Shown here: positions 1 to 64,000 of the stretch, one piece after another
How positions within the stretch are numbered: position 1 is the stretch's first letter
How the letters are laid out: every line of letters begins with the position of its first letter
Origin: Lepidodermella squamata
Taxonomy: Eukaryota; Animalia; Gastrotricha
DNA: 64,000 nt
NCBI GenBank assembly: GCA_047495785.1
Contig: JBLDXI010000010.1
Span: 682,001-746,000, forward strand
Reading direction: 5' to 3'
The notes under the pieces: generated by a model
The model's database searches: none
The model's input: only the letters and a program-made list of their open reading frames with translations
Told to the model about the DNA's origin: nothing
Made by a program: the position numbers and the translations under genes

Positions 1-110
1 TAGGTAGATAAAGCTTGTATGGCTTGTATATGGTCATCCATTCTCTGATAAGGCCCGTATTTTTGATGAGTTTTAACATTAAAACTACATAGGTCGTGTT
101 AGTGAGGCAG

Positions 111-1550
111 ATGGAGTATGATGAGGATGTGGATGATGACAATTCTCACCTGGAGCAAGCACTTCAATCTCGACATTCAGGCCACGCCGACTGCCCGCTT
201 GCTGACGCGGCCTACTACACAGCCTTAGCCGAGTCCATATCTCAAAATCTGGACGGCGATCCAATTGCTAAAGCGCTTTATCGTGAAATTATTGGCATCC
301 ACCTGTCAGATGTTGTCCACGCTACAGAGAGCGGGCCGTTTTTGTGCAACTCCGCCGTAAAGATTATCGAAAAATTATCACAATCCAACTGTACTTCAGG
401 TATGATTTTCTTCAAAATATCATTTTAAGGAGGATTTTTTCAATTCCTATCCTTAGATGCTGATCTCCATATATTGTTGTGGTGTGCCATATTCAGTCAA
501 CAGGAGGCTGAAAAATTCTCGGCGTTAATTACATCAGTCCGAGGCATTTTGAAGCCATGCGTACTATCATCTAACCTGCTACCTCTAGCCGCTGAACTTC
601 TAAATGTGGAAGCCGTCGAGATCTTACTCCAGAATGGCGCTGATCCTAACGAAGGATCCCTCCTTAAAGCCCTTCACGCTGTTCCGTTTAGTGACCGCTT
701 CAACCAGAAGAACGTGCCACTGAAGCCTCGTCTAACAGAAACTATCCGGCTTCTGCTCGAATACGGTGTTAAACTGAGCGAGAACCGAGACAACAGGCAG
801 AATCCCCCGATTTTTTCAACGATTCGTCTGGCGGCTCATCGGCTTGGCGAGACTGCTGATGTTATCATGGAGGCGGCTGATTTGACGGATTTGAACTTCT
901 ACCCCGAAATCAGCAGTGCTAATCGTTACCAAGCTAGAAGCGTCCTAACATGCGCATTTGCCGCGTTTAAGCAACGATTTTTCGTAAATGCAATTCCACG
1001 GCAGTTTCTTCTGGCTTTTGAGCCAACAAGGTTGACTAGGAAAAGTTCTGTTGCTATCTTACGGCACGTGATTCTACCAGCTTTAAGAGCGGGGGCCAGT
1101 CTTCCATCTGACCCTTTAGACTTTAAGCAGGGAAGGATGCAAGATTGGTTCGATTACTACAGACTCCTTCTCCTTCTGCCGGATAGTGACCCGTCAACCC
1201 GTGAAATGAATGACGACTGGGTCATTTATTACTTCAACTTAGTCCTCGAGGCGAGGATGAGTTCTGCAATTAACATGGCCGCTTTTAGAATCTTCGTCGG
1301 CGCGACGTGTCAACGAATGCGAGATCGCGAGCTTCAGTTTGCGAACAGCGTGATTGCCGGCCGAGTTTTCCCTCGACCGCTTCAAAACCAGTGCCGGACC
1401 AAGATTCTACGCGACTGCCTGCCGTCTGGCGTGAAGCCACGTGCCGCCGCTATCAAATCGCTGCAGCTACCCGGTTGTTTGGCTGACTACTTGGCGTTCG
1501 CCGAGTTTGACTTGCCGCTGAGAAAACTCGATGACGAAGAGCAATCGTGA
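111..1550 (+). CDS. Ankyrin-like / SOCS-box protein (ASB-like E3 ligase adaptor), at least 2 exons
   Basis: Intron 400-456 (GT..AG, 57 nt) joins ORFs 96-428 and 474-1550 in frame. Ankyrin-like LLQNGADPN; C-terminal SOCS box PRPLQNQCRTKI...LQLPGCLADYLAF. The 5' end may have further exons. Confidence 0.7.
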
Positions 1551-1707
1551 AGACGAGTCAATTTTAAATACCACCCGGTGTCACTCTCTTAATACATAGT
1601 TGTTGCGGTGCTCTTTGAACTATAGCATTTATTTATAGAAATTTCGGGTATATTCGTTCATTTATTTAGTTTTCCACGATTGAAAAATAAAGAATTATTT
1701 CTGATGA

Positions 1708-2505
1708 TTATGAGTCATTTTGAAGAGGGATAGATTCGTTAGACTCTGCCTGACTATTTGACCGGGAACTGTCGAATTTCTCGAACTTCTGCCGATCCAA
1801 AGCGATTCGAGGCATGTAGAACTGGACTCGCCGAAATTCATAAGCGTTCAACGCGAAGTACACATCGACTAAAGCCATCATTGTCCATTCGCAGATTGCT
1901 GATACGATATGGTAGTGCCATCCACCGTCTTTACGCTGCCAGTGGTATTGGCTCCTTCCACGAAATGCATTGTTGGCAAGGTAGCCGAGCACGCTGGTTG
2001 AAATCAGAGCCGCAGTGTATGCCAGCAGGGTGATTAATCGGGATGATGAAATAAAATTCGGCGAAAAGGTCTTTGTCGAAAAAGATAATATAGTATCGAC
2101 TATCATGTAGATGAATGCGAAGGCCAGAGCTCCATATGCCCCCATAACGTGGACCAAGTTAGCATTGGTCGACTGGAAATTTGAGGTAACTGACAAGCTG
2201 AGAGCCAACATGGCTCCTAAGATGAGATTCGCGAAATTCAGCCGCTCGAGGTGGCTTGATAGCTTCGAGCTTAGAATGTATTGTTCAACAAGGAGGTATC
2301 GAAAATAAGTAACCACGCCGAGTAAAACAGCAGTTATGTTCATCAGCTGGGCGAAAATGCAGCTTTCAGGCGCGAACGTTCCAACGTCAGAGATGTAGGG
2401 GAAGAGGAAGCTGGTATGGCCCCACATTGTCGACATCAAATAGGTAACAATAACAGTCACCGGCAGCAGTAAAACTCCTGCCACGAGTATCAAAATCAGC
2501 AACAT
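1708..2505 (-). CDS. DRAM/TMEM150 (Frag1/DRAM/Sfk1) family 6-TM protein, copy 5
   Basis: FPYISDVGTFAPESCIF, SNFQ, H..GA and SAICEW motifs; hydrophobic helices; intronless. Confidence 0.9.
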   Translation of the reverse strand: MLLILILVAGVLLLPVTVIVTYLMSTMWGHTSFLFPYISDVGTFAPESCIFAQLMNITAVLLGVVTYFRYLLVEQYILSSKLSSHLERLNFANLILGAMLALSLSVTSNFQSTNANLVHVMGAYGALAFAFIYMIVDTILSFSTKTFSPNFISSSRLITLLAYTAALISTSVLGYLANNAFRGRSQYHWQRKDGGWHYHIVSAICEWTMMALVDVYFALNAYEFRRVQFYMPRIALDRQKFEKFDSSRSNSQAESNESIPLQNDS

Positions 2506-3014
2506 ATCAAGATTTAAACTCTAAATTTGTGGTTGGCAAATGTGTAGTAATGCTGCGCCTTATAAACGACATGCCGTGAATAATAACTGCTATGTGTTTT
2601 CATGCCTCATGCTTTTCATCATAATGGTGGCAGCGATCTTATGCTCTTTTATTTGCATGAGCTGTTTTTTATCCTACCTCGCTGCGTATTGAGTATTGGC
2701 TAAATTTACAATGGGCGAAAATGTATGATTATTCGCTTTTGCAGGTGATTCAGCTCCTAGGTATGAGTAGTCAATTGTAGTTTAATTGAAAATTAACGAT
2801 GAACAAAAACTAGGTAGGGTGACTGTATAGAGGCAGATTTTGCATAGGTGATAATTTGTTCTCGGTAAATAATAGATCAAGAGATGTTATCTCGGGTTTG
2901 CTCTTTTTTATGCGTTCCGTGTGTTTGCAGAGAGAGCAATCATAAAAAAAGTGCGGTGAAATAGATCATGGTACTGCCGTTCCTTGCGAACATAAAACAC
3001 GATGAAGCGCTAGC

Positions 3015-4139
3015 ACGCGGTGTTTATTTTTGAACCATTTGGTATATACGGGCTGTCCGAAAATTATTAGGGGATTACGCCATGGCTACTCTATGGCTAC
3101 TATATGGAAGTAATTCTACTCCTACATGCGCACTATCTGGAGCCACTTTTTCGGGTGTTAAGGAGGCATAACCCTGTGAAAATAGCATAAACTTTGGAAT
3201 AAAAATTCCATCTTTAAAAAGCTTATTGCAGCCATATAGAAACTCAATTTCCCAATGGCAAAGTTTTACCATGCGCATATAGGAATAATAATATAGTATA
3301 GTGCATTCTTATGTCGCAATAAAAAAAATCGATAATCATGTTTTTTTCATTGATCGGGATACATATAGTAATAGTATGACTGCGAGTAAGACAGAAGCAG
3401 CCAAACAGAGCACTACGTAGTGCGCATGCGGGAAATAAATAAATATTCTCAAGGGCGACCATATATTATTATCAAAAAATCTTTGCGTGATTTTTTTCTT
3501 GTGATAATTTGTAAGATGACAGAGTAGGAGTTTCGAGAGCTTCCAAGCAAGTCTTTATTTTACCAAATCCGTGAAGGATAAATAGAGTAGGCTTTCAGCT
3601 ATCATGGATCGAAGACTTGCAGCTTGCTCTGATGCCCTAACCAGTGAGAGCAAATCCGCTCTTTGGAGGATAAATTCAAAAGCTCCTCACATGTATAGCA
3701 TAAGATTATTCATGCTACATCAGGAGTAAATTGGGCGAGCCTAGCATTTTGGTGCGATAGAAAAAAATCATACATATCAGGGTAGTACAAATGAAAATGC
3801 ACCGGTGTGATATTGAAATCCTAATCGTGCACCGTGCCGTTAGATCATTCCATGAGTACTGTAAGCGTGAACATTTTCGCAAGAGAAAATGGCCCTCGCG
3901 AAATTTTGGAGTCGCGAAAATTATACACAAAGCCAAAACTTCTTCATTAGGTAAATCTTCAAGTTCCTCACAAAATTGACGAAGCCATTGCTTCTTTTTT
4001 CACCAACACCTCGGCCAAAAGCTCTCTTCCTCAGGTGAAGAAGGCTCAGTTGCAATTTCAGGCCAACTCCATAGCATGTTAATCACTATATAGGGTAAAT
4101 GGCGGGTAGAAATTAAAAACGCGGTGTTTATTTTTGAAC
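3015..4139. repeat. 21-bp direct repeat bracketing a ~1.1 kb spacer in the DRAM array (possible insertion scar)
   Basis: ACGCGGTGTTTATTTTTGAAC at 3015-3035 and 4119-4139. Confidence 0.6.
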
Positions 4140-4158
4140 GGTTTTGTACAATGTATAT

Positions 4159-4989
4159 TTATTGCATTGGAATCAATTGATTGTCCAAAGCTCGAAAGCG
4201 CACTTCATTGCCATTTATTGCGGTTTCGTTACTGCTTGATCTGAGTTGCCTAACCTCATAGCAGCAGAGGTCATCCTCGAATTTCATATCAGGCGCGAAA
4301 ACATGACTATCGCCGAATTCTTTGAAGTAAGAAACAAGATAGCCAATAACTAGGAATCCCATTATCCACTCGGAGAAAGTACTAGCAAGATGCATCTCCC
4401 AGCCTCCATCACTTGGCTGCCATTTCCTAGCATTCCGGCCGGTGAAATCAGCGTAAGCAACTCGAGCTGTTACAGTGGTTGTCAAGAAGGCGATTGTGAA
4501 ATTGATTGCGATGAAAAGCCGTGAAAGCACCAGCCAACGAGGTACGACCATTGGCGAGGATCTATAAGAGACGTAGACATCGCAAAACATGAAAATCACC
4601 GGTAGGAAAAAGGCGAGATATGCGCCAAGGTAATGCATTTTCGGCACATTTGTCTCCTGGAAATTGCCAACAATCGAAATACCGAATGCTGCGATGGATC
4701 CTGTAACCAAGCTAGCAACGCTGCATCTGCGAACGTGCTTAGTTAAATCGTAGATTTTTATAATTTCTTGAACTTGTAAGTAACGTAGATAGACAACGTA
4801 GAAGAACAATGCGGCTGCTAAGTTGAAAAATAGGCTGAAAATACAGCTTTCTGGTATCGTTGTTCCGGTATCTGAGATGAAAGGAAAAAATGCTGATACA
4901 TGGCCTATTGTCGTGGAGATGATGTAGGAAGTAAGAATGGCGATTGGAAACAAGATCGCCAACGCTGTCAGAAAATGGACCATAAGCAT
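4159..4989 (-). CDS. DRAM/TMEM150 family protein, copy 4
   Basis: FPFISDTGTTIPESCIF, VGNFQETN, HYLGA, STFSEW; first ATG at 4989. Confidence 0.9.
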   Translation of the reverse strand: MLMVHFLTALAILFPIAILTSYIISTTIGHVSAFFPFISDTGTTIPESCIFSLFFNLAAALFFYVVYLRYLQVQEIIKIYDLTKHVRRCSVASLVTGSIAAFGISIVGNFQETNVPKMHYLGAYLAFFLPVIFMFCDVYVSYRSSPMVVPRWLVLSRLFIAINFTIAFLTTTVTARVAYADFTGRNARKWQPSDGGWEMHLASTFSEWIMGFLVIGYLVSYFKEFGDSHVFAPDMKFEDDLCCYEVRQLRSSSNETAINGNEVRFRALDNQLIPMQ

Positions 4990-5173
4990 TTTTAGTGACT
5001 TAGACAATAAAATGTTCCGCTATTAGGACTAGCTGTGAACTAGGATTTATCGTAATTATCGCGACTGGTTTCTTATCTCTACATACAGGGTGTGAAACAT
5101 GAAAACAAAGCGTGACAAAGCGACCTTTATTGGAATCTCAATGTATTCGTTTACAATGAACCATAAGGCTAGT

Positions 5174-6001
5174 TTAAGTTGAACGGTATTGTTCAGCCAG
5201 GGTTCTGTATCTCATTTGATTGTTGTTGTTCTCGTTGGCATTACTATTTGATCGCAACTGTTTTCCTTCATCGCAGCACAGGGTTTCCTCAATCTTGACA
5301 TCGGGCGTGAAAACATGGCTGTCACTGAATTCTCGATAGTAGGATACAACATAGCCAATGACTAGGAAGCCCATAATCCATTCGGAGAAAGTGCTAGTCA
5401 GATGAATGTCCCAACCGCCATCACTCGGTTGCCACAGACGAGGATTGGCTCCGTCAAATTCGTTGTAGGCCACTTGACCAGTTATGGTAGTTAAAAAGAA
5501 CGCAATCGTGAAATTTATCGCGATCAGCAGTCTACCGTAGGCCAACCATCTCGGTATAACGAGCGGTGAAGTTCGGAAAGAAATGAATACGTCGCAAAAC
5601 ATGAAAATTATCGGGAAGAAAAAGGCTAGGTAGGCGCCAAAGTAATGCATTTTTGGCACATTCGTCTCCTGGAAATTCCCGACAATTGATATGCCGAAAG
5701 ATGCGATTGACCCTGTGACGAAAGCAGCAATGCTACATCGGTCGACTGAACGTGTTAAATCGTAGGATTTGATCAGCTCCTGCACTTGAAGATATCGCAA
5801 ATAGATGATGTAGAAAAATAAAACAGCGGATAGGTTGAAGAAAAGGCTGAAAATACAGCTCTCTGGAACATAAGCGCCTGTATCAGATATGAATGGGAAT
5901 AATGCTGAAATGTGGCCACTTGTTGTTGCGATCGTATAGTCTGTGAGTATCGCCACTGGGAACAGAATCGCCAGGGCCACTAGGAAGTATAGCATCAACA
6001 T
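5174..6001 (-). CDS. DRAM/TMEM150 family protein, copy 3 (closest to copy 4)
   Basis: FPFISDTGAYVPESCIF, VGNFQETNVPKMH, STFSEW. Confidence 0.9.
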   Translation of the reverse strand: MLMLYFLVALAILFPVAILTDYTIATTSGHISALFPFISDTGAYVPESCIFSLFFNLSAVLFFYIIYLRYLQVQELIKSYDLTRSVDRCSIAAFVTGSIASFGISIVGNFQETNVPKMHYFGAYLAFFFPIIFMFCDVFISFRTSPLVIPRWLAYGRLLIAINFTIAFFLTTITGQVAYNEFDGANPRLWQPSDGGWDIHLTSTFSEWIMGFLVIGYVVSYYREFSDSHVFTPDVKIEETLCCDEGKQLRSNSNANENNNNQMRYRTLAEQYRST

Positions 6002-6178
6002 TTTCGTGAGCTAGTCTTGAAAGTTTCCTAATGTTATCTGAACCTCGAGCTCGCGGCTTTTTTCGCGTGGGTTTATCACCTTAACGACACTCCCTGTTAT
6101 CAAATATCAAGAGAAGGCTCGTTTTTTGTAGTTCAAAAATGCAAGATAAAAATCGATGATATCATAATTTATTTTGAT

Positions 6179-6994
6179 TCAAGCTTGTTCGATCTTTAAA
6201 GCTCTTCTATTGGCAGTATTAGCGGTAGTAGCTTCACTGCTTTCCGACAGAACCGGGGCGCTGTTTTTTGATACAAGGCCAGGTCCTAATTTGACCTTAG
6301 GTGCGAAAATGTGAGTCTGGGAGAACTCTCGGTAGAACGAAAGGATGTAAAATAGAACCATGATGCCTAAGGCCCATTCACAAGCTGCGCTTGAGACGTG
6401 CATCTCCCAACCTCCGTCAGCCGGGCGCCAGAACAGCTTAGTTTCCCCATCGAATTGAGCTCCGCCGATGTTTGCAAATGTGATCATCAAAACGAAGGTT
6501 AAAACATAGAATGGGATAAGAATTATTCTGAAAAACACCATCCATCTCGGTGTGATTACAGGTGAAGTTCGGCTAGCTATAACTGCGTCACTGATGAAGA
6601 AAATAATCGGTAGGCCGAACGCCATGAAGGCTCCTAGAAAATGGATTGCTAAAACGCTTGTTTCTTGAAAATTGGCGACAATTGAAATTCCTAGAGACGC
6701 CAGCCATCCAGTCCACAAGCAAATTTTATTAGCTCGCTCGAGGCCTTCGATATCGAACGTTTTAGAATAGGCGTGGACTTGAAGGTGGCGGAAGTAGATG
6801 ATTAGACTGAACAAGAATGCCGTCATGTTCAGCATCTGTCCGAAGACACAACTTTCCGGGACTATGGTGCCTGTGTCTGAGATGTATGGGAAATCTGCTG
6901 GTACGTGATGCGCTAGCGTTGCCATCAGGTATGATGTCAACAGGGTGAGCGGGAACAGCACCACCAGCGCGACCAGGTAATGAATTGCCAGCAT
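6179..6994 (-). CDS. DRAM/TMEM150 family protein, copy 2
   Basis: FPYISDTGTIVPESCVFGQMLN, VANFQET, HFLGA, SAACEW. Confidence 0.9.
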   Translation of the reverse strand: MLAIHYLVALVVLFPLTLLTSYLMATLAHHVPADFPYISDTGTIVPESCVFGQMLNMTAFLFSLIIYFRHLQVHAYSKTFDIEGLERANKICLWTGWLASLGISIVANFQETSVLAIHFLGAFMAFGLPIIFFISDAVIASRTSPVITPRWMVFFRIILIPFYVLTFVLMITFANIGGAQFDGETKLFWRPADGGWEMHVSSAACEWALGIMVLFYILSFYREFSQTHIFAPKVKLGPGLVSKNSAPVLSESSEATTANTANRRALKIEQA

Positions 6995-7201
6995 TGTAAT
7001 AGCCTAAATGTAATTAATCTCTACTTTTAATTTTCTTCTCTTGAAGAACGGAATAAAAAAACTGCCGCAGAAAGATAAGGATTTCCTTACCATGTAAAAC
7101 GATAAGGCCTTTTTTGCACCACCCCCAGGCCAATTACAAAATCCACCCACTGACCGCTGTACATTCATCGCCTAATTTTATTAGTTCATATCATGAGGTC
7201 A

Positions 7202-7993
7202 TCAAAGTTTGTATTCAAAATCGTTCTCATGTGTGACAGGATTTCTTCTAAATTTCGATGCGTCTAATACGACCTTGGGATGGAATTTGGCTGAAGGCTC
7301 GAATACATGTGAATGTAGGAACTCCTTGTAATAGGACAAGAGGTAGAATATGAGCAGAATTCCCATTGCCCATTCAAAGGTTGCGCTCGTAACATGAAAA
7401 CCCCAGCCGGCGTCTTTTTGAGTCCAATATTGAGGATTCGATCCGTCGTATTGGTTGCTCGCGATTGATGTCATAAGAAATGTCCCCAAGAAGGAAATAA
7501 TGTAACAAATTGTGATCAAAGTTCTCATCAAGGCAGCAGCTTTCGAGTTGAAGATGGAAACCAGCTTGAATGAAATCCCAAGGTCGCAAATCATGTATAT
7601 TATCGGGGATAAAAAGGCGAGTAATGCTCCGAGCATATGCATCAGGAAAACATTTGTCACCTGAAAATTAGCCACTATAGACATGCCGAAAGCCGAGATC
7701 CAACCGGATAGTAAACATGTCACGCTGAACGAATTCAATCTGCAAATTTCAGGGTGCTGTTTCGCATATTCTTGAACTTGAAGGTATCGAAAGTAGACTA
7801 TAAAGCCGAAGATAACCGCCGATAGATTCAAAAGCTGGCCAAAGATGCAGCTTTCAGGTACTATTGTTCCTGTTTCTGATATGAATGGGAATGCAGCTTC
7901 CGTATGCTCCAGAAAAACTGCGATCAAATAGGAAATGAGAACAGTGACTGGGAACAGCACTGTTATAGCTAATAGGTAGTAAATCATCAACAT
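7202..7993 (-). CDS. DRAM/TMEM150 family protein, copy 1
   Basis: FPFISETGTIVPESCIFGQLLN, VANFQ, HMLGA, SATFEW. Confidence 0.9.
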   Translation of the reverse strand: MLMIYYLLAITVLFPVTVLISYLIAVFLEHTEAAFPFISETGTIVPESCIFGQLLNLSAVIFGFIVYFRYLQVQEYAKQHPEICRLNSFSVTCLLSGWISAFGMSIVANFQVTNVFLMHMLGALLAFLSPIIYMICDLGISFKLVSIFNSKAAALMRTLITICYIISFLGTFLMTSIASNQYDGSNPQYWTQKDAGWGFHVTSATFEWAMGILLIFYLLSYYKEFLHSHVFEPSAKFHPKVVLDASKFRRNPVTHENDFEYKL

Positions 7994-8063
7994 TTTTGTT
8001 TTATTATATTATCTTAAAACTAGCCGTAATGGATCACAAATCTAGTATGTAGTTACAAGCCGG

Positions 8064-8081
8064 CTGATAAGCGCTTATCAG
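8064..8081. promoter_or_regulatory. Palindromic double GATA site upstream of DRAM copy 1
   Basis: Perfect 18-bp palindrome CTGATAAGCGCTTATCAG about 70 bp upstream of ATG 7993. Confidence 0.45.
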
Positions 8082-8104
8082 TCAGTCCGAGGGCGGATTT
8101 TGGC

Positions 8105-9588
8105 CTAGAATGCTGCAGTTTCTTCGAAAAGTGCGGCAAATGTTTTCGAGGCATTGATATAATTCCGCCGTGAAATCTTTTCCCGATTCGAATGTGGGCC
8201 GTCGTTACTTTGTCCAACTGGGAGCATAATGACAGATTTGCCAGTTAGGTTTTCGAAGGTTAGTGCCGCGGGCATGGTACCTCCTTCGCGCGTCATATCA
8301 GGCTCTACGCCCCAGACTCGTTTCGTAGCTTTTCTCGCGACTTGATAGCTCAGTCCATTTATATCTGCAAACCATGGCGGGACAGCAGTTAAAACTGTCA
8401 ATTCATGCTTGTTGGGCGTTTTTCGGTCTCTCAAGACATTTTCAACATGCTCACGAACTAAACGCTCGATTTCTTCAGGTTTCTGATTCGGAACTAGCCG
8501 CAGAGAGAATTTTCCAGTGACGCGATGGGGTATTACAGTTTTCACCCCGCCCTCTGAGAAATCACCTTCGATGCCATGGACGGATAATGCGGGAACTCTC
8601 CATCGTTGTTGGAGCAGTTTCTTCTTATCCAACTGGCACTGCTTTAGTAGCTCCTTCGCTCCGGTTTCTTGCTTCCAGTAATGCTGAGGATCGAATTGTA
8701 TCGAGTCGTACAACATGTCCTCTTCGCTGGTTAGAGGTGCAACTAGCTCATTCACGCCCTTGATCAGAATTTTGCCGTTTGAATCGACGAGGGAGTTGAA
8801 GATGGCTGATAGATCCCACATTGCCTCGTTAACTGCGCCGCCATACAACCCTGAATGAAGATCCCTGAAACGAAATGACGTATAAAACTCGGAAATCTAG
8901 AATTTGAATCATACCTTGTGGCGCAAGTTATGGTCAATGCGAAGTAAATCGCTCCTCGAAGACCGTATGTGAGGCATGGCTTTTCAGGGGTTAGCCAATA
9001 GTTGTCGCTAATGCAGACAAAACTTGCGTTCTTGAAGAATTCAGGGCGAGCTTTGATTGCGAGTTCCAAGGTCTCGGATCCTTCCATACAGTCAACGACA
9101 ATCCTCAAATTCACTGGAAGCTCAAGTCCGGCGCTTTTGTATGCAGCTATCGCGTTAATCCAAGCACAGACTGGACCTTTGTCATCTGTGGAGCCACGGC
9201 CGTATAGATTGCCGTCAATCTCAGTCAGCTTGAATGGCTCTGTTAGCCATTGATCGTTTTCCTTCTGGGCAGATTGAACATCCACGTGGCCGAAAACGCA
9301 AATAGTTTTCTTTGAAGTATCATCACCAAATGAGGCAAAAACAGCTGGTGGATAGTCGATTTCTGAACCGTCTGCCAGTTTTTGCTTGCCAGCTGCGTTG
9401 ACCAGTTCGACTTTGCCTCCCAGGTCCCCAAGTTGGCCGGCAACCCATTTGACAATATTCATGCATTCCTCTCGCAGATGGGGAGATCCGCCAACACTTT
9501 GGAAGGAAACAGCTTTCGCCAAACGGGCAATGAAAGCTTCTTGGTCGGCATCGATGCGATCGAAAATTTGACTCAGCCTTGAATCCAT
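8105..9588 (-). CDS. M20A cytosolic non-specific dipeptidase (CNDP2-like), divergent paralogue, 2 exons
   Basis: Intron 8865-8914 (50 nt) gives ..ATR/DLHSGLYGG. Motifs [32 protein letters not shown]. The EE motif is reduced to MEGSE. Confidence 0.88.
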
Positions 9589-9898
9589 GTTTAAAATAGG
9601 AATGTCTTTGAGTTTGAGCGCCGATTTGGAGATTTTTATAGCTGGAGCTCGTCATGTTTGCCGGGGGAATATGTGATAAGTGAAGCCATGATAAAGAGGC
9701 CATAGGACGTACATAGGACTGCAAAAAGTCCTAGGCAACTTAACAGATAATTTTGCATTAAACACGCACGACAGATTTTTCTAGATTAGCCGCCAAGAAA
9801 CGAGGAAAGTGGAACTTTTTATTTATTACCACAAGTCAGAAGTTTGTAAATTTCGCGAAAAACAATTAATTAAATGCCAAGTTTATCTATCCATGTTC

Positions 9899-12319
9899 TT
9901 ATTTTAAGGGTAGCAATATGTCAGACTTCCCGCTAGTATTTGAATTTAGAGGTTTTGGCGGATTCAGACCAGGCGTAGTGCTAGCCATGACTTTCGGGCG
10001 CATAAGACTCGGAACTATGAAGACTGCCGAGGTAATCACGGACACAAGCAGACTGGTGAGGGATAGTGAAACCTGCTGGCCTAATGCATTCGAGGAGAGC
10101 AAGACTTGAATCAAAATGCAAGGTGGTAGTAGCATCGCCCCGCTGAACACTCCAAAAGAACTGACAACGAATTCCGCCAAGGAAATGTGGGATCCTTTCA
10201 TTACTTGCTTCACTTGATAGCAAATGAATGTAGCGTAGATGAGCAGAAGCTGCAAGAAAATTCCTATAGCACCCAATAGGACCCATCCAACAGTTGACTG
10301 ATCAATGTGACCTGAGCATTGAATTGAGAAAGTCTCAGTAACAGTATCAGATGAATCGTCGTACTCGGCATCTGATACTCGATATTGCATGCACTTGGTA
10401 TTTCGAGTGATCACCCAGGCAATTAGAAGAATCGTGACCACGACACTGAAAGCAGTAGAAAAGAGACAGGTCTGTCGTTGAACGGACTCCCAGCGATCAA
10501 ATGCGGCTGTTGTTTGCGATTTTCGATTGCTAATTCTACTCGCAGCCGTTCCTGATGCTCTCTCTTTAGATGGGTTAGAAAGTAGGCGATATGTGATGAT
10601 CATTCGGATTGCTGTTACGCTCAATGCAGAAGAGGCCCCGAGAATAAGGAGAAAGTAGGATGCGTCTGACAGAGAAGCACTGTCCTCAGTCCGATCAATT
10701 GAGAAAGCGCCTGCCGCTGAGTTCATGACAATACAGGCAACCAGGCACGCGATCTTAAGAACTCTCAAATTAGTTTCAAACGGTTTGTTACGGGCAATGA
10801 AATATGCGCCCGAGCATTGAGCTAGAGTTATCAAGCTCAATAGGATCCAAATGATGTAAAATCCTTCTGATGGGAAACGCAGATCGACTATTTTTCGAGC
10901 AGGTTGATCACGTGGTGGCGAATTCCGAATCCATGCAAGTGGTGAGACTTGGGTCAATTCAAAGTTCCTCAGATCGAATTCGTCAATATTTTCCGTTGCC
11001 AGTTGTCGAACCAGCATTCGCGTGGTTATCCCTGTTTGCGCGCTTGATTGAGAGATACTTACAACATCACCCATCAGTTGTCCCTCCTTATTATAAGAAT
11101 ACCGCCCGACTCTCACGCCATTGAATTCATTGCTAAGCAGTGTTTTTCTCGTAACATCAGCAATCAACTTGGGATATCGATGATAGTCGAGAAGAGACAA
11201 GTTGTACGAATTTCGAAGCGTTTTATCGGCCTTATCCAGGGTGATCAGAGCTGTTACCAAAGGGTCTCGAAGCATATAAGCCATGAAAGGATCATCCGCG
11301 ATTTTATGGCCCTTTCGCTCGAGGAATGCATTGTAGTTCGCTGCATTATCGCCCAAATCAGTTATTCTGTCGTAATCCAGTGGTTTCGTTACAGTGCCGT
11401 AGAAAAACGTTTGCTTGAATTGCTCGGCAATGATTTCTTTCGTGCAACCAGGCGGGACTGACGTGGTATATGCCGTGAAGGGGACTATGAAAACGTACCT
11501 CGCACCAGTTATACCAGCTCGATAGGCTTCGCAAAGAAATTGGGGAGCGAGGATCACGTGACTTATGGATACGAAAATTACACGCTGTTTCGACAGGACG
11601 AGAGGTGCGATTGTCTCAGGAGTGATGTCATTGAGCAAATCGAAGTATGGAACTCGCAGCCCGTTTGCCATCGCTTTTTCTTGAATGAAGAATGCAGTGG
11701 ATTGATCGATGGCGAATTGAGTGAAGACAACACCGAACTGGTCCCATCTTCCGACCTTTTTCATCAGCGAAAGCAGAATAGCAACTGCAGATGTCTTTGC
11801 TGTAGCCATTGATAGAAAAAGGTTCGGGTGAAGCTGCCGATCAGTTAGGAACGGAGCCACGCACATTGTACTGATTGCAATGCTGTCGATGTGATGGAGA
11901 ATCCTTCCGAGTGACTTGCAACCAGCAGAAAATGTTGGTCCGACAATGATTGGCAATTGCCGCCCTCCGCTTCGTCGATGGTCGATTACTCGTAGCACAT
12001 CGTAGTTACCCATGAATTCCTCCTGCTTGTCAAGCTCGATATGGTAGTCGGGTAGGATATCTCGCCTCGAGTTGATGGTTTCAACCACGTAGTTGATCGC
12101 GGTGGTGTAGGCTTCAATCTGTTTCGTCTCCATCCCAGTTACCGGAACCAGGTACAATAGGCGCAGCTTGTGAGTTTTGTTTAGCGCCATCGAATTTGCA
12201 GCCTTGATGTTTACGGTCGAGAAAACCACGAGAGCATATACAAAGGAAAATGCCATTTTGCGAAAACGCTTTGACATTAGGTATAGGAATCGCGACAATA
12301 TAACGATATTTATAGTCAT
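9899..12319 (-). CDS. Divergent class C GPCR, GABA-B-like (Venus-flytrap domain + 7TM), intronless
   Basis: INSRRDILPDYHIEL, IIVGPTFSAGC, LTDRQLHPNLF, FLCEAYRAGITGARYVF, W...PPRD linker; no Cys-rich domain; about 7 hydrophobic helices. The true start may be the downstream Met (MAFSFVYAL). Confidence 0.85.
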   Translation of the reverse strand: MTINIVILSRFLYLMSKRFRKMAFSFVYALVVFSTVNIKAANSMALNKTHKLRLLYLVPVTGMETKQIEAYTTAINYVVETINSRRDILPDYHIELDKQEEFMGNYDVLRVIDHRRSGGRQLPIIVGPTFSAGCKSLGRILHHIDSIAISTMCVAPFLTDRQLHPNLFLSMATAKTSAVAILLSLMKKVGRWDQFGVVFTQFAIDQSTAFFIQEKAMANGLRVPYFDLLNDITPETIAPLVLSKQRVIFVSISHVILAPQFLCEAYRAGITGARYVFIVPFTAYTTSVPPGCTKEIIAEQFKQTFFYGTVTKPLDYDRITDLGDNAANYNAFLERKGHKIADDPFMAYMLRDPLVTALITLDKADKTLRNSYNLSLLDYHRYPKLIADVTRKTLLSNEFNGVRVGRYSYNKEGQLMGDVVSISQSSAQTGITTRMLVRQLATENIDEFDLRNFELTQVSPLAWIRNSPPRDQPARKIVDLRFPSEGFYIIWILLSLITLAQCSGAYFIARNKPFETNLRVLKIACLVACIVMNSAAGAFSIDRTEDSASLSDASYFLLILGASSALSVTAIRMIITYRLLSNPSKERASGTAASRISNRKSQTTAAFDRWESVQRQTCLFSTAFSVVVTILLIAWVITRNTKCMQYRVSDAEYDDSSDTVTETFSIQCSGHIDQSTVGWVLLGAIGIFLQLLLIYATFICYQVKQVMKGSHISLAEFVVSSFGVFSGAMLLPPCILIQVLLSSNALGQQVSLSLTSLLVSVITSAVFIVPSLMRPKVMASTTPGLNPPKPLNSNTSGKSDILLPLK

Positions 12320-13167
12320 TTCGATGTGTTAAAGACAGGTCTTTGCTCTTTTCTCATTGGTTCCACGTGATGATTATTAGCGTCACTTCCAGATATACAT
12401 AGGGCTCGCGATATTTAACATTAGATATGAGACAGCTCTTCCTTGATTGGCACGCTCGCAGTGTCACGACTGACATGTCTTCTTCGATTCTCCAGCGTGC
12501 ATCATTGGCCGGTGGTTTAATTAATTAGCACAGCGAAAAATAATCAAGATATAATCAAAATATTAGCATAAATGGTGTAAACCAGGAAGGAGGCAAATTC
12601 CTTGCAAGAGTCTCATAGACGCTCATGCATGCGATGAAAAATCCTTGTAAAATATCTCCTTAAAACTTGATTGTACAGATAGCCGAGAGATCGCTCTATT
12701 GGGCACCTAAATTGAAAAAAGCAACGTTCAGGTTATTACTACCGTGATTGTTGCCTTTAGAACGCTGAGTAGTTATATTAAGGGAATTTTACACAAAAAT
12801 TGATTTCATCATAATGTGTTGTAAATGTGGTTGTTCACGATCAGCGTTGAGTCTTTGATCACGATGTCATGGGCAGCAATTGTTTGCAGCGCAAAGCGTT
12901 TTAGAAAGTTAAAAGATATCAATCTTGCTGATTGTAATATTTTTAAAGGTAAAGACAATGCGGCATGATAGCATATAAATTACAATAAAATTACATTGGA
13001 ATTCAAGCCAGAGACAGGAAATCCCCAGTTTCACCATGTGGATCTCGGATGTTGAGTGCTTAGTAAATATTGAATATTTTTTTAATGAAAAAGCGGATGC
13101 ATTCAACTGGTAGTTGAGAACAGCTTTTTAGGCTATTCATTCACAAAGACCAGCTATATTTCCTGCG

Positions 13168-14262
13168 ATGTTCAAAGTTCAAATTGTCTACATTATCCTG
13201 CTAACGATTGCGAAACGCCAAAGCTTAGCGAGCGATGCATTTTGCAGGGAACTGGCGTCGAACTGTGAGTACCTGTCGTCAAAATTTGCCAAGCCAAGCA
13301 GAGAGGCCGTAAACTTGACGGTTAAGCTCCTACCTTTCTCTTTCCTCGGCATTGACGACATCGCGCAGAGATTTTCTTTGCAGGCGATGCTAGTGCTCGA
13401 ATGGCCACTACCAGACTGTGCTATGTGGAAATCGAACTCGAGTGATAATCGTCCTGAAGAATGCTGGTATGCTAAAGATTCAATCTGGAAGCCAACCATC
13501 AATATTTGGAATCAAGTTGGCAGTTCCTCTCAACTGTTCTCAGAATCAAGCAGCGATGTCATGGTATCAGAGAATGGACTGGCTCATTGGTCTGCAAAAG
13601 GCGTGATTGATACCTCCTGCAACTTGAATCACGCAAAGTTTCCATTTGACGCCCAGAGCTGCATGATACAAATATCTGGATTTCAAGGCTTCAGTCAAAG
13701 AAAGCCATTTGTATACACTCAGGACACACAAATTCCAGCAGTTTACACCTTCAAGAACGATGCTGATATTTGGGAATTGATGAGCTACGAAACCCATGTC
13801 GACAATGCTATGGACTCAGTTAGCTTCGTCTTCACCATGAGGCGGAAGGCTGGCTATTATTTTGGTCTGTTCTTCATTCCGACTTTTCTGCTGGCTGCCA
13901 TGATGTTAGGGACTCTAGTCCTTCCAGCAGATGTACCAGACCGATCTTCATTTGCTGTCACTGTTTTCTTAGCCTATGTCTTTTTCCAGGGCGTTTTCTA
14001 CTCTTCAATCCCGAAAACTGCGACGCGGCTTAACATGGATGTATACCTCAGCTGCCACTACGGGGCGTCGGTATTTGTGGCTCTCTGGTGTCTGCTATCG
14101 TGCCGGCTCGCCACAGAGACGGCATACTTTTCGAGAAAAGTTCGCTTCTGCATGATATCTGATGTCAGATTTATCCATGCTATTGACGGAATTGTATTCT
14201 TGCTCGTGCTCGTTTTTGTTCTAGCCGTTAACATAGTTTATTATAAAACTAGCGCTTCGTAA
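13168..14262 (+). CDS. Pentameric Cys-loop ligand-gated ion channel subunit, atypical, intronless
   Basis: Signal peptide, IWKPTI loop A, Cys-loop CNLNHAKFPFDAQSC, MRRK pre-M1, four TM helices. Confidence 0.9.
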   Translation: MFKVQIVYIILLTIAKRQSLASDAFCRELASNCEYLSSKFAKPSREAVNLTVKLLPFSFLGIDDIAQRFSLQAMLVLEWPLPDCAMWKSNSSDNRPEECWYAKDSIWKPTINIWNQVGSSSQLFSESSSDVMVSENGLAHWSAKGVIDTSCNLNHAKFPFDAQSCMIQISGFQGFSQRKPFVYTQDTQIPAVYTFKNDADIWELMSYETHVDNAMDSVSFVFTMRRKAGYYFGLFFIPTFLLAAMMLGTLVLPADVPDRSSFAVTVFLAYVFFQGVFYSSIPKTATRLNMDVYLSCHYGASVFVALWCLLSCRLATETAYFSRKVRFCMISDVRFIHAIDGIVFLLVLVFVLAVNIVYYKTSAS

Positions 14263-14544
14263 ATCCCCACATATGTTATATCCGCCAAAGTTTGATCGCA
14301 CGCGTAGTTAATCATGCAACCGTTGAATGAATCGGCGTTCGCTGTTCGCCGTTAGCCTGATTCTGGGATCGAATGTAGCTCGGGATCGAAAATTTCCTTG
14401 GCTTAGCCTAAGCAATCGGTCATAAATGAGGTTCGAAAAAAGGCTGACTTTTATGTCGAGCCCAAGGACAAATAAACGTTATTGCATCTGTTTGTTTTTC
14501 GAAAAATTTCCAACCGATTTCTATGAAATCCAACCGAATCATTA

Positions 14545-16051
14545 CTACTGATGAATGTCTTTATTGGAAGATGAACTCAATTGGTATTTTCTCATCGCTT
14601 CAGCTAGCAGTTTTTTAAAATTTGATGCAAAAAATAAATCTCCAATGTATCGAGCTTGACGAGCTGCCGGAGTCATTGTTGAATCTTCAACAGTAAATCG
14701 ATCACTCTGAGATAGCCCATGCAGCTTGTGCAAATGTTGACCTCGCCATGCGAACCATTTGTTCACAACCTAAATGAAAAGCTATTTACTCTCTGAAATG
14801 CTTTGTTGCACCGAAAGTATACCCATTTTTCGCCTCTAATCACAGGACACGCTGCATGATATGTTCGATTATCGGGGGTCTCATCACGACGGAAATTATA
14901 CCAAAACAACGCAGCGCCTCTCTTAGGATCTACTCTGAGGCCTAACCGAGGGAAGACGGTCCCACCACCTTCCTTAACATCGTTGAGATAAATCAAGACG
15001 GTAGCGATTCGGTTCCCGACGGGTTTTAGGTATTCAACATCGAAAAGAGTATCCATATGCGGTAAGTAATCTGTAATAAAGATGTTTTTATCGCTAGGTC
15101 TTGAAATATGGGTAACTCACGTCCGCCTACATTGTATTGGCCAACTTGATACTCCTCGCAGCCTAATTCAGAAAAATCTTATAAAATCGTGGCGGGAACT
15201 TCATTCCTAATCTCACCATCTTCATGAGCATTCAATCCAGTGAAAGCTTCTATTCTTGCAGATAGATCTTTCAATAGATTATTCTCGATCCATGTAGTTC
15301 GCTGCTTTCGAATGTTGTAGTGATGAACGTGGCTACCCGATTCGTCCATAACCACGCTTTCCTCCAAGGTTGCTTTCGCCTCTTGTTTGATCAAATCTAT
15401 CTCCTTCGAGGTAACTATGTCGTGCAGGAAAACAATAGGCGGGTCTCGGCTGAGGATTTCTTCTTTCACCGGCGATAGAATCAATAAAGGATGCATGCCT
15501 CTATGGCTATAACGGCAGTAAAGGCTCGGGTTGATTGCCATCGCTCGTCTAGCCAGTCGAGCTAACTCATCTCGGCAGTTGTCATATCGAATAGATCGAC
15601 CAAGTTTCTTGGCTAATTCGCGTTGTTCCGATTTTGAGTGCTTCTCAATTTCGCCAACCTGGACAGCTACACTCTCGCTGATCTTCGTTTTACAGTGCAT
15701 TAGTTGTGGTTGGTATATGTGTAAACCCTCCTCGTCGAGTTTTTGCTCAAATTCCACAATTTTCTCGCAATAAGAGATGGCATCATCTTGCTTCTCCAAG
15801 CGAAACGCAGCTGTTTGGAGTGAGTCCAGAATTTCCATTCCATGAATTGAGTGTTCGGCATGCCTCAACTCGGCATTTTCCCAAACTCGCCACGCTTCTT
15901 TGAAAATTTCATAGGCCTGAGACCAATCGCCTTCGTCTTGAACTTTCTCGTGGGCCATGTTCCACAGCATAATTTCAGCTTCATCTCTGTAATTCGATAG
16001 GCAGCCATGAAAAGTATGGCAGAAAATAACTAGGGTGAGGGCGAATTTCAT
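14545..16051 (-). CDS. Prolyl 4-hydroxylase alpha-like (2OG-Fe(II)), copy A, 4 exons
   Basis: Introns 15163-15216, 15071-15120, 14770-14822. YLPHMD, GNRIATVL, HAACPV, GEKWVVNKW; signal peptide; one TPR-like module. Confidence 0.88.
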
Positions 16052-16296
16052 GGTGCGCCAGGTTAAAATGCCTGAACATCTGAATAGCGTTCGTTAAAAG
16101 AAAAAGGATATTGTACTTTTGAATACGCCGGTGAAAGCACGAGAGGGATTATACGCGTTACAAAGTGCATTACGTTCGTTTGTTTATTGTTGATACAATA
16201 GCGCTATTGTGAAGCAAGGAGAATTCTAGAAAAACACTCCGTCATAGTAATTTTTTTCTGATAGTCAAAGCAGTTAGATCTCAATCAATACATATT

Positions 16297-18105
16297 TCAG
16301 CCTATTTGCTGTTGTTTTCGCATCAAATCAATCATAATTTCACGCACACCCGAGTTAAAAAATAAATCACGGGTATAACGCGCCTGTCTAGCCGATGGAG
16401 TTAAATTTGAGTCATCTATCGTAAAATCTTGTTCCTGCTTGATTCCTTGCGGCTTATGTAAATGCTGACCTCTGAAGCGGAACCACTTGTTCACAACCTG
16501 CCCAATTTATATGGATGATAGATGAAAGCTGAATAATAGCTCAAAACTCACCCATTTCTCGCCTTTTATTACCGGGCATGCAGCATGGTATGTTCTCAAG
16601 TTCAGCGTTTCGTTTCGGTGGATGTTATACCAAAATAGAGCTGCGCCTTTTTTGGGCGTAGTTCTTAGGCCTAGTTGAGAGAATACCGTTGCTCCACCTT
16701 CCTCCACATCATTCAAGTACATTAGTACTGTAGCAATTCTATTTCCAACAGGTCTATGACCCTCTTCGTTGAGGAAAAGGTCGAGGTGAGGGGTATAGTC
16801 TGAAGGAGAGAAAATAATTTAAATTTCCACATGAAAAATCAACTCACGTCCACCGATGGTGTAATAGCCAACTTGGTACTCTTCGCATCCATCGGGGCGA
16901 GGATTTAGGCCAGTATATGCCTCAATCCTAGCATCAAGTCCTTCAAACGTAGTATTTTGAATCCAGGTTGTTTTCTGCTTTCGAATATCAGCATGCATCT
17001 CAATCGTACCTCCCTTGGCATCGTTTGTCACCAAACCATCTGACAAAGAGCTTGAGGCTTCCTGTTTCAACTTTTCTATCTCCCGAGTCGTTATGATGTC
17101 GTAAAGTAATACTATCGGTGGTGTCAGCCGCAAAATCTCTTCTTTGACCGGGGCGAGAAGTAACAGAGGATTTCTACCACGATTGCTGTATCGGCAGAAT
17201 AGCTTTGGATTCTTGGCAAGAGATCGGCTGATTCTCTTTCCAGCCTCTTCACTGCAATAGTCGTAAGTCTTAGTACTAGAGAGATCCTTCGCGAGCTTGA
17301 CCTGCTCATCGACGGGTTTCGAATCAATCTGAGCCACCTTTCTCAGAACAGATTTGTCGTGGTTGACTTTGCAGCTCTCAAATGTGTTTTTATACATTTC
17401 TCGCATTTCTGGCGTGTAATTATCCTTTTCAATCCTTTTACAAGTTTCCAAGCCCTCATCTAACTTTCCTAAACCGAAAGCGACAAATTGAACGTAGTCC
17501 AAGATTTGAATTGCAGGTATGATGTGTGGCAGCTTTAGATCCTCAGCCATTTGCCAGACTCTCCATGCTTCCTTAAAAGCTTCGTAGGCTTCTAGCCACT
17601 TGTTTTCTTGCCTGCCAAGTTGAAATCCTTTCTGCCAGTATTCTTTCTCGTTCCCGCCAGTGACCTCTGCGAGATCTTTATGCAGCCTTGCAGTTATTTG
17701 CTGTTTGAAATGTTGGTTATATTGCGTGAAATGAGCCTTTTTCTCCGTGTCGAGCTGAAAATCTCGTAAAATTCGATCCGTTGCATCGGCAGCTTCTTCC
17801 CATTTTTCGATATGCATAGCTGTAAATTGGACAAAATCCAGAATGCTGTATAAATCCACCGTATGCTCTGATTCGAGTTCTGTGGTCTCATTGTAAGCCC
17901 GCCAAGCTTCCATGAATTTGTCGAAGGATTCCCGCCATTTTTCTTGGCTTCTCAGCCCAACACCTTCGTCATAAAGCGCCCGCTCTGCACCTCCGTAGAT
18001 GAGTCCTTTGATTAGAATTGTTAATGCATCCCAAATTTCTGCGAATTGGCAACTGGCTGACCCAAATGTTAAAATTAGCAAAAATGTTATAATGGAGAAT
18101 TTCAT
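16297..18105 (-). CDS. Prolyl 4-hydroxylase alpha-like, copy B, 3 exons
   Basis: Introns 16800-16847 and 16498-16551. YTPHLD, GNRIATVL, HAACPV, KWVVNKW. Confidence 0.9.
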
Positions 18106-18420
18106 TCATGAAAACGAGCGTCAAAAAGCGCAATGATGGCTAATTTAGACGTTAGCAGATTGTTGTGGCTAATGCAAGGAATAGCTTGTTACAATATTGT
18201 TGTTGTACCAATAAGCCGAGCATGTAAAAATACGTGTTTCATTCGTATAACACATTATACCATCTATTATCTGGCTCTTCAGCGCCAGCCGAGGATTAAA
18301 GCCATTGTAAACGCTGCATTGCAACTATTTGAAAAGGTCTCATTCGAGTTTCAATTATCAAGATTTATTCTTTATCTGGTTTTCCATGAAGTGGCAGTTT
18401 TTATGGTGTCTTGAATCATT

Positions 18421-20231
18421 TCAGCCTGATTTTCCTCCTGTCATCAAAAATTCGAGTCCGGATGCGAAAAATAAGTCACTGGTGTGCTTAGTCTCCCGAG
18501 CTGCCGGTGTCATATCCGAATCGTTGACTGTAAAAATGTTTTCGCTCTCATTTCTCGCACAAGGCTTGTGCAAATGCTGGCCAAGATGGCGGAACCATTT
18601 GTTCACAACCTGTAACAGACATCGATAAAAAAATGACCAGTGAAAGTAATAGGATCTATACCCATTTTTCTCCTCTTACAACAGGACAGGCTGCATGGTA
18701 AGTTCTTGGGTCGACATTATCATTACGATCGGTGTTGTACCAGAATACCCCCGCTCTGTAGGTCGCGTTCACTCGGATACCGATTCTAGTGAAAACTGTA
18801 CCGCCTCCCTCTTCGACTTTGTTTAGATAAAGTAGGACAGTTGCAACTCGGTTTCCAGCTGGACCAGCTATTTCAGCAGAGTGCATGTAGTCCGCATGGG
18901 GCATGTAATCTAGACGTGTTGAGGAATTATGGAATTTAATGTTGACTAGAAGGTAACTCACGTCCTCCGATTCTGTAATTCCCAACTTGATAGTCTTCGC
19001 AGCCGGCATCGTAAGGATTCAAACCCGTGAATGCTTCAATTCTCTTCGAGAGTTTGGGTAGATGGTAATTCTTTATCCAGCCAGTTTTCTGCTTCCTAGT
19101 AGCTGTAGCGATATCGGTTTTACCTGATTTTTCGTTGATTACGCCTCCATCGTCCAAAGAATTGTTAGCTAGCGACTTAATCAATTCGGTTTCTGCTGGC
19201 ATGACTAAATCGTATAGTAAGACCACCGGGGGATTAAGGTTTAAAATTTCCTCCTTCAGAGGTCCTAAGATCAGCAAGGGATGTCGATTTCGATGGCTGT
19301 ATCGGCAGTACAAGTTTTTGTCTGAAGCTAATCGGCTGGCAATCTTCATTGCAACATCATCACGACATAACTCGTAGCCGACGGAATCTGCAAGTTCCTT
19401 CGCCATTTTGACTTGAACCTCCAACGGCTTAAGCTCGATATCTTTAATCTTTTTAGCAACGCGTTCACTCAGCTTCTGAGTGCAAGTCTGCTTACTAGCT
19501 TTGAATGATTCAGCCATTTCGGGTTTAATGTTAGGTTCCTCATCCATCAGCTGCTGGCATAAATTGTAGCCTTCCTCGTTCAGACCAAGTTGAAATGAGG
19601 CAAATGAAGCAAAATCAAGGAGTTGATGTATAGGTACGAGATGAGTTAAGTTGAGCTCAGCAGTTTTCTTGTAAGCTCTCATGGCTTTTTTAAAGTTTTC
19701 GTATGCCGATCTCCAGTCTTGTCCTTTACCGTGTACCTGGCCCCTATCCCAGAAGGTTTTTTCCGTGCCTCCCACTGCATCCACGACAGGCTTGTATTCC
19801 TCGGGTATGATCTGCTGCTTGTAATTGTTAAGATTCGTTTCGATCCGATGCTTAACCTCCCCCGCGAGATTTTGCCCCAATTCTCGAAGGATAAAGTCGC
19901 AAACTTCGACACCAATCTCGTAGTGCCCGCTTTGACCAGCCGAGAATTGGATGTAGTCAACAATAGTGAAGAGATCAGTGGAATGTTCTCCGCCAACTTC
20001 ATTCGTGTAGTTGTAGGCCCTCCATGCCTCGATGTATTTCACCATCGCTTCTGCAAGTTTCCTATCGACATGAAGAGTTCTCGCTTCATCAAATCTCTGA
20101 CGCTCCTGGTCACCAACAAAGAATGACTCGATAACAATGCGAACCGCATCGATAAGTTCAGTGAAAATTGCATTTGAGCTGCTGCTGTAGCTTAAAAATA
20201 GCGCTAAAGTCAGAGCAAAAGTCAAATTCAT
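18421..20231 (-). CDS. Prolyl 4-hydroxylase alpha-like, copy C, 3 exons
   Basis: Introns 18910-18961 and 18610-18661. YMPHAD, GNRVATVL, HAACPV, KWVVNKW. Confidence 0.9.
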
Positions 20232-20474
20232 CTGTATGATAACTGCTGCAGTTTAATAAGGAAATAAGCTGCGCATCTTAAAACGCTACAATACTACTTA
20301 CAACTTCATCAACAAAGGCAGCGTATGCGTGGTACTCTTGACGATGTTCAATAGACTGTAGCTTTTGTTCACTTTAATTAGCATATCATTTTTACGTTTT
20401 CAAAGACAAGCATGCAAAATTTACTGACAAATGAACAATACAAAAAAACAAGGGTTAACATGAGCCATTCGATT

Positions 20475-22343
20475 TTATTTTTCCGGTTTATCAATATTTC
20501 TGGAATCTTTAACAGTGTAGCCCAATTTTTCCATTTCTTTTCTCATCAGATAATCAACAGCTGAAGCAAAGAATAGGTCTGGCGTGTGCTTCGTCTTCCG
20601 CGCAGCCGGCAACAGGTTCGAGTCGTGAATAGTGAAAGACTGTTCGGGAGTTTTTGCGCATAATTTATGCAAATGCTGGCCAAGATAACGGAACCATTTG
20701 TTTATCACCTGAAATGAAAGAAAAATCCATGAAATATGGAGTATTCGTATATTCAAGATTTCTTACCCATTTTTCGCCACGTATAACAGGGCAGGCAGCA
20801 TGATACGTTCTTGTGTCACGAGTCTCATTCCTATGAATGTTGTACCAGAAGAGGCCAGCTCGATACGTTGCGTTCACGTGAATTTTTAGCTCGGAGAACA
20901 TTGTACCTCCTCCCTCTTCAACTTCATTGAGATACATGAGGACTGTAGCAATTCGATTGCCAACGGGAGCATTGTAAGGATAGTCCAAGAAGTAGTCAGC
21001 ATGAGGCATGTAATCTGTAAAAAAGGATCAGCTATAACTCAAAAACAAGAGAGGCAAGGCTTACGTCCGCCGATGTTGTAGTGGCCGATTTGGTACTCTT
21101 CACAGCCATCATCGTAAGGATTCAACCCGGTGAAAGCTTCGATTCTCGCTATCAATCTTGGAGCTAGATCATTCCTAAGCCAAGTCGTTTTCTGCTTCCG
21201 TTCGTTAGTATGCGGCTTGTTGCCTCCAGTTGCATCGTCAATCACAGACCCAACGCCTAGTTTGGGCTTAGCTTCTTTCTTAAGCAGTTCAGCCTCATCC
21301 TTTGTTATTATGTTATGTAACAGTACTATTGGCGGATCGAGATTCATCACTTCCTCGCGGAGTGGGCCTAAAATAAGCAATGGATGCCTCCTACGATTGG
21401 TGTAGCGGCAAAACAGCTTAGGATTCGCGGCTAGATTTTTAGCAATTTTCTGAGATTCTTCAGGTCTGCAAGGGTCGTACTTCGTCGTACTGGCTAGCTC
21501 TTTCGCGAGCTCGACTTGCTTTTCAACAGGTTCATTGTCCATTTCCAAGACTTTATCCGCAACATGGAAAGCTTTCGCATTCTTACATGATAGGGAACTG
21601 GCTTGGAATTGATCCTTCAATTCCGCAGCGATGTTCTTACCGTGGTCGAAAAGTGCTTCACACATCGCCCTGCCCTCCTCCTTAAGGCCGACTTGATAAG
21701 CCGCGAAGGATGCAAAGTCTAGCAGTCGGAATAGCGGCAATTGATGCGGGAGACCAAGCTCGTCTGTGATATTATAAACTTCCCAGGCCTTTTTGAAATT
21801 TTCGTAAGCTGATTTCAGATCATTTCTCTGCTGCATAGCCTCCATTCCCTTCACCCAATAGTCCTGTTCAGTTCCACCAGTAACTTCAACCAATTCTTTG
21901 TAGATTTCTTGAGATGCGGCATATTGATATTGCTGGTACTGCTGATTGAGCCGATTTTTGGTTTCGAGGGTCATTGAGTCAGCGAGATCTCTCAGCATCA
22001 TTTGGATGACCTCTGCTGCGTAGGAGAAGTTACCAGCCCTACCAGCGGAGAACTGAACGTAGTCCATAATTGTGAAAAGGTCGACAGAATGTTCGGCTCC
22101 GACTTCATTCGAGTAGTTGTAAGCCCGCCACGCATCGACAAACTTCGCAAAAGCTTCACTATTGTTGCCAGAATTGAGTAGGGCACTAGCTTCACTGAAA
22201 TCATATCGTTCCTGGCTTCCGGCGAAGAATGAATCGATTAGGATTTTGCCGAATTCGATCAGTTCTTCGACAAAAGCCTCGCTCTGTGACACGTGGCATG
22301 TCAGCAGAAGGAGAACCACGCAAAAAGCGGGTCGAAAGTTCAT
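20475..22343 (-). CDS. Prolyl 4-hydroxylase alpha-like, copy D, 3 exons
   Basis: Introns 21015-21064 and 20709-20766. YMPHAD, GNRIATVL, HAACPV, KWVINKW. Confidence 0.9.
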
Positions 22344-22690
22344 CGTTTTGACTTTTTACTCAAATAAGCATGCAGTTGATAATGAAGAGTGTTACGCGTG
22401 TGTGGGTAACTTGTAACAATAGCTGCTGGTGTTTATGCTAAAATGCGCGGTCGACAGATAAAAAAACATAACAAAGAATGTTTTGATGCGCTCGAAAAAG
22501 ACGCGGCACCAGTTTTTGTCTCTTTGAGTCGCTCGCTGAGCAATGTCAAAGGTTTCCTTAAAAGAAATTACTCTCTCAAAACTGCTCTAAATCAAGATTT
22601 TATTCGATTTCTCACTAAATTTAGAATGTTTTGATCAGCAAGCAAAATGTTCTCTTGGATGCGATGGTTGAGAGTTGAGAAGGCCCGAGC

Positions 22691-24270
22691 TTACAAAGCG
22701 GCTGCTTCTTCGAAATAGGCCGCAAGTAGCTTAACCTGTTACCAAAAATATAAATTGATGTTGATGAAAAAGGGAAAACTGTTTTACCCCATTGATGTAG
22801 TTCTTGCGGGAAATCTTTTCGTTGTTCGAATGAGCTCCGTCATCTGATTGGCCAACCGGCAGCAACATGACGTTCTTCTTCGTAAAGTTCTCAAACGACA
22901 GAGCGACAGGGATCGAACCACCCTCGCGCGTCATATCAGGCTCAACTCCCCAAACACGGCGAGTAGCGCGACGACCGGCTTCGTACTGGATGTGCTTAAT
23001 GTCGCCGAGCCAGCCGGGAGCACCGTGACCCATTGAAATGCTGATCTTATTCGGGCTGCCACGCTTGGCGAATTCAGCCTCAAGATGAGCCCGGACTAGC
23101 TCCTCAACCTTAGCTGGGTCCATGTGGGGGACAAGTCGGAGAGAGAATTTCCCGATAACCTTACGTGGGATCACAGTCTTGGCGCCAGGCTCCGAGAAAG
23201 CGCCTTCAATACCGTGAAGGGACAAGGAGGGGTTGCGCCAGCGGCTTTGGAGCAGCGTTGCTTTGTCACTGCTCAGAAGACGAGTAGCGCCGACCTCTTC
23301 TTCGTAGTCTTTCACGTTGAAGTGGATATTGGGATACAGCTTTTCCTCCTCGGGGGTCATCGGAGCAACTTGGTCATAGATGCCTGGGATCAGGATTTTG
23401 CCCTCCTTAGAGACCAGTGAGTTCATCAAAGCGACAAGGTCCCACATTGCCTCGTGGACAGCACCACCGTACACACCAGAGTGAAGATCCCTTTTTCATA
23501 AAATAAATTCAGAATTATTAAACTTCAGTCTTTTAGGCTTACCGCTTAGCGCATTCAACGCTGAGTTGGAAGTAGGTAATGCCTCGCAGGCCGTACGTAA
23601 TGCACGGGTGTTCAGTCGTGAGCCAGTAGTTGTCAGAAATGCAAACGAAGTCGACGTCCTCGAAAAAGGCAAGGTTATTCTTGATAGCATCGTCCAAGCC
23701 CTCAGAGCCAGACTCCTCCATGCACTCGAAGATGAACTTGATGTTAACAGGGACGTCAATGCCAAGATCCTGGTAAGCCTCAATGCAGTTGATCCAATCA
23801 ATGACAGGGCCCTTATCGTCGGTAGAACCGCGACCAAACAGCTTGCCGTCGATTTCGGTCAGGACAAAAGGCTCAGTGTCCCAGCCATCGCTGCGGATAG
23901 CCGGCTGGACGTCCAAGTGACCATAGATGCAAATGGTCTTCTTCGACTTGTCGTTGCCGAAGTTGCCAAAAATGAGTGGTGGGTAGTCGATCTCGGTGCC
24001 GTCAGGCAGCTGCTGCTTCTCAGGAATCGGCTTCAGCTCTGTTTTAGCGCCAAGGCGATCAAGATGCTGTTAACAAAATTGTTATAGTTGAGCTACATTT
24101 AAATGAATTGAACTTACAGCCTTAGTCCAGTGGACCATTTTCACGCACTCGCCGCGGGTTTTAGGCCATGCCGAGACAGACGGAATGGCAACAGCCTCGG
24201 CAAGTCGCTTGATGTAGTCTTCTTGCTTCTTCTCGATGTGCTTGAAGAGTTGCTCCAACTTGGCGTCCAT
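22691..24270 (-). CDS. CNDP2: Cytosolic non-specific dipeptidase (M20A), canonical copy, 4 exons
   Basis: Introns 24067-24117, 23491-23542, 22736-22787. [49 protein letters not shown] and DDGAHS are all intact. Confidence 0.93.
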
Positions 24271-24624
24271 TTTGATAGGATTTGTGAGAGTTGAGTAGTC
24301 GAGTTGTTAGAGAAAGCAGAAAGTAGCTGAATGTGACCGATATGTTTTGTAGGGGAAATTTCCGGCGGGGTTTCCTTATCTATAGGCATTACCGGCCTTA
24401 GCGGTATTCCTTATCTTCAATTCTGTGAAACTAAGCGGTGGGTCTGATAATTCTCCGGTACCGGCTTGTAAGTTTAATCATGTTTAAAGAATTGTGGAAG
24501 CAATTGAGCGAAATTTTAACACGCTCATCACTCGGTTTTTTGCTGATAGTTACACGAAAGAAAATGAGAAAAGAATTTGGCAAGGGGTGAATGAAACAAG
24601 CATTAAGCATTTAGTCGTGCTGGA

Positions 24625-26804
24625 ATGAATCTCATATTGACTGTACTTTTGCTCACTCAGGTGTTAGTTGATGCAGCACCTGCAGTTTCATGCCCTACAA
24701 CAGAATGCAAAGCTGTTCTGCAGCAAATTCTCGGCGATATGGATCCCGCAATAGACCCGTGCCAGAACTTTTACGATTACACCTGCGGAGGGTATGTGGC
24801 TACTTATCGCGACTCTGTTACCGAAAGCTACAAATCCGCGTTTATGGAAATAGACGAGCAAATATCGGAAAAACTATACAAGATTTTTTCATCGAATGCC
24901 ACAAGCAAAGTTCTGCCTTCCATCGAGTCGAAAATACGGAGGTTTTACCGCTCTTGTTTGAACGCTAGACAGTCCTGGCCTTATCCTAAAGGGATTGAAA
25001 CTGTCAAGAGTATGGTCAGAGATTTAGGTGGATTTTGGCCACGCTCTAACACGACCCTACGGCAACCGAACTCTACGCTAACAGATTTTTTGATTAAAAT
25101 GCAGCTGAATTATTCAATGAATGCCCTATTCATGGTTGGAACTGGGCGAGATATCACTAATATATCTAAAAATTCCATCAATTTCATTCAACCGCGTTCT
25201 GTCAGCGAGCGAGTAATGTCATTCGGTCTTCTTGAGCGAGTTCGTCAGCATTCATTATTCAGCCGAAGGAAGAGGGATACTGGCCCTTACGATGTAATCA
25301 TAAACTATCTCTCAAACCTAGTCGACAAAGTTCAGCCTAACGCGCTTACTGAGGACGATGTCGCTGCTGTTTGGTTCGATATTTATCTCGGGATATTGGT
25401 GATGCAAGACCTTGAGGAGGAGGCCGAAGCTCGAACTTACGGCTGGTTGAAGCAAAACGCCACGTTTCTCGATTGGGATGCCTATTTCAAGGCGCGCTTT
25501 GCCGCGGCAGAATTGAAAGGCTTCAACTTAACTGATTCGACTGTTATTTACTTCAGAGGGCTAAGCTACTTTGAAAAGCTATTTACTTGGCTGAATGAAC
25601 CGAGAAGTGGAACTGAGGAAAGGAATCTGCATAACTACTTAGTTATAACAGCTATTCTCCAGTATGAAGCTTACTTTCTGGATATCCCTCGAAGTGGTAA
25701 TCCATTTTTCAAGGCGAATCGTATTCCTGATGACGGATATGGCTTAATAAGTACTTGCGTTCAAATAACTAATGAGCTATTTTCAGTCCCGGTCGGTGCC
25801 ATGTATGTCGATGCGAACTTTGCATCGTTTCAAGTAACCAGACGCAAGGTCGAGGCAATGATTGAAAATATTAAAGCGACATACCGAGAAGCTATCGCTA
25901 CAGCAGACTGGATGGACTCAAGAACAAAATCTGCTGCCTTGGAGAAACTAAGGGCGATGAAAAGCCTAGCTGTTTACCCGGACAACGTTCGAAATGAAAG
26001 TTATTTGCTGAAAACTTACCTCAATCTCAATATCAGCGATGATTGGGTCGAAAATCTACTATCGGCCTATCGCTACACATATCCAGATAACTTGAAGGTA
26101 AAATCTCTCTTAGTTCGATGTTTCTCTAACCGATTTGAATGTTAACCCAGACTTTGAGCCAACCGCCTTTGGATGACGATTTTGACGGTCCTCAGCAAGT
26201 CAACGCGTTCTACGACCAATCTGTCAACACGATATACATCCCAGCTGGGTTTTTATCTGAGCCGTTCTACTACAACTCCAACGACATACCGGAGGCTTAC
26301 AATTACGGGTCATTAGGAGCAGTTATCGGCCACGAAATCTCCCATGCCTTCGATACGGCAGGTGCAGAACGGGATGCGCTTGGAAATAAGCGAAACTGGT
26401 GGGAAAACGCGACCCGTTCCGCATTCGAGCAAAAGCAGAAATGTTTTGTCAAGCAGTTCTCTGATATTTATATTTGGTCCTACCAAGTTAATGGCGAAAC
26501 GACGTTGAGTGAGAACATTGCTGATACAGTCGGGCTGAATGCTGCTTTCAAGGCAATGCTGAAGTCGCGGAGTAATGGCAGATACTCGAGCTTAGGCGAT
26601 CTGAGCTCAGCCCAACTGTTCTTCATTGGCTTTGCGCGGTGGCGTTGCACGATCTACGCCGATTCGGCTGTAGTTCGTGAGTTCATTTCACGAGCAGTTC
26701 ACGCCCCGGATGAAGCACGGGTCACTGGCTCAGTAGTGAATTCTGACGCTTTTGCGAATGCTTTCGAATGCCCGATTAACAGAAAAAAATGTAGTATTTG
26801 GTGA
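24625..26804 (+). CDS. M13 neprilysin/ECE-like zinc metallopeptidase, probably secreted, 2 exons
   Basis: Intron 26098-26150 (phase 0). DPCQNFYDYTCGG, VNAFY, GHEISHAFD (HExxH), ENIAD, C-terminal KCSIW. Confidence 0.92.
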
Positions 26805-27789
26805 AAATACTTACGTTGCGTAACCCTAATTAAAAAGTGTTACTTATAGCTCGCATTTTTCTTTCAGTTCGAGTTTTGCTTTATTACATCGTAACAACTA
26901 CGACAACAAGACGGTCAAATGCCAACACTTGAACTTATTTATTCGGAGTGTTCATGGGTATATAAAAAGTAAAATGGCGCGAACGTAAAAGTCTCTAGAA
27001 TATTCCTGACCAATCATAATTCTGTACAACTAGTAACGTAGCAGGTCGCCATTGTACAACAAAGGGGGGAATTCGAAACTCGGATTTTTGCTCGACACGT
27101 CAGGAGTTCCGAAATCTCAACGAAGGACACTTATCGCCAGAGGTCAGCGCATGCCAAATTCATGAAAAGCATGGTCGAATTCATTATATAGTAGCATGAA
27201 AAGATGCGCGAAACAGAAAAAATATGTTCACTTCAAGCATATGCTATGGCTATGTATGCATGTATCACATAGCTAAGTCGAGTCAAACAACTCCTTAGGG
27301 GTGAAGGGTAACTCCCCGGAACTTCTACTGTTGTTTTTCGTATTCAGCATGTTTGATTTAGTAAGTAAGTGATCTTAGAAGATAGGATAGAAGATACACT
27401 GAGTCTCGAGTAATCTCGCAAGAGAAGAATGGTCTTAGTTCACTTGACGTAAGTAAGGGACCGTGCCGAAATAGGCGCATTTTCGGCAGTCGGCGGCAGC
27501 AAGTAGCAGCGGATAACAGGCAGCAACAGGCGCGAGTAGTAGCTCGCATACGACCATAGCGCGCGGCGGCGCGGGGCAGACCCGCGCGCGCGCGTAACCG
27601 CCCAGCAGGGTGTGCTCGCAAAACAATGGGACAGTTATGCGTTCGCGTCGCCTAGTCGTTTCTTAGCATTATTAGAACATGAGCTGATTATTTTAACGTA
27701 GCAAGACGAAAAAAGTTAATTTCATTGAATTTTATTGGTAAAAAACGACCTCATGAACCAACACGAGTTCAATAACAATAATAATAAAA

Positions 27790-29852
27790 TTACAGACTAC
27801 TGATGTTTGCAGACAAGACAAATCGATTCAGTGGTGTCGATGTCATCGGTGGCGGCGCCGGCAAGTTGATAGCATGACTAGGATGAAATGGGCGAGCAAT
27901 TTGAGCCACCGGCCGCTGGCATGATAACGACGTTGGGGTGGACACAGAAGGAGTGGCAAGCTGCGCGGGACGTTCGTCGACCAAGGCAGACGGGGTGACG
28001 AGAGTCACAGGAATTTCGGCGGCCGCCGCCTTTTTCGCCGCTTGCGTTTCGCCTCGCCGGACTTTGGCCAGCGCCGACTCAACAAATGAAGTAGCACAAA
28101 GCGATGATGAATCGTCGGCGCAATAACGCATCGACAAACGGGTGAGTGCTTCCATCGAAGCGTCGCAGGTCAGCAGTTGTTGCGCGTCCGCCATGCTAAA
28201 AAATAGATGAAGAAAAAATTATTAAAAATTTCACTTTTGTTAAAAAATTTCATTATTTTTCATAATTCCAAAAAAATAAAGCAAAAAATACATACTTGTT
28301 GTCGACTAATTTTGTCAGGACTTCGAACGCGAAGCTGGTTGCTTCTTTCTTCTTATCGCCGGCGATCAGTGACAGTTCGACCCGAGACAAGCGCGTGGCA
28401 CCCAGGGCCACTCTTTCGTTGTTAACCGACAAGGACCGCAGCGTGTCGTCGTCGAGTTGACGTGCGGCGGGCGCGCCGGCCTTGGCCTGCTTACCGGCGG
28501 CGGCTTTTACGCGCAGCATCAGCAGCTTCTTGAGTCGAGCGCGGACGTGCGGCACGACTTTGTCGAGTTGACTGCGCTGCATAACGTCTTGTGTCACGGT
28601 GACGCGAAGACTTTTGAGTTCCGGCAGTTGCAAGAAATTTTTCAACGAGCTGAAAAATAATAAAAAAAATTAAAATCGGAACAATTATTTTTGTTTGAAT
28701 ATTTTAAATATCTGGTTATTTAGGAGAGAAAACTCACTCTTTTTTGCTGGCAGCCAATCGACGGCATATTTCGTAGAACAATTCGGAAGGCGATTGCTTC
28801 AGCCCTTTCTCCAAATCATCGATGCTCGATGCTGTGAAAAAAAAATAATATGAATAAAAAATATAAAACCAAAAATCAAATTAAATTAGAAAAATCCGGA
28901 ATTTTCCTAGGAATGCTAGATGAAAACAATTCTCACCGGAGATGAAATACCCGTCTAGCTGAATGTTTGCTGAGCCAGGGAAGTGAGGAAGAACGGGTGC
29001 CGGTTGGGCGCGGCGTTCAGTGAGGCGCTCGGCAGTCAGCTGCGCTTCCGGCTCGACTTCGTCCTCCCAGTCGTAAACAAATGAACCACCGCCGCGCATT
29101 GTTGGTAGCGACGTGGCCGCGCCACTTGAGGCGGTGAAAATGCGAGGCTGAGTACTGGCAGAAGACGGCGCTGGGCGAGTCGAAAGACGGCGAGGCGAAG
29201 GCGAACTGCTCCTGGCCGCACTTGATGACGACGATGACGACGACGCCGATGATGACGATGATGATGATGCGGCTGACGAGGACGACGACGACCGCGAGAG
29301 AGACGACCGAGAGCGGCGAGACTTGAAATTTGACGACGGCGAGGCATCGTCAGGTCGAGCGCGCTTCCGACCACGTCCAACCGCCGCCAGTGCCTGACCA
29401 TCAGAGCTAGTGGTGGCATTGAGAACAGTCTACAAAAAAATAAAATAAACAATATATTTATTAATTTTAAATTAAATTAATTTTTTTCAATTTTTTAATT
29501 TAATTAAAAAATTTGGAATAATAAAAAAACAATAAAACCTTGTGCTAACCTGAGGAAATGTACCGCGAAGTTGCAAGAATTCAACAGGAGGCCCGGTTTC
29601 GCGATCGTCGAGTTTCAGGCCATCGGGCAGATCGAGGTAGAAGTTATTCGCCCAGAACAAATCGCGGTCGACAAAGCCGAAGCAGTACTTCTCGCCGCGC
29701 TCAATTTTCGCGTGAAATTGAACGGCCGTCGGCTGTGGCTCGACGAGACCGCAGTAAAAGTAGGTTCGCGGCCCTGGCCGTTTATCGCGAACGCAATCGG
29801 CAAAACCAACGGCAGAGAGCGTTTTCGTAGATGGGATAAAAGTTCGTGGCAT
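27790..29852 (-). CDS. Transposon-borne accessory gene of unknown function, 5 exons, ~549 aa, Ser-rich middle, NLS-like RGRKRAR
   Basis: Exons 29852-29550, 29429-28937, 28831-28738, 28649-28296 and 28195-27790 total 1650 nt. All junctions are GT-AG and in frame. Confidence 0.75.
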
Positions 29853-29978
29853 TTTACGACTCGAAAGACGAATTTGACTTCAAACTAAAATTTTCTCTGT
29901 TTTAAACACCCTGACTTCAAAGCGCGGCCGCCAAACACAGACACACACCCGCGGTGTCGAGGATGCAGGTGTGGAACG

Positions 29979-31725
29979 TTGCGGTTGGGAGCCGATTTCA
30001 GAACCGCACCTGTCATTAGCGCACCTGTTGACGGGTCGCTATTTGATCGTGATGATGCTGCAGCTGGTGTTACGCTCGATGAATGCGTTGAAGAGTGTCA
30101 GCTGAACGGTTTTAAGTGCAGCCGCTCTTCAGTTTATCGACTGTTTCCGGCTTCTAACAAGAAACACAAGAATTCTGCGAAGACGCATCGCGCTGTCATT
30201 GGTTTGAAGTTACGGCCCAAGCGCTGCGATCTGCGAAAAGGCGATGAAAAACTCGATCATCATCGGAATGCGCGCATGACGTACCTCGACGAGTTGATGC
30301 TGCAGTTTCCTGATGACTTCACCTTTTTTAGCTGCGATAACAAAAACTCGATCGTCGTTGGTGACACGTGCGTGACCAAGTTGTGCCAAAACAAGTACTA
30401 CTACTTCGAAGGTGAACAGCCAAATTTGCCCGACCACAACTTTCCGGCTGATAAACACCTGAAAATTGTCCCCGCCGGCTACGAAAGACGCGAGCAGCCG
30501 TACGTGAGCGATTCTGGCCGCGTCAAGTGGCGCAACGCGGAGGTCGTCGTCGTAAACCGGTGCCGGCTTTTCAACGAGTGCGGCATAGCTGATCACGTGA
30601 GTGACCTCGCCACTCATGCCCTGAAAAATTCGCCCCGCGGCGGCGCACCATGCTTCGTTCTCGTCGTCGACGCCGGGCCCGACTGGCGGATCGAATATCC
30701 TAATGTGCGGTATATGTATTGGCGCTTGTTTTGCGAACTCGGCCTCGAGGCGATGATCGTCGCGCATTACGCTCCAGGTTACAGTTTTCGAAATAAGGTA
30801 AATAATATTGGTCACAAATAAAATCTCAGGAATTTTCTAAAATTTAATAAACTTTTAAAATTTATTGAATAAACAAAATAAAATAATTTATGTTCATGTT
30901 TTATTAGATTGAACGTCGATGGTCGAAGAGCAATCGGCTTTTAGTTGGCCACACTACGTCTCATCCGGACAAATGGCTGGATCAATATCCTCTGGCAAAG
31001 GACAAGCCGGTACGCGAACGATTAGCCGCCGAGTGCGCGCTCAAACTCGTGACTGAGCTCATCAATGGGAAACCGGCGGAGAAAGGCGTGCTCTTCTACT
31101 GCGTGGCTGAGCGCGCCGCGGCCGACCCGCGGTTCGTCATCACCCCCGCGGAGCACGACTTCATCAACACCGCGAAGCCGAACGCGGTGGCTGTCGAGCA
31201 AAATCAGGACTTGTACGAAGACCTGATTCTCATGGAAAAGCACATCGACCTGTAAGCCTTTTTTCTTTCATTAATTTATTTTCAAACTTTGAAGCTGAAA
31301 TTAATTTTGATTTTTTATTAAAAAAAAATTCAAAAAAATTGAATGCTAAAATTAAATTATTATTTTTTTTCAATTTCAGCCGCTGCGGCCAGGTCTGTTT
31401 TACTCGGTGCGAGGATTCAGCCTGCGTACATTGCGGACAGCATCCGCCGCCCGCCTCCGGCCTGTGGAAGTACCTGAATCAACACGGCGTCCCCGACCCC
31501 GAGTACGACGATTCTCGGCCGGGTCAATACAAGAAATTCGCCGATGTGTTTGAAGCCCGGCAACGCAGCGCTGCTGTTGAGGCAACGAATCCGCGGCCGC
31601 CGGCTGGTCGTTGCGAAATTTGCCCATCATATAGCTTTTTCAGCGAGATCCACAAAACCAGGCACACTAATATGATGCATCCCGAAATTTTGAAAAAAGG
31701 AAATAAAAAATGTCGGAAAGATTGA
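29979..31725 (+). CDS. DDE transposase (Zator/ISAzo13-like) with C-terminal Cys/His zinc-finger motifs, 3 exons, start unresolved
   Basis: Introns 30798-30907 and 31252-31379. HTH-like GFKCSRSSVYRL; SCDNK, LPDHNF, VDAGPD, HYAPGYSFRNK/IERRWS (compare ISAzo13 PPGTSKWNKIEHRLFS); CEIC..H..H. Confidence 0.8.
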
Positions 31726-33079
31726 TAATATGCGAGTTTAGATTTATTTTTGAAAAACGTTTGACAAATAAAGAGGCGACATAATATTTGAAATTGTTGT
31801 TCATTTTGTTCCTCTTCGCTTTTCGAAAACAACGTGTGTTGTATACGTGCACAGTCCCTCCATTGTGTTTGTATCGCGCGACGGGACTGGCGCTGAGAAG
31901 GCGGCGGACCGCACACTGTGTGGGGGTGGGACTGGCACTGCGAGGCGGCGGGCCGCCCGCGGTTTTGGTTACGAACGCGAGCGGGCCTCATGCTGGGCTA
32001 TAAATTTGACGACAAACAGCGTTTCACCTATTTATATAGCAAATTTGAGGCTGCTCCCATGTGTAACAGTCTACTGTGGCCTGCCGTCAACTCCGCCGCC
32101 AACCTACACCTGCACCGGCCTGCCACGGCCTGCCACTGATTGCTGCGTTTCGGCATGGCCCCTAAGCATGAACTTCCGATAGTTTCAAAAAGACGACCCC
32201 AATGTGTTTAAACATACATTGAATACGCAGCATTACTAAATCAACCATGCAGAGCAAGAAAGACATTAGGAAAAACTTTGAGGAGTCACCCTTCACCCCT
32301 AAGTATGTAAGATTACGCCTTACGCAAGGTATACCTATGTAAGATGAAGGCCTGTGAATTAGACATAATTAATTTTTTTTCGATTATCTGATCTTCCACA
32401 TGAATTTCTAATCAATTCGACCATGCTGATCACGAATTTCAAATACCCCGACCCCGGGGTCGCGTCCTTGGGCAAGATTTCGGAACCCTAAGGTCAGGCG
32501 ACGCGGCGACCGGCGACCTGAAAATTTGAATTCCCCCGCAAATGCGTTACCATGGAAAATTTAAAATTTAAAATAATTAAATTTGAAAATATTAATCAAG
32601 TTTTAAATTTTAAATTATCTATATAAGAAAATTAAAACACGTTCAAAATAAGAAAGCGCTTGATTTCTTTTTTGGCTGTTTTGACGCCGCCGGTTTGACG
32701 GAGTCAAAAAGTCCCGCCTTCCCGCCTATAACTTTTTATTCTCTATCTACTGATATCAAATTTATGATTGTAGGCCATACGGAAGTATGATATTAAGCGT
32801 ATGCGTCGAGCGTTCAATCAGCGTTGAGAAATTCAAATCTCAGCCGTTGAGTACCTCCGCCGTTTAGTAGTTTAGATTATAGGGCGAGCCAATAACAAGC
32901 GAGAGTTGTTATAGAGTGCACCAATTAGACGCAAGCGCGCGAGTCAGTGGCGCGGATCACTAATACGCTAGCACTAATATTTACATATGTTACACAATTC
33001 TCACCTTTAAAATAACCTGATAAGGATGATGCGATAGTAATAATTCAAGAAATGATAAGTTTCGCGCTTGATTTTAAAA

Positions 33080-34195
33080 GGACGTGGCTATGTGAACACA
33101 GTGAAATGTGTGTCACGCAATGGCTATGCGTACCCAATGTGTGTGGCGTGATGGCTACTTGAAGACAGTGTGTTTGCGTGATTGGCTACTTGAACACACC
33201 CACTGTGTTTGCGGAAACGGCTAAGCGTACCGACCCCGGCAACTACAGGTTTTTCACTTAATCGGTAATAATGAGGTGATTATTGACAGCGGAAGACAGA
33301 ATTCATTCATTGTGGAGTATAGGCTATAAATGCAGGTAAAACAGGGTCATGTTAACCATAAAACTTCACCATGTCCGAGTCAGTTTCTGAATCAGTTGTT
33401 CCCGATATTATCAAGGACCGTTTTCAGTCGCGCCACGACCTCGTTTATCTCGAATTCGAATTTTCACCGGCCACAACACCGACGGTTCAGCTGCACCACT
33501 GCGGAAGTGACCATTGGGTCGCAACTTCAACCATCACAGTCGGTCAATTACCGCCGCACGGCGTCAAGTTTCAAGTTAATGAACAGCCTGGCAGGGCCCA
33601 TCACCGAGCCGCTTCGAAGGCAAATTACCGAGCGCTATTCAACGTCGGCCGTTAATGGCTAAATTCCGGTGCACATCTTACCGGTGAGCCAACAAGCCAA
33701 CGGCTACGATGTATACGCGATCGCCTATTGCGTCGAGTTGTTAAATGGCAACGTTCCCCGCCGCGCACAGTTCGAGGCGTCGCGGATGCGCGGTCATCTT
33801 CTACAATGCCTGAAAAATCGTTTACTCACAACGTTTCCATCAGTGCCACATCGTGGCCGGTTGCCGGCGGTCAAAACTGAACTCCTGGAAGTCGAGCGGG
33901 TGACGACATTTATCGCCGGCGAGTTTTCAATCGCAAAAACTAGTTTTTTTACTGCATTGTTACTTTGGTGTTGTTCTGTTTATATGTCTCACCTTTTTCT
34001 AAACAAAATCAGCGGAAAATTTGGAATAAAGCAGGTTCGTTTCCGCTGTCAATATAGTGTTTTCCGGGTTAAAATGAGTGTGTTTACATAGCCAATAGCG
34101 CATACCCAGGTATTAACGCCCGCTGTGTTCAAGTAACCTATGTGTACGCATAGCCATTGCGTGATACACAATCCTGTGTTCACATAGCCACGTCC
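33080..34195. mobile_element. Non-autonomous Mutator-like element (MULE), 9-bp TSD
   Basis: TIR GGACGTGGCTATGTGAACACAG... with subterminal repeats; TSD ATTTTAAAA at 33071-33079 and 34196-34204. Confidence 0.85.
33371..33930 (+). pseudogene. Frameshifted Ulp1/SENP-like (C48) cysteine protease fragment inside the MULE
   Basis: VQLHHCGSDHWVATS, QQANGYD-VYAIAY (catalytic CG missing), MRGHLLQCL; split over several frames. Confidence 0.65.
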
Positions 34196-34429
34196 ATTTT
34201 AAAAGAGCTTGAATTTCAGTAAGATGATAGGTCAGTGAGAGTTCTGTGCTGAAGGTTCAATGCACCGGCAACTCCACAGTCCGTAGTTGACGAACTAATT
34301 TTGTGAAGTGAGAGAACTGAGTCAGAAAGTTGCATGCAACGATAACCAAGCATGCGGCGGAGAGCGCCGTTTGAAGATTCCGCCCCTGATTAGCAAATAT
34401 CACTGATATAAAGCAGGACTGATAGAGTA

Positions 34430-34830
34430 ACGACATTTCTATCAGGTTTTTATTCTGTGGGATGGACACAAATTTCACCTGTCGTATGAGGCTTGTAAGT
34501 TGGCTAAGAAGCAGAATATCGAGCTAATTCTATTTCAAACTTTCTTAACGAACATGCTCCAAATGATGGATCATCTATCATGTTTGACGGATCCGAAAAA
34601 TTTTCCGGACTTCCTGAAACTGCTTATTGAAACTCCTCTCAAAAGTGGTCTCATTCCATTCTGTGCTAGCAACATCGTCGCTGGTTTCCGATCGTCTAGT
34701 GGTATCGAAATATTGAATAACTCCGTTTCATTCAATATTATGCAGATGATACGTCAGAAAGTAACTCGTCGATGGGATTTGAATGTAGAGCTCTACCTAT
34801 CTAATTTGTTGAAGTTCTCTCGTCCCTGAA
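34430..34830 (+). pseudogene. Possible pogo/Tigger (DDE_1) transposase relic
   Basis: Fragments LAKKQNIELILF, KNFPDFLK and NIVAGFRSS resemble the C-terminal half of DDE_1; the catalytic motif is not visible. Confidence 0.4.
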
Positions 34831-35661
34831 TAAAGATGCACGAAACGAATAAAAGCGCTTTCAATAAAGCTATGCCCACGTAAATATTGTTGGAGTAGTA
34901 TTATACAATATCCGGGGGGATATCATAGGTTGATAGCACGATGGATATTTGCCTGAAGGCTTGCTATGTAGGCCAGAGGTGCAGCCGAAGGCCGGAATAG
35001 TTGCCTGAAGGACGAATATCCATCGCTGTCCACCGAGCTGGGGTTGATGAAGCTTGGCAAAGTGTTAGATCTTAACGAGAACTATATTCAGTAAGATTTC
35101 CCAAGCCGTAGATCCCTATGGTTTCAGAGAACAGTTGATTTGCGTGAAATGGTCAAAGTTGTACCAGATTACGGTACGTTTCATAAACAAGAAATATAAA
35201 ACTGCTGCGATATTGCAAATATCGTGGGAAAAGCGCGATCGAAAAAGAACAGTCACTCTAATGTATAAGGTCTTGATCCGCACGTTGCATTAGTTTGAAC
35301 GGAATTGTTGGAATGTGACGTTGCGGTGGCAACAGGCAAGTATTATGTTTGAAAATGTTACGCTTCGCGCAACGATCGAGGTCATTTATTACACTTTAAT
35401 TGTAATCATTTTCCAAACTAATAATGATGAATAATTAAAAAAATATTTTATTTGTCGTTTCACTTGTTCTGATTGCCGCGAGCTTTTCCGGGATCTTGGC
35501 GTGCGCGAGTTCTAAAACACCCTGTAGTATTACACAGTATTACATATTACATAGTATTCTAGTATTATACAGAATTTACATCAGGGTTGAATAGGTCCGG
35601 GGCGCAGGAAATAATTCGAGAAAGAATTCCTTGATTTTCGTATCCGTGCCGCTCTTTCTGT

Positions 35662-36135
35662 TCAAACTTCGACGTGGCTTTTTTCGTTGGCATTCAAAGG
35701 CGGAGTTTTACTGTTGTTATTAGTCGTAGAAATCGTTTCGGGTGCATGTTCTCCCAGGAATCGGACGACGTCGAAGTGGCCTCTTTGAGCGGCGATCCAA
35801 AGCGGAGTTACACCATCGATATTAGCCAAAGAAATCGTTTGGGGTGCACGTTCTGCCAGGAATCGGACGACGTCGATGTGGCCTCTTTGAGCGGCGATCC
35901 AAAGAGGAGTTTCACCGATGCTACTGGCCAAAGAAATCGTTTCGGGTGCTTTTTCTGCCAGGAATCGGACGACGTCGATTTGGCCTCTTTGAGCGGCGAT
36001 CCAAAGCGGAGTTACACCATCGATATTAGCCAAAGAAATCGTTTCGGGTGCTTTTTCTGCCAGTGATGGAACATCATCGATGTGGCCATTTTCAGCGGCA
36101 ATCCAAAGCGGAGTCTCGCCGCTTAAATTTGTCAT
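35662..36135 (-). CDS. Ankyrin-repeat ORF with near-identical 102-bp (34-aa) tandem units; possibly a fragment
   Basis: G.TPLWIAAQRGHIDVVRFLAEKAPETISLA x4 plus a partial unit. Confidence 0.7.
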   Translation of the reverse strand: MTNLSGETPLWIAAENGHIDDVPSLAEKAPETISLANIDGVTPLWIAAQRGQIDVVRFLAEKAPETISLASSIGETPLWIAAQRGHIDVVRFLAERAPQTISLANIDGVTPLWIAAQRGHFDVVRFLGEHAPETISTTNNNSKTPPLNANEKSHVEV

Positions 36136-36254
36136 AGAAGTCGTCACAGGAGTTTGACTGGTATTGCTATCAAAATATAATGAATGATTATTTTTGAAAG
36201 GTGTTCGATCAAATTGCTCCAGCTCCTACGAAGTTCTCTATGGATCCAGCCATC

Positions 36255-36514
36255 ACTATGGAGCGTGTCATTTTGCATCAATAAATAGGGACATGCCCCA
36301 TTCTCAATGGTGGGTCAAGAAACATAAAATTCGATTAATATAAAGAAAGTACTACACTAATAATAGAAAATTAATGTTCTTGCTACGTACTTTTTCCTTT
36401 ATTCTTTATTAGTGTAGTACTTTCTTTATATTAATGGAATTTTATGTTTCTTGACCCACCATTGAGAATGGGGCATGTCCCTATTTATTGATGCAAAATG
36501 ACACGTTCCATAGT
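36255..36514. mobile_element. MITE/foldback element with near-perfect inverted arms of about 110 bp
   Basis: ACTATGGAGCGTGTCATTTTGCATCAATAAATAGGGACATGCCCC... is mirrored at ~36405-36514. Confidence 0.8.
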
Positions 36515-36746
36515 CTTGACCCGGAAAGGATCCCCTCTATACCAGTGCAAACGCGCTGTTTACGCAATAAATGGCTCCGGATGCGCACAAAATGGCCGAA
36601 CCTGCCACGAATCTGCTGCTCATAAACAACACTGGAAAAAATATGGTCCGAAATATTCCGGTTTTATTCCGAATAATTGATAAAAACCCCATAATTTTAG
36701 TTATATTTTATGTGTGCATAAGCTAATTAGGCACCGCGTCCGAGAA

Positions 36747-36810
36747 TTTGCAGCGAGTCGACCTTCTTTAACTAATACGAATTCGTTAAAGAAGGTCGAC
36801 TCGCTGCAAA
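36747..36810. repeat. Perfect hairpin with 26-bp arms and 12-nt loop
   Basis: TTTGCAGCGAGTCGACCTTCTTTAAC / GTTAAAGAAGGTCGACTCGCTGCAAA. Confidence 0.85.
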
Positions 36811-36879
36811 ATTGGCAAAGGTGCACACACGACAATCGCATAGATTAATATGCCTTTGGCCCAAACCAACGGCACCGAA

Positions 36880-37400
36880 GAAACAAACGATTGAGAAAAT
36901 TATGGTGAAGACCGACCCGAATTGCGATCAGAAACAACTATGGCCAAGAATAGTGGCTGCGGCACCGGACTTCGACTTCAAGGGCTGTAAGCAGACGGCA
37001 GACATGCTGGAAATTCGTCTCGTTTCGAGCGATAAATCTGCTCAGCTCTGTACGAAGTTGGCATTGGACGGGGCCAATGTCATTCCACAACGACCGGCTA
37101 AATACCGAGCTGACTAATTTCGATGCGAACGCTGTTACGACGACTCACATAGCGGCTGCTTTCAGCGAGAAACTGACGAAGACTGTGGAAGTGAGAGGAA
37201 TACAACTTATGTTAGAATTGTCTGACTACGATCTAGCTGAACGTGCTGTGAAGAACGGCCTGACTGCGAAACCTTTTCTGCTGCGTTTTCGATATGGTTT
37301 GTCGTTAAGAATCCTGAAGTTTTTCAAGCTGCCAGCGTTACGGCCACATGACGCGAAGCTGTTCTGCTGAAGAAAGATGCCTTAGATGTGGTCCATAGAG
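36880..37400 (+). pseudogene. Decayed non-LTR retrotransposon ORF1 (gag-like, zinc knuckle)
   Basis: Frameshifted ORFs ending in CQRYGHMTRSC...RCLRCG at ~37330-37395. Confidence 0.6.
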
Positions 37401-39414
37401 CGAAGTAGGACCGCGGAACTCGTGGGTATAACTAAGATCGACATATGGGGCCCCCTTTGGTCTATGGCTGAGCTCACCGTATGGATCGATGGAACTGGTA
37501 GGGATGATCCCTACTATATCTAACGGTACCTCGCTCTCTGATGTGGTCGGCCACACAATGTTTTGACATGTTTGCGTGATGTTTGCTGCTGTAATTGCGG
37601 TGTCAAGCATGCCGCGAACTCGAGGGAGTGGCCTCTGCGCCAGCCTTCGGCGGGCTGAAACGGAAACTACACTGGGTGATTTCGGAAGATATTGCAATTT
37701 TAAGACGGGTTGAGTGGTAACTGGGGCTTCTAACGAAATCCTAGTTGCCACTGCTCAAAATTTGGGAAAGGGAGTGTTTTGCTTTCAATAGACTTGATGT
37801 TCGACGAACCGTAAAGCCGGTCCGACTGGCTTTACGAAACTTAATCGCGACTCCGTACGTGTTTTCGTGGCTTCAAGCGAATCACCGCAGCGCTGTCGCA
37901 CGAGACAGAAGGCCCGGTGTTTTAGATGATACCAAAGAACGAATCAAGAAGAAAATCTTTAAAGAGCTCAAGAGTTTTAATACGTAGGCGTTTGGCTGTC
38001 CAATCACCTTTGCTGGACGCCGCACTTAGAACCCGTCTCGTCCCGACCTCTCCCTCGCATTTTCGCCCTTTTTCGCGGAAGAGTAAAGACGCACCCCACC
38101 TTAGGCCTCTTGTTTTACAAGAGCGTTATCAGGCCGCTGTTGGAATTCGGTGCTCCGGCGTTCGTGCCCTATTGTGTCATAATTTTGCTTACTTTTTCGA
38201 GGCTCGATATCTACTCACCTGAGGGGTCCCGGCCCCATTTTCGTTGGCAGGGACCTCAGTTAGGGTCTTGGCTTCGGTAATCCGTCGAAAAAATTCGACC
38301 CCAATGCCTTTTGTGAGTGTTGCAGCAGGTGTTGTGACGCAAGAGACCGATTATGTCAAATTAGGGGCCGGCGCCTATTTCGTCATAATTTTTCGACCAA
38401 CGGTCCTAACTGTCATAATGAGGTCTAGATTGATTTTTTCGGCCTGCCTTCATTGGAGCAGGTAAGTCTAGGTCTTCTGCAAGTGTTTAAGGCGGCCTGT
38501 CAGCGGCGTGTGGCGGTCCACGGAAGCAACGACCCAAATAATAATTCCAGTTTGTGAATCAGGATACCCACAGGGTCCTAATTGAGGGGATTGAGGGGAT
38601 TGAGTGGAAAGGTAAAAGTGTCACCCCAATTAGGGCTATTTTTTCTGGTATAGCACGCAAAATGACGATGCAGTGAAAAGAAGAGGAATACACAATTTTT
38701 ATCCGGATTGTATCGTATAATATGCTTTCTTAATGTTATGAAATGACAAAACACTCTTGCAAGCAGAGATTCTTTGATTCTAAACAAAGAATCCCTTCTA
38801 AACATCATTAATATTTTTATATCAAAAAATGCTCGCTAGTTTAGAATATATTACAGAAAACCCCACTTGACAAGCACGCAAAAAGATCCAAAACATTCAA
38901 GCAACACTCCTTATTCGATTTATTATAAATTATATAATATATTTATATAATAAATTTATTATTATAATTATAAATAGACTGGGTGAGAAATAAGGGAATA
39001 CTCTATGGCTAGCCATGGAGAAATAAAATTTCCCCCTGATCTGGAACCCCGAGTGAGTTTGGCACAGCCAAACGAATTGAGGGGTTCCAGAGAGGTTCCA
39101 GGTGTTCCCCGCCGAAACCCACTATTTTATCGTCTTGGAAGCAAATTTCACATGAGAAACGCTGCTTTTGCCTCTATTTCAACGAGAAACATAACATTCC
39201 ACGTGATTCCAAGATGTAGCATGTAGCGTTTCTCACATTTTCGAACCCTTCCCAGCGGGAAAATTGGCCTTTTTAAAATTGTCAACAATTTTATATTACC
39301 AAAACCCATATTTTCCGCAATTGCATCTTTGGAAGAAAGAAAATGGCATCACTGGGGCTACTATCTGTAATATGGTTGTTGTTTAATTCATTTTTTCGCT
39401 TCTGCCTTTCACTG

Positions 39415-39714
39415 ATTATGTTTCCGTATTGCAGGATCAAAGTCCTTGAGACTAATACTCTAGAGTATTAGTCTCAAGTCAAAGTCCACGTGGTCATGTG
39501 GCATGAATAGCTAGTTCTGAGGCGTTTTTTTCGTCGTTTCGTCGTTTCGTGGATCCAACCCATGGTTCTAATCCTTAAGGTCCCGGGTTCGAATCCTCCT
39601 TCATACATCGTTTTTATTTGTTTCGTCCAATTTTTCTATGAGATGACGAAGTGACGAAACGATGCTCATGCCTCATGACCACGTGACTTTGATCCTGCAA
39701 TACGGAAGCATAAT
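39415..39714. mobile_element. MITE with inverted arms, an internal tRNA B-box-like motif and a nested 34-bp palindrome
   Basis: ATTATG.TTCCGTATTGCAGGATCAAAGTC..CACGTGGTCATG.GGCATGA mirrored at ~39665-39714; GGTTCGAATCC at 39586-39596. Confidence 0.75.
39445..39478. mobile_element. 34-bp perfect palindromic insertion with 8-bp TSD
   Basis: TCAAAGTC-CTTGAGACTAATACTCTAGAGTATTAGTCTCAAG-TCAAAGTC; absent from the opposite arm of the MITE. Confidence 0.8.
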
Positions 39715-40147
39715 GCCCCCCTACATCGTCATTTTGTGAGCTATATCAAAATCCTTTTTCCCATGAAAACATTCGTCGAAATGAGCGAATTGCAGCAATT
39801 CGTAATATTGCAAAATCTTTAGGGCACACTGTATAATCACATTAATTACTTACCGATTTGAAATGAGCAAATCAATTTCGTTATTGAAAGTGGATTTGAT
39901 TAGTCTGAAAATGACCCAACCCAAGGCGCAGTCCAGTACTACGACAATGAAGAGGAGCGCAGCGACTTTCAAGATGCTAACGGCCTGGTTCTTCCACTTC
40001 AATGGCTTCAGCTTGTTGCCATCGCCCACGTCATCTATTCGAACTGCGGGCGCAGTTTTCGCAAGCGCCGACTCCTGAGATAAAAGTCAGATGAATTATG
40101 TAGACATGAATCATTGACATTTTTTAAGTTAATTTAGAAGATATGTA

Positions 40148-40618
40148 CCGTATATACCGAGTTAGTTTACACTGCCTAATAATTTGTTTGTAAGCCGTTT
40201 AAGTCCTGCCTTAATTTCCGGGTCTGCCTTATATTTCACAGATTCACAAAAACGAACTCAACGAACTGGGTTAGTCATCAATTTCATCGCCAGCAATAAT
40301 TTCTTCTTTATCATGCGTCCCGAGACACGTCGGCGTAATCGCCTCTCAGTCAGAACCCACTCGTGCAGAGCGTTTTCCGTGTCATCGTACCTCGATTTAC
40401 GCCCCGCATTTCCGAGGCGCTTGCGGTGCCCCGCGACTGTTTAAACATGATGAGTTACCCGATGAGTGGATTACGCACGTATTCGCATTTGAGGACACGT
40501 GCCTTATAATTCGGTGATGCCTTATATTCTGTTATTCTATTATTCGACCTCTAACCTCTGCCTTGAAAACCGGTTCTGCCCTATAATTCGGCGTGGCCCA
40601 ATATTTCGGTATATACGG
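40148..40618. mobile_element. pogo/Tc1-type non-autonomous element
   Basis: TA-CCGTATATACCGA ... TCGGTATATACGG-CA (13-bp TIR, right TA degenerate). Confidence 0.55.
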
Positions 40619-41640
40619 CAGCTACTTGAGTACATTGTAAGGTGTCCTTTTCTTCCCAAAGCTTCCAAATATATAAATCGATCACTTGCTTATCCTTGAA
40701 AAATTCAAAATATTTACTTATTATTCCCTTAACTTTGCCTTTGATCACACGTCGACTTAAGTTGACCTCAACTTGTCAAGGGCGACCTAAGATTCGATCA
40801 CCAACCTTATCACCAAGGAATTAAAGTGGGGCTTAGGTGCGTACGGTCATCACCTCGCAGTGCTATCTCCATTTTAATTACATCGATCCCAGCGTTACAT
40901 CGATCTTAAAGTACAAGAAATAGACAACGCACACAGCGCAGTGATTATCAAGTGCATCAAGTCCGAAAGGGACATATATGGAATACATTGAAATGCATAT
41001 GAATTATTTGTTGCATGCGATTTTCCTGGACGTGAACGGCACAGGTGATGATCGTGACCTTGAAAACGTTTACGCAAAATCAATAATATTTAGAAAAAGG
41101 CAAGAGCTTCGTTGGGTGAGTACGCTTATTCGACTATTGGCTCGCCGTTGACAATTATTGCATCTCGCCAATTTGGGAAAGTTCTCGCGATGCCTATTCT
41201 ACTATTTGACTGCTAACTGACGTCAGCTTCTATAACGTTCAGGTGTATATATAATAACTTGTCGTGAGTTTCAAGATTAGTTTGAGCCCTCACTGCATAC
41301 AAACGTTGCTGCTCGTCCAACTTGCGCAAGACAGCCAGCTGTTTGTCGGGGTCTGCTGGCAAACCTAACTCAACTTAGTTGCAAACACGCACCGAATCGT
41401 TGCCTGAATGGGTATACAGCAGTGCTAAGTATAAAAAGTAGTATTCTCAGAGCGCTGTTTATAGTACAGTGCTCCCGCGTTATCTGTTCTGCGACTGCTT
41501 TTGAACAGGTTGAATCAGGTTAATCTGATCTCTATGTTTGAACATGAATTGAAATTTGCTCACAAACATCGAGTTTCCGATTGAATTTCGAAACTAGAAT
41601 TTCACAACTAGAACCGCCTTGATAAACTGAATATGTTCAA

Positions 41641-43028
41641 TTATGTCAGAAGGAAAAAGTGACTTTTAAAAAATGGTGTCGATAGCAATTTTCTCGCTGC
41701 TAAGACCAAATGAAATAATAAATAGTTGGGAATTACTTGATTGATAAAACTTGCCGCTTGCGAATGATTGATGGATTGACATTCATCGCGTAAAATGCTA
41801 GCTAGAGGCATTGATTCATTGAGTACAATGCTAGATAGAGGCACTGAGCCGTCGAGTTCATTGTTCGCCAGAATTTTCGATTCGCCCGGGTTAGCCTCCG
41901 AATCAGTGGTAAGTAAAGGGCTGGCTTGCAATTCCTTCACTGAAGCCCTCAATTCTTTATTCGTATCCAGCATCGATCGTATGAACTCGAGAAATGCATC
42001 CGAATAAGAGCAGCTACCGTCGAAGGTTGGTGGCGCGACTATTAAACGATTATCCTTCAGATGTGTGATGGCATGTCATATGTCGAATTTCCAGGAAAAT
42101 TTACTTACTATTTGACGACGATTGGCCAACTCCAGAAAAGTAGCACCCAGGGACCACACATCGCTGGCTTCTGAGTATTCGTAATAACAATCGTGGTAGC
42201 TTCCCGCCCCATTATCACGCTCGCGAATTTGCCGAACTTCAGGCGCCTCATAGATAGGTGTCCCAACGGCCAGCGTCATGCTATTCTGTTGCCTTAAAAC
42301 AATTAGCGTAATCCTCACGTAAAGCTTGAGAATAAAACAGGTTACTCATCGCAGAATTTAACTGATCCGAAATCCCCCAGTATCACAGTTTTTTTGTCAG
42401 AGCACAAAAAAATATTTTTAGGCTTGATATCGCGATGAAGGGCTTTGCGGGCGTGAATTGCTGCAACGGCTGATAAAAGCTGGTGAGCCCAGCCACAGAG
42501 TAAGTTTTCCGGTATCGGGTTTTTAATTTCTTGAACGTAGTATGCTTCCAAATCGCCACCGGAATAGAAATCCATCACAATGTAGTACATCGAGTCAGAG
42601 ATTCTCCATTTTTTCACATATTCCTCTGTTGCGGTCATTTCTAGCAATAATCCTGCAGTATAAAGAAAATCATATGCAATCAGCTGCTAAGAAATTTAAG
42701 CGTATAATGTCGATACCTTCAAATGATCCATGCGATCTAACGATATTAGGATGGCTCAACGCGAGAAGCTTCTCATGCTAGCAAAGAAAGTCATTTGTGG
42801 CGAAATGCAGTAAGGTGGAAATACCTCTTCGCGGCTGCTTTTCACGAGTTTTTCTGCCCTTGCCCGATCCGCGCCATATTTTCGTGAAACTGAGCTAAGA
42901 TTGACTATTTTAACGGCGTAATAAGCCAAATCCCTTTTCGCTTGGCAACGATAAACCGATCCGAATGATCCTTCCCCCATCTTTGTGAAATTTCTGAAGG
43001 CATCTATCGATGAAAACCTTGTGGCCAT
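41641..43028 (-). CDS. Ser/Thr protein kinase, NEK-like, multi-exon (3' end uncertain)
   Basis: GEGSFGSV, YAVK, HPNIV, HRDIKPKNIFL, DFG, VGTPIYEAPE and SDVWSLG spread over ORFs separated by short introns. Confidence 0.85.
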
Positions 43029-44884
43029 TCTCGAGCTATTGATGATACACCTAACGTAACAATTTAGATCGGCTCCTTAGCGACTTGAAAATTCAGGATT
43101 CAATTATTGGATTGACAAATAAAGACCTAAATGAGCCAAAATGAGCCTCTATAAGCTCACATCAGTGGAGGTGGACAATACGAGTGGCAAGTATAGAAAA
43201 GTGCTTGCATTACGCAAAAATAAGTGCGCTGCTATAACAAAATACTAGTTTGTCGCGTGAATCGAGCCACCCGTTCGTCACTCTCAACCGTTCCCCGTTC
43301 CTATATAATGTTCCCTGATTCATCCGTGAAGAGGTGTCTTAATAAGAGCTGGAGAGCTGGGAAAGATGAGATTTAGCCACTGGAAACATTTTCGTAAATT
43401 AAAACCAGTGGCGCTGGTTTAAATGCAGTATAGCATATACACTTTTCGTACTTTAAAATTCACTACGTTCTCTATGGTTAAAACCAGCGCTCGCTGAATC
43501 AACGATTAACTTTACATTATGTATGCAGTTTAGCTGTATATTCCGTTTAGCTCTAAAACTGAGCACTGAGCAGCATAAAATCGCTAGCAGCCCGCAAAAT
43601 GTGGCTATATTGCTACATGGCAACAGGAAATAAAATGTTCTTCATGTAAAATTTAAACAGCATAATTTTCACAATTTTGACTATTTTTCAACAAGAGTCT
43701 CGACTTTGGCATTTCGCCCCTGACCTTGAGGAGTCACAGGAGTCGCCGAATTCGTCTACCACCGCTATATAACTGATACCTATCAAATAAATCTGAACTC
43801 TAAATCTAAAGTGTGGATAATTTCAGCAGTATTGAAACGGACTTCTTTGATTCCCAATAACGCAAAATTGAGGAACGTGCGTCCACCCGAACTTCAGAGG
43901 AATTTACTTTTTCATGAGCTATCCAATGGCGGTATAAGGAGGCAAATTGAGGGAGCTGCGAAGAATTAGAGTCGGCTCAATATTTATTCAATACTGTATA
44001 ATGAGGCCGGAGTTTAAGGATAACTATCCGTGGTAATTAATCGGAGCAATCTATGTTCAAATAGTTTGATATCCAGCAGTCAATTGATTGGAATTGGAAT
44101 TTGCTGGGGGTCTCTTGGTTGAAACTTGGTTGAACGATTAGAATTCGAAGAATCGCAAATTAAGATTTAGCTGTGATGTAGATTTGAACTCGTAAACACG
44201 CGTGTTGTCAATTATCCGCCGACAGAATTTTTTCAGGTTTCATTCCTATTCTTCGTTGTCAACCATCTGCTCCCAGACGCAGAAGAATAAAGGCGCGACT
44301 TTACACATTTTCGTTACACAGGTGTTGCAGTACTTAATTGGCCTACTTGTCTTGCGCCATTGCTTTTTGCGATGATCTCAGCTTGAACAACGAGATTGAG
44401 GCAAGCGAAATCGCCGTGATTTTCAGTGAGAACTCAATCCCGCAATTCCGAACGATCTTGAAGCCAGCGATTCTTTATATTTAATTTAGAAGTTGGATAA
44501 TGTAGCATTTTAGATAATGGGGCGTTTGTCAAAGTGAACGCGTATTGATTACTTCGACAATTTTGGGCCATACGTAATGGGAGGCTTTTTCATTCGCCAT
44601 TCGCCAGTGAGACATCGGCTGAGTCGAAAGCTGTCGTAATAGGACTAGAGACTTAAACTGAGAAAAAAGAATTTGCCTTTACAGTTGTCACTTCGTGACT
44701 TATCTCATAGTTCGAGCCACTGCCCGCAAGTTTCAGACGGAACTTGCTGGCTTCGCATAGTGAAAGCATGCCAAAAACACTTCGTGTCACGAGGTCTCTC
44801 GAATTTCAATTTTGTGCTGAAAATATACATAATTTATACATCGTTGAAAGTTAAGTTCGTCTTGGCTTTCAATCAAGTTTCTAC

Positions 44885-46962
44885 ATGCATACCTTAACGT
44901 GGAGTTTACTACTAACTTCTGTGCTCCTGGTTGAAGGCCTGAAAGACGTTCCTCTGAGACTAATTAGCTTTATTTTGCGAACAAGCCAACCAGGCTCAAA
45001 TGGAACTGCTTGCCTGGCATCTTACAAAATCGCAGTTGACGAAGCTAACAGACGCCCGGATATTCTGCCACGCTACAAAATCATCCTTCAAGCTGAGGAT
45101 GAAGAGTTCGCAGGGACTGGTATTCCTTCTAAATTGGTCAAGATCTCGGAATGGTCCGATAAAACCCCGCAAATCGCTCCACTTTTTGTAGGTGGAACAG
45201 GTAACTGCCAGCTGGCAGCTCCCATCGCCAAACTCTACAACATGCTCCAATTTTCCTACTCATGTAGCGCGATCAACATTCTAGCACCCCGGCATCGAAC
45301 AATGGCAACATTCCGTCCTCAAATGCCGATAGAAAACACAGCGACGGCTGTCATCAAATTACTGAAAGATGTCAGGAAATGGCGAAGAATCGGTTTGGTA
45401 ACCACAACTAGGCAAGAGGACTACACTTTTGCTAAAATGTTCCACAAGCTTGCGGCAGAGAATGGCATTGAATTAGCTACAATTATCACAGATGTTGATT
45501 TCACGAAGCCTGGCTTTACAACAGAAATGAAAGCTAGTAATGCTCGCATTTTCTTCATAGCCATGGCTGTGTCTCAAAATGCGTTATGCGTGCGATTTTG
45601 GTGCCAAACTTTCAAAGCTGAGATCACGGCGCCTCAATACGTCTTTGTAGCAACCTTTAATTGCTACTTCGCGGACCATAAGCTCATACCGTTCCCTAGG
45701 GAATGCGACCCGCCAGAGATAATGTACCAGCAACTTCCGATCATTTTCTGGGTTGGGTTGACTAAACCTCTAGGTGGGCTCTTTGATGGCAAAAGTAGCC
45801 TTGGATATAATATTAATGAATTTGAAAGCCGCCTAAGCGAGGAAGTTGGGAGACCTGGGTATTTAGTTCCCGACTATGGCATCCGCCTCTACTGTCAGGA
45901 TGCGATAACGTCAGCAATCGCAACTCTGAATAAAACGGAGCATTACTTGAACACTCTCTACAACATGACATTGTCAGATTTCCCGACAAATCCTTCCTTA
46001 GTTTACCGTGTTCTAAATCGTTCGGCCATTGAGCTCGACGTTACGACTGTCCGCGTGAGTCGAATCCTTTTCTCGCCAAGAATAGAGGTCGATATCGAGA
46101 ATATATCCATCTCACAAATGCTGAATGGGGAAGTCAGACATCTGTATAATGTCTATTTGAAAAATCCACTTAGCTCAGCAGAAAATTTCTCAAATGTAGG
46201 TATGGAACCTTATTTCCCGATCTCGAAGCCTCCGATTTGGATGACACCTTCAGGAAATCCTCCTAAAGATCTATCCGAAATTCTCCTGGTTCAACTGAAA
46301 ATTCCCGCGTCTGCTTCTTATGCGTTGGTTACGATTTCTGGCGCTTTCATTGTTTTCAAGCTCGCACTAGTTTGCGTGACCATTGTATGCTGGTTGAAGT
46401 ATAAATTGGTGCAGCTTCGTACTTACTTCGATGTGACTAGCAGCCAGGGCCTTGCTTCTCGATATAGCAGCGATTTCGCAAATGTTGATAAATGACACTT
46501 GTTCCGTGATCGCGATCTTGCCAGTGCTAGGTGTCGCTCTCATCTTCGGAGCTTTATGCGCCCGTGCAATCACTTTAATCGGCAACCCAGCGGAAGCCTC
46601 GATAGGAGACATGCAGTTTTACTGTGCTGAGAGTCGATTTTCAAAGCGTGATGATAGTGCCAACAGCCAAAGGTCAAGGCAAGCACGGATTGAATCTTCT
46701 ATTCCTCGGCTACGGCGCGGTGAAATTGTACGGTACAAGGGGCTACTCGAGCCCACCGGGGTATGAAATAGACATTGCTACAATCAAAATTGCTCTCATC
46801 AACGCGGCTACAATACTCGGTACATCTTTTGTGATTATGACGTCGATCAGTGGATGGTTTGATCAATTGATTGCTTTAGCTGCTTGCGAACTCATTCTCT
46901 CCAAGTCTACGTTCATGATCGCATATTCTGCGGTATGGACTAAGAAATGGCCGGACTTGTAA
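44885..46962 (+). pseudogene. GABA-B-like class C GPCR with intact VFT and TM1 but frameshifted, partly deleted 7TM
   Basis: ANRRPDILPRYKIIL, FWCQTFKAEITAPQYVF, W.TPSGNPPKD. The remaining TM-like segments lie in other frames (46452-46766, 46624-46962) and I found no rescuing introns. Confidence 0.65.
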
Positions 46963-46966
46963 GAAC

Positions 46967-47311
46967 TTGATGCATGATGTTCTAGTTATAGTGGTGAGGA
47001 GAAAATCGTTCTTGATCAGCTGCACATTCCGACGCGGTTTGAAGATTTCGGGGCATGTGCCGCCTGAAATGAAACAATATTATTTACTTCCAGACTGGAA
47101 GTTCCAGTGTAATGACAAAATAAAAGGCCTTACATGTACGGGCTTAGGGACAACTGAGGAATATAGAAAAGGTAACCATGATAACCTAAATTGTGATGGG
47201 GGATTAGAGCTTGTTTTTCAACTTATGTTATATAACACTAAAATTGGATGCTATTTATCAGCCAGTAAAGTTATTTCCAGCTCTGATGACGCTGACCATA
47301 CCTTTACTTGA
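46967..47311 (+). other. Possible HIRAN-like, TE-associated ORF fragment
   Basis: SGHVPPEM ... CTG ... GGLELV resembles the GHVPRE..VTG..GLEIPC pattern; weak. Confidence 0.3.
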
Positions 47312-47510
47312 ATTAAGCCTTTCAAAAGCAAATAACGCAAGCAATCGATGATAACTCACCGCCTTATATTCAAAGGCCATTCTGCACACGTTACTGTTTG
47401 CACCGATGAGCTTTTTCTCTGTCGAGCAGCTTATTTTGTAGTTAATAGGCACAGTGCTCTAGCTCTATTGTACAAGGAGCACCAACTTGTTTTTTACTCA
47501 GCGTTTTGGC

Positions 47511-49211
47511 ATGAAGCAAGCAAGGATTTTCAACAACGTTCCATGGTTATTCCTTTTTACTTGCTACTTATTTTCAATGGAAAGTGTCGATGCCAGTGTC
47601 GATAACTACAAATCGGAGAAACTGGATGGGATCAAGGCTAACATGGCACCTGATCTTGCGAAGGTCATTGCGCGGCAAAGTTACGCCCTATTTGTACTGG
47701 ATATGTCGTCTAGGTCGCACGTAAAGCCGATGATAGCGCTCTCAGAGGCCCTTCAGAGGCGGGGTCATCGCACGGCTCTTGCTAGCATGTTCGACGAGGC
47801 AAGGACGTGGTACAGACCTGGCCAGTTCGGAGAGTACTACCAATTAAATGGCACATTAGAGTACCTGTCTAACGGCACGATTTTCCAGGAAAAATCGAAC
47901 GAATTTGTGCGGAAGATAAACGAGGAGACGTCTGAGATGGAAATGTATGATGGCGCAAGCAGGGTACTCCTGAAGCTCGCCCAAGATTTCTGCGAGGGCG
48001 CTTTCCTCAGCCTTAAGGTTGCTGTCAGTGAAGATCGACCTGACATTATGGTGTGCGACTGGCTGAGTTTCTCATGTCCGAATGTAGCAAAAATAATGGG
48101 GATTCCTTATGTGATCACCTCAACCTTCAGCCAGGTTGCCAATATGCCAAACAATCCGAGCTACCTTCAATCGCCGTTTACGCCATTCAGCAATGATGAA
48201 TTGAGCATAGTTGAAAGACTGCATATCAAGTTTGTCGCTTTCCCGCAAATGGTCTTCAAATTCATTCCTTATTTCAACGAGATCAAGCGGATCAAAGAAA
48301 AACTTGGCCTGGACCAAGTGAGCCATCTGTTGCAGCCAGAGAAAAATGTTCACATCTTCATTCCAAACTTCTTCGGCTGGGAATATTCACGCCCGATCTC
48401 GCCTTTCATGCATTTTCTCGGTCCTGTCATTGAGCCTGATATCTACGAAATGAGCCCAGATCTTCAAAAGTGGCTCGACCAAGCTCATTCTCGGCGAGAA
48501 AGTGTTATTTACATCGCATTTGGTTCCGAATTTCGGCCGACTGATTTCAAAATAATGGCTTTGCTGGAGGGCCTTCAATGCAGCTCTTCCTTGAGTCATC
48601 ACGTAAATGTGCTATGGTCTTACGGTACCACTAACCTAAGCGCAGCTGTTCCTGAGGCGATTTTGAAAAATCCGGAAAAGTATCCTCATTTTCGAATGGA
48701 GAAACGTGTCGCGCAAATCAAGGTTCTGAACCATCCGGCTGTTCACCTGTTTGTAAGTCATGGCGGCATGGAAAGTCTGTTCGAAGCATTTCTAGCCCAA
48801 AAGCCGATAATCGTGAACCCGATCACGGCAGATCAGCCATGGAATGCCATGCGAGTGACTGAGCTCGGAGTTGGTCTCCAAATGAGCAAGGACTCGCCTA
48901 ACGCAAAAGATGAAGCCTGCACCAAATCGCAGCAACTCCTCTCGCGTTATGTAGAGAAAGAGCCAAAGCTAATGCAAAATCTTTTGAAAATCAGTGCAGC
49001 ACTATATTATAATGCTGAGCACATCGAGGCAGCCGTGGACGTCATGGAAATGGAGATGACTATCGGATCTGACCACCTGAGGATGTTTGAAGATGAAGCC
49101 CCGTTTTACAGGCTTTACGATTTGGACTTGTACGCCGTTGTTTTCACCGTTTTATTCGCTATAATTGCGCTAATTCGTAAACTATTGAGATCAAAGCCGA
49201 AAAACGATTGA
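47511..49211 (+). CDS. UDP-glycosyltransferase (GT1), ER type, intronless
   Basis: SHVKP catalytic His, QIKVLNHPAVHLFVSHGGMESLFEA...ADQ signature, C-terminal TM and KPKND (KxKxx). Confidence 0.92.
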   Translation: MKQARIFNNVPWLFLFTCYLFSMESVDASVDNYKSEKLDGIKANMAPDLAKVIARQSYALFVLDMSSRSHVKPMIALSEALQRRGHRTALASMFDEARTWYRPGQFGEYYQLNGTLEYLSNGTIFQEKSNEFVRKINEETSEMEMYDGASRVLLKLAQDFCEGAFLSLKVAVSEDRPDIMVCDWLSFSCPNVAKIMGIPYVITSTFSQVANMPNNPSYLQSPFTPFSNDELSIVERLHIKFVAFPQMVFKFIPYFNEIKRIKEKLGLDQVSHLLQPEKNVHIFIPNFFGWEYSRPISPFMHFLGPVIEPDIYEMSPDLQKWLDQAHSRRESVIYIAFGSEFRPTDFKIMALLEGLQCSSSLSHHVNVLWSYGTTNLSAAVPEAILKNPEKYPHFRMEKRVAQIKVLNHPAVHLFVSHGGMESLFEAFLAQKPIIVNPITADQPWNAMRVTELGVGLQMSKDSPNAKDEACTKSQQLLSRYVEKEPKLMQNLLKISAALYYNAEHIEAAVDVMEMEMTIGSDHLRMFEDEAPFYRLYDLDLYAVVFTVLFAIIALIRKLLRSKPKND

Positions 49212-49459
49212 TTAACAGCTGTATGTCATACTGTGATTAAGGAACATCACGATTTATTTTGAAGTACAGTAGTGTTAAAGCAATAAAACAACATGAAAAA
49301 ATGAATATATGAATACGATTGATAACGGCATTATTTGAGATTCAATATTCTGAAATAATTTGTCACGCTATAATAATACAGGAATTCCATATTTCAATGT
49401 TTAAGGGACATCTGTTATGTCCCTTGGATATGTCGAAGCAGTTCCATGTAGGAACAGGA

Positions 49460-52050
49460 TTATTTTGCTTTGCCGGCAAACAGAAACCGCGTCAGCAAAT
49501 TGCAAGCGGCGATAACCAAACAAGTACCAGAAATAGCAATCTGCAGATTTTTCCATTGATCAGCAAATATCAACGCTATCGCGCAACCAGCTGCAATTGC
49601 AATCATCATTCCATAAGTTGACTGTCGTAGAGAATTGGCGGCCGCCTGTAAAAATAGCGCGACGAATGAGAACGATACGAAAAGCCAAGCCCGGTCCTTA
49701 CCTTCTGAAGCATTAGAGAAAGGGCAATCGCGGTTAGCATAGCGATAGTGTTCGGCAGAATAATCAGAATGATCATGAGATCATGGACAAAGAATGTACC
49801 GCTTAGCGACCTAGCGCCCATCTCGCACTGGTAATCGTAAAACCTGTACGCCAAACTGATATCGCTTGCCGATTTTTCGTATCGTAACACCTTCACCGTA
49901 GTAATGAGTGGTTCAACGGCGAACCAGACGACGAGAAGCCCACAGTTGTAGATCCGGATGCCGATTGTGACGATCGAAGTATTCTTCGTTGGAAAATCGG
50001 TCGAGATCAACGAGATTCCTGATCTTTTCCTTACCTGGTAAGCTCGGCTAAATGGCCTTGAGGGTAGCGATTCTCGATTTGGGCCCGATTTCAAAGTTTT
50101 GTAGCTGTGCCAGAGTTCAACTAGGTGTGTTGACAGGACAATGGAGAATCCGCTTAGTAACAGAAAGTACGATGCCATGCAATTGTTATGAATATTTGCC
50201 TCGGTTTTATAGCCCATGATCAACGGCTGGCATGCTAAAAAGATGTCGCCGATCAGTAAGGAATTAGAAGTCCATCTGTTTACCCCAGTTGCGAGTTTCA
50301 GCTTCTTCTTAAGGGATAATAGTAGTAGAAAAAAAGATACGAAACATAGTAGAATGGCGAAAGCTGAAAAACAAAAAGTGAATTTACACTTACGAAAATT
50401 TCGAAAATTACCAGCAAGCGTGGAAAAGGCTGTAACAGTATCAGCTTCTTTCACTGTAATGATCAAAGTTTCATCTCGAGGAGCTAAGCCATTCGAAGTG
50501 CGCCAAACAAATCTACCGGGCCCGAATTTGACAGAAACTTCTGTCGCGTTCATTGTAGCTCCAACGACAGCGATCATCTTCTCCCCAGATTTTTGATGCT
50601 GAGTTATGGCTAATGGGTAATTTCCGGGCCGGTTGAAGCCTGTCGACTTGTTGAACTGCAGTCTGCTGACAAAGCCCTGCATATCCACGCTGAATATGCT
50701 GTCTTTTATCATTGAGAAGATGTAGCTGCCATTTCGTTGGAAATTATCGCCGTTTGTCAACCAGTCATTCAGAGTCTGATTTCTGGCTAATAGTTTTGTT
50801 TCAGTGTCGTCCAAAACATGAATGGCGAAAAGAGCCATGTCGTAGCAGGAGCTTCGCAGCCACCAAGACGGAATTTTTTCAGGTTCTTCCATTTTACTGC
50901 GGAGGTATTCATCTAGCTTACCCGCCGTAACGCCATCAGACGATTTCGTGTTCTCTGGACCTTGTATCTCACTCATAGGCATTTGGCCGAAAAATAGAGC
51001 ACTTTCGAGAACCTCAGCTAACATTTCACTTGTGCACCACGAGTAGGGAATCGGAGCATCCCTGCCGTAAAATCCGAGTCCTGGTATCATAAGGACGTAA
51101 CCAGGGCCGTATAAACCATACTTGTGAAGAAAACAACTAGTCTCGACAGCAACAGTCACATGAATAACAAAAATTCTAGCCTCTTTGAACTCAATCAACT
51201 CCTGAACAGTTTTTTCGATGTCTACAGGTGACGGGTTTGTTGTTCCAAGAATAAGTGGGATTTTGACGTAGCCTAGCAGAGTCATATTCCTTAGATACAT
51301 TTGCCTGATGAGAGCATGGTCCCACTGCATAGAGATCACATAAGATTCTACATTACAATAAACTTTTCCAAACCTACCCGATTCCAGAACAAATTCCCGG
51401 TCGAAATGATTGCTAGTTTGCGCCAGTTCATTCTTTGCAGAAATTCGACCAATGACGGATAGACGTATTCGTGTGGGATGAATAGATGCACGGCTGAAGG
51501 TAGGAAATCTCTGTCGTAAGTCAGGATTCGCGAGACATGGACAGCTTGGATGTGGTTGATCGTGAAAAAGTTGAAATGCTGCATAAATTGCCCATTGTAA
51601 ATCGTTCCGATATTTCCCAGAAGTAGAGGCAGAATGCTGTCTTTATTCCGACCTTCCGTAATGTCTCTTAACGTGCTGGTTACATAGTTGGATCCGCTGA
51701 AGGCCAAATACTGCGATAAGAAACAATATCATATATATTAATTTGATGTCTCAAAAGCTCACCTGATCGTCGAACAAGGAAATTCGCAGATCATAGTTAC
51801 GAAGCAGTTGATTTGACTGGCGGGTATTTTCCAGGGCAAATCGCATAGCTTCCGTGCAAAGTGGGCCCAGTGACAGCGTGAGACCTCCTCCATAGTTGAT
51901 TGAAGCGAGAAGAGTTACAGGCGTTCGAGGATGATCATCGGCGGTGCTGTTTACCTGCAAAAATCTCGGCATCGGGCTCCTCAAGACAAGTTTTTGGCAG
52001 CTGACAAGCGCATTACAGGTCAGGATAGTTAGCAAGGATTTATTCAACAT
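49460..52050 (-). CDS. Divergent GABA-B-like class C GPCR, 5 exons
   Basis: Introns 51711-51762, 51325-51377, 50364-50411, 49646-49701. Signal peptide, LLRNYDL, CFLHKYGLYGPGYV, WRTSNGLAPRD, 7TM. Confidence 0.8.
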
Positions 52051-53227
52051 TTCTTTCGAATTTCTCAAGTATGTTGATGTGTCGGAGTTTGATGAGCTCC
52101 GGGTTGTGGACGTACGACCTCTCAGGCAGAGGATGGATGTTAAATTCTCCGCAAAAGTAGTTCGGGTCATTCGATACCATCTGAGATGGTTCATTAGCAA
52201 TTAGCAGCGAACTGCTCATTAACGATGTGTTTTGATGACGAACAGCGCACGTTGCTACGCACAACTTTTAAACCTCAGACTTAACTAATTACCTCACCCA
52301 CATGTTGTGGACAAAATAGCTGCAGCTGGGTCAATGCGAATTCGTAGAACTAGAACGTAAAACGAATCGATTCCTAAAACGTCAGTGATTGAGTTCTGCA
52401 TTCTACGAATTTTGTTTGTTTGCTAACCATGTTTTTTGTGAGTTCAATATTAGTAAATCAAAGCTAATATTTGAGCCTGAATTCATCCCTGATTGCAAAT
52501 TCATCGCACACAATTTTATTACTTGTGTTGGTTGTCGGGCAGGATGGGCTGACGATTGCTCACCCATCGCCCAATCATTGTCACGAGAACCTCGGCATCA
52601 GTGGTCGCTTCGAGGACACGGCACCACGCGGCTTGGCCGACGGCCACAACAGCAGCCTTTTTGCACTCCGTCCAGGGTTAAAGTGCTGCCGAGAGACCTG
52701 TTCATTTTCGTCTCGATATATGCTGTATGCTGTAGGTCAAAGTCTAATTATTTTTGCTGGTCGGCCGCGGTGTGGGTTTGGTGGGGTTGGTGGGGTGTGA
52801 TTTCTTATAAGCAATACTTATCAAGTGAAGGAATCACGTGCTGCCTCGCGCCATTGATGCTATCAAATCGCCCACCCAAGCAAAAACAGTCGGACTTCGG
52901 GACTCAAATATTGTACAGCCTTCCAAAATTTCTCTGAAGAGGAACACCACACCATTCATGCCAAGAAATTATGCACCAACTAAATCAACGCGGTTGCCGA
53001 TATACATATTCAGATTTTTCTTGAGACGCAATTTTGGCGTCACAATGCTTCCCGACTGCGGATGTGCACGTGAATCCTGTGCATATATGTCCATCTGATA
53101 AGTGAAATATATCAGCTGTCAGCTGTCGTTGAAAAACCTGACACCGGCACAGACTCCGTTCATTTTCCTGGCGGTACGACCACGCGAGGATGGCAGCTGA
53201 AACGATCATCCCACGTAAGGATTTTGC

Positions 53228-53234
53228 TATAAAA
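53228..53234 (+). promoter_or_regulatory. TATA box of the repeat-protein gene (GATA and CAGCTG motifs upstream)
   Basis: TATAAAA about 88 bp before ATG 53316; CTGATAAG ~53095; CAGCTG x3 in 53112-53200. Confidence 0.4.
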
Positions 53235-53315
53235 GCGGGCGAAATTCAGAGCTGTAATCACAACTATCCTTCTACTAATAATTTATACAGTTTAGTAAAT
53301 AACTAAATACTGAAG

Positions 53316-53975
53316 ATGTTCGTCCGCATTGCTTTGGTCGCTGCTCTCTTTGCCGCCGTCTTGGCCGCCCCTCAGGGTCCTCCTGCGGCCTCTGGCTCTG
53401 GCCCCGTTGCCCGCAACCCCCACGGCCCTCCCCATGGATCTCAATCCCATGAGCACTCTGCTGAGCACTCCGACTCCGAGGAATCATCCGAGGAAGAGGA
53501 ATCTGAAGAAGAAGCGGAAGCCCGTCAGCAGCAGTCTGGTTCGGGAGTTGCCCAGTCTCGTCAGCAGCAGCAGTCTGGCTCTGGCTCTGCTGCCCTCAAG
53601 GCTCGTTGCAACAAGAGGTCCACCACTCAGAGGGCCGCCGCTGCCCGCCAGCAGTCTGGCTCTGGCTCCGCTGCCCCAAAAGCTCGTTGCAACAAGAGGT
53701 CCACCACCCAGAAGGCCGCCGCTGCCCGTCAGCAGTCTGGCTCTGGCTCCGCTGCCCCAAAAGCTCGTTGCAACAAGAGGTCCACCACTCAGAAGGCCGC
53801 CGCTGCCCGTCAGCAGTCTGGCTCTGGCTCCGCTGCCCCCAAGTCTCGCCAGCAGCAGCAGTCTGGCTCTGGATCTGCTGCCCCCAAGGCCCGTCAGCAG
53901 CAGCAGTCTGGCTCTGGCTCCGCTGCCCCCAAGGCTCGTTGCAACAAGAGGTCCACCACCGCCGCCTCTGCATAA
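53316..53975 (+). CDS. Secreted low-complexity tandem-repeat protein (orphan)
   Basis: Signal peptide MFVRIALVAALFAAVLA; His/Pro-rich then Ser/Glu-rich block; 81-nt repeat QQSGSGSAAPKARCNKRSTTQKAAAAR; AATAAA ~54157. Confidence 0.8.
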   Translation: MFVRIALVAALFAAVLAAPQGPPAASGSGPVARNPHGPPHGSQSHEHSAEHSDSEESSEEEESEEEAEARQQQSGSGVAQSRQQQQSGSGSAALKARCNKRSTTQRAAAARQQSGSGSAAPKARCNKRSTTQKAAAARQQSGSGSAAPKARCNKRSTTQKAAAARQQSGSGSAAPKSRQQQQSGSGSAAPKARQQQQSGSGSAAPKARCNKRSTTAASA

Positions 53976-54817
53976 GCAAATCTTGCCTTTTAGTTCCGTC
54001 CAGTTTGTGATTTCTCTAATATCGACTTTCTTCGATTCAACATCTGCTATGCAACTGACAGAACTCCTTTTCCGACACCTTACTTGCGTCAGCTGCAAGA
54101 GAAGGTTGCTTTGTTTCAGCTGCTTAGTTTCTTCACCTTTCGCCTTTTTAATGGAAAATAAATATATTTGGAATTCAAATAACTGCAAACGGTAACTTCT
54201 ATTTTTTCTATAATATAATTTACGGAAGACATGAAGGGTATATGAGCTTATATTCGCATTTAGGTCTAAGGCGCTCCAAAAATTGAGTCCAGTGCTGGAT
54301 CAGAGATCAGAGTTCGGATGTAATGAAACCCCATTGGTCATAATCCGAAAAAATCGTCCAAGCGAGCTCCAAGGATCGAAATGTAGGGCTTGATCAGAGG
54401 TTCCTGTTCCATGCTGAAACTAGGGTGTTGGAAAATGTGCTGAAATCAGCTGGGCCGATAAGGCGATTTCGATTGTACTGCTAAATAACGAGTTTTAACT
54501 TTTAACATATAGAGAGGCATGCAACTCCGGGACACAGCTTTTTCCATCTCACTTCGGTCACTCCATGTTGGTCACATGAGTTATTTGCTGTGTAGGTTGA
54601 AGTTAACGCCTCTTCCAAGTGCAAAATATATCCTCACGAACGCATAAGAGCGCTATTCGATGAACTGATGACGCTCTGGGCAGCATCTCCGATTACATTG
54701 GAGGGTACGTGCGATATACGATAGTTGGAGAGGATGTGGTTAATTAATTGCAAGACGTAGAATTCAGGATATAAATATCTGTTTTGATTCACAACGAATG
54801 ATTTCATCTGAAACGAT

Positions 54818-57799
54818 ATGACCACGTTGAATTCTATCTCTGTATGTTTGCTGTGCATATTTGTAACAGCTGCAGCAAAAATACCTTTAAACAGCCCTAT
54901 TCCTGCAAACATTACATCAAAATCGGCGGGAAACAGTACCGGCAAAACTGTTATCAAAGTGCTTGCTATGTTGCACTATGCTGGTCCAATAATGACTATG
55001 GGGCCTATTTCTACAGAAGCGATGGGTTACGCTTTGGACAGCATTAAGAATGTTCCCAATCTCCTGTCAAATTACGAACTGGTTTTCGAACCAATCGATG
55101 ATATGGTGAGTGAGATATTGTTAGTTTAAAAGTAATGTGAAATTGCTACATAAATTTTTAGTGTCTCAGGCAGTTGGCCGTTTCGAAGTTCCTTTCTGAA
55201 ATGCGTCGAAATAAGGAGAGCCCGAATAGATTTCCTTTAATTCTTGGAAATGTATGCTCGGGAAATTTCTACACTGGTCAAATGATGCATTATTTTGACT
55301 TCGTCTCGGTATGTCGGAAATGTTGCGAGGCCTTTCAAAAATTGATCTATTACCTCAATTTCTAGATATCCTCGATTATACTGGCACATGAGGGCCACTC
55401 TCAGCGGAGTCGCTTCCGGTCCTACTTCTCTTTGTCCCCCAAGCTAGAAGCCTTACACGTCGCCATGGGAAATTTCTTTGCAGTGATTGGGTGGCGTAAA
55501 ATCGCCATATTCTCTGAAAACAGCGATTTCATGAATCAAGTCGAATCGGAATTCCTGGCAGATTTCGAGAAGACCGGATTACTTGATATTCTTGGAATTT
55601 TCAAGGTACCTTACAACAATGGCGCTCCTCCAGAATCAAGCCATGTTGAGGCTGCCATGATGGAAATGCTGAAGACAAAACCGAGAATAATTGTCGTTAA
55701 CAATGTCATTACAGTTCGAGTCGCGTGCTGGTTACATCGCGTCAAATTATACGGTCCAAACTATGCGATTTTCATATCAACTGTTCCCGCATTTAATGTT
55801 GAAGACCCCCTCCGCTACGATTGGTGTACCCCAGCAATGCTCCGAGAGCTATTGCCAAGCGTGTTCCTATTTGGGCTCACGACTAGGATGGCTTTGAATC
55901 AAAATGAAAAGCTCGATTCATTACGTAACAGCGGGAAGGATTTTGACAACGCAATGTTGGAACGCATAGACAATCCGATGAACAATCCTAACTGGTTCTC
56001 AACACGTCATCATTCGTATGACAACGCTTTGGTTACAGCCTACGTTCTCAATGAAACGGAGACCATTCTTGCCAAGAGTAAGTTTTTTTCTTTCAGTTTT
56101 TTCTTTAAGGTTGGGTTTGTCAGATTGAGTCTAGCAGGGGTCGGCTGGCTTGAGAAGACTTTGAAAAACAGGTGTTTTCGAGGAAAATATGACTTCTCAT
56201 GTTTAATAACAGGGGGAATTCCTTGATTTACTGCTCGGTATTCTCCGAGCAGTAAGGTGGGCTAAATCACTTGGAAATCAAATCATAATCAAATAAAAGT
56301 CTCTGATTCATAGTTGAGATCTTTTACATGTGGGAACAGAGGTCTAAGGTTGGGCAGCTACATAGCAAGAGGAATCGCATGAAGACGAAAATGCCCCGTC
56401 GGCAAAAGATGAAAGCTGATTGCAGTTTCTATGCACTAGCGCTGTTATTCGCTCTTCTTTTATTTTAGGAAATCAAACGCTTTCTGATTGGTTTACTGAT
56501 GGGGACAACTTTCAAGCCTCAGGCAGCGAAATTTCCAATATCGTCAAACAGGCTTTGTTCAATCTGCGATTAGAAGCCAAAATGGGCCGAGTCGGTTTCG
56601 AGGAGAATACAACATTAAATAGTGCTGGCAACGCGTTGACTGGTATCTTCCAGCATCAAATCCAAAATGATTCGAAAACCTTTGTTCAAGTCCCGGTGGC
56701 GCTATATGATATGCAGAGGAGAAAGATTGACGTTTTTCGCTCCAACATGATATGGCGTACTGCAAGTGGTAACGCTCCAACAGATTCTGTTAGAATCATC
56801 ACAATAGAACAACCGCTAGTTCCCATAAGTTCGTACTCTATCGTGACTGCCGTGGGCTGTTTGGAAATGATAATGATTATAGCAGTTGCAGTTTTTGGAT
56901 GGTGGAAGCGCCACAGTCCGAAATTTGCGGATTCAACTCCGAAGTTGAACGCTTTTATGTTGATTGGAGACTTATTCTTAATATTGGCTGAGCTTGTCCA
57001 GACCCCGAGCCCACACGCAACCAACTGCATCAGTTTCATGATAGCTACTATGAGCATTGTTCTTGGAGTAGCTTCTATTATTTACGGCTTTTTGTCAAAG
57101 CTCGAATTGGGAAAACTCATCTTCCTAGCTTCTGCCCATAAGCAGAAGAGGCGAAGAAGTTCAACTAGAACCAAAAAACCAGATTTATCTAACATCAATC
57201 TGGAGAAAGCAGTTCGGATGTTCGTCATCATCGGCCTGGGCCTGCTTGTCTTCTGCATCGTTACTGGCGTCATTTGGTTCATGTTGGATACCGCTTCAGT
57301 GGGTATGAAAATTTCGGAACTTGAATCAAAGCAGTCAGATGATTCTATCGAATATCGGGCGGTCACATATTTCTGCGAAATTCGTGCGTCTTATGCAACC
57401 ACTGTTATCGCGGCGATCTATTGCTCGATGTTCGTAATTATCGTTTTAAGGGGATGTCTGTTGACGTACACGCTGAAATCTGTAAGTTTCAAAACTTCAA
57501 CCGGAGAACTACAATCATGAATTTTTTGTCTTCGCCAGCTTACCTTCGAGAACATCAAAGATATTCATCACACGAAACATGCACTATATGGAACCACCGT
57601 CCTACTGATATGCGGCTACGTCATTGCTTGGGCTATCTTCAATGACCCGCTGTCTCAAAGATTAACCATTGCATCAACGAATTATCTCTGTGTAGCGCTT
57701 AATGTTGCCATTCTCTTCGCACCAAAAGCATACCGTATCACTTCTAATAGTATCACAGTCGCTAATGCTCGTCCATCCCTAATAGTAGCCTGGAAATGA
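54818..57799 (+). CDS. Divergent GABA-B-like class C GPCR, 5 exons (paralogue of 49460-52050)
   Basis: Introns 55106-55161, 55309-55365, 56078-56468, 57482-57538. LLSNYEL, CWLHRVKLYGPNY, WRTASGNAPTD, 7TM ending LFAPKAY. Confidence 0.82.
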
Positions 57800-58314
57800 G
57801 GGGTCAAACCGGTTAGAATATTAATTTTCAAATTTTTCAAGATTTCGAGGTTGAAATTTTAATAGCCTTGGCTGCTATAGGAAAAAATACACGGTAGTAG
57901 TATTTTTTGCAACGACCTTATTCTTTACATTTTTCTACATAATCCCTAATTTAGAATAATGTACGCCCATCCCTAATAGTAGCCCGGAGGGGTCAAGTGC
58001 GTTTGAAAAAATGAATAATGAATATTCACGAAAATTCACTCATCTCTTTTTTTTACAATGGTAATTCCATTTTCTGTACATTTTTTCAAGACTGAAAATT
58101 CTCGTTTCACTGATGTCATGTCGATTATATTTTCAAAATGTCCATGATATTGTTATCTCCAAGTCAAAAAGTCGTCTCTCTCACGTCTTCATGTAGATAT
58201 TTAACCTGTTCAGTGCTATCTAAACATAGCAGAATTGTAATTTTTAATGATGTCTTACGTCTAGGGTAATTATCTACCATAAATCAGATTGAAAAACGTG
58301 TAATCTATCAGAAC

Positions 58315-59316
58315 GGGACTACTACACAATGCAACAATCGAAACGCAAGGCCTTGAAAACAAAGCCTTAAAACGTTTAAAATCATTTTTTCTGGAAAGGC
58401 CTTGAAACGTATCAAAATTGCAATTTAATTTCGCGCACGCACGGACATTTATTTTCAAGAACTGAATTTTTTTATTCTGAACTGCGTTCCTCTGTAGAGC
58501 CATCTCCTTGGTATTTTATTGAAAATTATTTTATTCAATATTATCAGCTCTGAAATTATTGGCTAAAAATGAGTTATTGTGCAAGTAGTAGATGAGATGT
58601 TGAAGCTGGCAAAATTTTCGACGAAATCGGCCAGCTCAGCCTTGATGACCGCGCATTCTGCATCAAGGTTTCTTCGACTTTTTGCCCTGCGCGAAAGCCG
58701 GTGATTTTGGCTTCAACTTCGCCTAGGGCAAGGAGTTGAGAAATAGGCTCGAAAACAGGTGTTGATGGACGTTAACCGAGTGAGTGACGCAACCGACTGC
58801 TCGGGCTTGAGAACTCGCCGAAATTGCGTGGCGCTCATCTTCGATTTGCAGTTCCGTTAACGCGTCTTGATCTGGCGGCGCTGGCGCAGGTAAATTGGCG
58901 GGGCGAAGCCGGCGCGACCCCGATTAGCGGCGATGGGGAGTCGTCTTAGGCAGACGCCGTTCTCGAGTGACCTCGCGGCGGCGCGGCGGCGCTGATTCCG
59001 GGCGCTTCAGCATCGACAGCCTCCGTAGTGGCAGCGGCAAATTTCGCGGGGCGAGTACCAGCCATGATTTTCAAACATGATACATAAAAATGTCCAAAAC
59101 TCAAAAACTATGATTGAGTTTTTTGCGTGCGCTCATTTCGATAAATAGTGCACACGGCGTGGCGTGCTCTATTTGTTGCATGAGCAGCAACATGACACAA
59201 ATTAATTAGTGCGCGCGTTGTTTTTTTATGCATTGTGAGCCCTTTCCTTGTTGACAAATGTTTTGACGTTTTTTTGCGTGCGCACATTTTAATCCCTTGC
59301 ATTGTGTAGTAGTCCC
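58315..59316. mobile_element. Non-autonomous DNA transposon with GG termini and 8-bp TSD (Merlin- or MULE-like)
   Basis: 20-bp perfect TIR GGGACTACTACACAATGCAA; TSD ATCAGAAC at 58307-58314 and 59317-59324. Confidence 0.88.
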
Positions 59317-59446
59317 ATCAGAACAATTCACAGACATATTTGTAGCCAGAACGAAAATACATTGTCTAGCATCAAGGGTCAAAACCTTTCTGGCATTTGA
59401 TTGGGGTTTCTAAAGAAGGAGAACGCGAGAGACTAGCTGCAATATG

Positions 59447-59510
59447 TACGAGGGCGGTGTCAATTTTCACTCCGTTAGAAAAGCCCCGCATAAAGGTTTC
59501 TGCCCTCGTA
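59447..59510. mobile_element. Mariner-type mini element/remnant
   Basis: TA-CGAGGGC ... GCCCTCG-TA. Confidence 0.4.
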
Positions 59511-59667
59511 TGATCCTGCTTAATTATTCCATTGCGCTTCAACAACTCGCGCTTAATAAGGGTAATTACGATTCAGTACAAGTGGGCGAGTGTAGTAAAT
59601 TTTGACCTCCAGGATGAGCCGAGTGGCAGGAGCAGAAGAAAATTTCATCAATAAGACTTTTCTGGCA

Positions 59668-60287
59668 ATGGATAAAGCCAATATTTTGATTTTGCTATGT
59701 ACACTGATAGGTAAGGATAAATTCAATATCAAATTGTAATGTTCTATTTATCATTCTAATTGGCAGTGTTTGGATCTGCTTTAGCTGAAGAAATTACTAC
59801 AACATCACCAGCCGTTCTCGAAATCGATCTAAGCAGTTTGTTTTCGAGCAGCAAATCTTTTCTGGGAGATTTGGCCGACAAGTTTAACAGTGCTGGCAGC
59901 GAGTTTTTTGACACGGCCACAGATTTCGTCAAAAGCAAGATCAATGAAGTAGCCGATAAAATCAAAGCTAGCGCCGATGAAACAGCTCGTGAAGCGAAAG
60001 AAGAATTGAAAGACCTGGAAACTATGATCAACAAAGCAGTCATTCAATCAAGGACTGAAGTTGCAGAGCTTATCGCCCCACCAAAGCAAAGCTCGACCGA
60101 ATCGGACCAAGAAGCTAAGAAGGACCTTCAAGAGTTGGAATCCCTCATCAAACATGCAGTTTACAAGTCAAAAGCTGAATTCGCTCCGCTCGTCGCGCCG
60201 CCTAATGCAGCGAACAGATCTGATAAAATGTGTTTCAGCACAATTGCTCGGCTTCTGCCAATCTTTATTTTTGCGTCAATTGTTTAA
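59668..60287 (+). CDS. Secreted, probably GPI-anchored amphipathic helical protein, 2 exons
   Basis: Intron 59711-59766 yields signal peptide MDKANILILLCTLIVFGSALA; internal duplication EAK..L..LE..I..AV..S..E.A.L.APP; hydrophobic C-terminus. Confidence 0.7.
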
Positions 60288-61471
60288 CTTTTTTGAGACA
60301 ATGGCTAATTTAATAACGTCTTGCTTCAAGATAATTTGCATATTCTTTACATTTGAAGCCAGTAAACGGAAGGAATGCTAAAAATGTATCGGTTTAATTC
60401 AAAGGATCCATATCCAGTATAGGATTCACCTTTTGCCAAAAAAGTCAGCATAGTTTTCAATCGATTTGATATCGAAGTGAACCAGTTCGATTCCAAAGGT
60501 GTCTGAATAGCTCCTCACATTCACAATCACTTCACAAAAATTTAGGATAATTATATTATTTTTAGCTTCCACGATCTTGAAATTGAAATCAAGTTAATTA
60601 TTCGAATGAGTCAGTCATGTATTAATATCATTTTTACACGTTTCTAAAGTTAATCAAATAGCTGGGTTCATAATTCGAATGAGTTCATTTCAAGGACAGT
60701 TCGCGCATCTGATAAGGTACCGGTTACTCGCGAATTCTGAAGATTTCGTAACAGCTCGTGAATGCGTGGAAGAAAATTCCTATTCGGTAGAAAGGGGAAA
60801 TTCGGAATCAAACAATTCTGAAAATTCTTGAAGCACGCAACCTATTGGCGTAACCCTCGAAAACAAGTTGCCCAACTTGGCCAAAAAAATTTCTAATTTT
60901 GTTCAATATTATCAATAACGTCTAAATGTCTATTCTGTTTCACTGCTGAATATTACAATTGAGAAGGTCTATGAAAATCCCCCTTTAAAGTCCGTCAACA
61001 TGGAAGCATTCAAAACTGATGTGCCTGAAGTATCCACTTCGTTCTCCGTGATGGCTCAGCGGATTGCGTAAGAACGCGATGAAAGCTACCGATTGAGAAG
61101 ATTAATAAAGAAAATAAAGAAGATTAATATAGTCTGTCAGAAAGCTGGCACCAGCTGCGTCCCATCTCAAGATCTGTCGGAATAGTTTGTAACTTCCTGA
61201 GAGGGTTAAACGCAGAACAAATACTTTGTGATTGCAGGGATTACTTCCTGAATTGTTTTTCCAGTTCAAGCCAAAGCCCGCTCCTCAGACCGCAGACCGC
61301 AAATAAGAGACGGAACCTATGGCTTTGCCATGCGAAAGCAATCCGAAAACATCCGATGGGGCTTCCCTGTCTCAAGATCACTCGTATTTCAGTTTCGTGC
61401 TAAAAATATCTATCATCGATCAAAGTTCGCTTTTTCTTGGCTTTCACTCATGTTGTGACATGTATAACTTG

Positions 61472-61740
61472 ATGTGGACCATTTGGCTAACTTTAATGCT
61501 CCTCGTCGAAAGCCTGAAAGACACGTTTCCCTGAGACTAAGCGGGATTACGTCCGTCCATTACAAGACTATTCCCCGCCATATTAACTAAAATCTTGATG
61601 CATGTCAAAGGAATTCGTGGCAGAATTCTCAAAATCAAATTAAATCTCGAAATGAATTTTGTCTCAGAGGAACCTTCTTCAGGAGCACTGAAATTAGCAG
61701 AATTATCCACGTCAGGGCAGTTCGAACTTCGTGCGTGATT
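61472..61740 (+). pseudogene. 5' relic of a GABA-B-like receptor related to the 44885 gene
   Basis: MWTIWLTLMLLVESLKD-(frameshift)-LRL resembles MHTLTWSLLLTSVLLVEGLKDVPLRL. Confidence 0.5.
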
Positions 61741-62129
61741 AAAGATTAAAAGCCAAACTTGCACTAGACAGCAGAAGAGCCCGCCAAGTCGCCTTTGATA
61801 CGCTTATTTATAATCAGACATATTAGCAGACGCCTAGGTATACAAGACATAAGTGATATATGAAGCATGTTATGAATGAGCTATTAATAGGCGTACTGAT
61901 AGCTGATAGGTATCGTATGTTCTACTGCGAGCGTGTTACACAATCACTATACAAAAATTTGCGGTAATTATTTTATTTTGAGTTTTGAAACTGAATTCGA
62001 GTTAATTATTCGAATGAGTCAGTTTCGCATATCTGAAGCTAATTTTCGAATGAGTCATTGAAGCCTTTAAGAAGGAAACGTTTAGCTCCATTCGATTCAC
62101 TTTGTAACTTTCAGCATTTATTTCTAGCA

Positions 62130-64000
62130 ATGGATTCGAAATTAATTATTGCTTATCTCACTATCGTCTCAATTCAAACAGTCGTCTGTGACTTGACAAA
62201 GTTGAGGATTCCAACATTTGTCCCAATAACTGGGAACTATCCGTTCACTGGCTACGAATGTATAGCTGCTAGCAAGCTGGCAGTGCAAAAGGCTATAAAG
62301 GACTGGAATGCTTTGCCGGGCTATAATATCGAACAAGTCATTGTGGACGAGGGACAGGACGGGTCACTGGCAGCTCGAAATGGAGTCAATTTCTATCGAC
62401 AAACGATCGACGATCAAGACAATTCCGTGAATTCTCCGCTCATTCTTGGTGGATACTATTCAACCGGCTGTAAAGCTCTTGGCTCGGCTGTTCATCACAT
62501 GAACACTGTTCTGCTTGGACTGAAATGCAGCTCTTACCTTCTGACGAATCGGAAAGCCTTCCCGAACCTCTATCTATCAGTGGCTACGAGTGACTTGAGC
62601 ACCTACGGCTATCTTAACTTCATCCGCCGCTTCGGAAAATGGAACTCGATCGCCATACTCTTCTATTTGAGCAATGTCATTGATACCACAACAGCTCAGC
62701 TCACCTATGAACAGGCGTTGAAGATGAATATGACGGTTTCTTACTACGCTGGCTTCATGGAAATGCCTGATGAAAGCTCGTTGTTGGCACTGAAGAAAAG
62801 CGACGCAAGAATTGTGATTCTATGGCTGCAAAACCCAACGCTTCACATCCAATTCTATTGCCACGCACATCGCTTAGGCATGACAGGGCCGAGGTACACG
62901 TTTTTCACTCAGTTGAGGTTCACAGCGAAATCACTGGTTGAAGGTACCATCCCTGGGTGTACTGGTGATATGATCCAAGAGCAATTGAAGTCGGTGATTG
63001 TGGCCCAGCCGGCGACTACCCCTCTGAAAATCACCCCAGCCACCGAAGCTTTCGAACGAAATCTTGATCTAGCCACAAACAGTTCGCGCGGAACGGATCA
63101 CCAGCTACGCTACATGTGCCACGATGGAACTTACGCAGGCGTCATGGCTTTAGATGCGGCTGAGAAACGCCTCCAGGCGATGAATATGTCTCTACGCGAT
63201 TATTCTAAACATCCAACATTCGTAGCGTCAGTTTTAAGGGAATCTTTGGCGAGCCTTGACGTCCCGGCGATTCGAACAGAACACTTCAAGTATGGGACAA
63301 CCGGGAAGTTTGGAGCCGATGTTCTCAAAATGCAACGTTGGATGTGGCCGAATGAATCTACCGATACAACAGTGGCGATTGTGCGGCAGCTCGACAGCAC
63401 AAGCGGCCTTAACTGGTACGACTATGCGATAGAGAAATTTGTCGACGAGCTGCCTTGGAACACTGCGAACAAGGAACCACCGAACGACAAGGCTCAAACT
63501 CGATTCATCTCACCCGATGATTCTCTGGCACTGCTCCTCGTCATCACTCTTTTCAATCTGGTTAACCAATGCGTGTTAAATGGGAAACTGTTTTTCCATT
63601 TCTTCCGAAACAAGCAGTATCGATTGATATCTGAACAATTGACAGCAATTGGGGCAATTGGAACTACCCTGTTAAACTGTGCGGCAATTGTCTTCGCCCT
63701 TCCCGATCAATATGCTGTCGATCAATTGTCGCTGTGGAAAGTTCGGTTTGCTCTAGCAGTTTTGGCGGCGTCTCTGATCAACGGATGCCTATTCGCCAGA
63801 GCTTATATGCTCAAGCCTGATATCGATGGCCAAGAAGCTGAACCCACGACTGTCGAAATCAGAATGAAAATGATGAAGGGTTATGGTGGCTTTTTGGCTG
63901 TCAACGTCATTGTTCTAGCATTATGGTTGGCGCCTAATGGTTTCATCGATTCGATGGGTTGCTTCTTAGAGCAATGGCCCCCGGTTTCCTCTGAATCACT
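62130..64000 (+). CDS. GABA-B-like class C GPCR, intronless so far, runs off the window end (absent from the ORF track)
   Basis: ATG 62130: MDSKLIIAYLTIVSIQTVVC.. ALPGYNI.. PLILGGYYSTGCKALG.. LTNRKAFPNLY.. CHAHRLGMTGPRY.. WNTANKEPPND, then TM helices. Confidence 0.85.
   Translation, partial: MDSKLIIAYLTIVSIQTVVCDLTKLRIPTFVPITGNYPFTGYECIAASKLAVQKAIKDWNALPGYNIEQVIVDEGQDGSLAARNGVNFYRQTIDDQDNSVNSPLILGGYYSTGCKALGSAVHHMNTVLLGLKCSSYLLTNRKAFPNLYLSVATSDLSTYGYLNFIRRFGKWNSIAILFYLSNVIDTTTAQLTYEQALKMNMTVSYYAGFMEMPDESSLLALKKSDARIVILWLQNPTLHIQFYCHAHRLGMTGPRYTFFTQLRFTAKSLVEGTIPGCTGDMIQEQLKSVIVAQPATTPLKITPATEAFERNLDLATNSSRGTDHQLRYMCHDGTYAGVMALDAAEKRLQAMNMSLRDYSKHPTFVASVLRESLASLDVPAIRTEHFKYGTTGKFGADVLKMQRWMWPNESTDTTVAIVRQLDSTSGLNWYDYAIEKFVDELPWNTANKEPPNDKAQTRFISPDDSLALLLVITLFNLVNQCVLNGKLFFHFFRNKQYRLISEQLTAIGAIGTTLLNCAAIVFALPDQYAVDQLSLWKVRFALAVLAASLINGCLFARAYMLKPDIDGQEAEPTTVEIRMKMMKGYGGFLAVNVIVLALWLAPNGFIDSMGCFLEQWPPVSSES

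Follow-up and report, generated by a model that had tools for sequence, protein, structure and literature searches.

A Zator-like DNA transposon from a gastrotrich with a probably long-resident second gene

In a window of 64,000 nucleotides from the gastrotrich Lepidodermella squamata, the best-supported mobile unit is a cut-and-paste DNA transposon, probably of the Zator type, 4.7 kb long (27457-32162), which encodes a transposase on the forward strand and, head to head with it, a second gene (ORF2) on the reverse strand. The best explanation of these features is that the transposase is a divergent Zator, related to TP36/ISAzo13, in a two-gene lineage, and ORF2 is probably a long-term resident of the element rather than a fresh host capture. 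To our knowledge, Zator counts as a superfamily with a single gene. It stands near IS630-Tc1-mariner, where separate helpers are not usual, and a literature search turned up no report of an accessory gene in Zator. A Zator lineage with a resident second gene would bring the two-protein design of Harbinger, CACTA and Kolobok to the IS630-Tc1-mariner side, and would offer a testable system for helper recruitment. The gain would nevertheless be incremental, because accessory genes are already known in many other superfamilies and the helper role of ORF2 is putative.

Ends of the element and the layers around them

The transposon is bounded by an exact 3-bp target duplication of the TWA type, with TAA at 27454..27456 and an identical copy at 32163..32165. 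Directly inside lie its 15-bp terminal inverted repeats (TIRs), which start with GG (left, 27457..27471, + strand; right, 32148..32162, - strand) and are identical at 13 of 15 positions, a pairing with p<0.0004 in an anchored shuffle and p about 0.007 in an unanchored one. These are followed by subterminal GGCAG repeats, which on the left (27485..27579, + strand) stand at offsets of 28, 38, 62 and 118 from the element end (p=0.001) and on the right (32081..32134, - strand) at 28, 38 and 77 (p=0.018), so that offsets 28 and 38 are mirrored exactly between the two ends.

The initial annotation had set the ends further out, at 27298 and 32299. Its GG-started inverted repeat is real (27294-27364 against 32233-32303, 71 nt at 77% identity, z about 8 relative to shuffles), but the flanks there read TTA and TAA instead of forming an exact 3-bp duplication, whereas the inner pair at 27457/32162 has TAA on both sides; the element ends were moved inwards accordingly. 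The outer TIRs (layer L1: 27298..27364, + strand, flank TTA; 32233..32299, - strand, flank TAA) probably belong to an enclosing MITE-like shell of 293 bp, itself lying within a homologous shell. Two further pairs of ends lie beyond them. The pair 27103/32488 marks layer L2 (27103..27186, + strand, flank TCA; 32409..32488, - strand, flank TAA), whose shell of 382 bp is homologous to that of L1 in the opposite orientation (shell-to-shell alignment, p<0.002) and has the motif GCATGGTYGAWTT in common with it. The pair 27065/32537 is the weakest layer, L3, consisting of the end-like 10-mer GGGGGAATTC on the left (27065..27074, + strand) and its counterpart on the right (32528..32537, - strand), with no clean target duplication at either. 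A GG start is common to the TIRs of L1, L2 and the innermost layer, L0, which is the transposon itself. The element appears to sit within two or three older relatives in Russian-doll fashion: the L0 copy would have inserted into a sister-family MITE, which itself would sit in a homologous MITE.

A possible, though less probable, alternative is that the four end-like pairs make up a single long terminal repeat of compound, IR/DR-like structure (300-470 bp) rather than nested insertions, in which case the mobile unit would be 27298-32299 or larger. All pairs share one symmetry axis to within about 27 bp, which favours a compound end, since three near-central insertions are unlikely at random, and the L1 TIR (18/20) is better than that of L0 (13/15). 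Against this, an exact 3-bp duplication is present only at L0, L1 and L2 each being off at one position. Moreover, the left arm of L1 is similar to the right arm of L2 (p<0.001) but not to the left one (p=0.17), and the shells, once emptied, run in opposite directions when aligned; both observations fit independent insertion better than end duplication.

Within the window, no second copy of the element or of its shells was found, and an Rfam scan gave nothing over threshold. A search of metagenomes with the TIR pattern returned one match, which was rejected as chance because it falls in a GC-rich, bacterial-looking coding region.

Structure and probable residency of ORF2

The description of ORF2 as an intact five-exon gene for 549 amino acids on the reverse strand was borne out, with zero internal stops and GT-AG borders at all four introns, as read in the genomic frames. 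Exon 1 (29852-29550, aa 1-101) encodes an aromatic-rich domain of five predicted strands, Tudor/PWWP-like by eye, and exon 2 (29429-28937, aa 102-266) an acidic patch together with the RGRKRAR basic motif and the Ser tract noted earlier, both of which are present (58% Ser over aa 137-195). Exon 3 (28831-28738, aa 266-297) is followed by exon 4 (28649-28296, aa 297-415), predicted from its composition to be helical, in which a BEN-like-by-eye region starts that ends in exon 5 (28195-27790, aa 415-549) ahead of a Pro/Ser-rich tail. A poly(A) signal, AATAAA, lies at 27731..27736 on the same strand, with a U-rich stretch after it. The introns measure 88-120 nt and are 77-89% AT; only one of the eight donor combinations is stop-free, namely the reported one. 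In each of exons 1-4 a single frame is free of stops, and in exon 5 one frame carries no stop but the terminal one, which puts the probability of a chance joining at about 1/81.

The two reading frames do diverge from a gap of about 130 bp (29853..29978), as first described, except that this gap runs from the ATG of ORF2 to a TTG. It presumably serves as a bidirectional promoter; an ATG within it, at 29963, is out of frame.

The intron style and codon usage that ORF2 has in common with the transposase speak for its belonging to the element. The element introns (n=6) are AT-rich and 88-128 nt long, compared with 48-58 nt for host introns (n=13 candidates); all six are outside the host range in length and most also in AT content (Mann-Whitney, p=0.0007 and 0.0008; p=0.004 for ORF2 alone). 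In codon use, ORF2 favours the transposase model over the host model by a log-likelihood of +24 (+23 without the Ser tract), and 12 of 12 host genes fit the host model. It is this combination of non-host introns and transposase-like codon usage on which we base its probable long-term residency, although matching composition could also arise if a passenger had merely travelled for long with the element.

The overall layout of ORF2, Tudor/PWWP-like at aa 25-78 plus BEN-like at aa 373-465, was judged by eye and is unconfirmed. Exon-by-exon searches of Pfam and NCBIfam gave no Tudor, PWWP or BEN match, nor one to Myb, SANT or MADF; the BEN-like candidate region, which is split by intron 4 and was searched as halves, did not match PF10523/BEN, exon 5 had no match in the PDB, and exon 4, searched alone, had no homologue by sequence. 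Against 1.84 billion representatives, exon 1 matched only a salamander repeat protein, which was discarded as a sum of weak repeats (best 27 bits). The single-sequence fold of exon 1 predicts five strands, the last preceded by a short helix (pLDDT 46), and matches no known structure, the best Z of 4.0 being to unrelated proteins, and its ESM Atlas lead is DUF1036 at 0.85, with low recognition; Atlas scores below 0.9 are sub-threshold and serve as leads only. More generally, the single-sequence folds are of low confidence and match nothing, and sequence searches, all run exon by exon, revealed no relative of either protein.

What ORF2 may do

We give somewhat under even odds, roughly 45%, to ORF2 being a DNA- or chromatin-binding helper of the Harbinger kind. 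A short bidirectional promoter would drive both genes, and the DDE transposase would cut at the 15-bp TIRs and insert at TWA sites. ORF2, laid out as a reader-like beta-barrel N-terminus, a basic nuclear localization signal, a Ser-rich linker and a helical BEN-like C-terminal domain, would enter the nucleus and bind the mirrored subterminal GGCAG repeats, the transposase, or both, thereby aiding end recognition, nuclear import or target choice, much as the Myb-like protein of Harbinger does. Harbinger target duplications are of the 3-bp TWA type, and its two-ORF PIF/Harbinger elements likewise pair a transposase with a separate, fast-evolving, putative DNA-binding partner. Harbinger differs in being IS5-related and in having a Myb/SANT partner, neither of which was detected here exon by exon (for the former, no Pfam match to the IS5-like DDE_Tnp_4 in the transposase exons). 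Its two-protein mechanism provides the model for the proposed helper (PMC9179366). The helper reading is based on one copy, and the transposase itself carries basic motifs and so may not need an import partner.

The same residency evidence would also suit a rather improbable alternative, in which ORF2 would be the element's own chromatin or anti-silencing factor, binding the subterminal repeats so that transcription of the element continues, and would play no role in DNA cutting or joining. Such a factor would resemble the VANC protein of VANDAL21 in Arabidopsis. A layout that by eye is reader-like plus DNA-binding-like agrees with this, as does the description of BEN proteins, in animals and viruses, as transcriptional regulators that recognize specific sequences (PMC5704228). 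The domains of ORF2 are, however, unconfirmed, and CpG depletion is absent in the window (observed/expected about 1.0 outside the element and 1.4 inside), which makes DNA methylation an unlikely target.

We consider it unlikely that ORF2 is an old passenger, acquired from a former host or from some other mobile element, of no use to the transposon and intact through youth or host benefit. In amphioxus, the arms of Zator-1 have mobilized a host gene, tesDwb (PMC12905397), one copy only is at hand here, and the exact target duplication suggests a recent insertion, so that intactness of ORF2 by itself proves little. Its intron size, AT content and codon usage are nevertheless transposase-like and not host-like, it stands in a tight head-to-head arrangement with its own poly(A) signal, it resembles no known cellular gene in searches by exon, and no inverted-repeat pair surrounds ORF2 alone. 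The amphioxus cargo is a host-gene copy of recent origin that lies between two complete Zator-1 elements, not an internal gene beside the transposase (PMC12905397).

An extension of the helper reading, to which we assign an equally low probability, is that of an obligatory two-component Zator lineage, in which the reader-plus-BEN-like protein would have relieved a shortened transposase of end recognition and would steer insertion into sister Zator MITEs. Such steering would produce the Russian-doll nesting, and if the nesting does reflect targeting into related MITEs, it would be a rare instance of an animal DNA transposon choosing targets within its own family.

The transposase and its relatives

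A spliced DDE transposase on the forward strand had been proposed, and its three exons do read through, but there is no in-frame ATG ahead of the helix-turn-helix (HTH). Exon 1 (29979..30797, the frame being open from 29889) contains the HTH-like motif and the putative catalytic aspartates at 30336 and 30669; exon 2 (30908..31251) contains the putative catalytic glutamate at 30911-30913; and exon 3 (31380..31725) encodes a Cys/His-rich tail with a C2H2-like motif and a basic end, beyond which lie a poly(A) signal, AATAAA (31767..31772), and a U/GU-rich stretch. The segment HYAPGYSFRNK-IERRWS arises only by joining across intron 1. The putative DD43E triad, D120, D231 and E275 (spacings of 110 and 43), was assigned by reference to the motifs typical of the family. 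The N-terminus has one HTH-like motif only, with almost no extension, and HTH_7 on exon 1 scored E=0.04, below the cut-off.

The first in-frame ATG, at 30276, lies beyond the HTH, and that at 29963 is out of frame. As it has no in-frame ATG before the HTH, this copy may be non-autonomous; its transposase may need an unusual start or be 5'-damaged. An AUG supplied from the leader was rejected, there being no nearby AG in phase, as was a 127-nt intron from ATG 29963, which would remove HTH helix 1. Introns of 49 or 31 nt from 29971 are in phase but have a weak donor and are GC-rich, and a micro-exon at 27429-27448, although its donor is perfect, lies outside L0. Further candidates are a near-cognate start at ACG 29976, TTG 29979 or TTG 29985, or else a small indel.

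The kinship with Zator/ISAzo13 suggested initially is consistent with motif order, GG termini, the TAA duplication and an ESM Atlas lead under 0.9. Pfam and NCBIfam searches, exon by exon, gave no ISAzo13 match. In the Atlas, the nearest clusters come from the eukaryotes Mucoromycota and Rotifera and have no family name (0.87-0.88, below 0.9), and the only named family is PF07592 DDE_Tnp_ISAZ013 (0.83-0.85, below 0.9). Exon 1 had no homologue in the protein database, metagenomes, viral and genome contigs, plasmids or the PDB. What we take to be the motif order of Zator transposases (HTH, a first D in SCDNK, PDHNF, DAGPD, and APG...ERR) is the order found here, and Zator TIRs are said, after Bao et al. 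2009, to start with GG. It is improbable that the transposase is from a different lineage derived from IS630/ISAzo13, perhaps one for which two genes are already known: the missing HMM match and the Atlas scores under 0.9 would allow it, whereas the GG termini, the TAA duplication, the DD43E spacing, PF07592 as sole named Atlas family, and the lack of a C/DxxH-type Kolobok layout or a TTAA duplication at L0 all argue against it.

The Zator superfamily, with amphioxus Zator-1, which has TAA and TTA target duplications (PMC12905397), is like the present element in its short GG-started TIRs, 3-bp TAA duplication and apparent order of transposase motifs. The usual Zator organization is a single transposase ORF, whereas the element described here has a second, probably resident gene, a transposase whose very short N-terminus lacks an in-frame ATG, apparent nesting in sister MITEs and, in place of the 33-bp perfect TIR of Zator-1 (PMC12905397), a 15-bp imperfect one with subterminal repeats. 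The bacterial TP36/ISAzo13 group (PF07592), which has been paired with Zator (PMC5718144), comes closest among named families when language-model features are compared; our element is set apart from it by its spliceosomal introns, its poly(A) signals of eukaryotic type, its second gene and the lack of an HMM-level match. Kolobok is another DDE superfamily with lineage-specific accessory genes (KolX, nucleases, RecQ), but its duplication is the 4-bp TTAA (PMC9587614), while the flanks here are TAA/TAA or TTA/TAA directly against GG/CC, and its known accessory proteins are unlike ORF2. Tc4, an ITm-related element with a DDD triad (PMC11071193), differs by the putative E at spacing 43 and the second gene found here, yet the TNA-GG junctions resemble its CTNAG target with TNA duplication.

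Gene anatomy and affinity of the element

The locus is a real two-gene Zator-like transposon with revised ends and an orphan second gene, lying in compact, gene-dense, animal-like eukaryotic sequence. Across 27.3-32.3 kb, very AT-rich blocks alternate with GC-rich coding blocks. The second gene, ORF2, has a predicted 549-aa frame on the minus strand (exons 29852-29550, 29429-28937, 28831-28738, 28649-28296 and 28195-27790), with predicted introns of 120, 105, 88 and 100 nt, all GT-AG. Exons 1-4 each contain one stop-free frame, and consensus splice sites connect exactly those frames, for which the chance is about 1 in 81. Head to head with it, the plus-strand transposase gene has a predicted 502-aa frame (exons 29979-30797, 30908-31251 and 31380-31725), in which the motif of the putative catalytic E forms only once intron 1 is spliced out. 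In both genes, AATAAA and a U-rich stretch lie 40-55 nt past the stop codon. Given the frame-joining splice sites, the E motif across intron 1 and the poly(A) signals, the gene anatomy proposed in the initial annotation is right.

The transposase frame is open from 29889; its first ATG (30276) lies downstream of an HTH-like segment, and the one ATG close by (29963) falls in another frame. The start could involve a weak 49-nt or 31-nt intron from 29971 or a near-cognate codon, or the frame may carry a small lesion, and this copy may not be autonomous. Antisense to ORF2 exon 1, a 105-codon open frame without ATG (29571-29888, plus strand) lies in the transposase frame, split from it by a single TAA; a Pfam search gave no match. 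A 155-aa antisense ORF (31524-31991, minus strand), also unmatched in Pfam, spans the transposase 3′ end, possibly representing an antisense regulatory transcript; about 50 nt upstream of it, in the right subterminal region, a TATA-like box (32030-32045) faces inward.

The transposase motif order, with putative catalytic residues D120, D231 and E275 and a D-to-E spacing of 43, agrees with that of Zator transposases. In the ESM Atlas, as leads only, transposase exon 1 was nearest to unnamed eukaryotic clusters (Mucoromycota, Rotifera; 0.87-0.88), with PF07592 DDE_Tnp_ISAZ013 at 0.83-0.85. Zator has been paired with ISAzo13 (PMC5718144) and, among fungi, reported in Rhizophagus (PMC5751038). Amphioxus Zator-1 makes 3-bp TAA or TTA duplications (PMC12905397), a likeness to the TAA duplication at the innermost ends here; its layout differs, two Zator-1 elements flanking a host gene. 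The suggested Zator/ISAzo13 kinship is supported by motif order, TAA duplication and the PF07592 lead; exon-wise profile and sequence searches returned no transposase relatives. We consider the element probably Zator-like (roughly 0.85), and membership of a different family improbable. A literature search, which did not extend to Repbase reports or the founding paper, yielded no description of a two-gene Zator; this is no proof that none has been described.

Element ends and probable nesting

TNAGG occurs three times on the plus strand at 27000-27750, each time with a minus-strand partner at the right end and its own inverted repeat. The innermost end pair, L0 (27457/32162), encloses 4706 bp. 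Its 15-bp TIR is identical at 13 positions (anchored shuffle p<0.0004), GGCAG motifs recur 28 and 38 nt in from either end, and the flanks form an exact TAA duplication. Outside it lie L1 (27298/32299; flanks TTA/TAA), L2 (27103/32488; flanks TCA/TAA) and L3, a weaker 10-mer pair (27065/32537). L1 had initially been taken as the element boundary, a placement that probably gives way to L0 with its exact duplication. Every candidate pair encloses both genes.

In-silico removal of the inner layers left shells of 293 bp (L1) and 382 bp (L2), of which about 230 bp align in opposite orientation (p<0.002). The motif GCATGGTYGAWTT is common to both shells and has just four matches in the window, one in each of their arms. 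We favour, with reasonable though not high confidence, the reading that the two-gene element landed in a MITE that itself lies within a homologous MITE, because the exact duplication occurs at L0 only and the left arm of L1 resembles the right arm of L2, not the left. That all end pairs form one compound long repeat is doubtful on the same two grounds; in its favour, each nested insertion would be near-central, which only a preference of the family for a conserved site in related elements would explain. The L1 shell contains two copies of GTAAGTAAG (27361-27369 and 27449-27457), of which the second is the site of the L0 insertion. In the L2 shell, a similar GTAAG motif lies about 16 nt away from the point where that shell would have been entered; this is a candidate targeting motif.

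Origin and possible role of ORF2

An exon-wise search of 1.84 billion proteins with ORF2 gave a single match, a repetitive salamander protein, rejected as a homologue since the match is an artefact of that protein's repeats; exon-wise scans of Pfam, NCBIfam, PDB and contigs gave none. The single-sequence model of exon 1 (pLDDT 46) shows five strands, the last preceded by a short helix, an arrangement compatible with a hypothetical Tudor/PWWP barrel, a reading that a structure search with the model did not support. Residues 373-465 might, by eye, be BEN-like; intron 4 splits this region, and searches with its halves found no match.

Element introns (6/6; 88-128 nt, 77-89% AT) differ from 13 candidate host introns chosen by a frame-joining heuristic (48-58 nt, 62-77% AT; p<0.001; ORF2 alone, p=0.004). 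Synonymous codon use in ORF2 is closer to the transposase than to the host (log-likelihood +24; +23 without the Ser tract), with 12 of 12 host control genes showing the opposite fit; GC3 is 0.59 in ORF2, 0.62 in the transposase and 0.48 in the host. Recent capture of ORF2 from this host is therefore unlikely. The intron and codon likeness shows shared history, not function.

The second protein of Harbinger carries the transposase into the nucleus and binds it as well as the element ends (PMC9179366). The leading, still tentative, reading is that ORF2 would be a helper of this kind, binding ends and transposase and bringing the transposase to the nucleus; the transposase's short N-terminus, the subterminal repeats mirrored at the two ends and the NLS-like motif of ORF2 would fit such a role. 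An anti-silencing or chromatin factor is an unlikely alternative reading of ORF2, and an old passenger slightly more so.

Other features of the window

A 1.13-kb element (33072-34203) has near-perfect TIRs of about 30 bp, an inner 39-bp pair, TTTTAAAA at either end with TTAA as a possible target, and a TATA-like box at 33326. Its broken frame (33372-33655, then 33663-33899 onward) resembles by eye an Ulp1/C48 protease fragment, which a Pfam search did not confirm. More inverted-repeat elements lie at 36255-36514, 36747-36810, 39415-39714 and 38643-39751, including a 109-bp fold-back, 98% identical. Amid mobile-element-like sequence, 35665-36175 (minus strand) holds 102-nt tandem ankyrin repeats (Pfam Ank_2, E=1e-42).

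Tandem host gene arrays at 1708-7993 and 14700-22343 comprise, by eye, five single-exon DRAM/TMEM150-like and four prolyl-4-hydroxylase-like genes. Other host genes are an ankyrin/SOCS-box gene (474-1550), two CNDP-like dipeptidase genes and several with an ANF-receptor domain. At 53316-54195, GC-rich tandem repeats of 81 and 45 nt, open on both strands, code for a secreted-looking Gln/Ser/Gly/Ala repeat protein.
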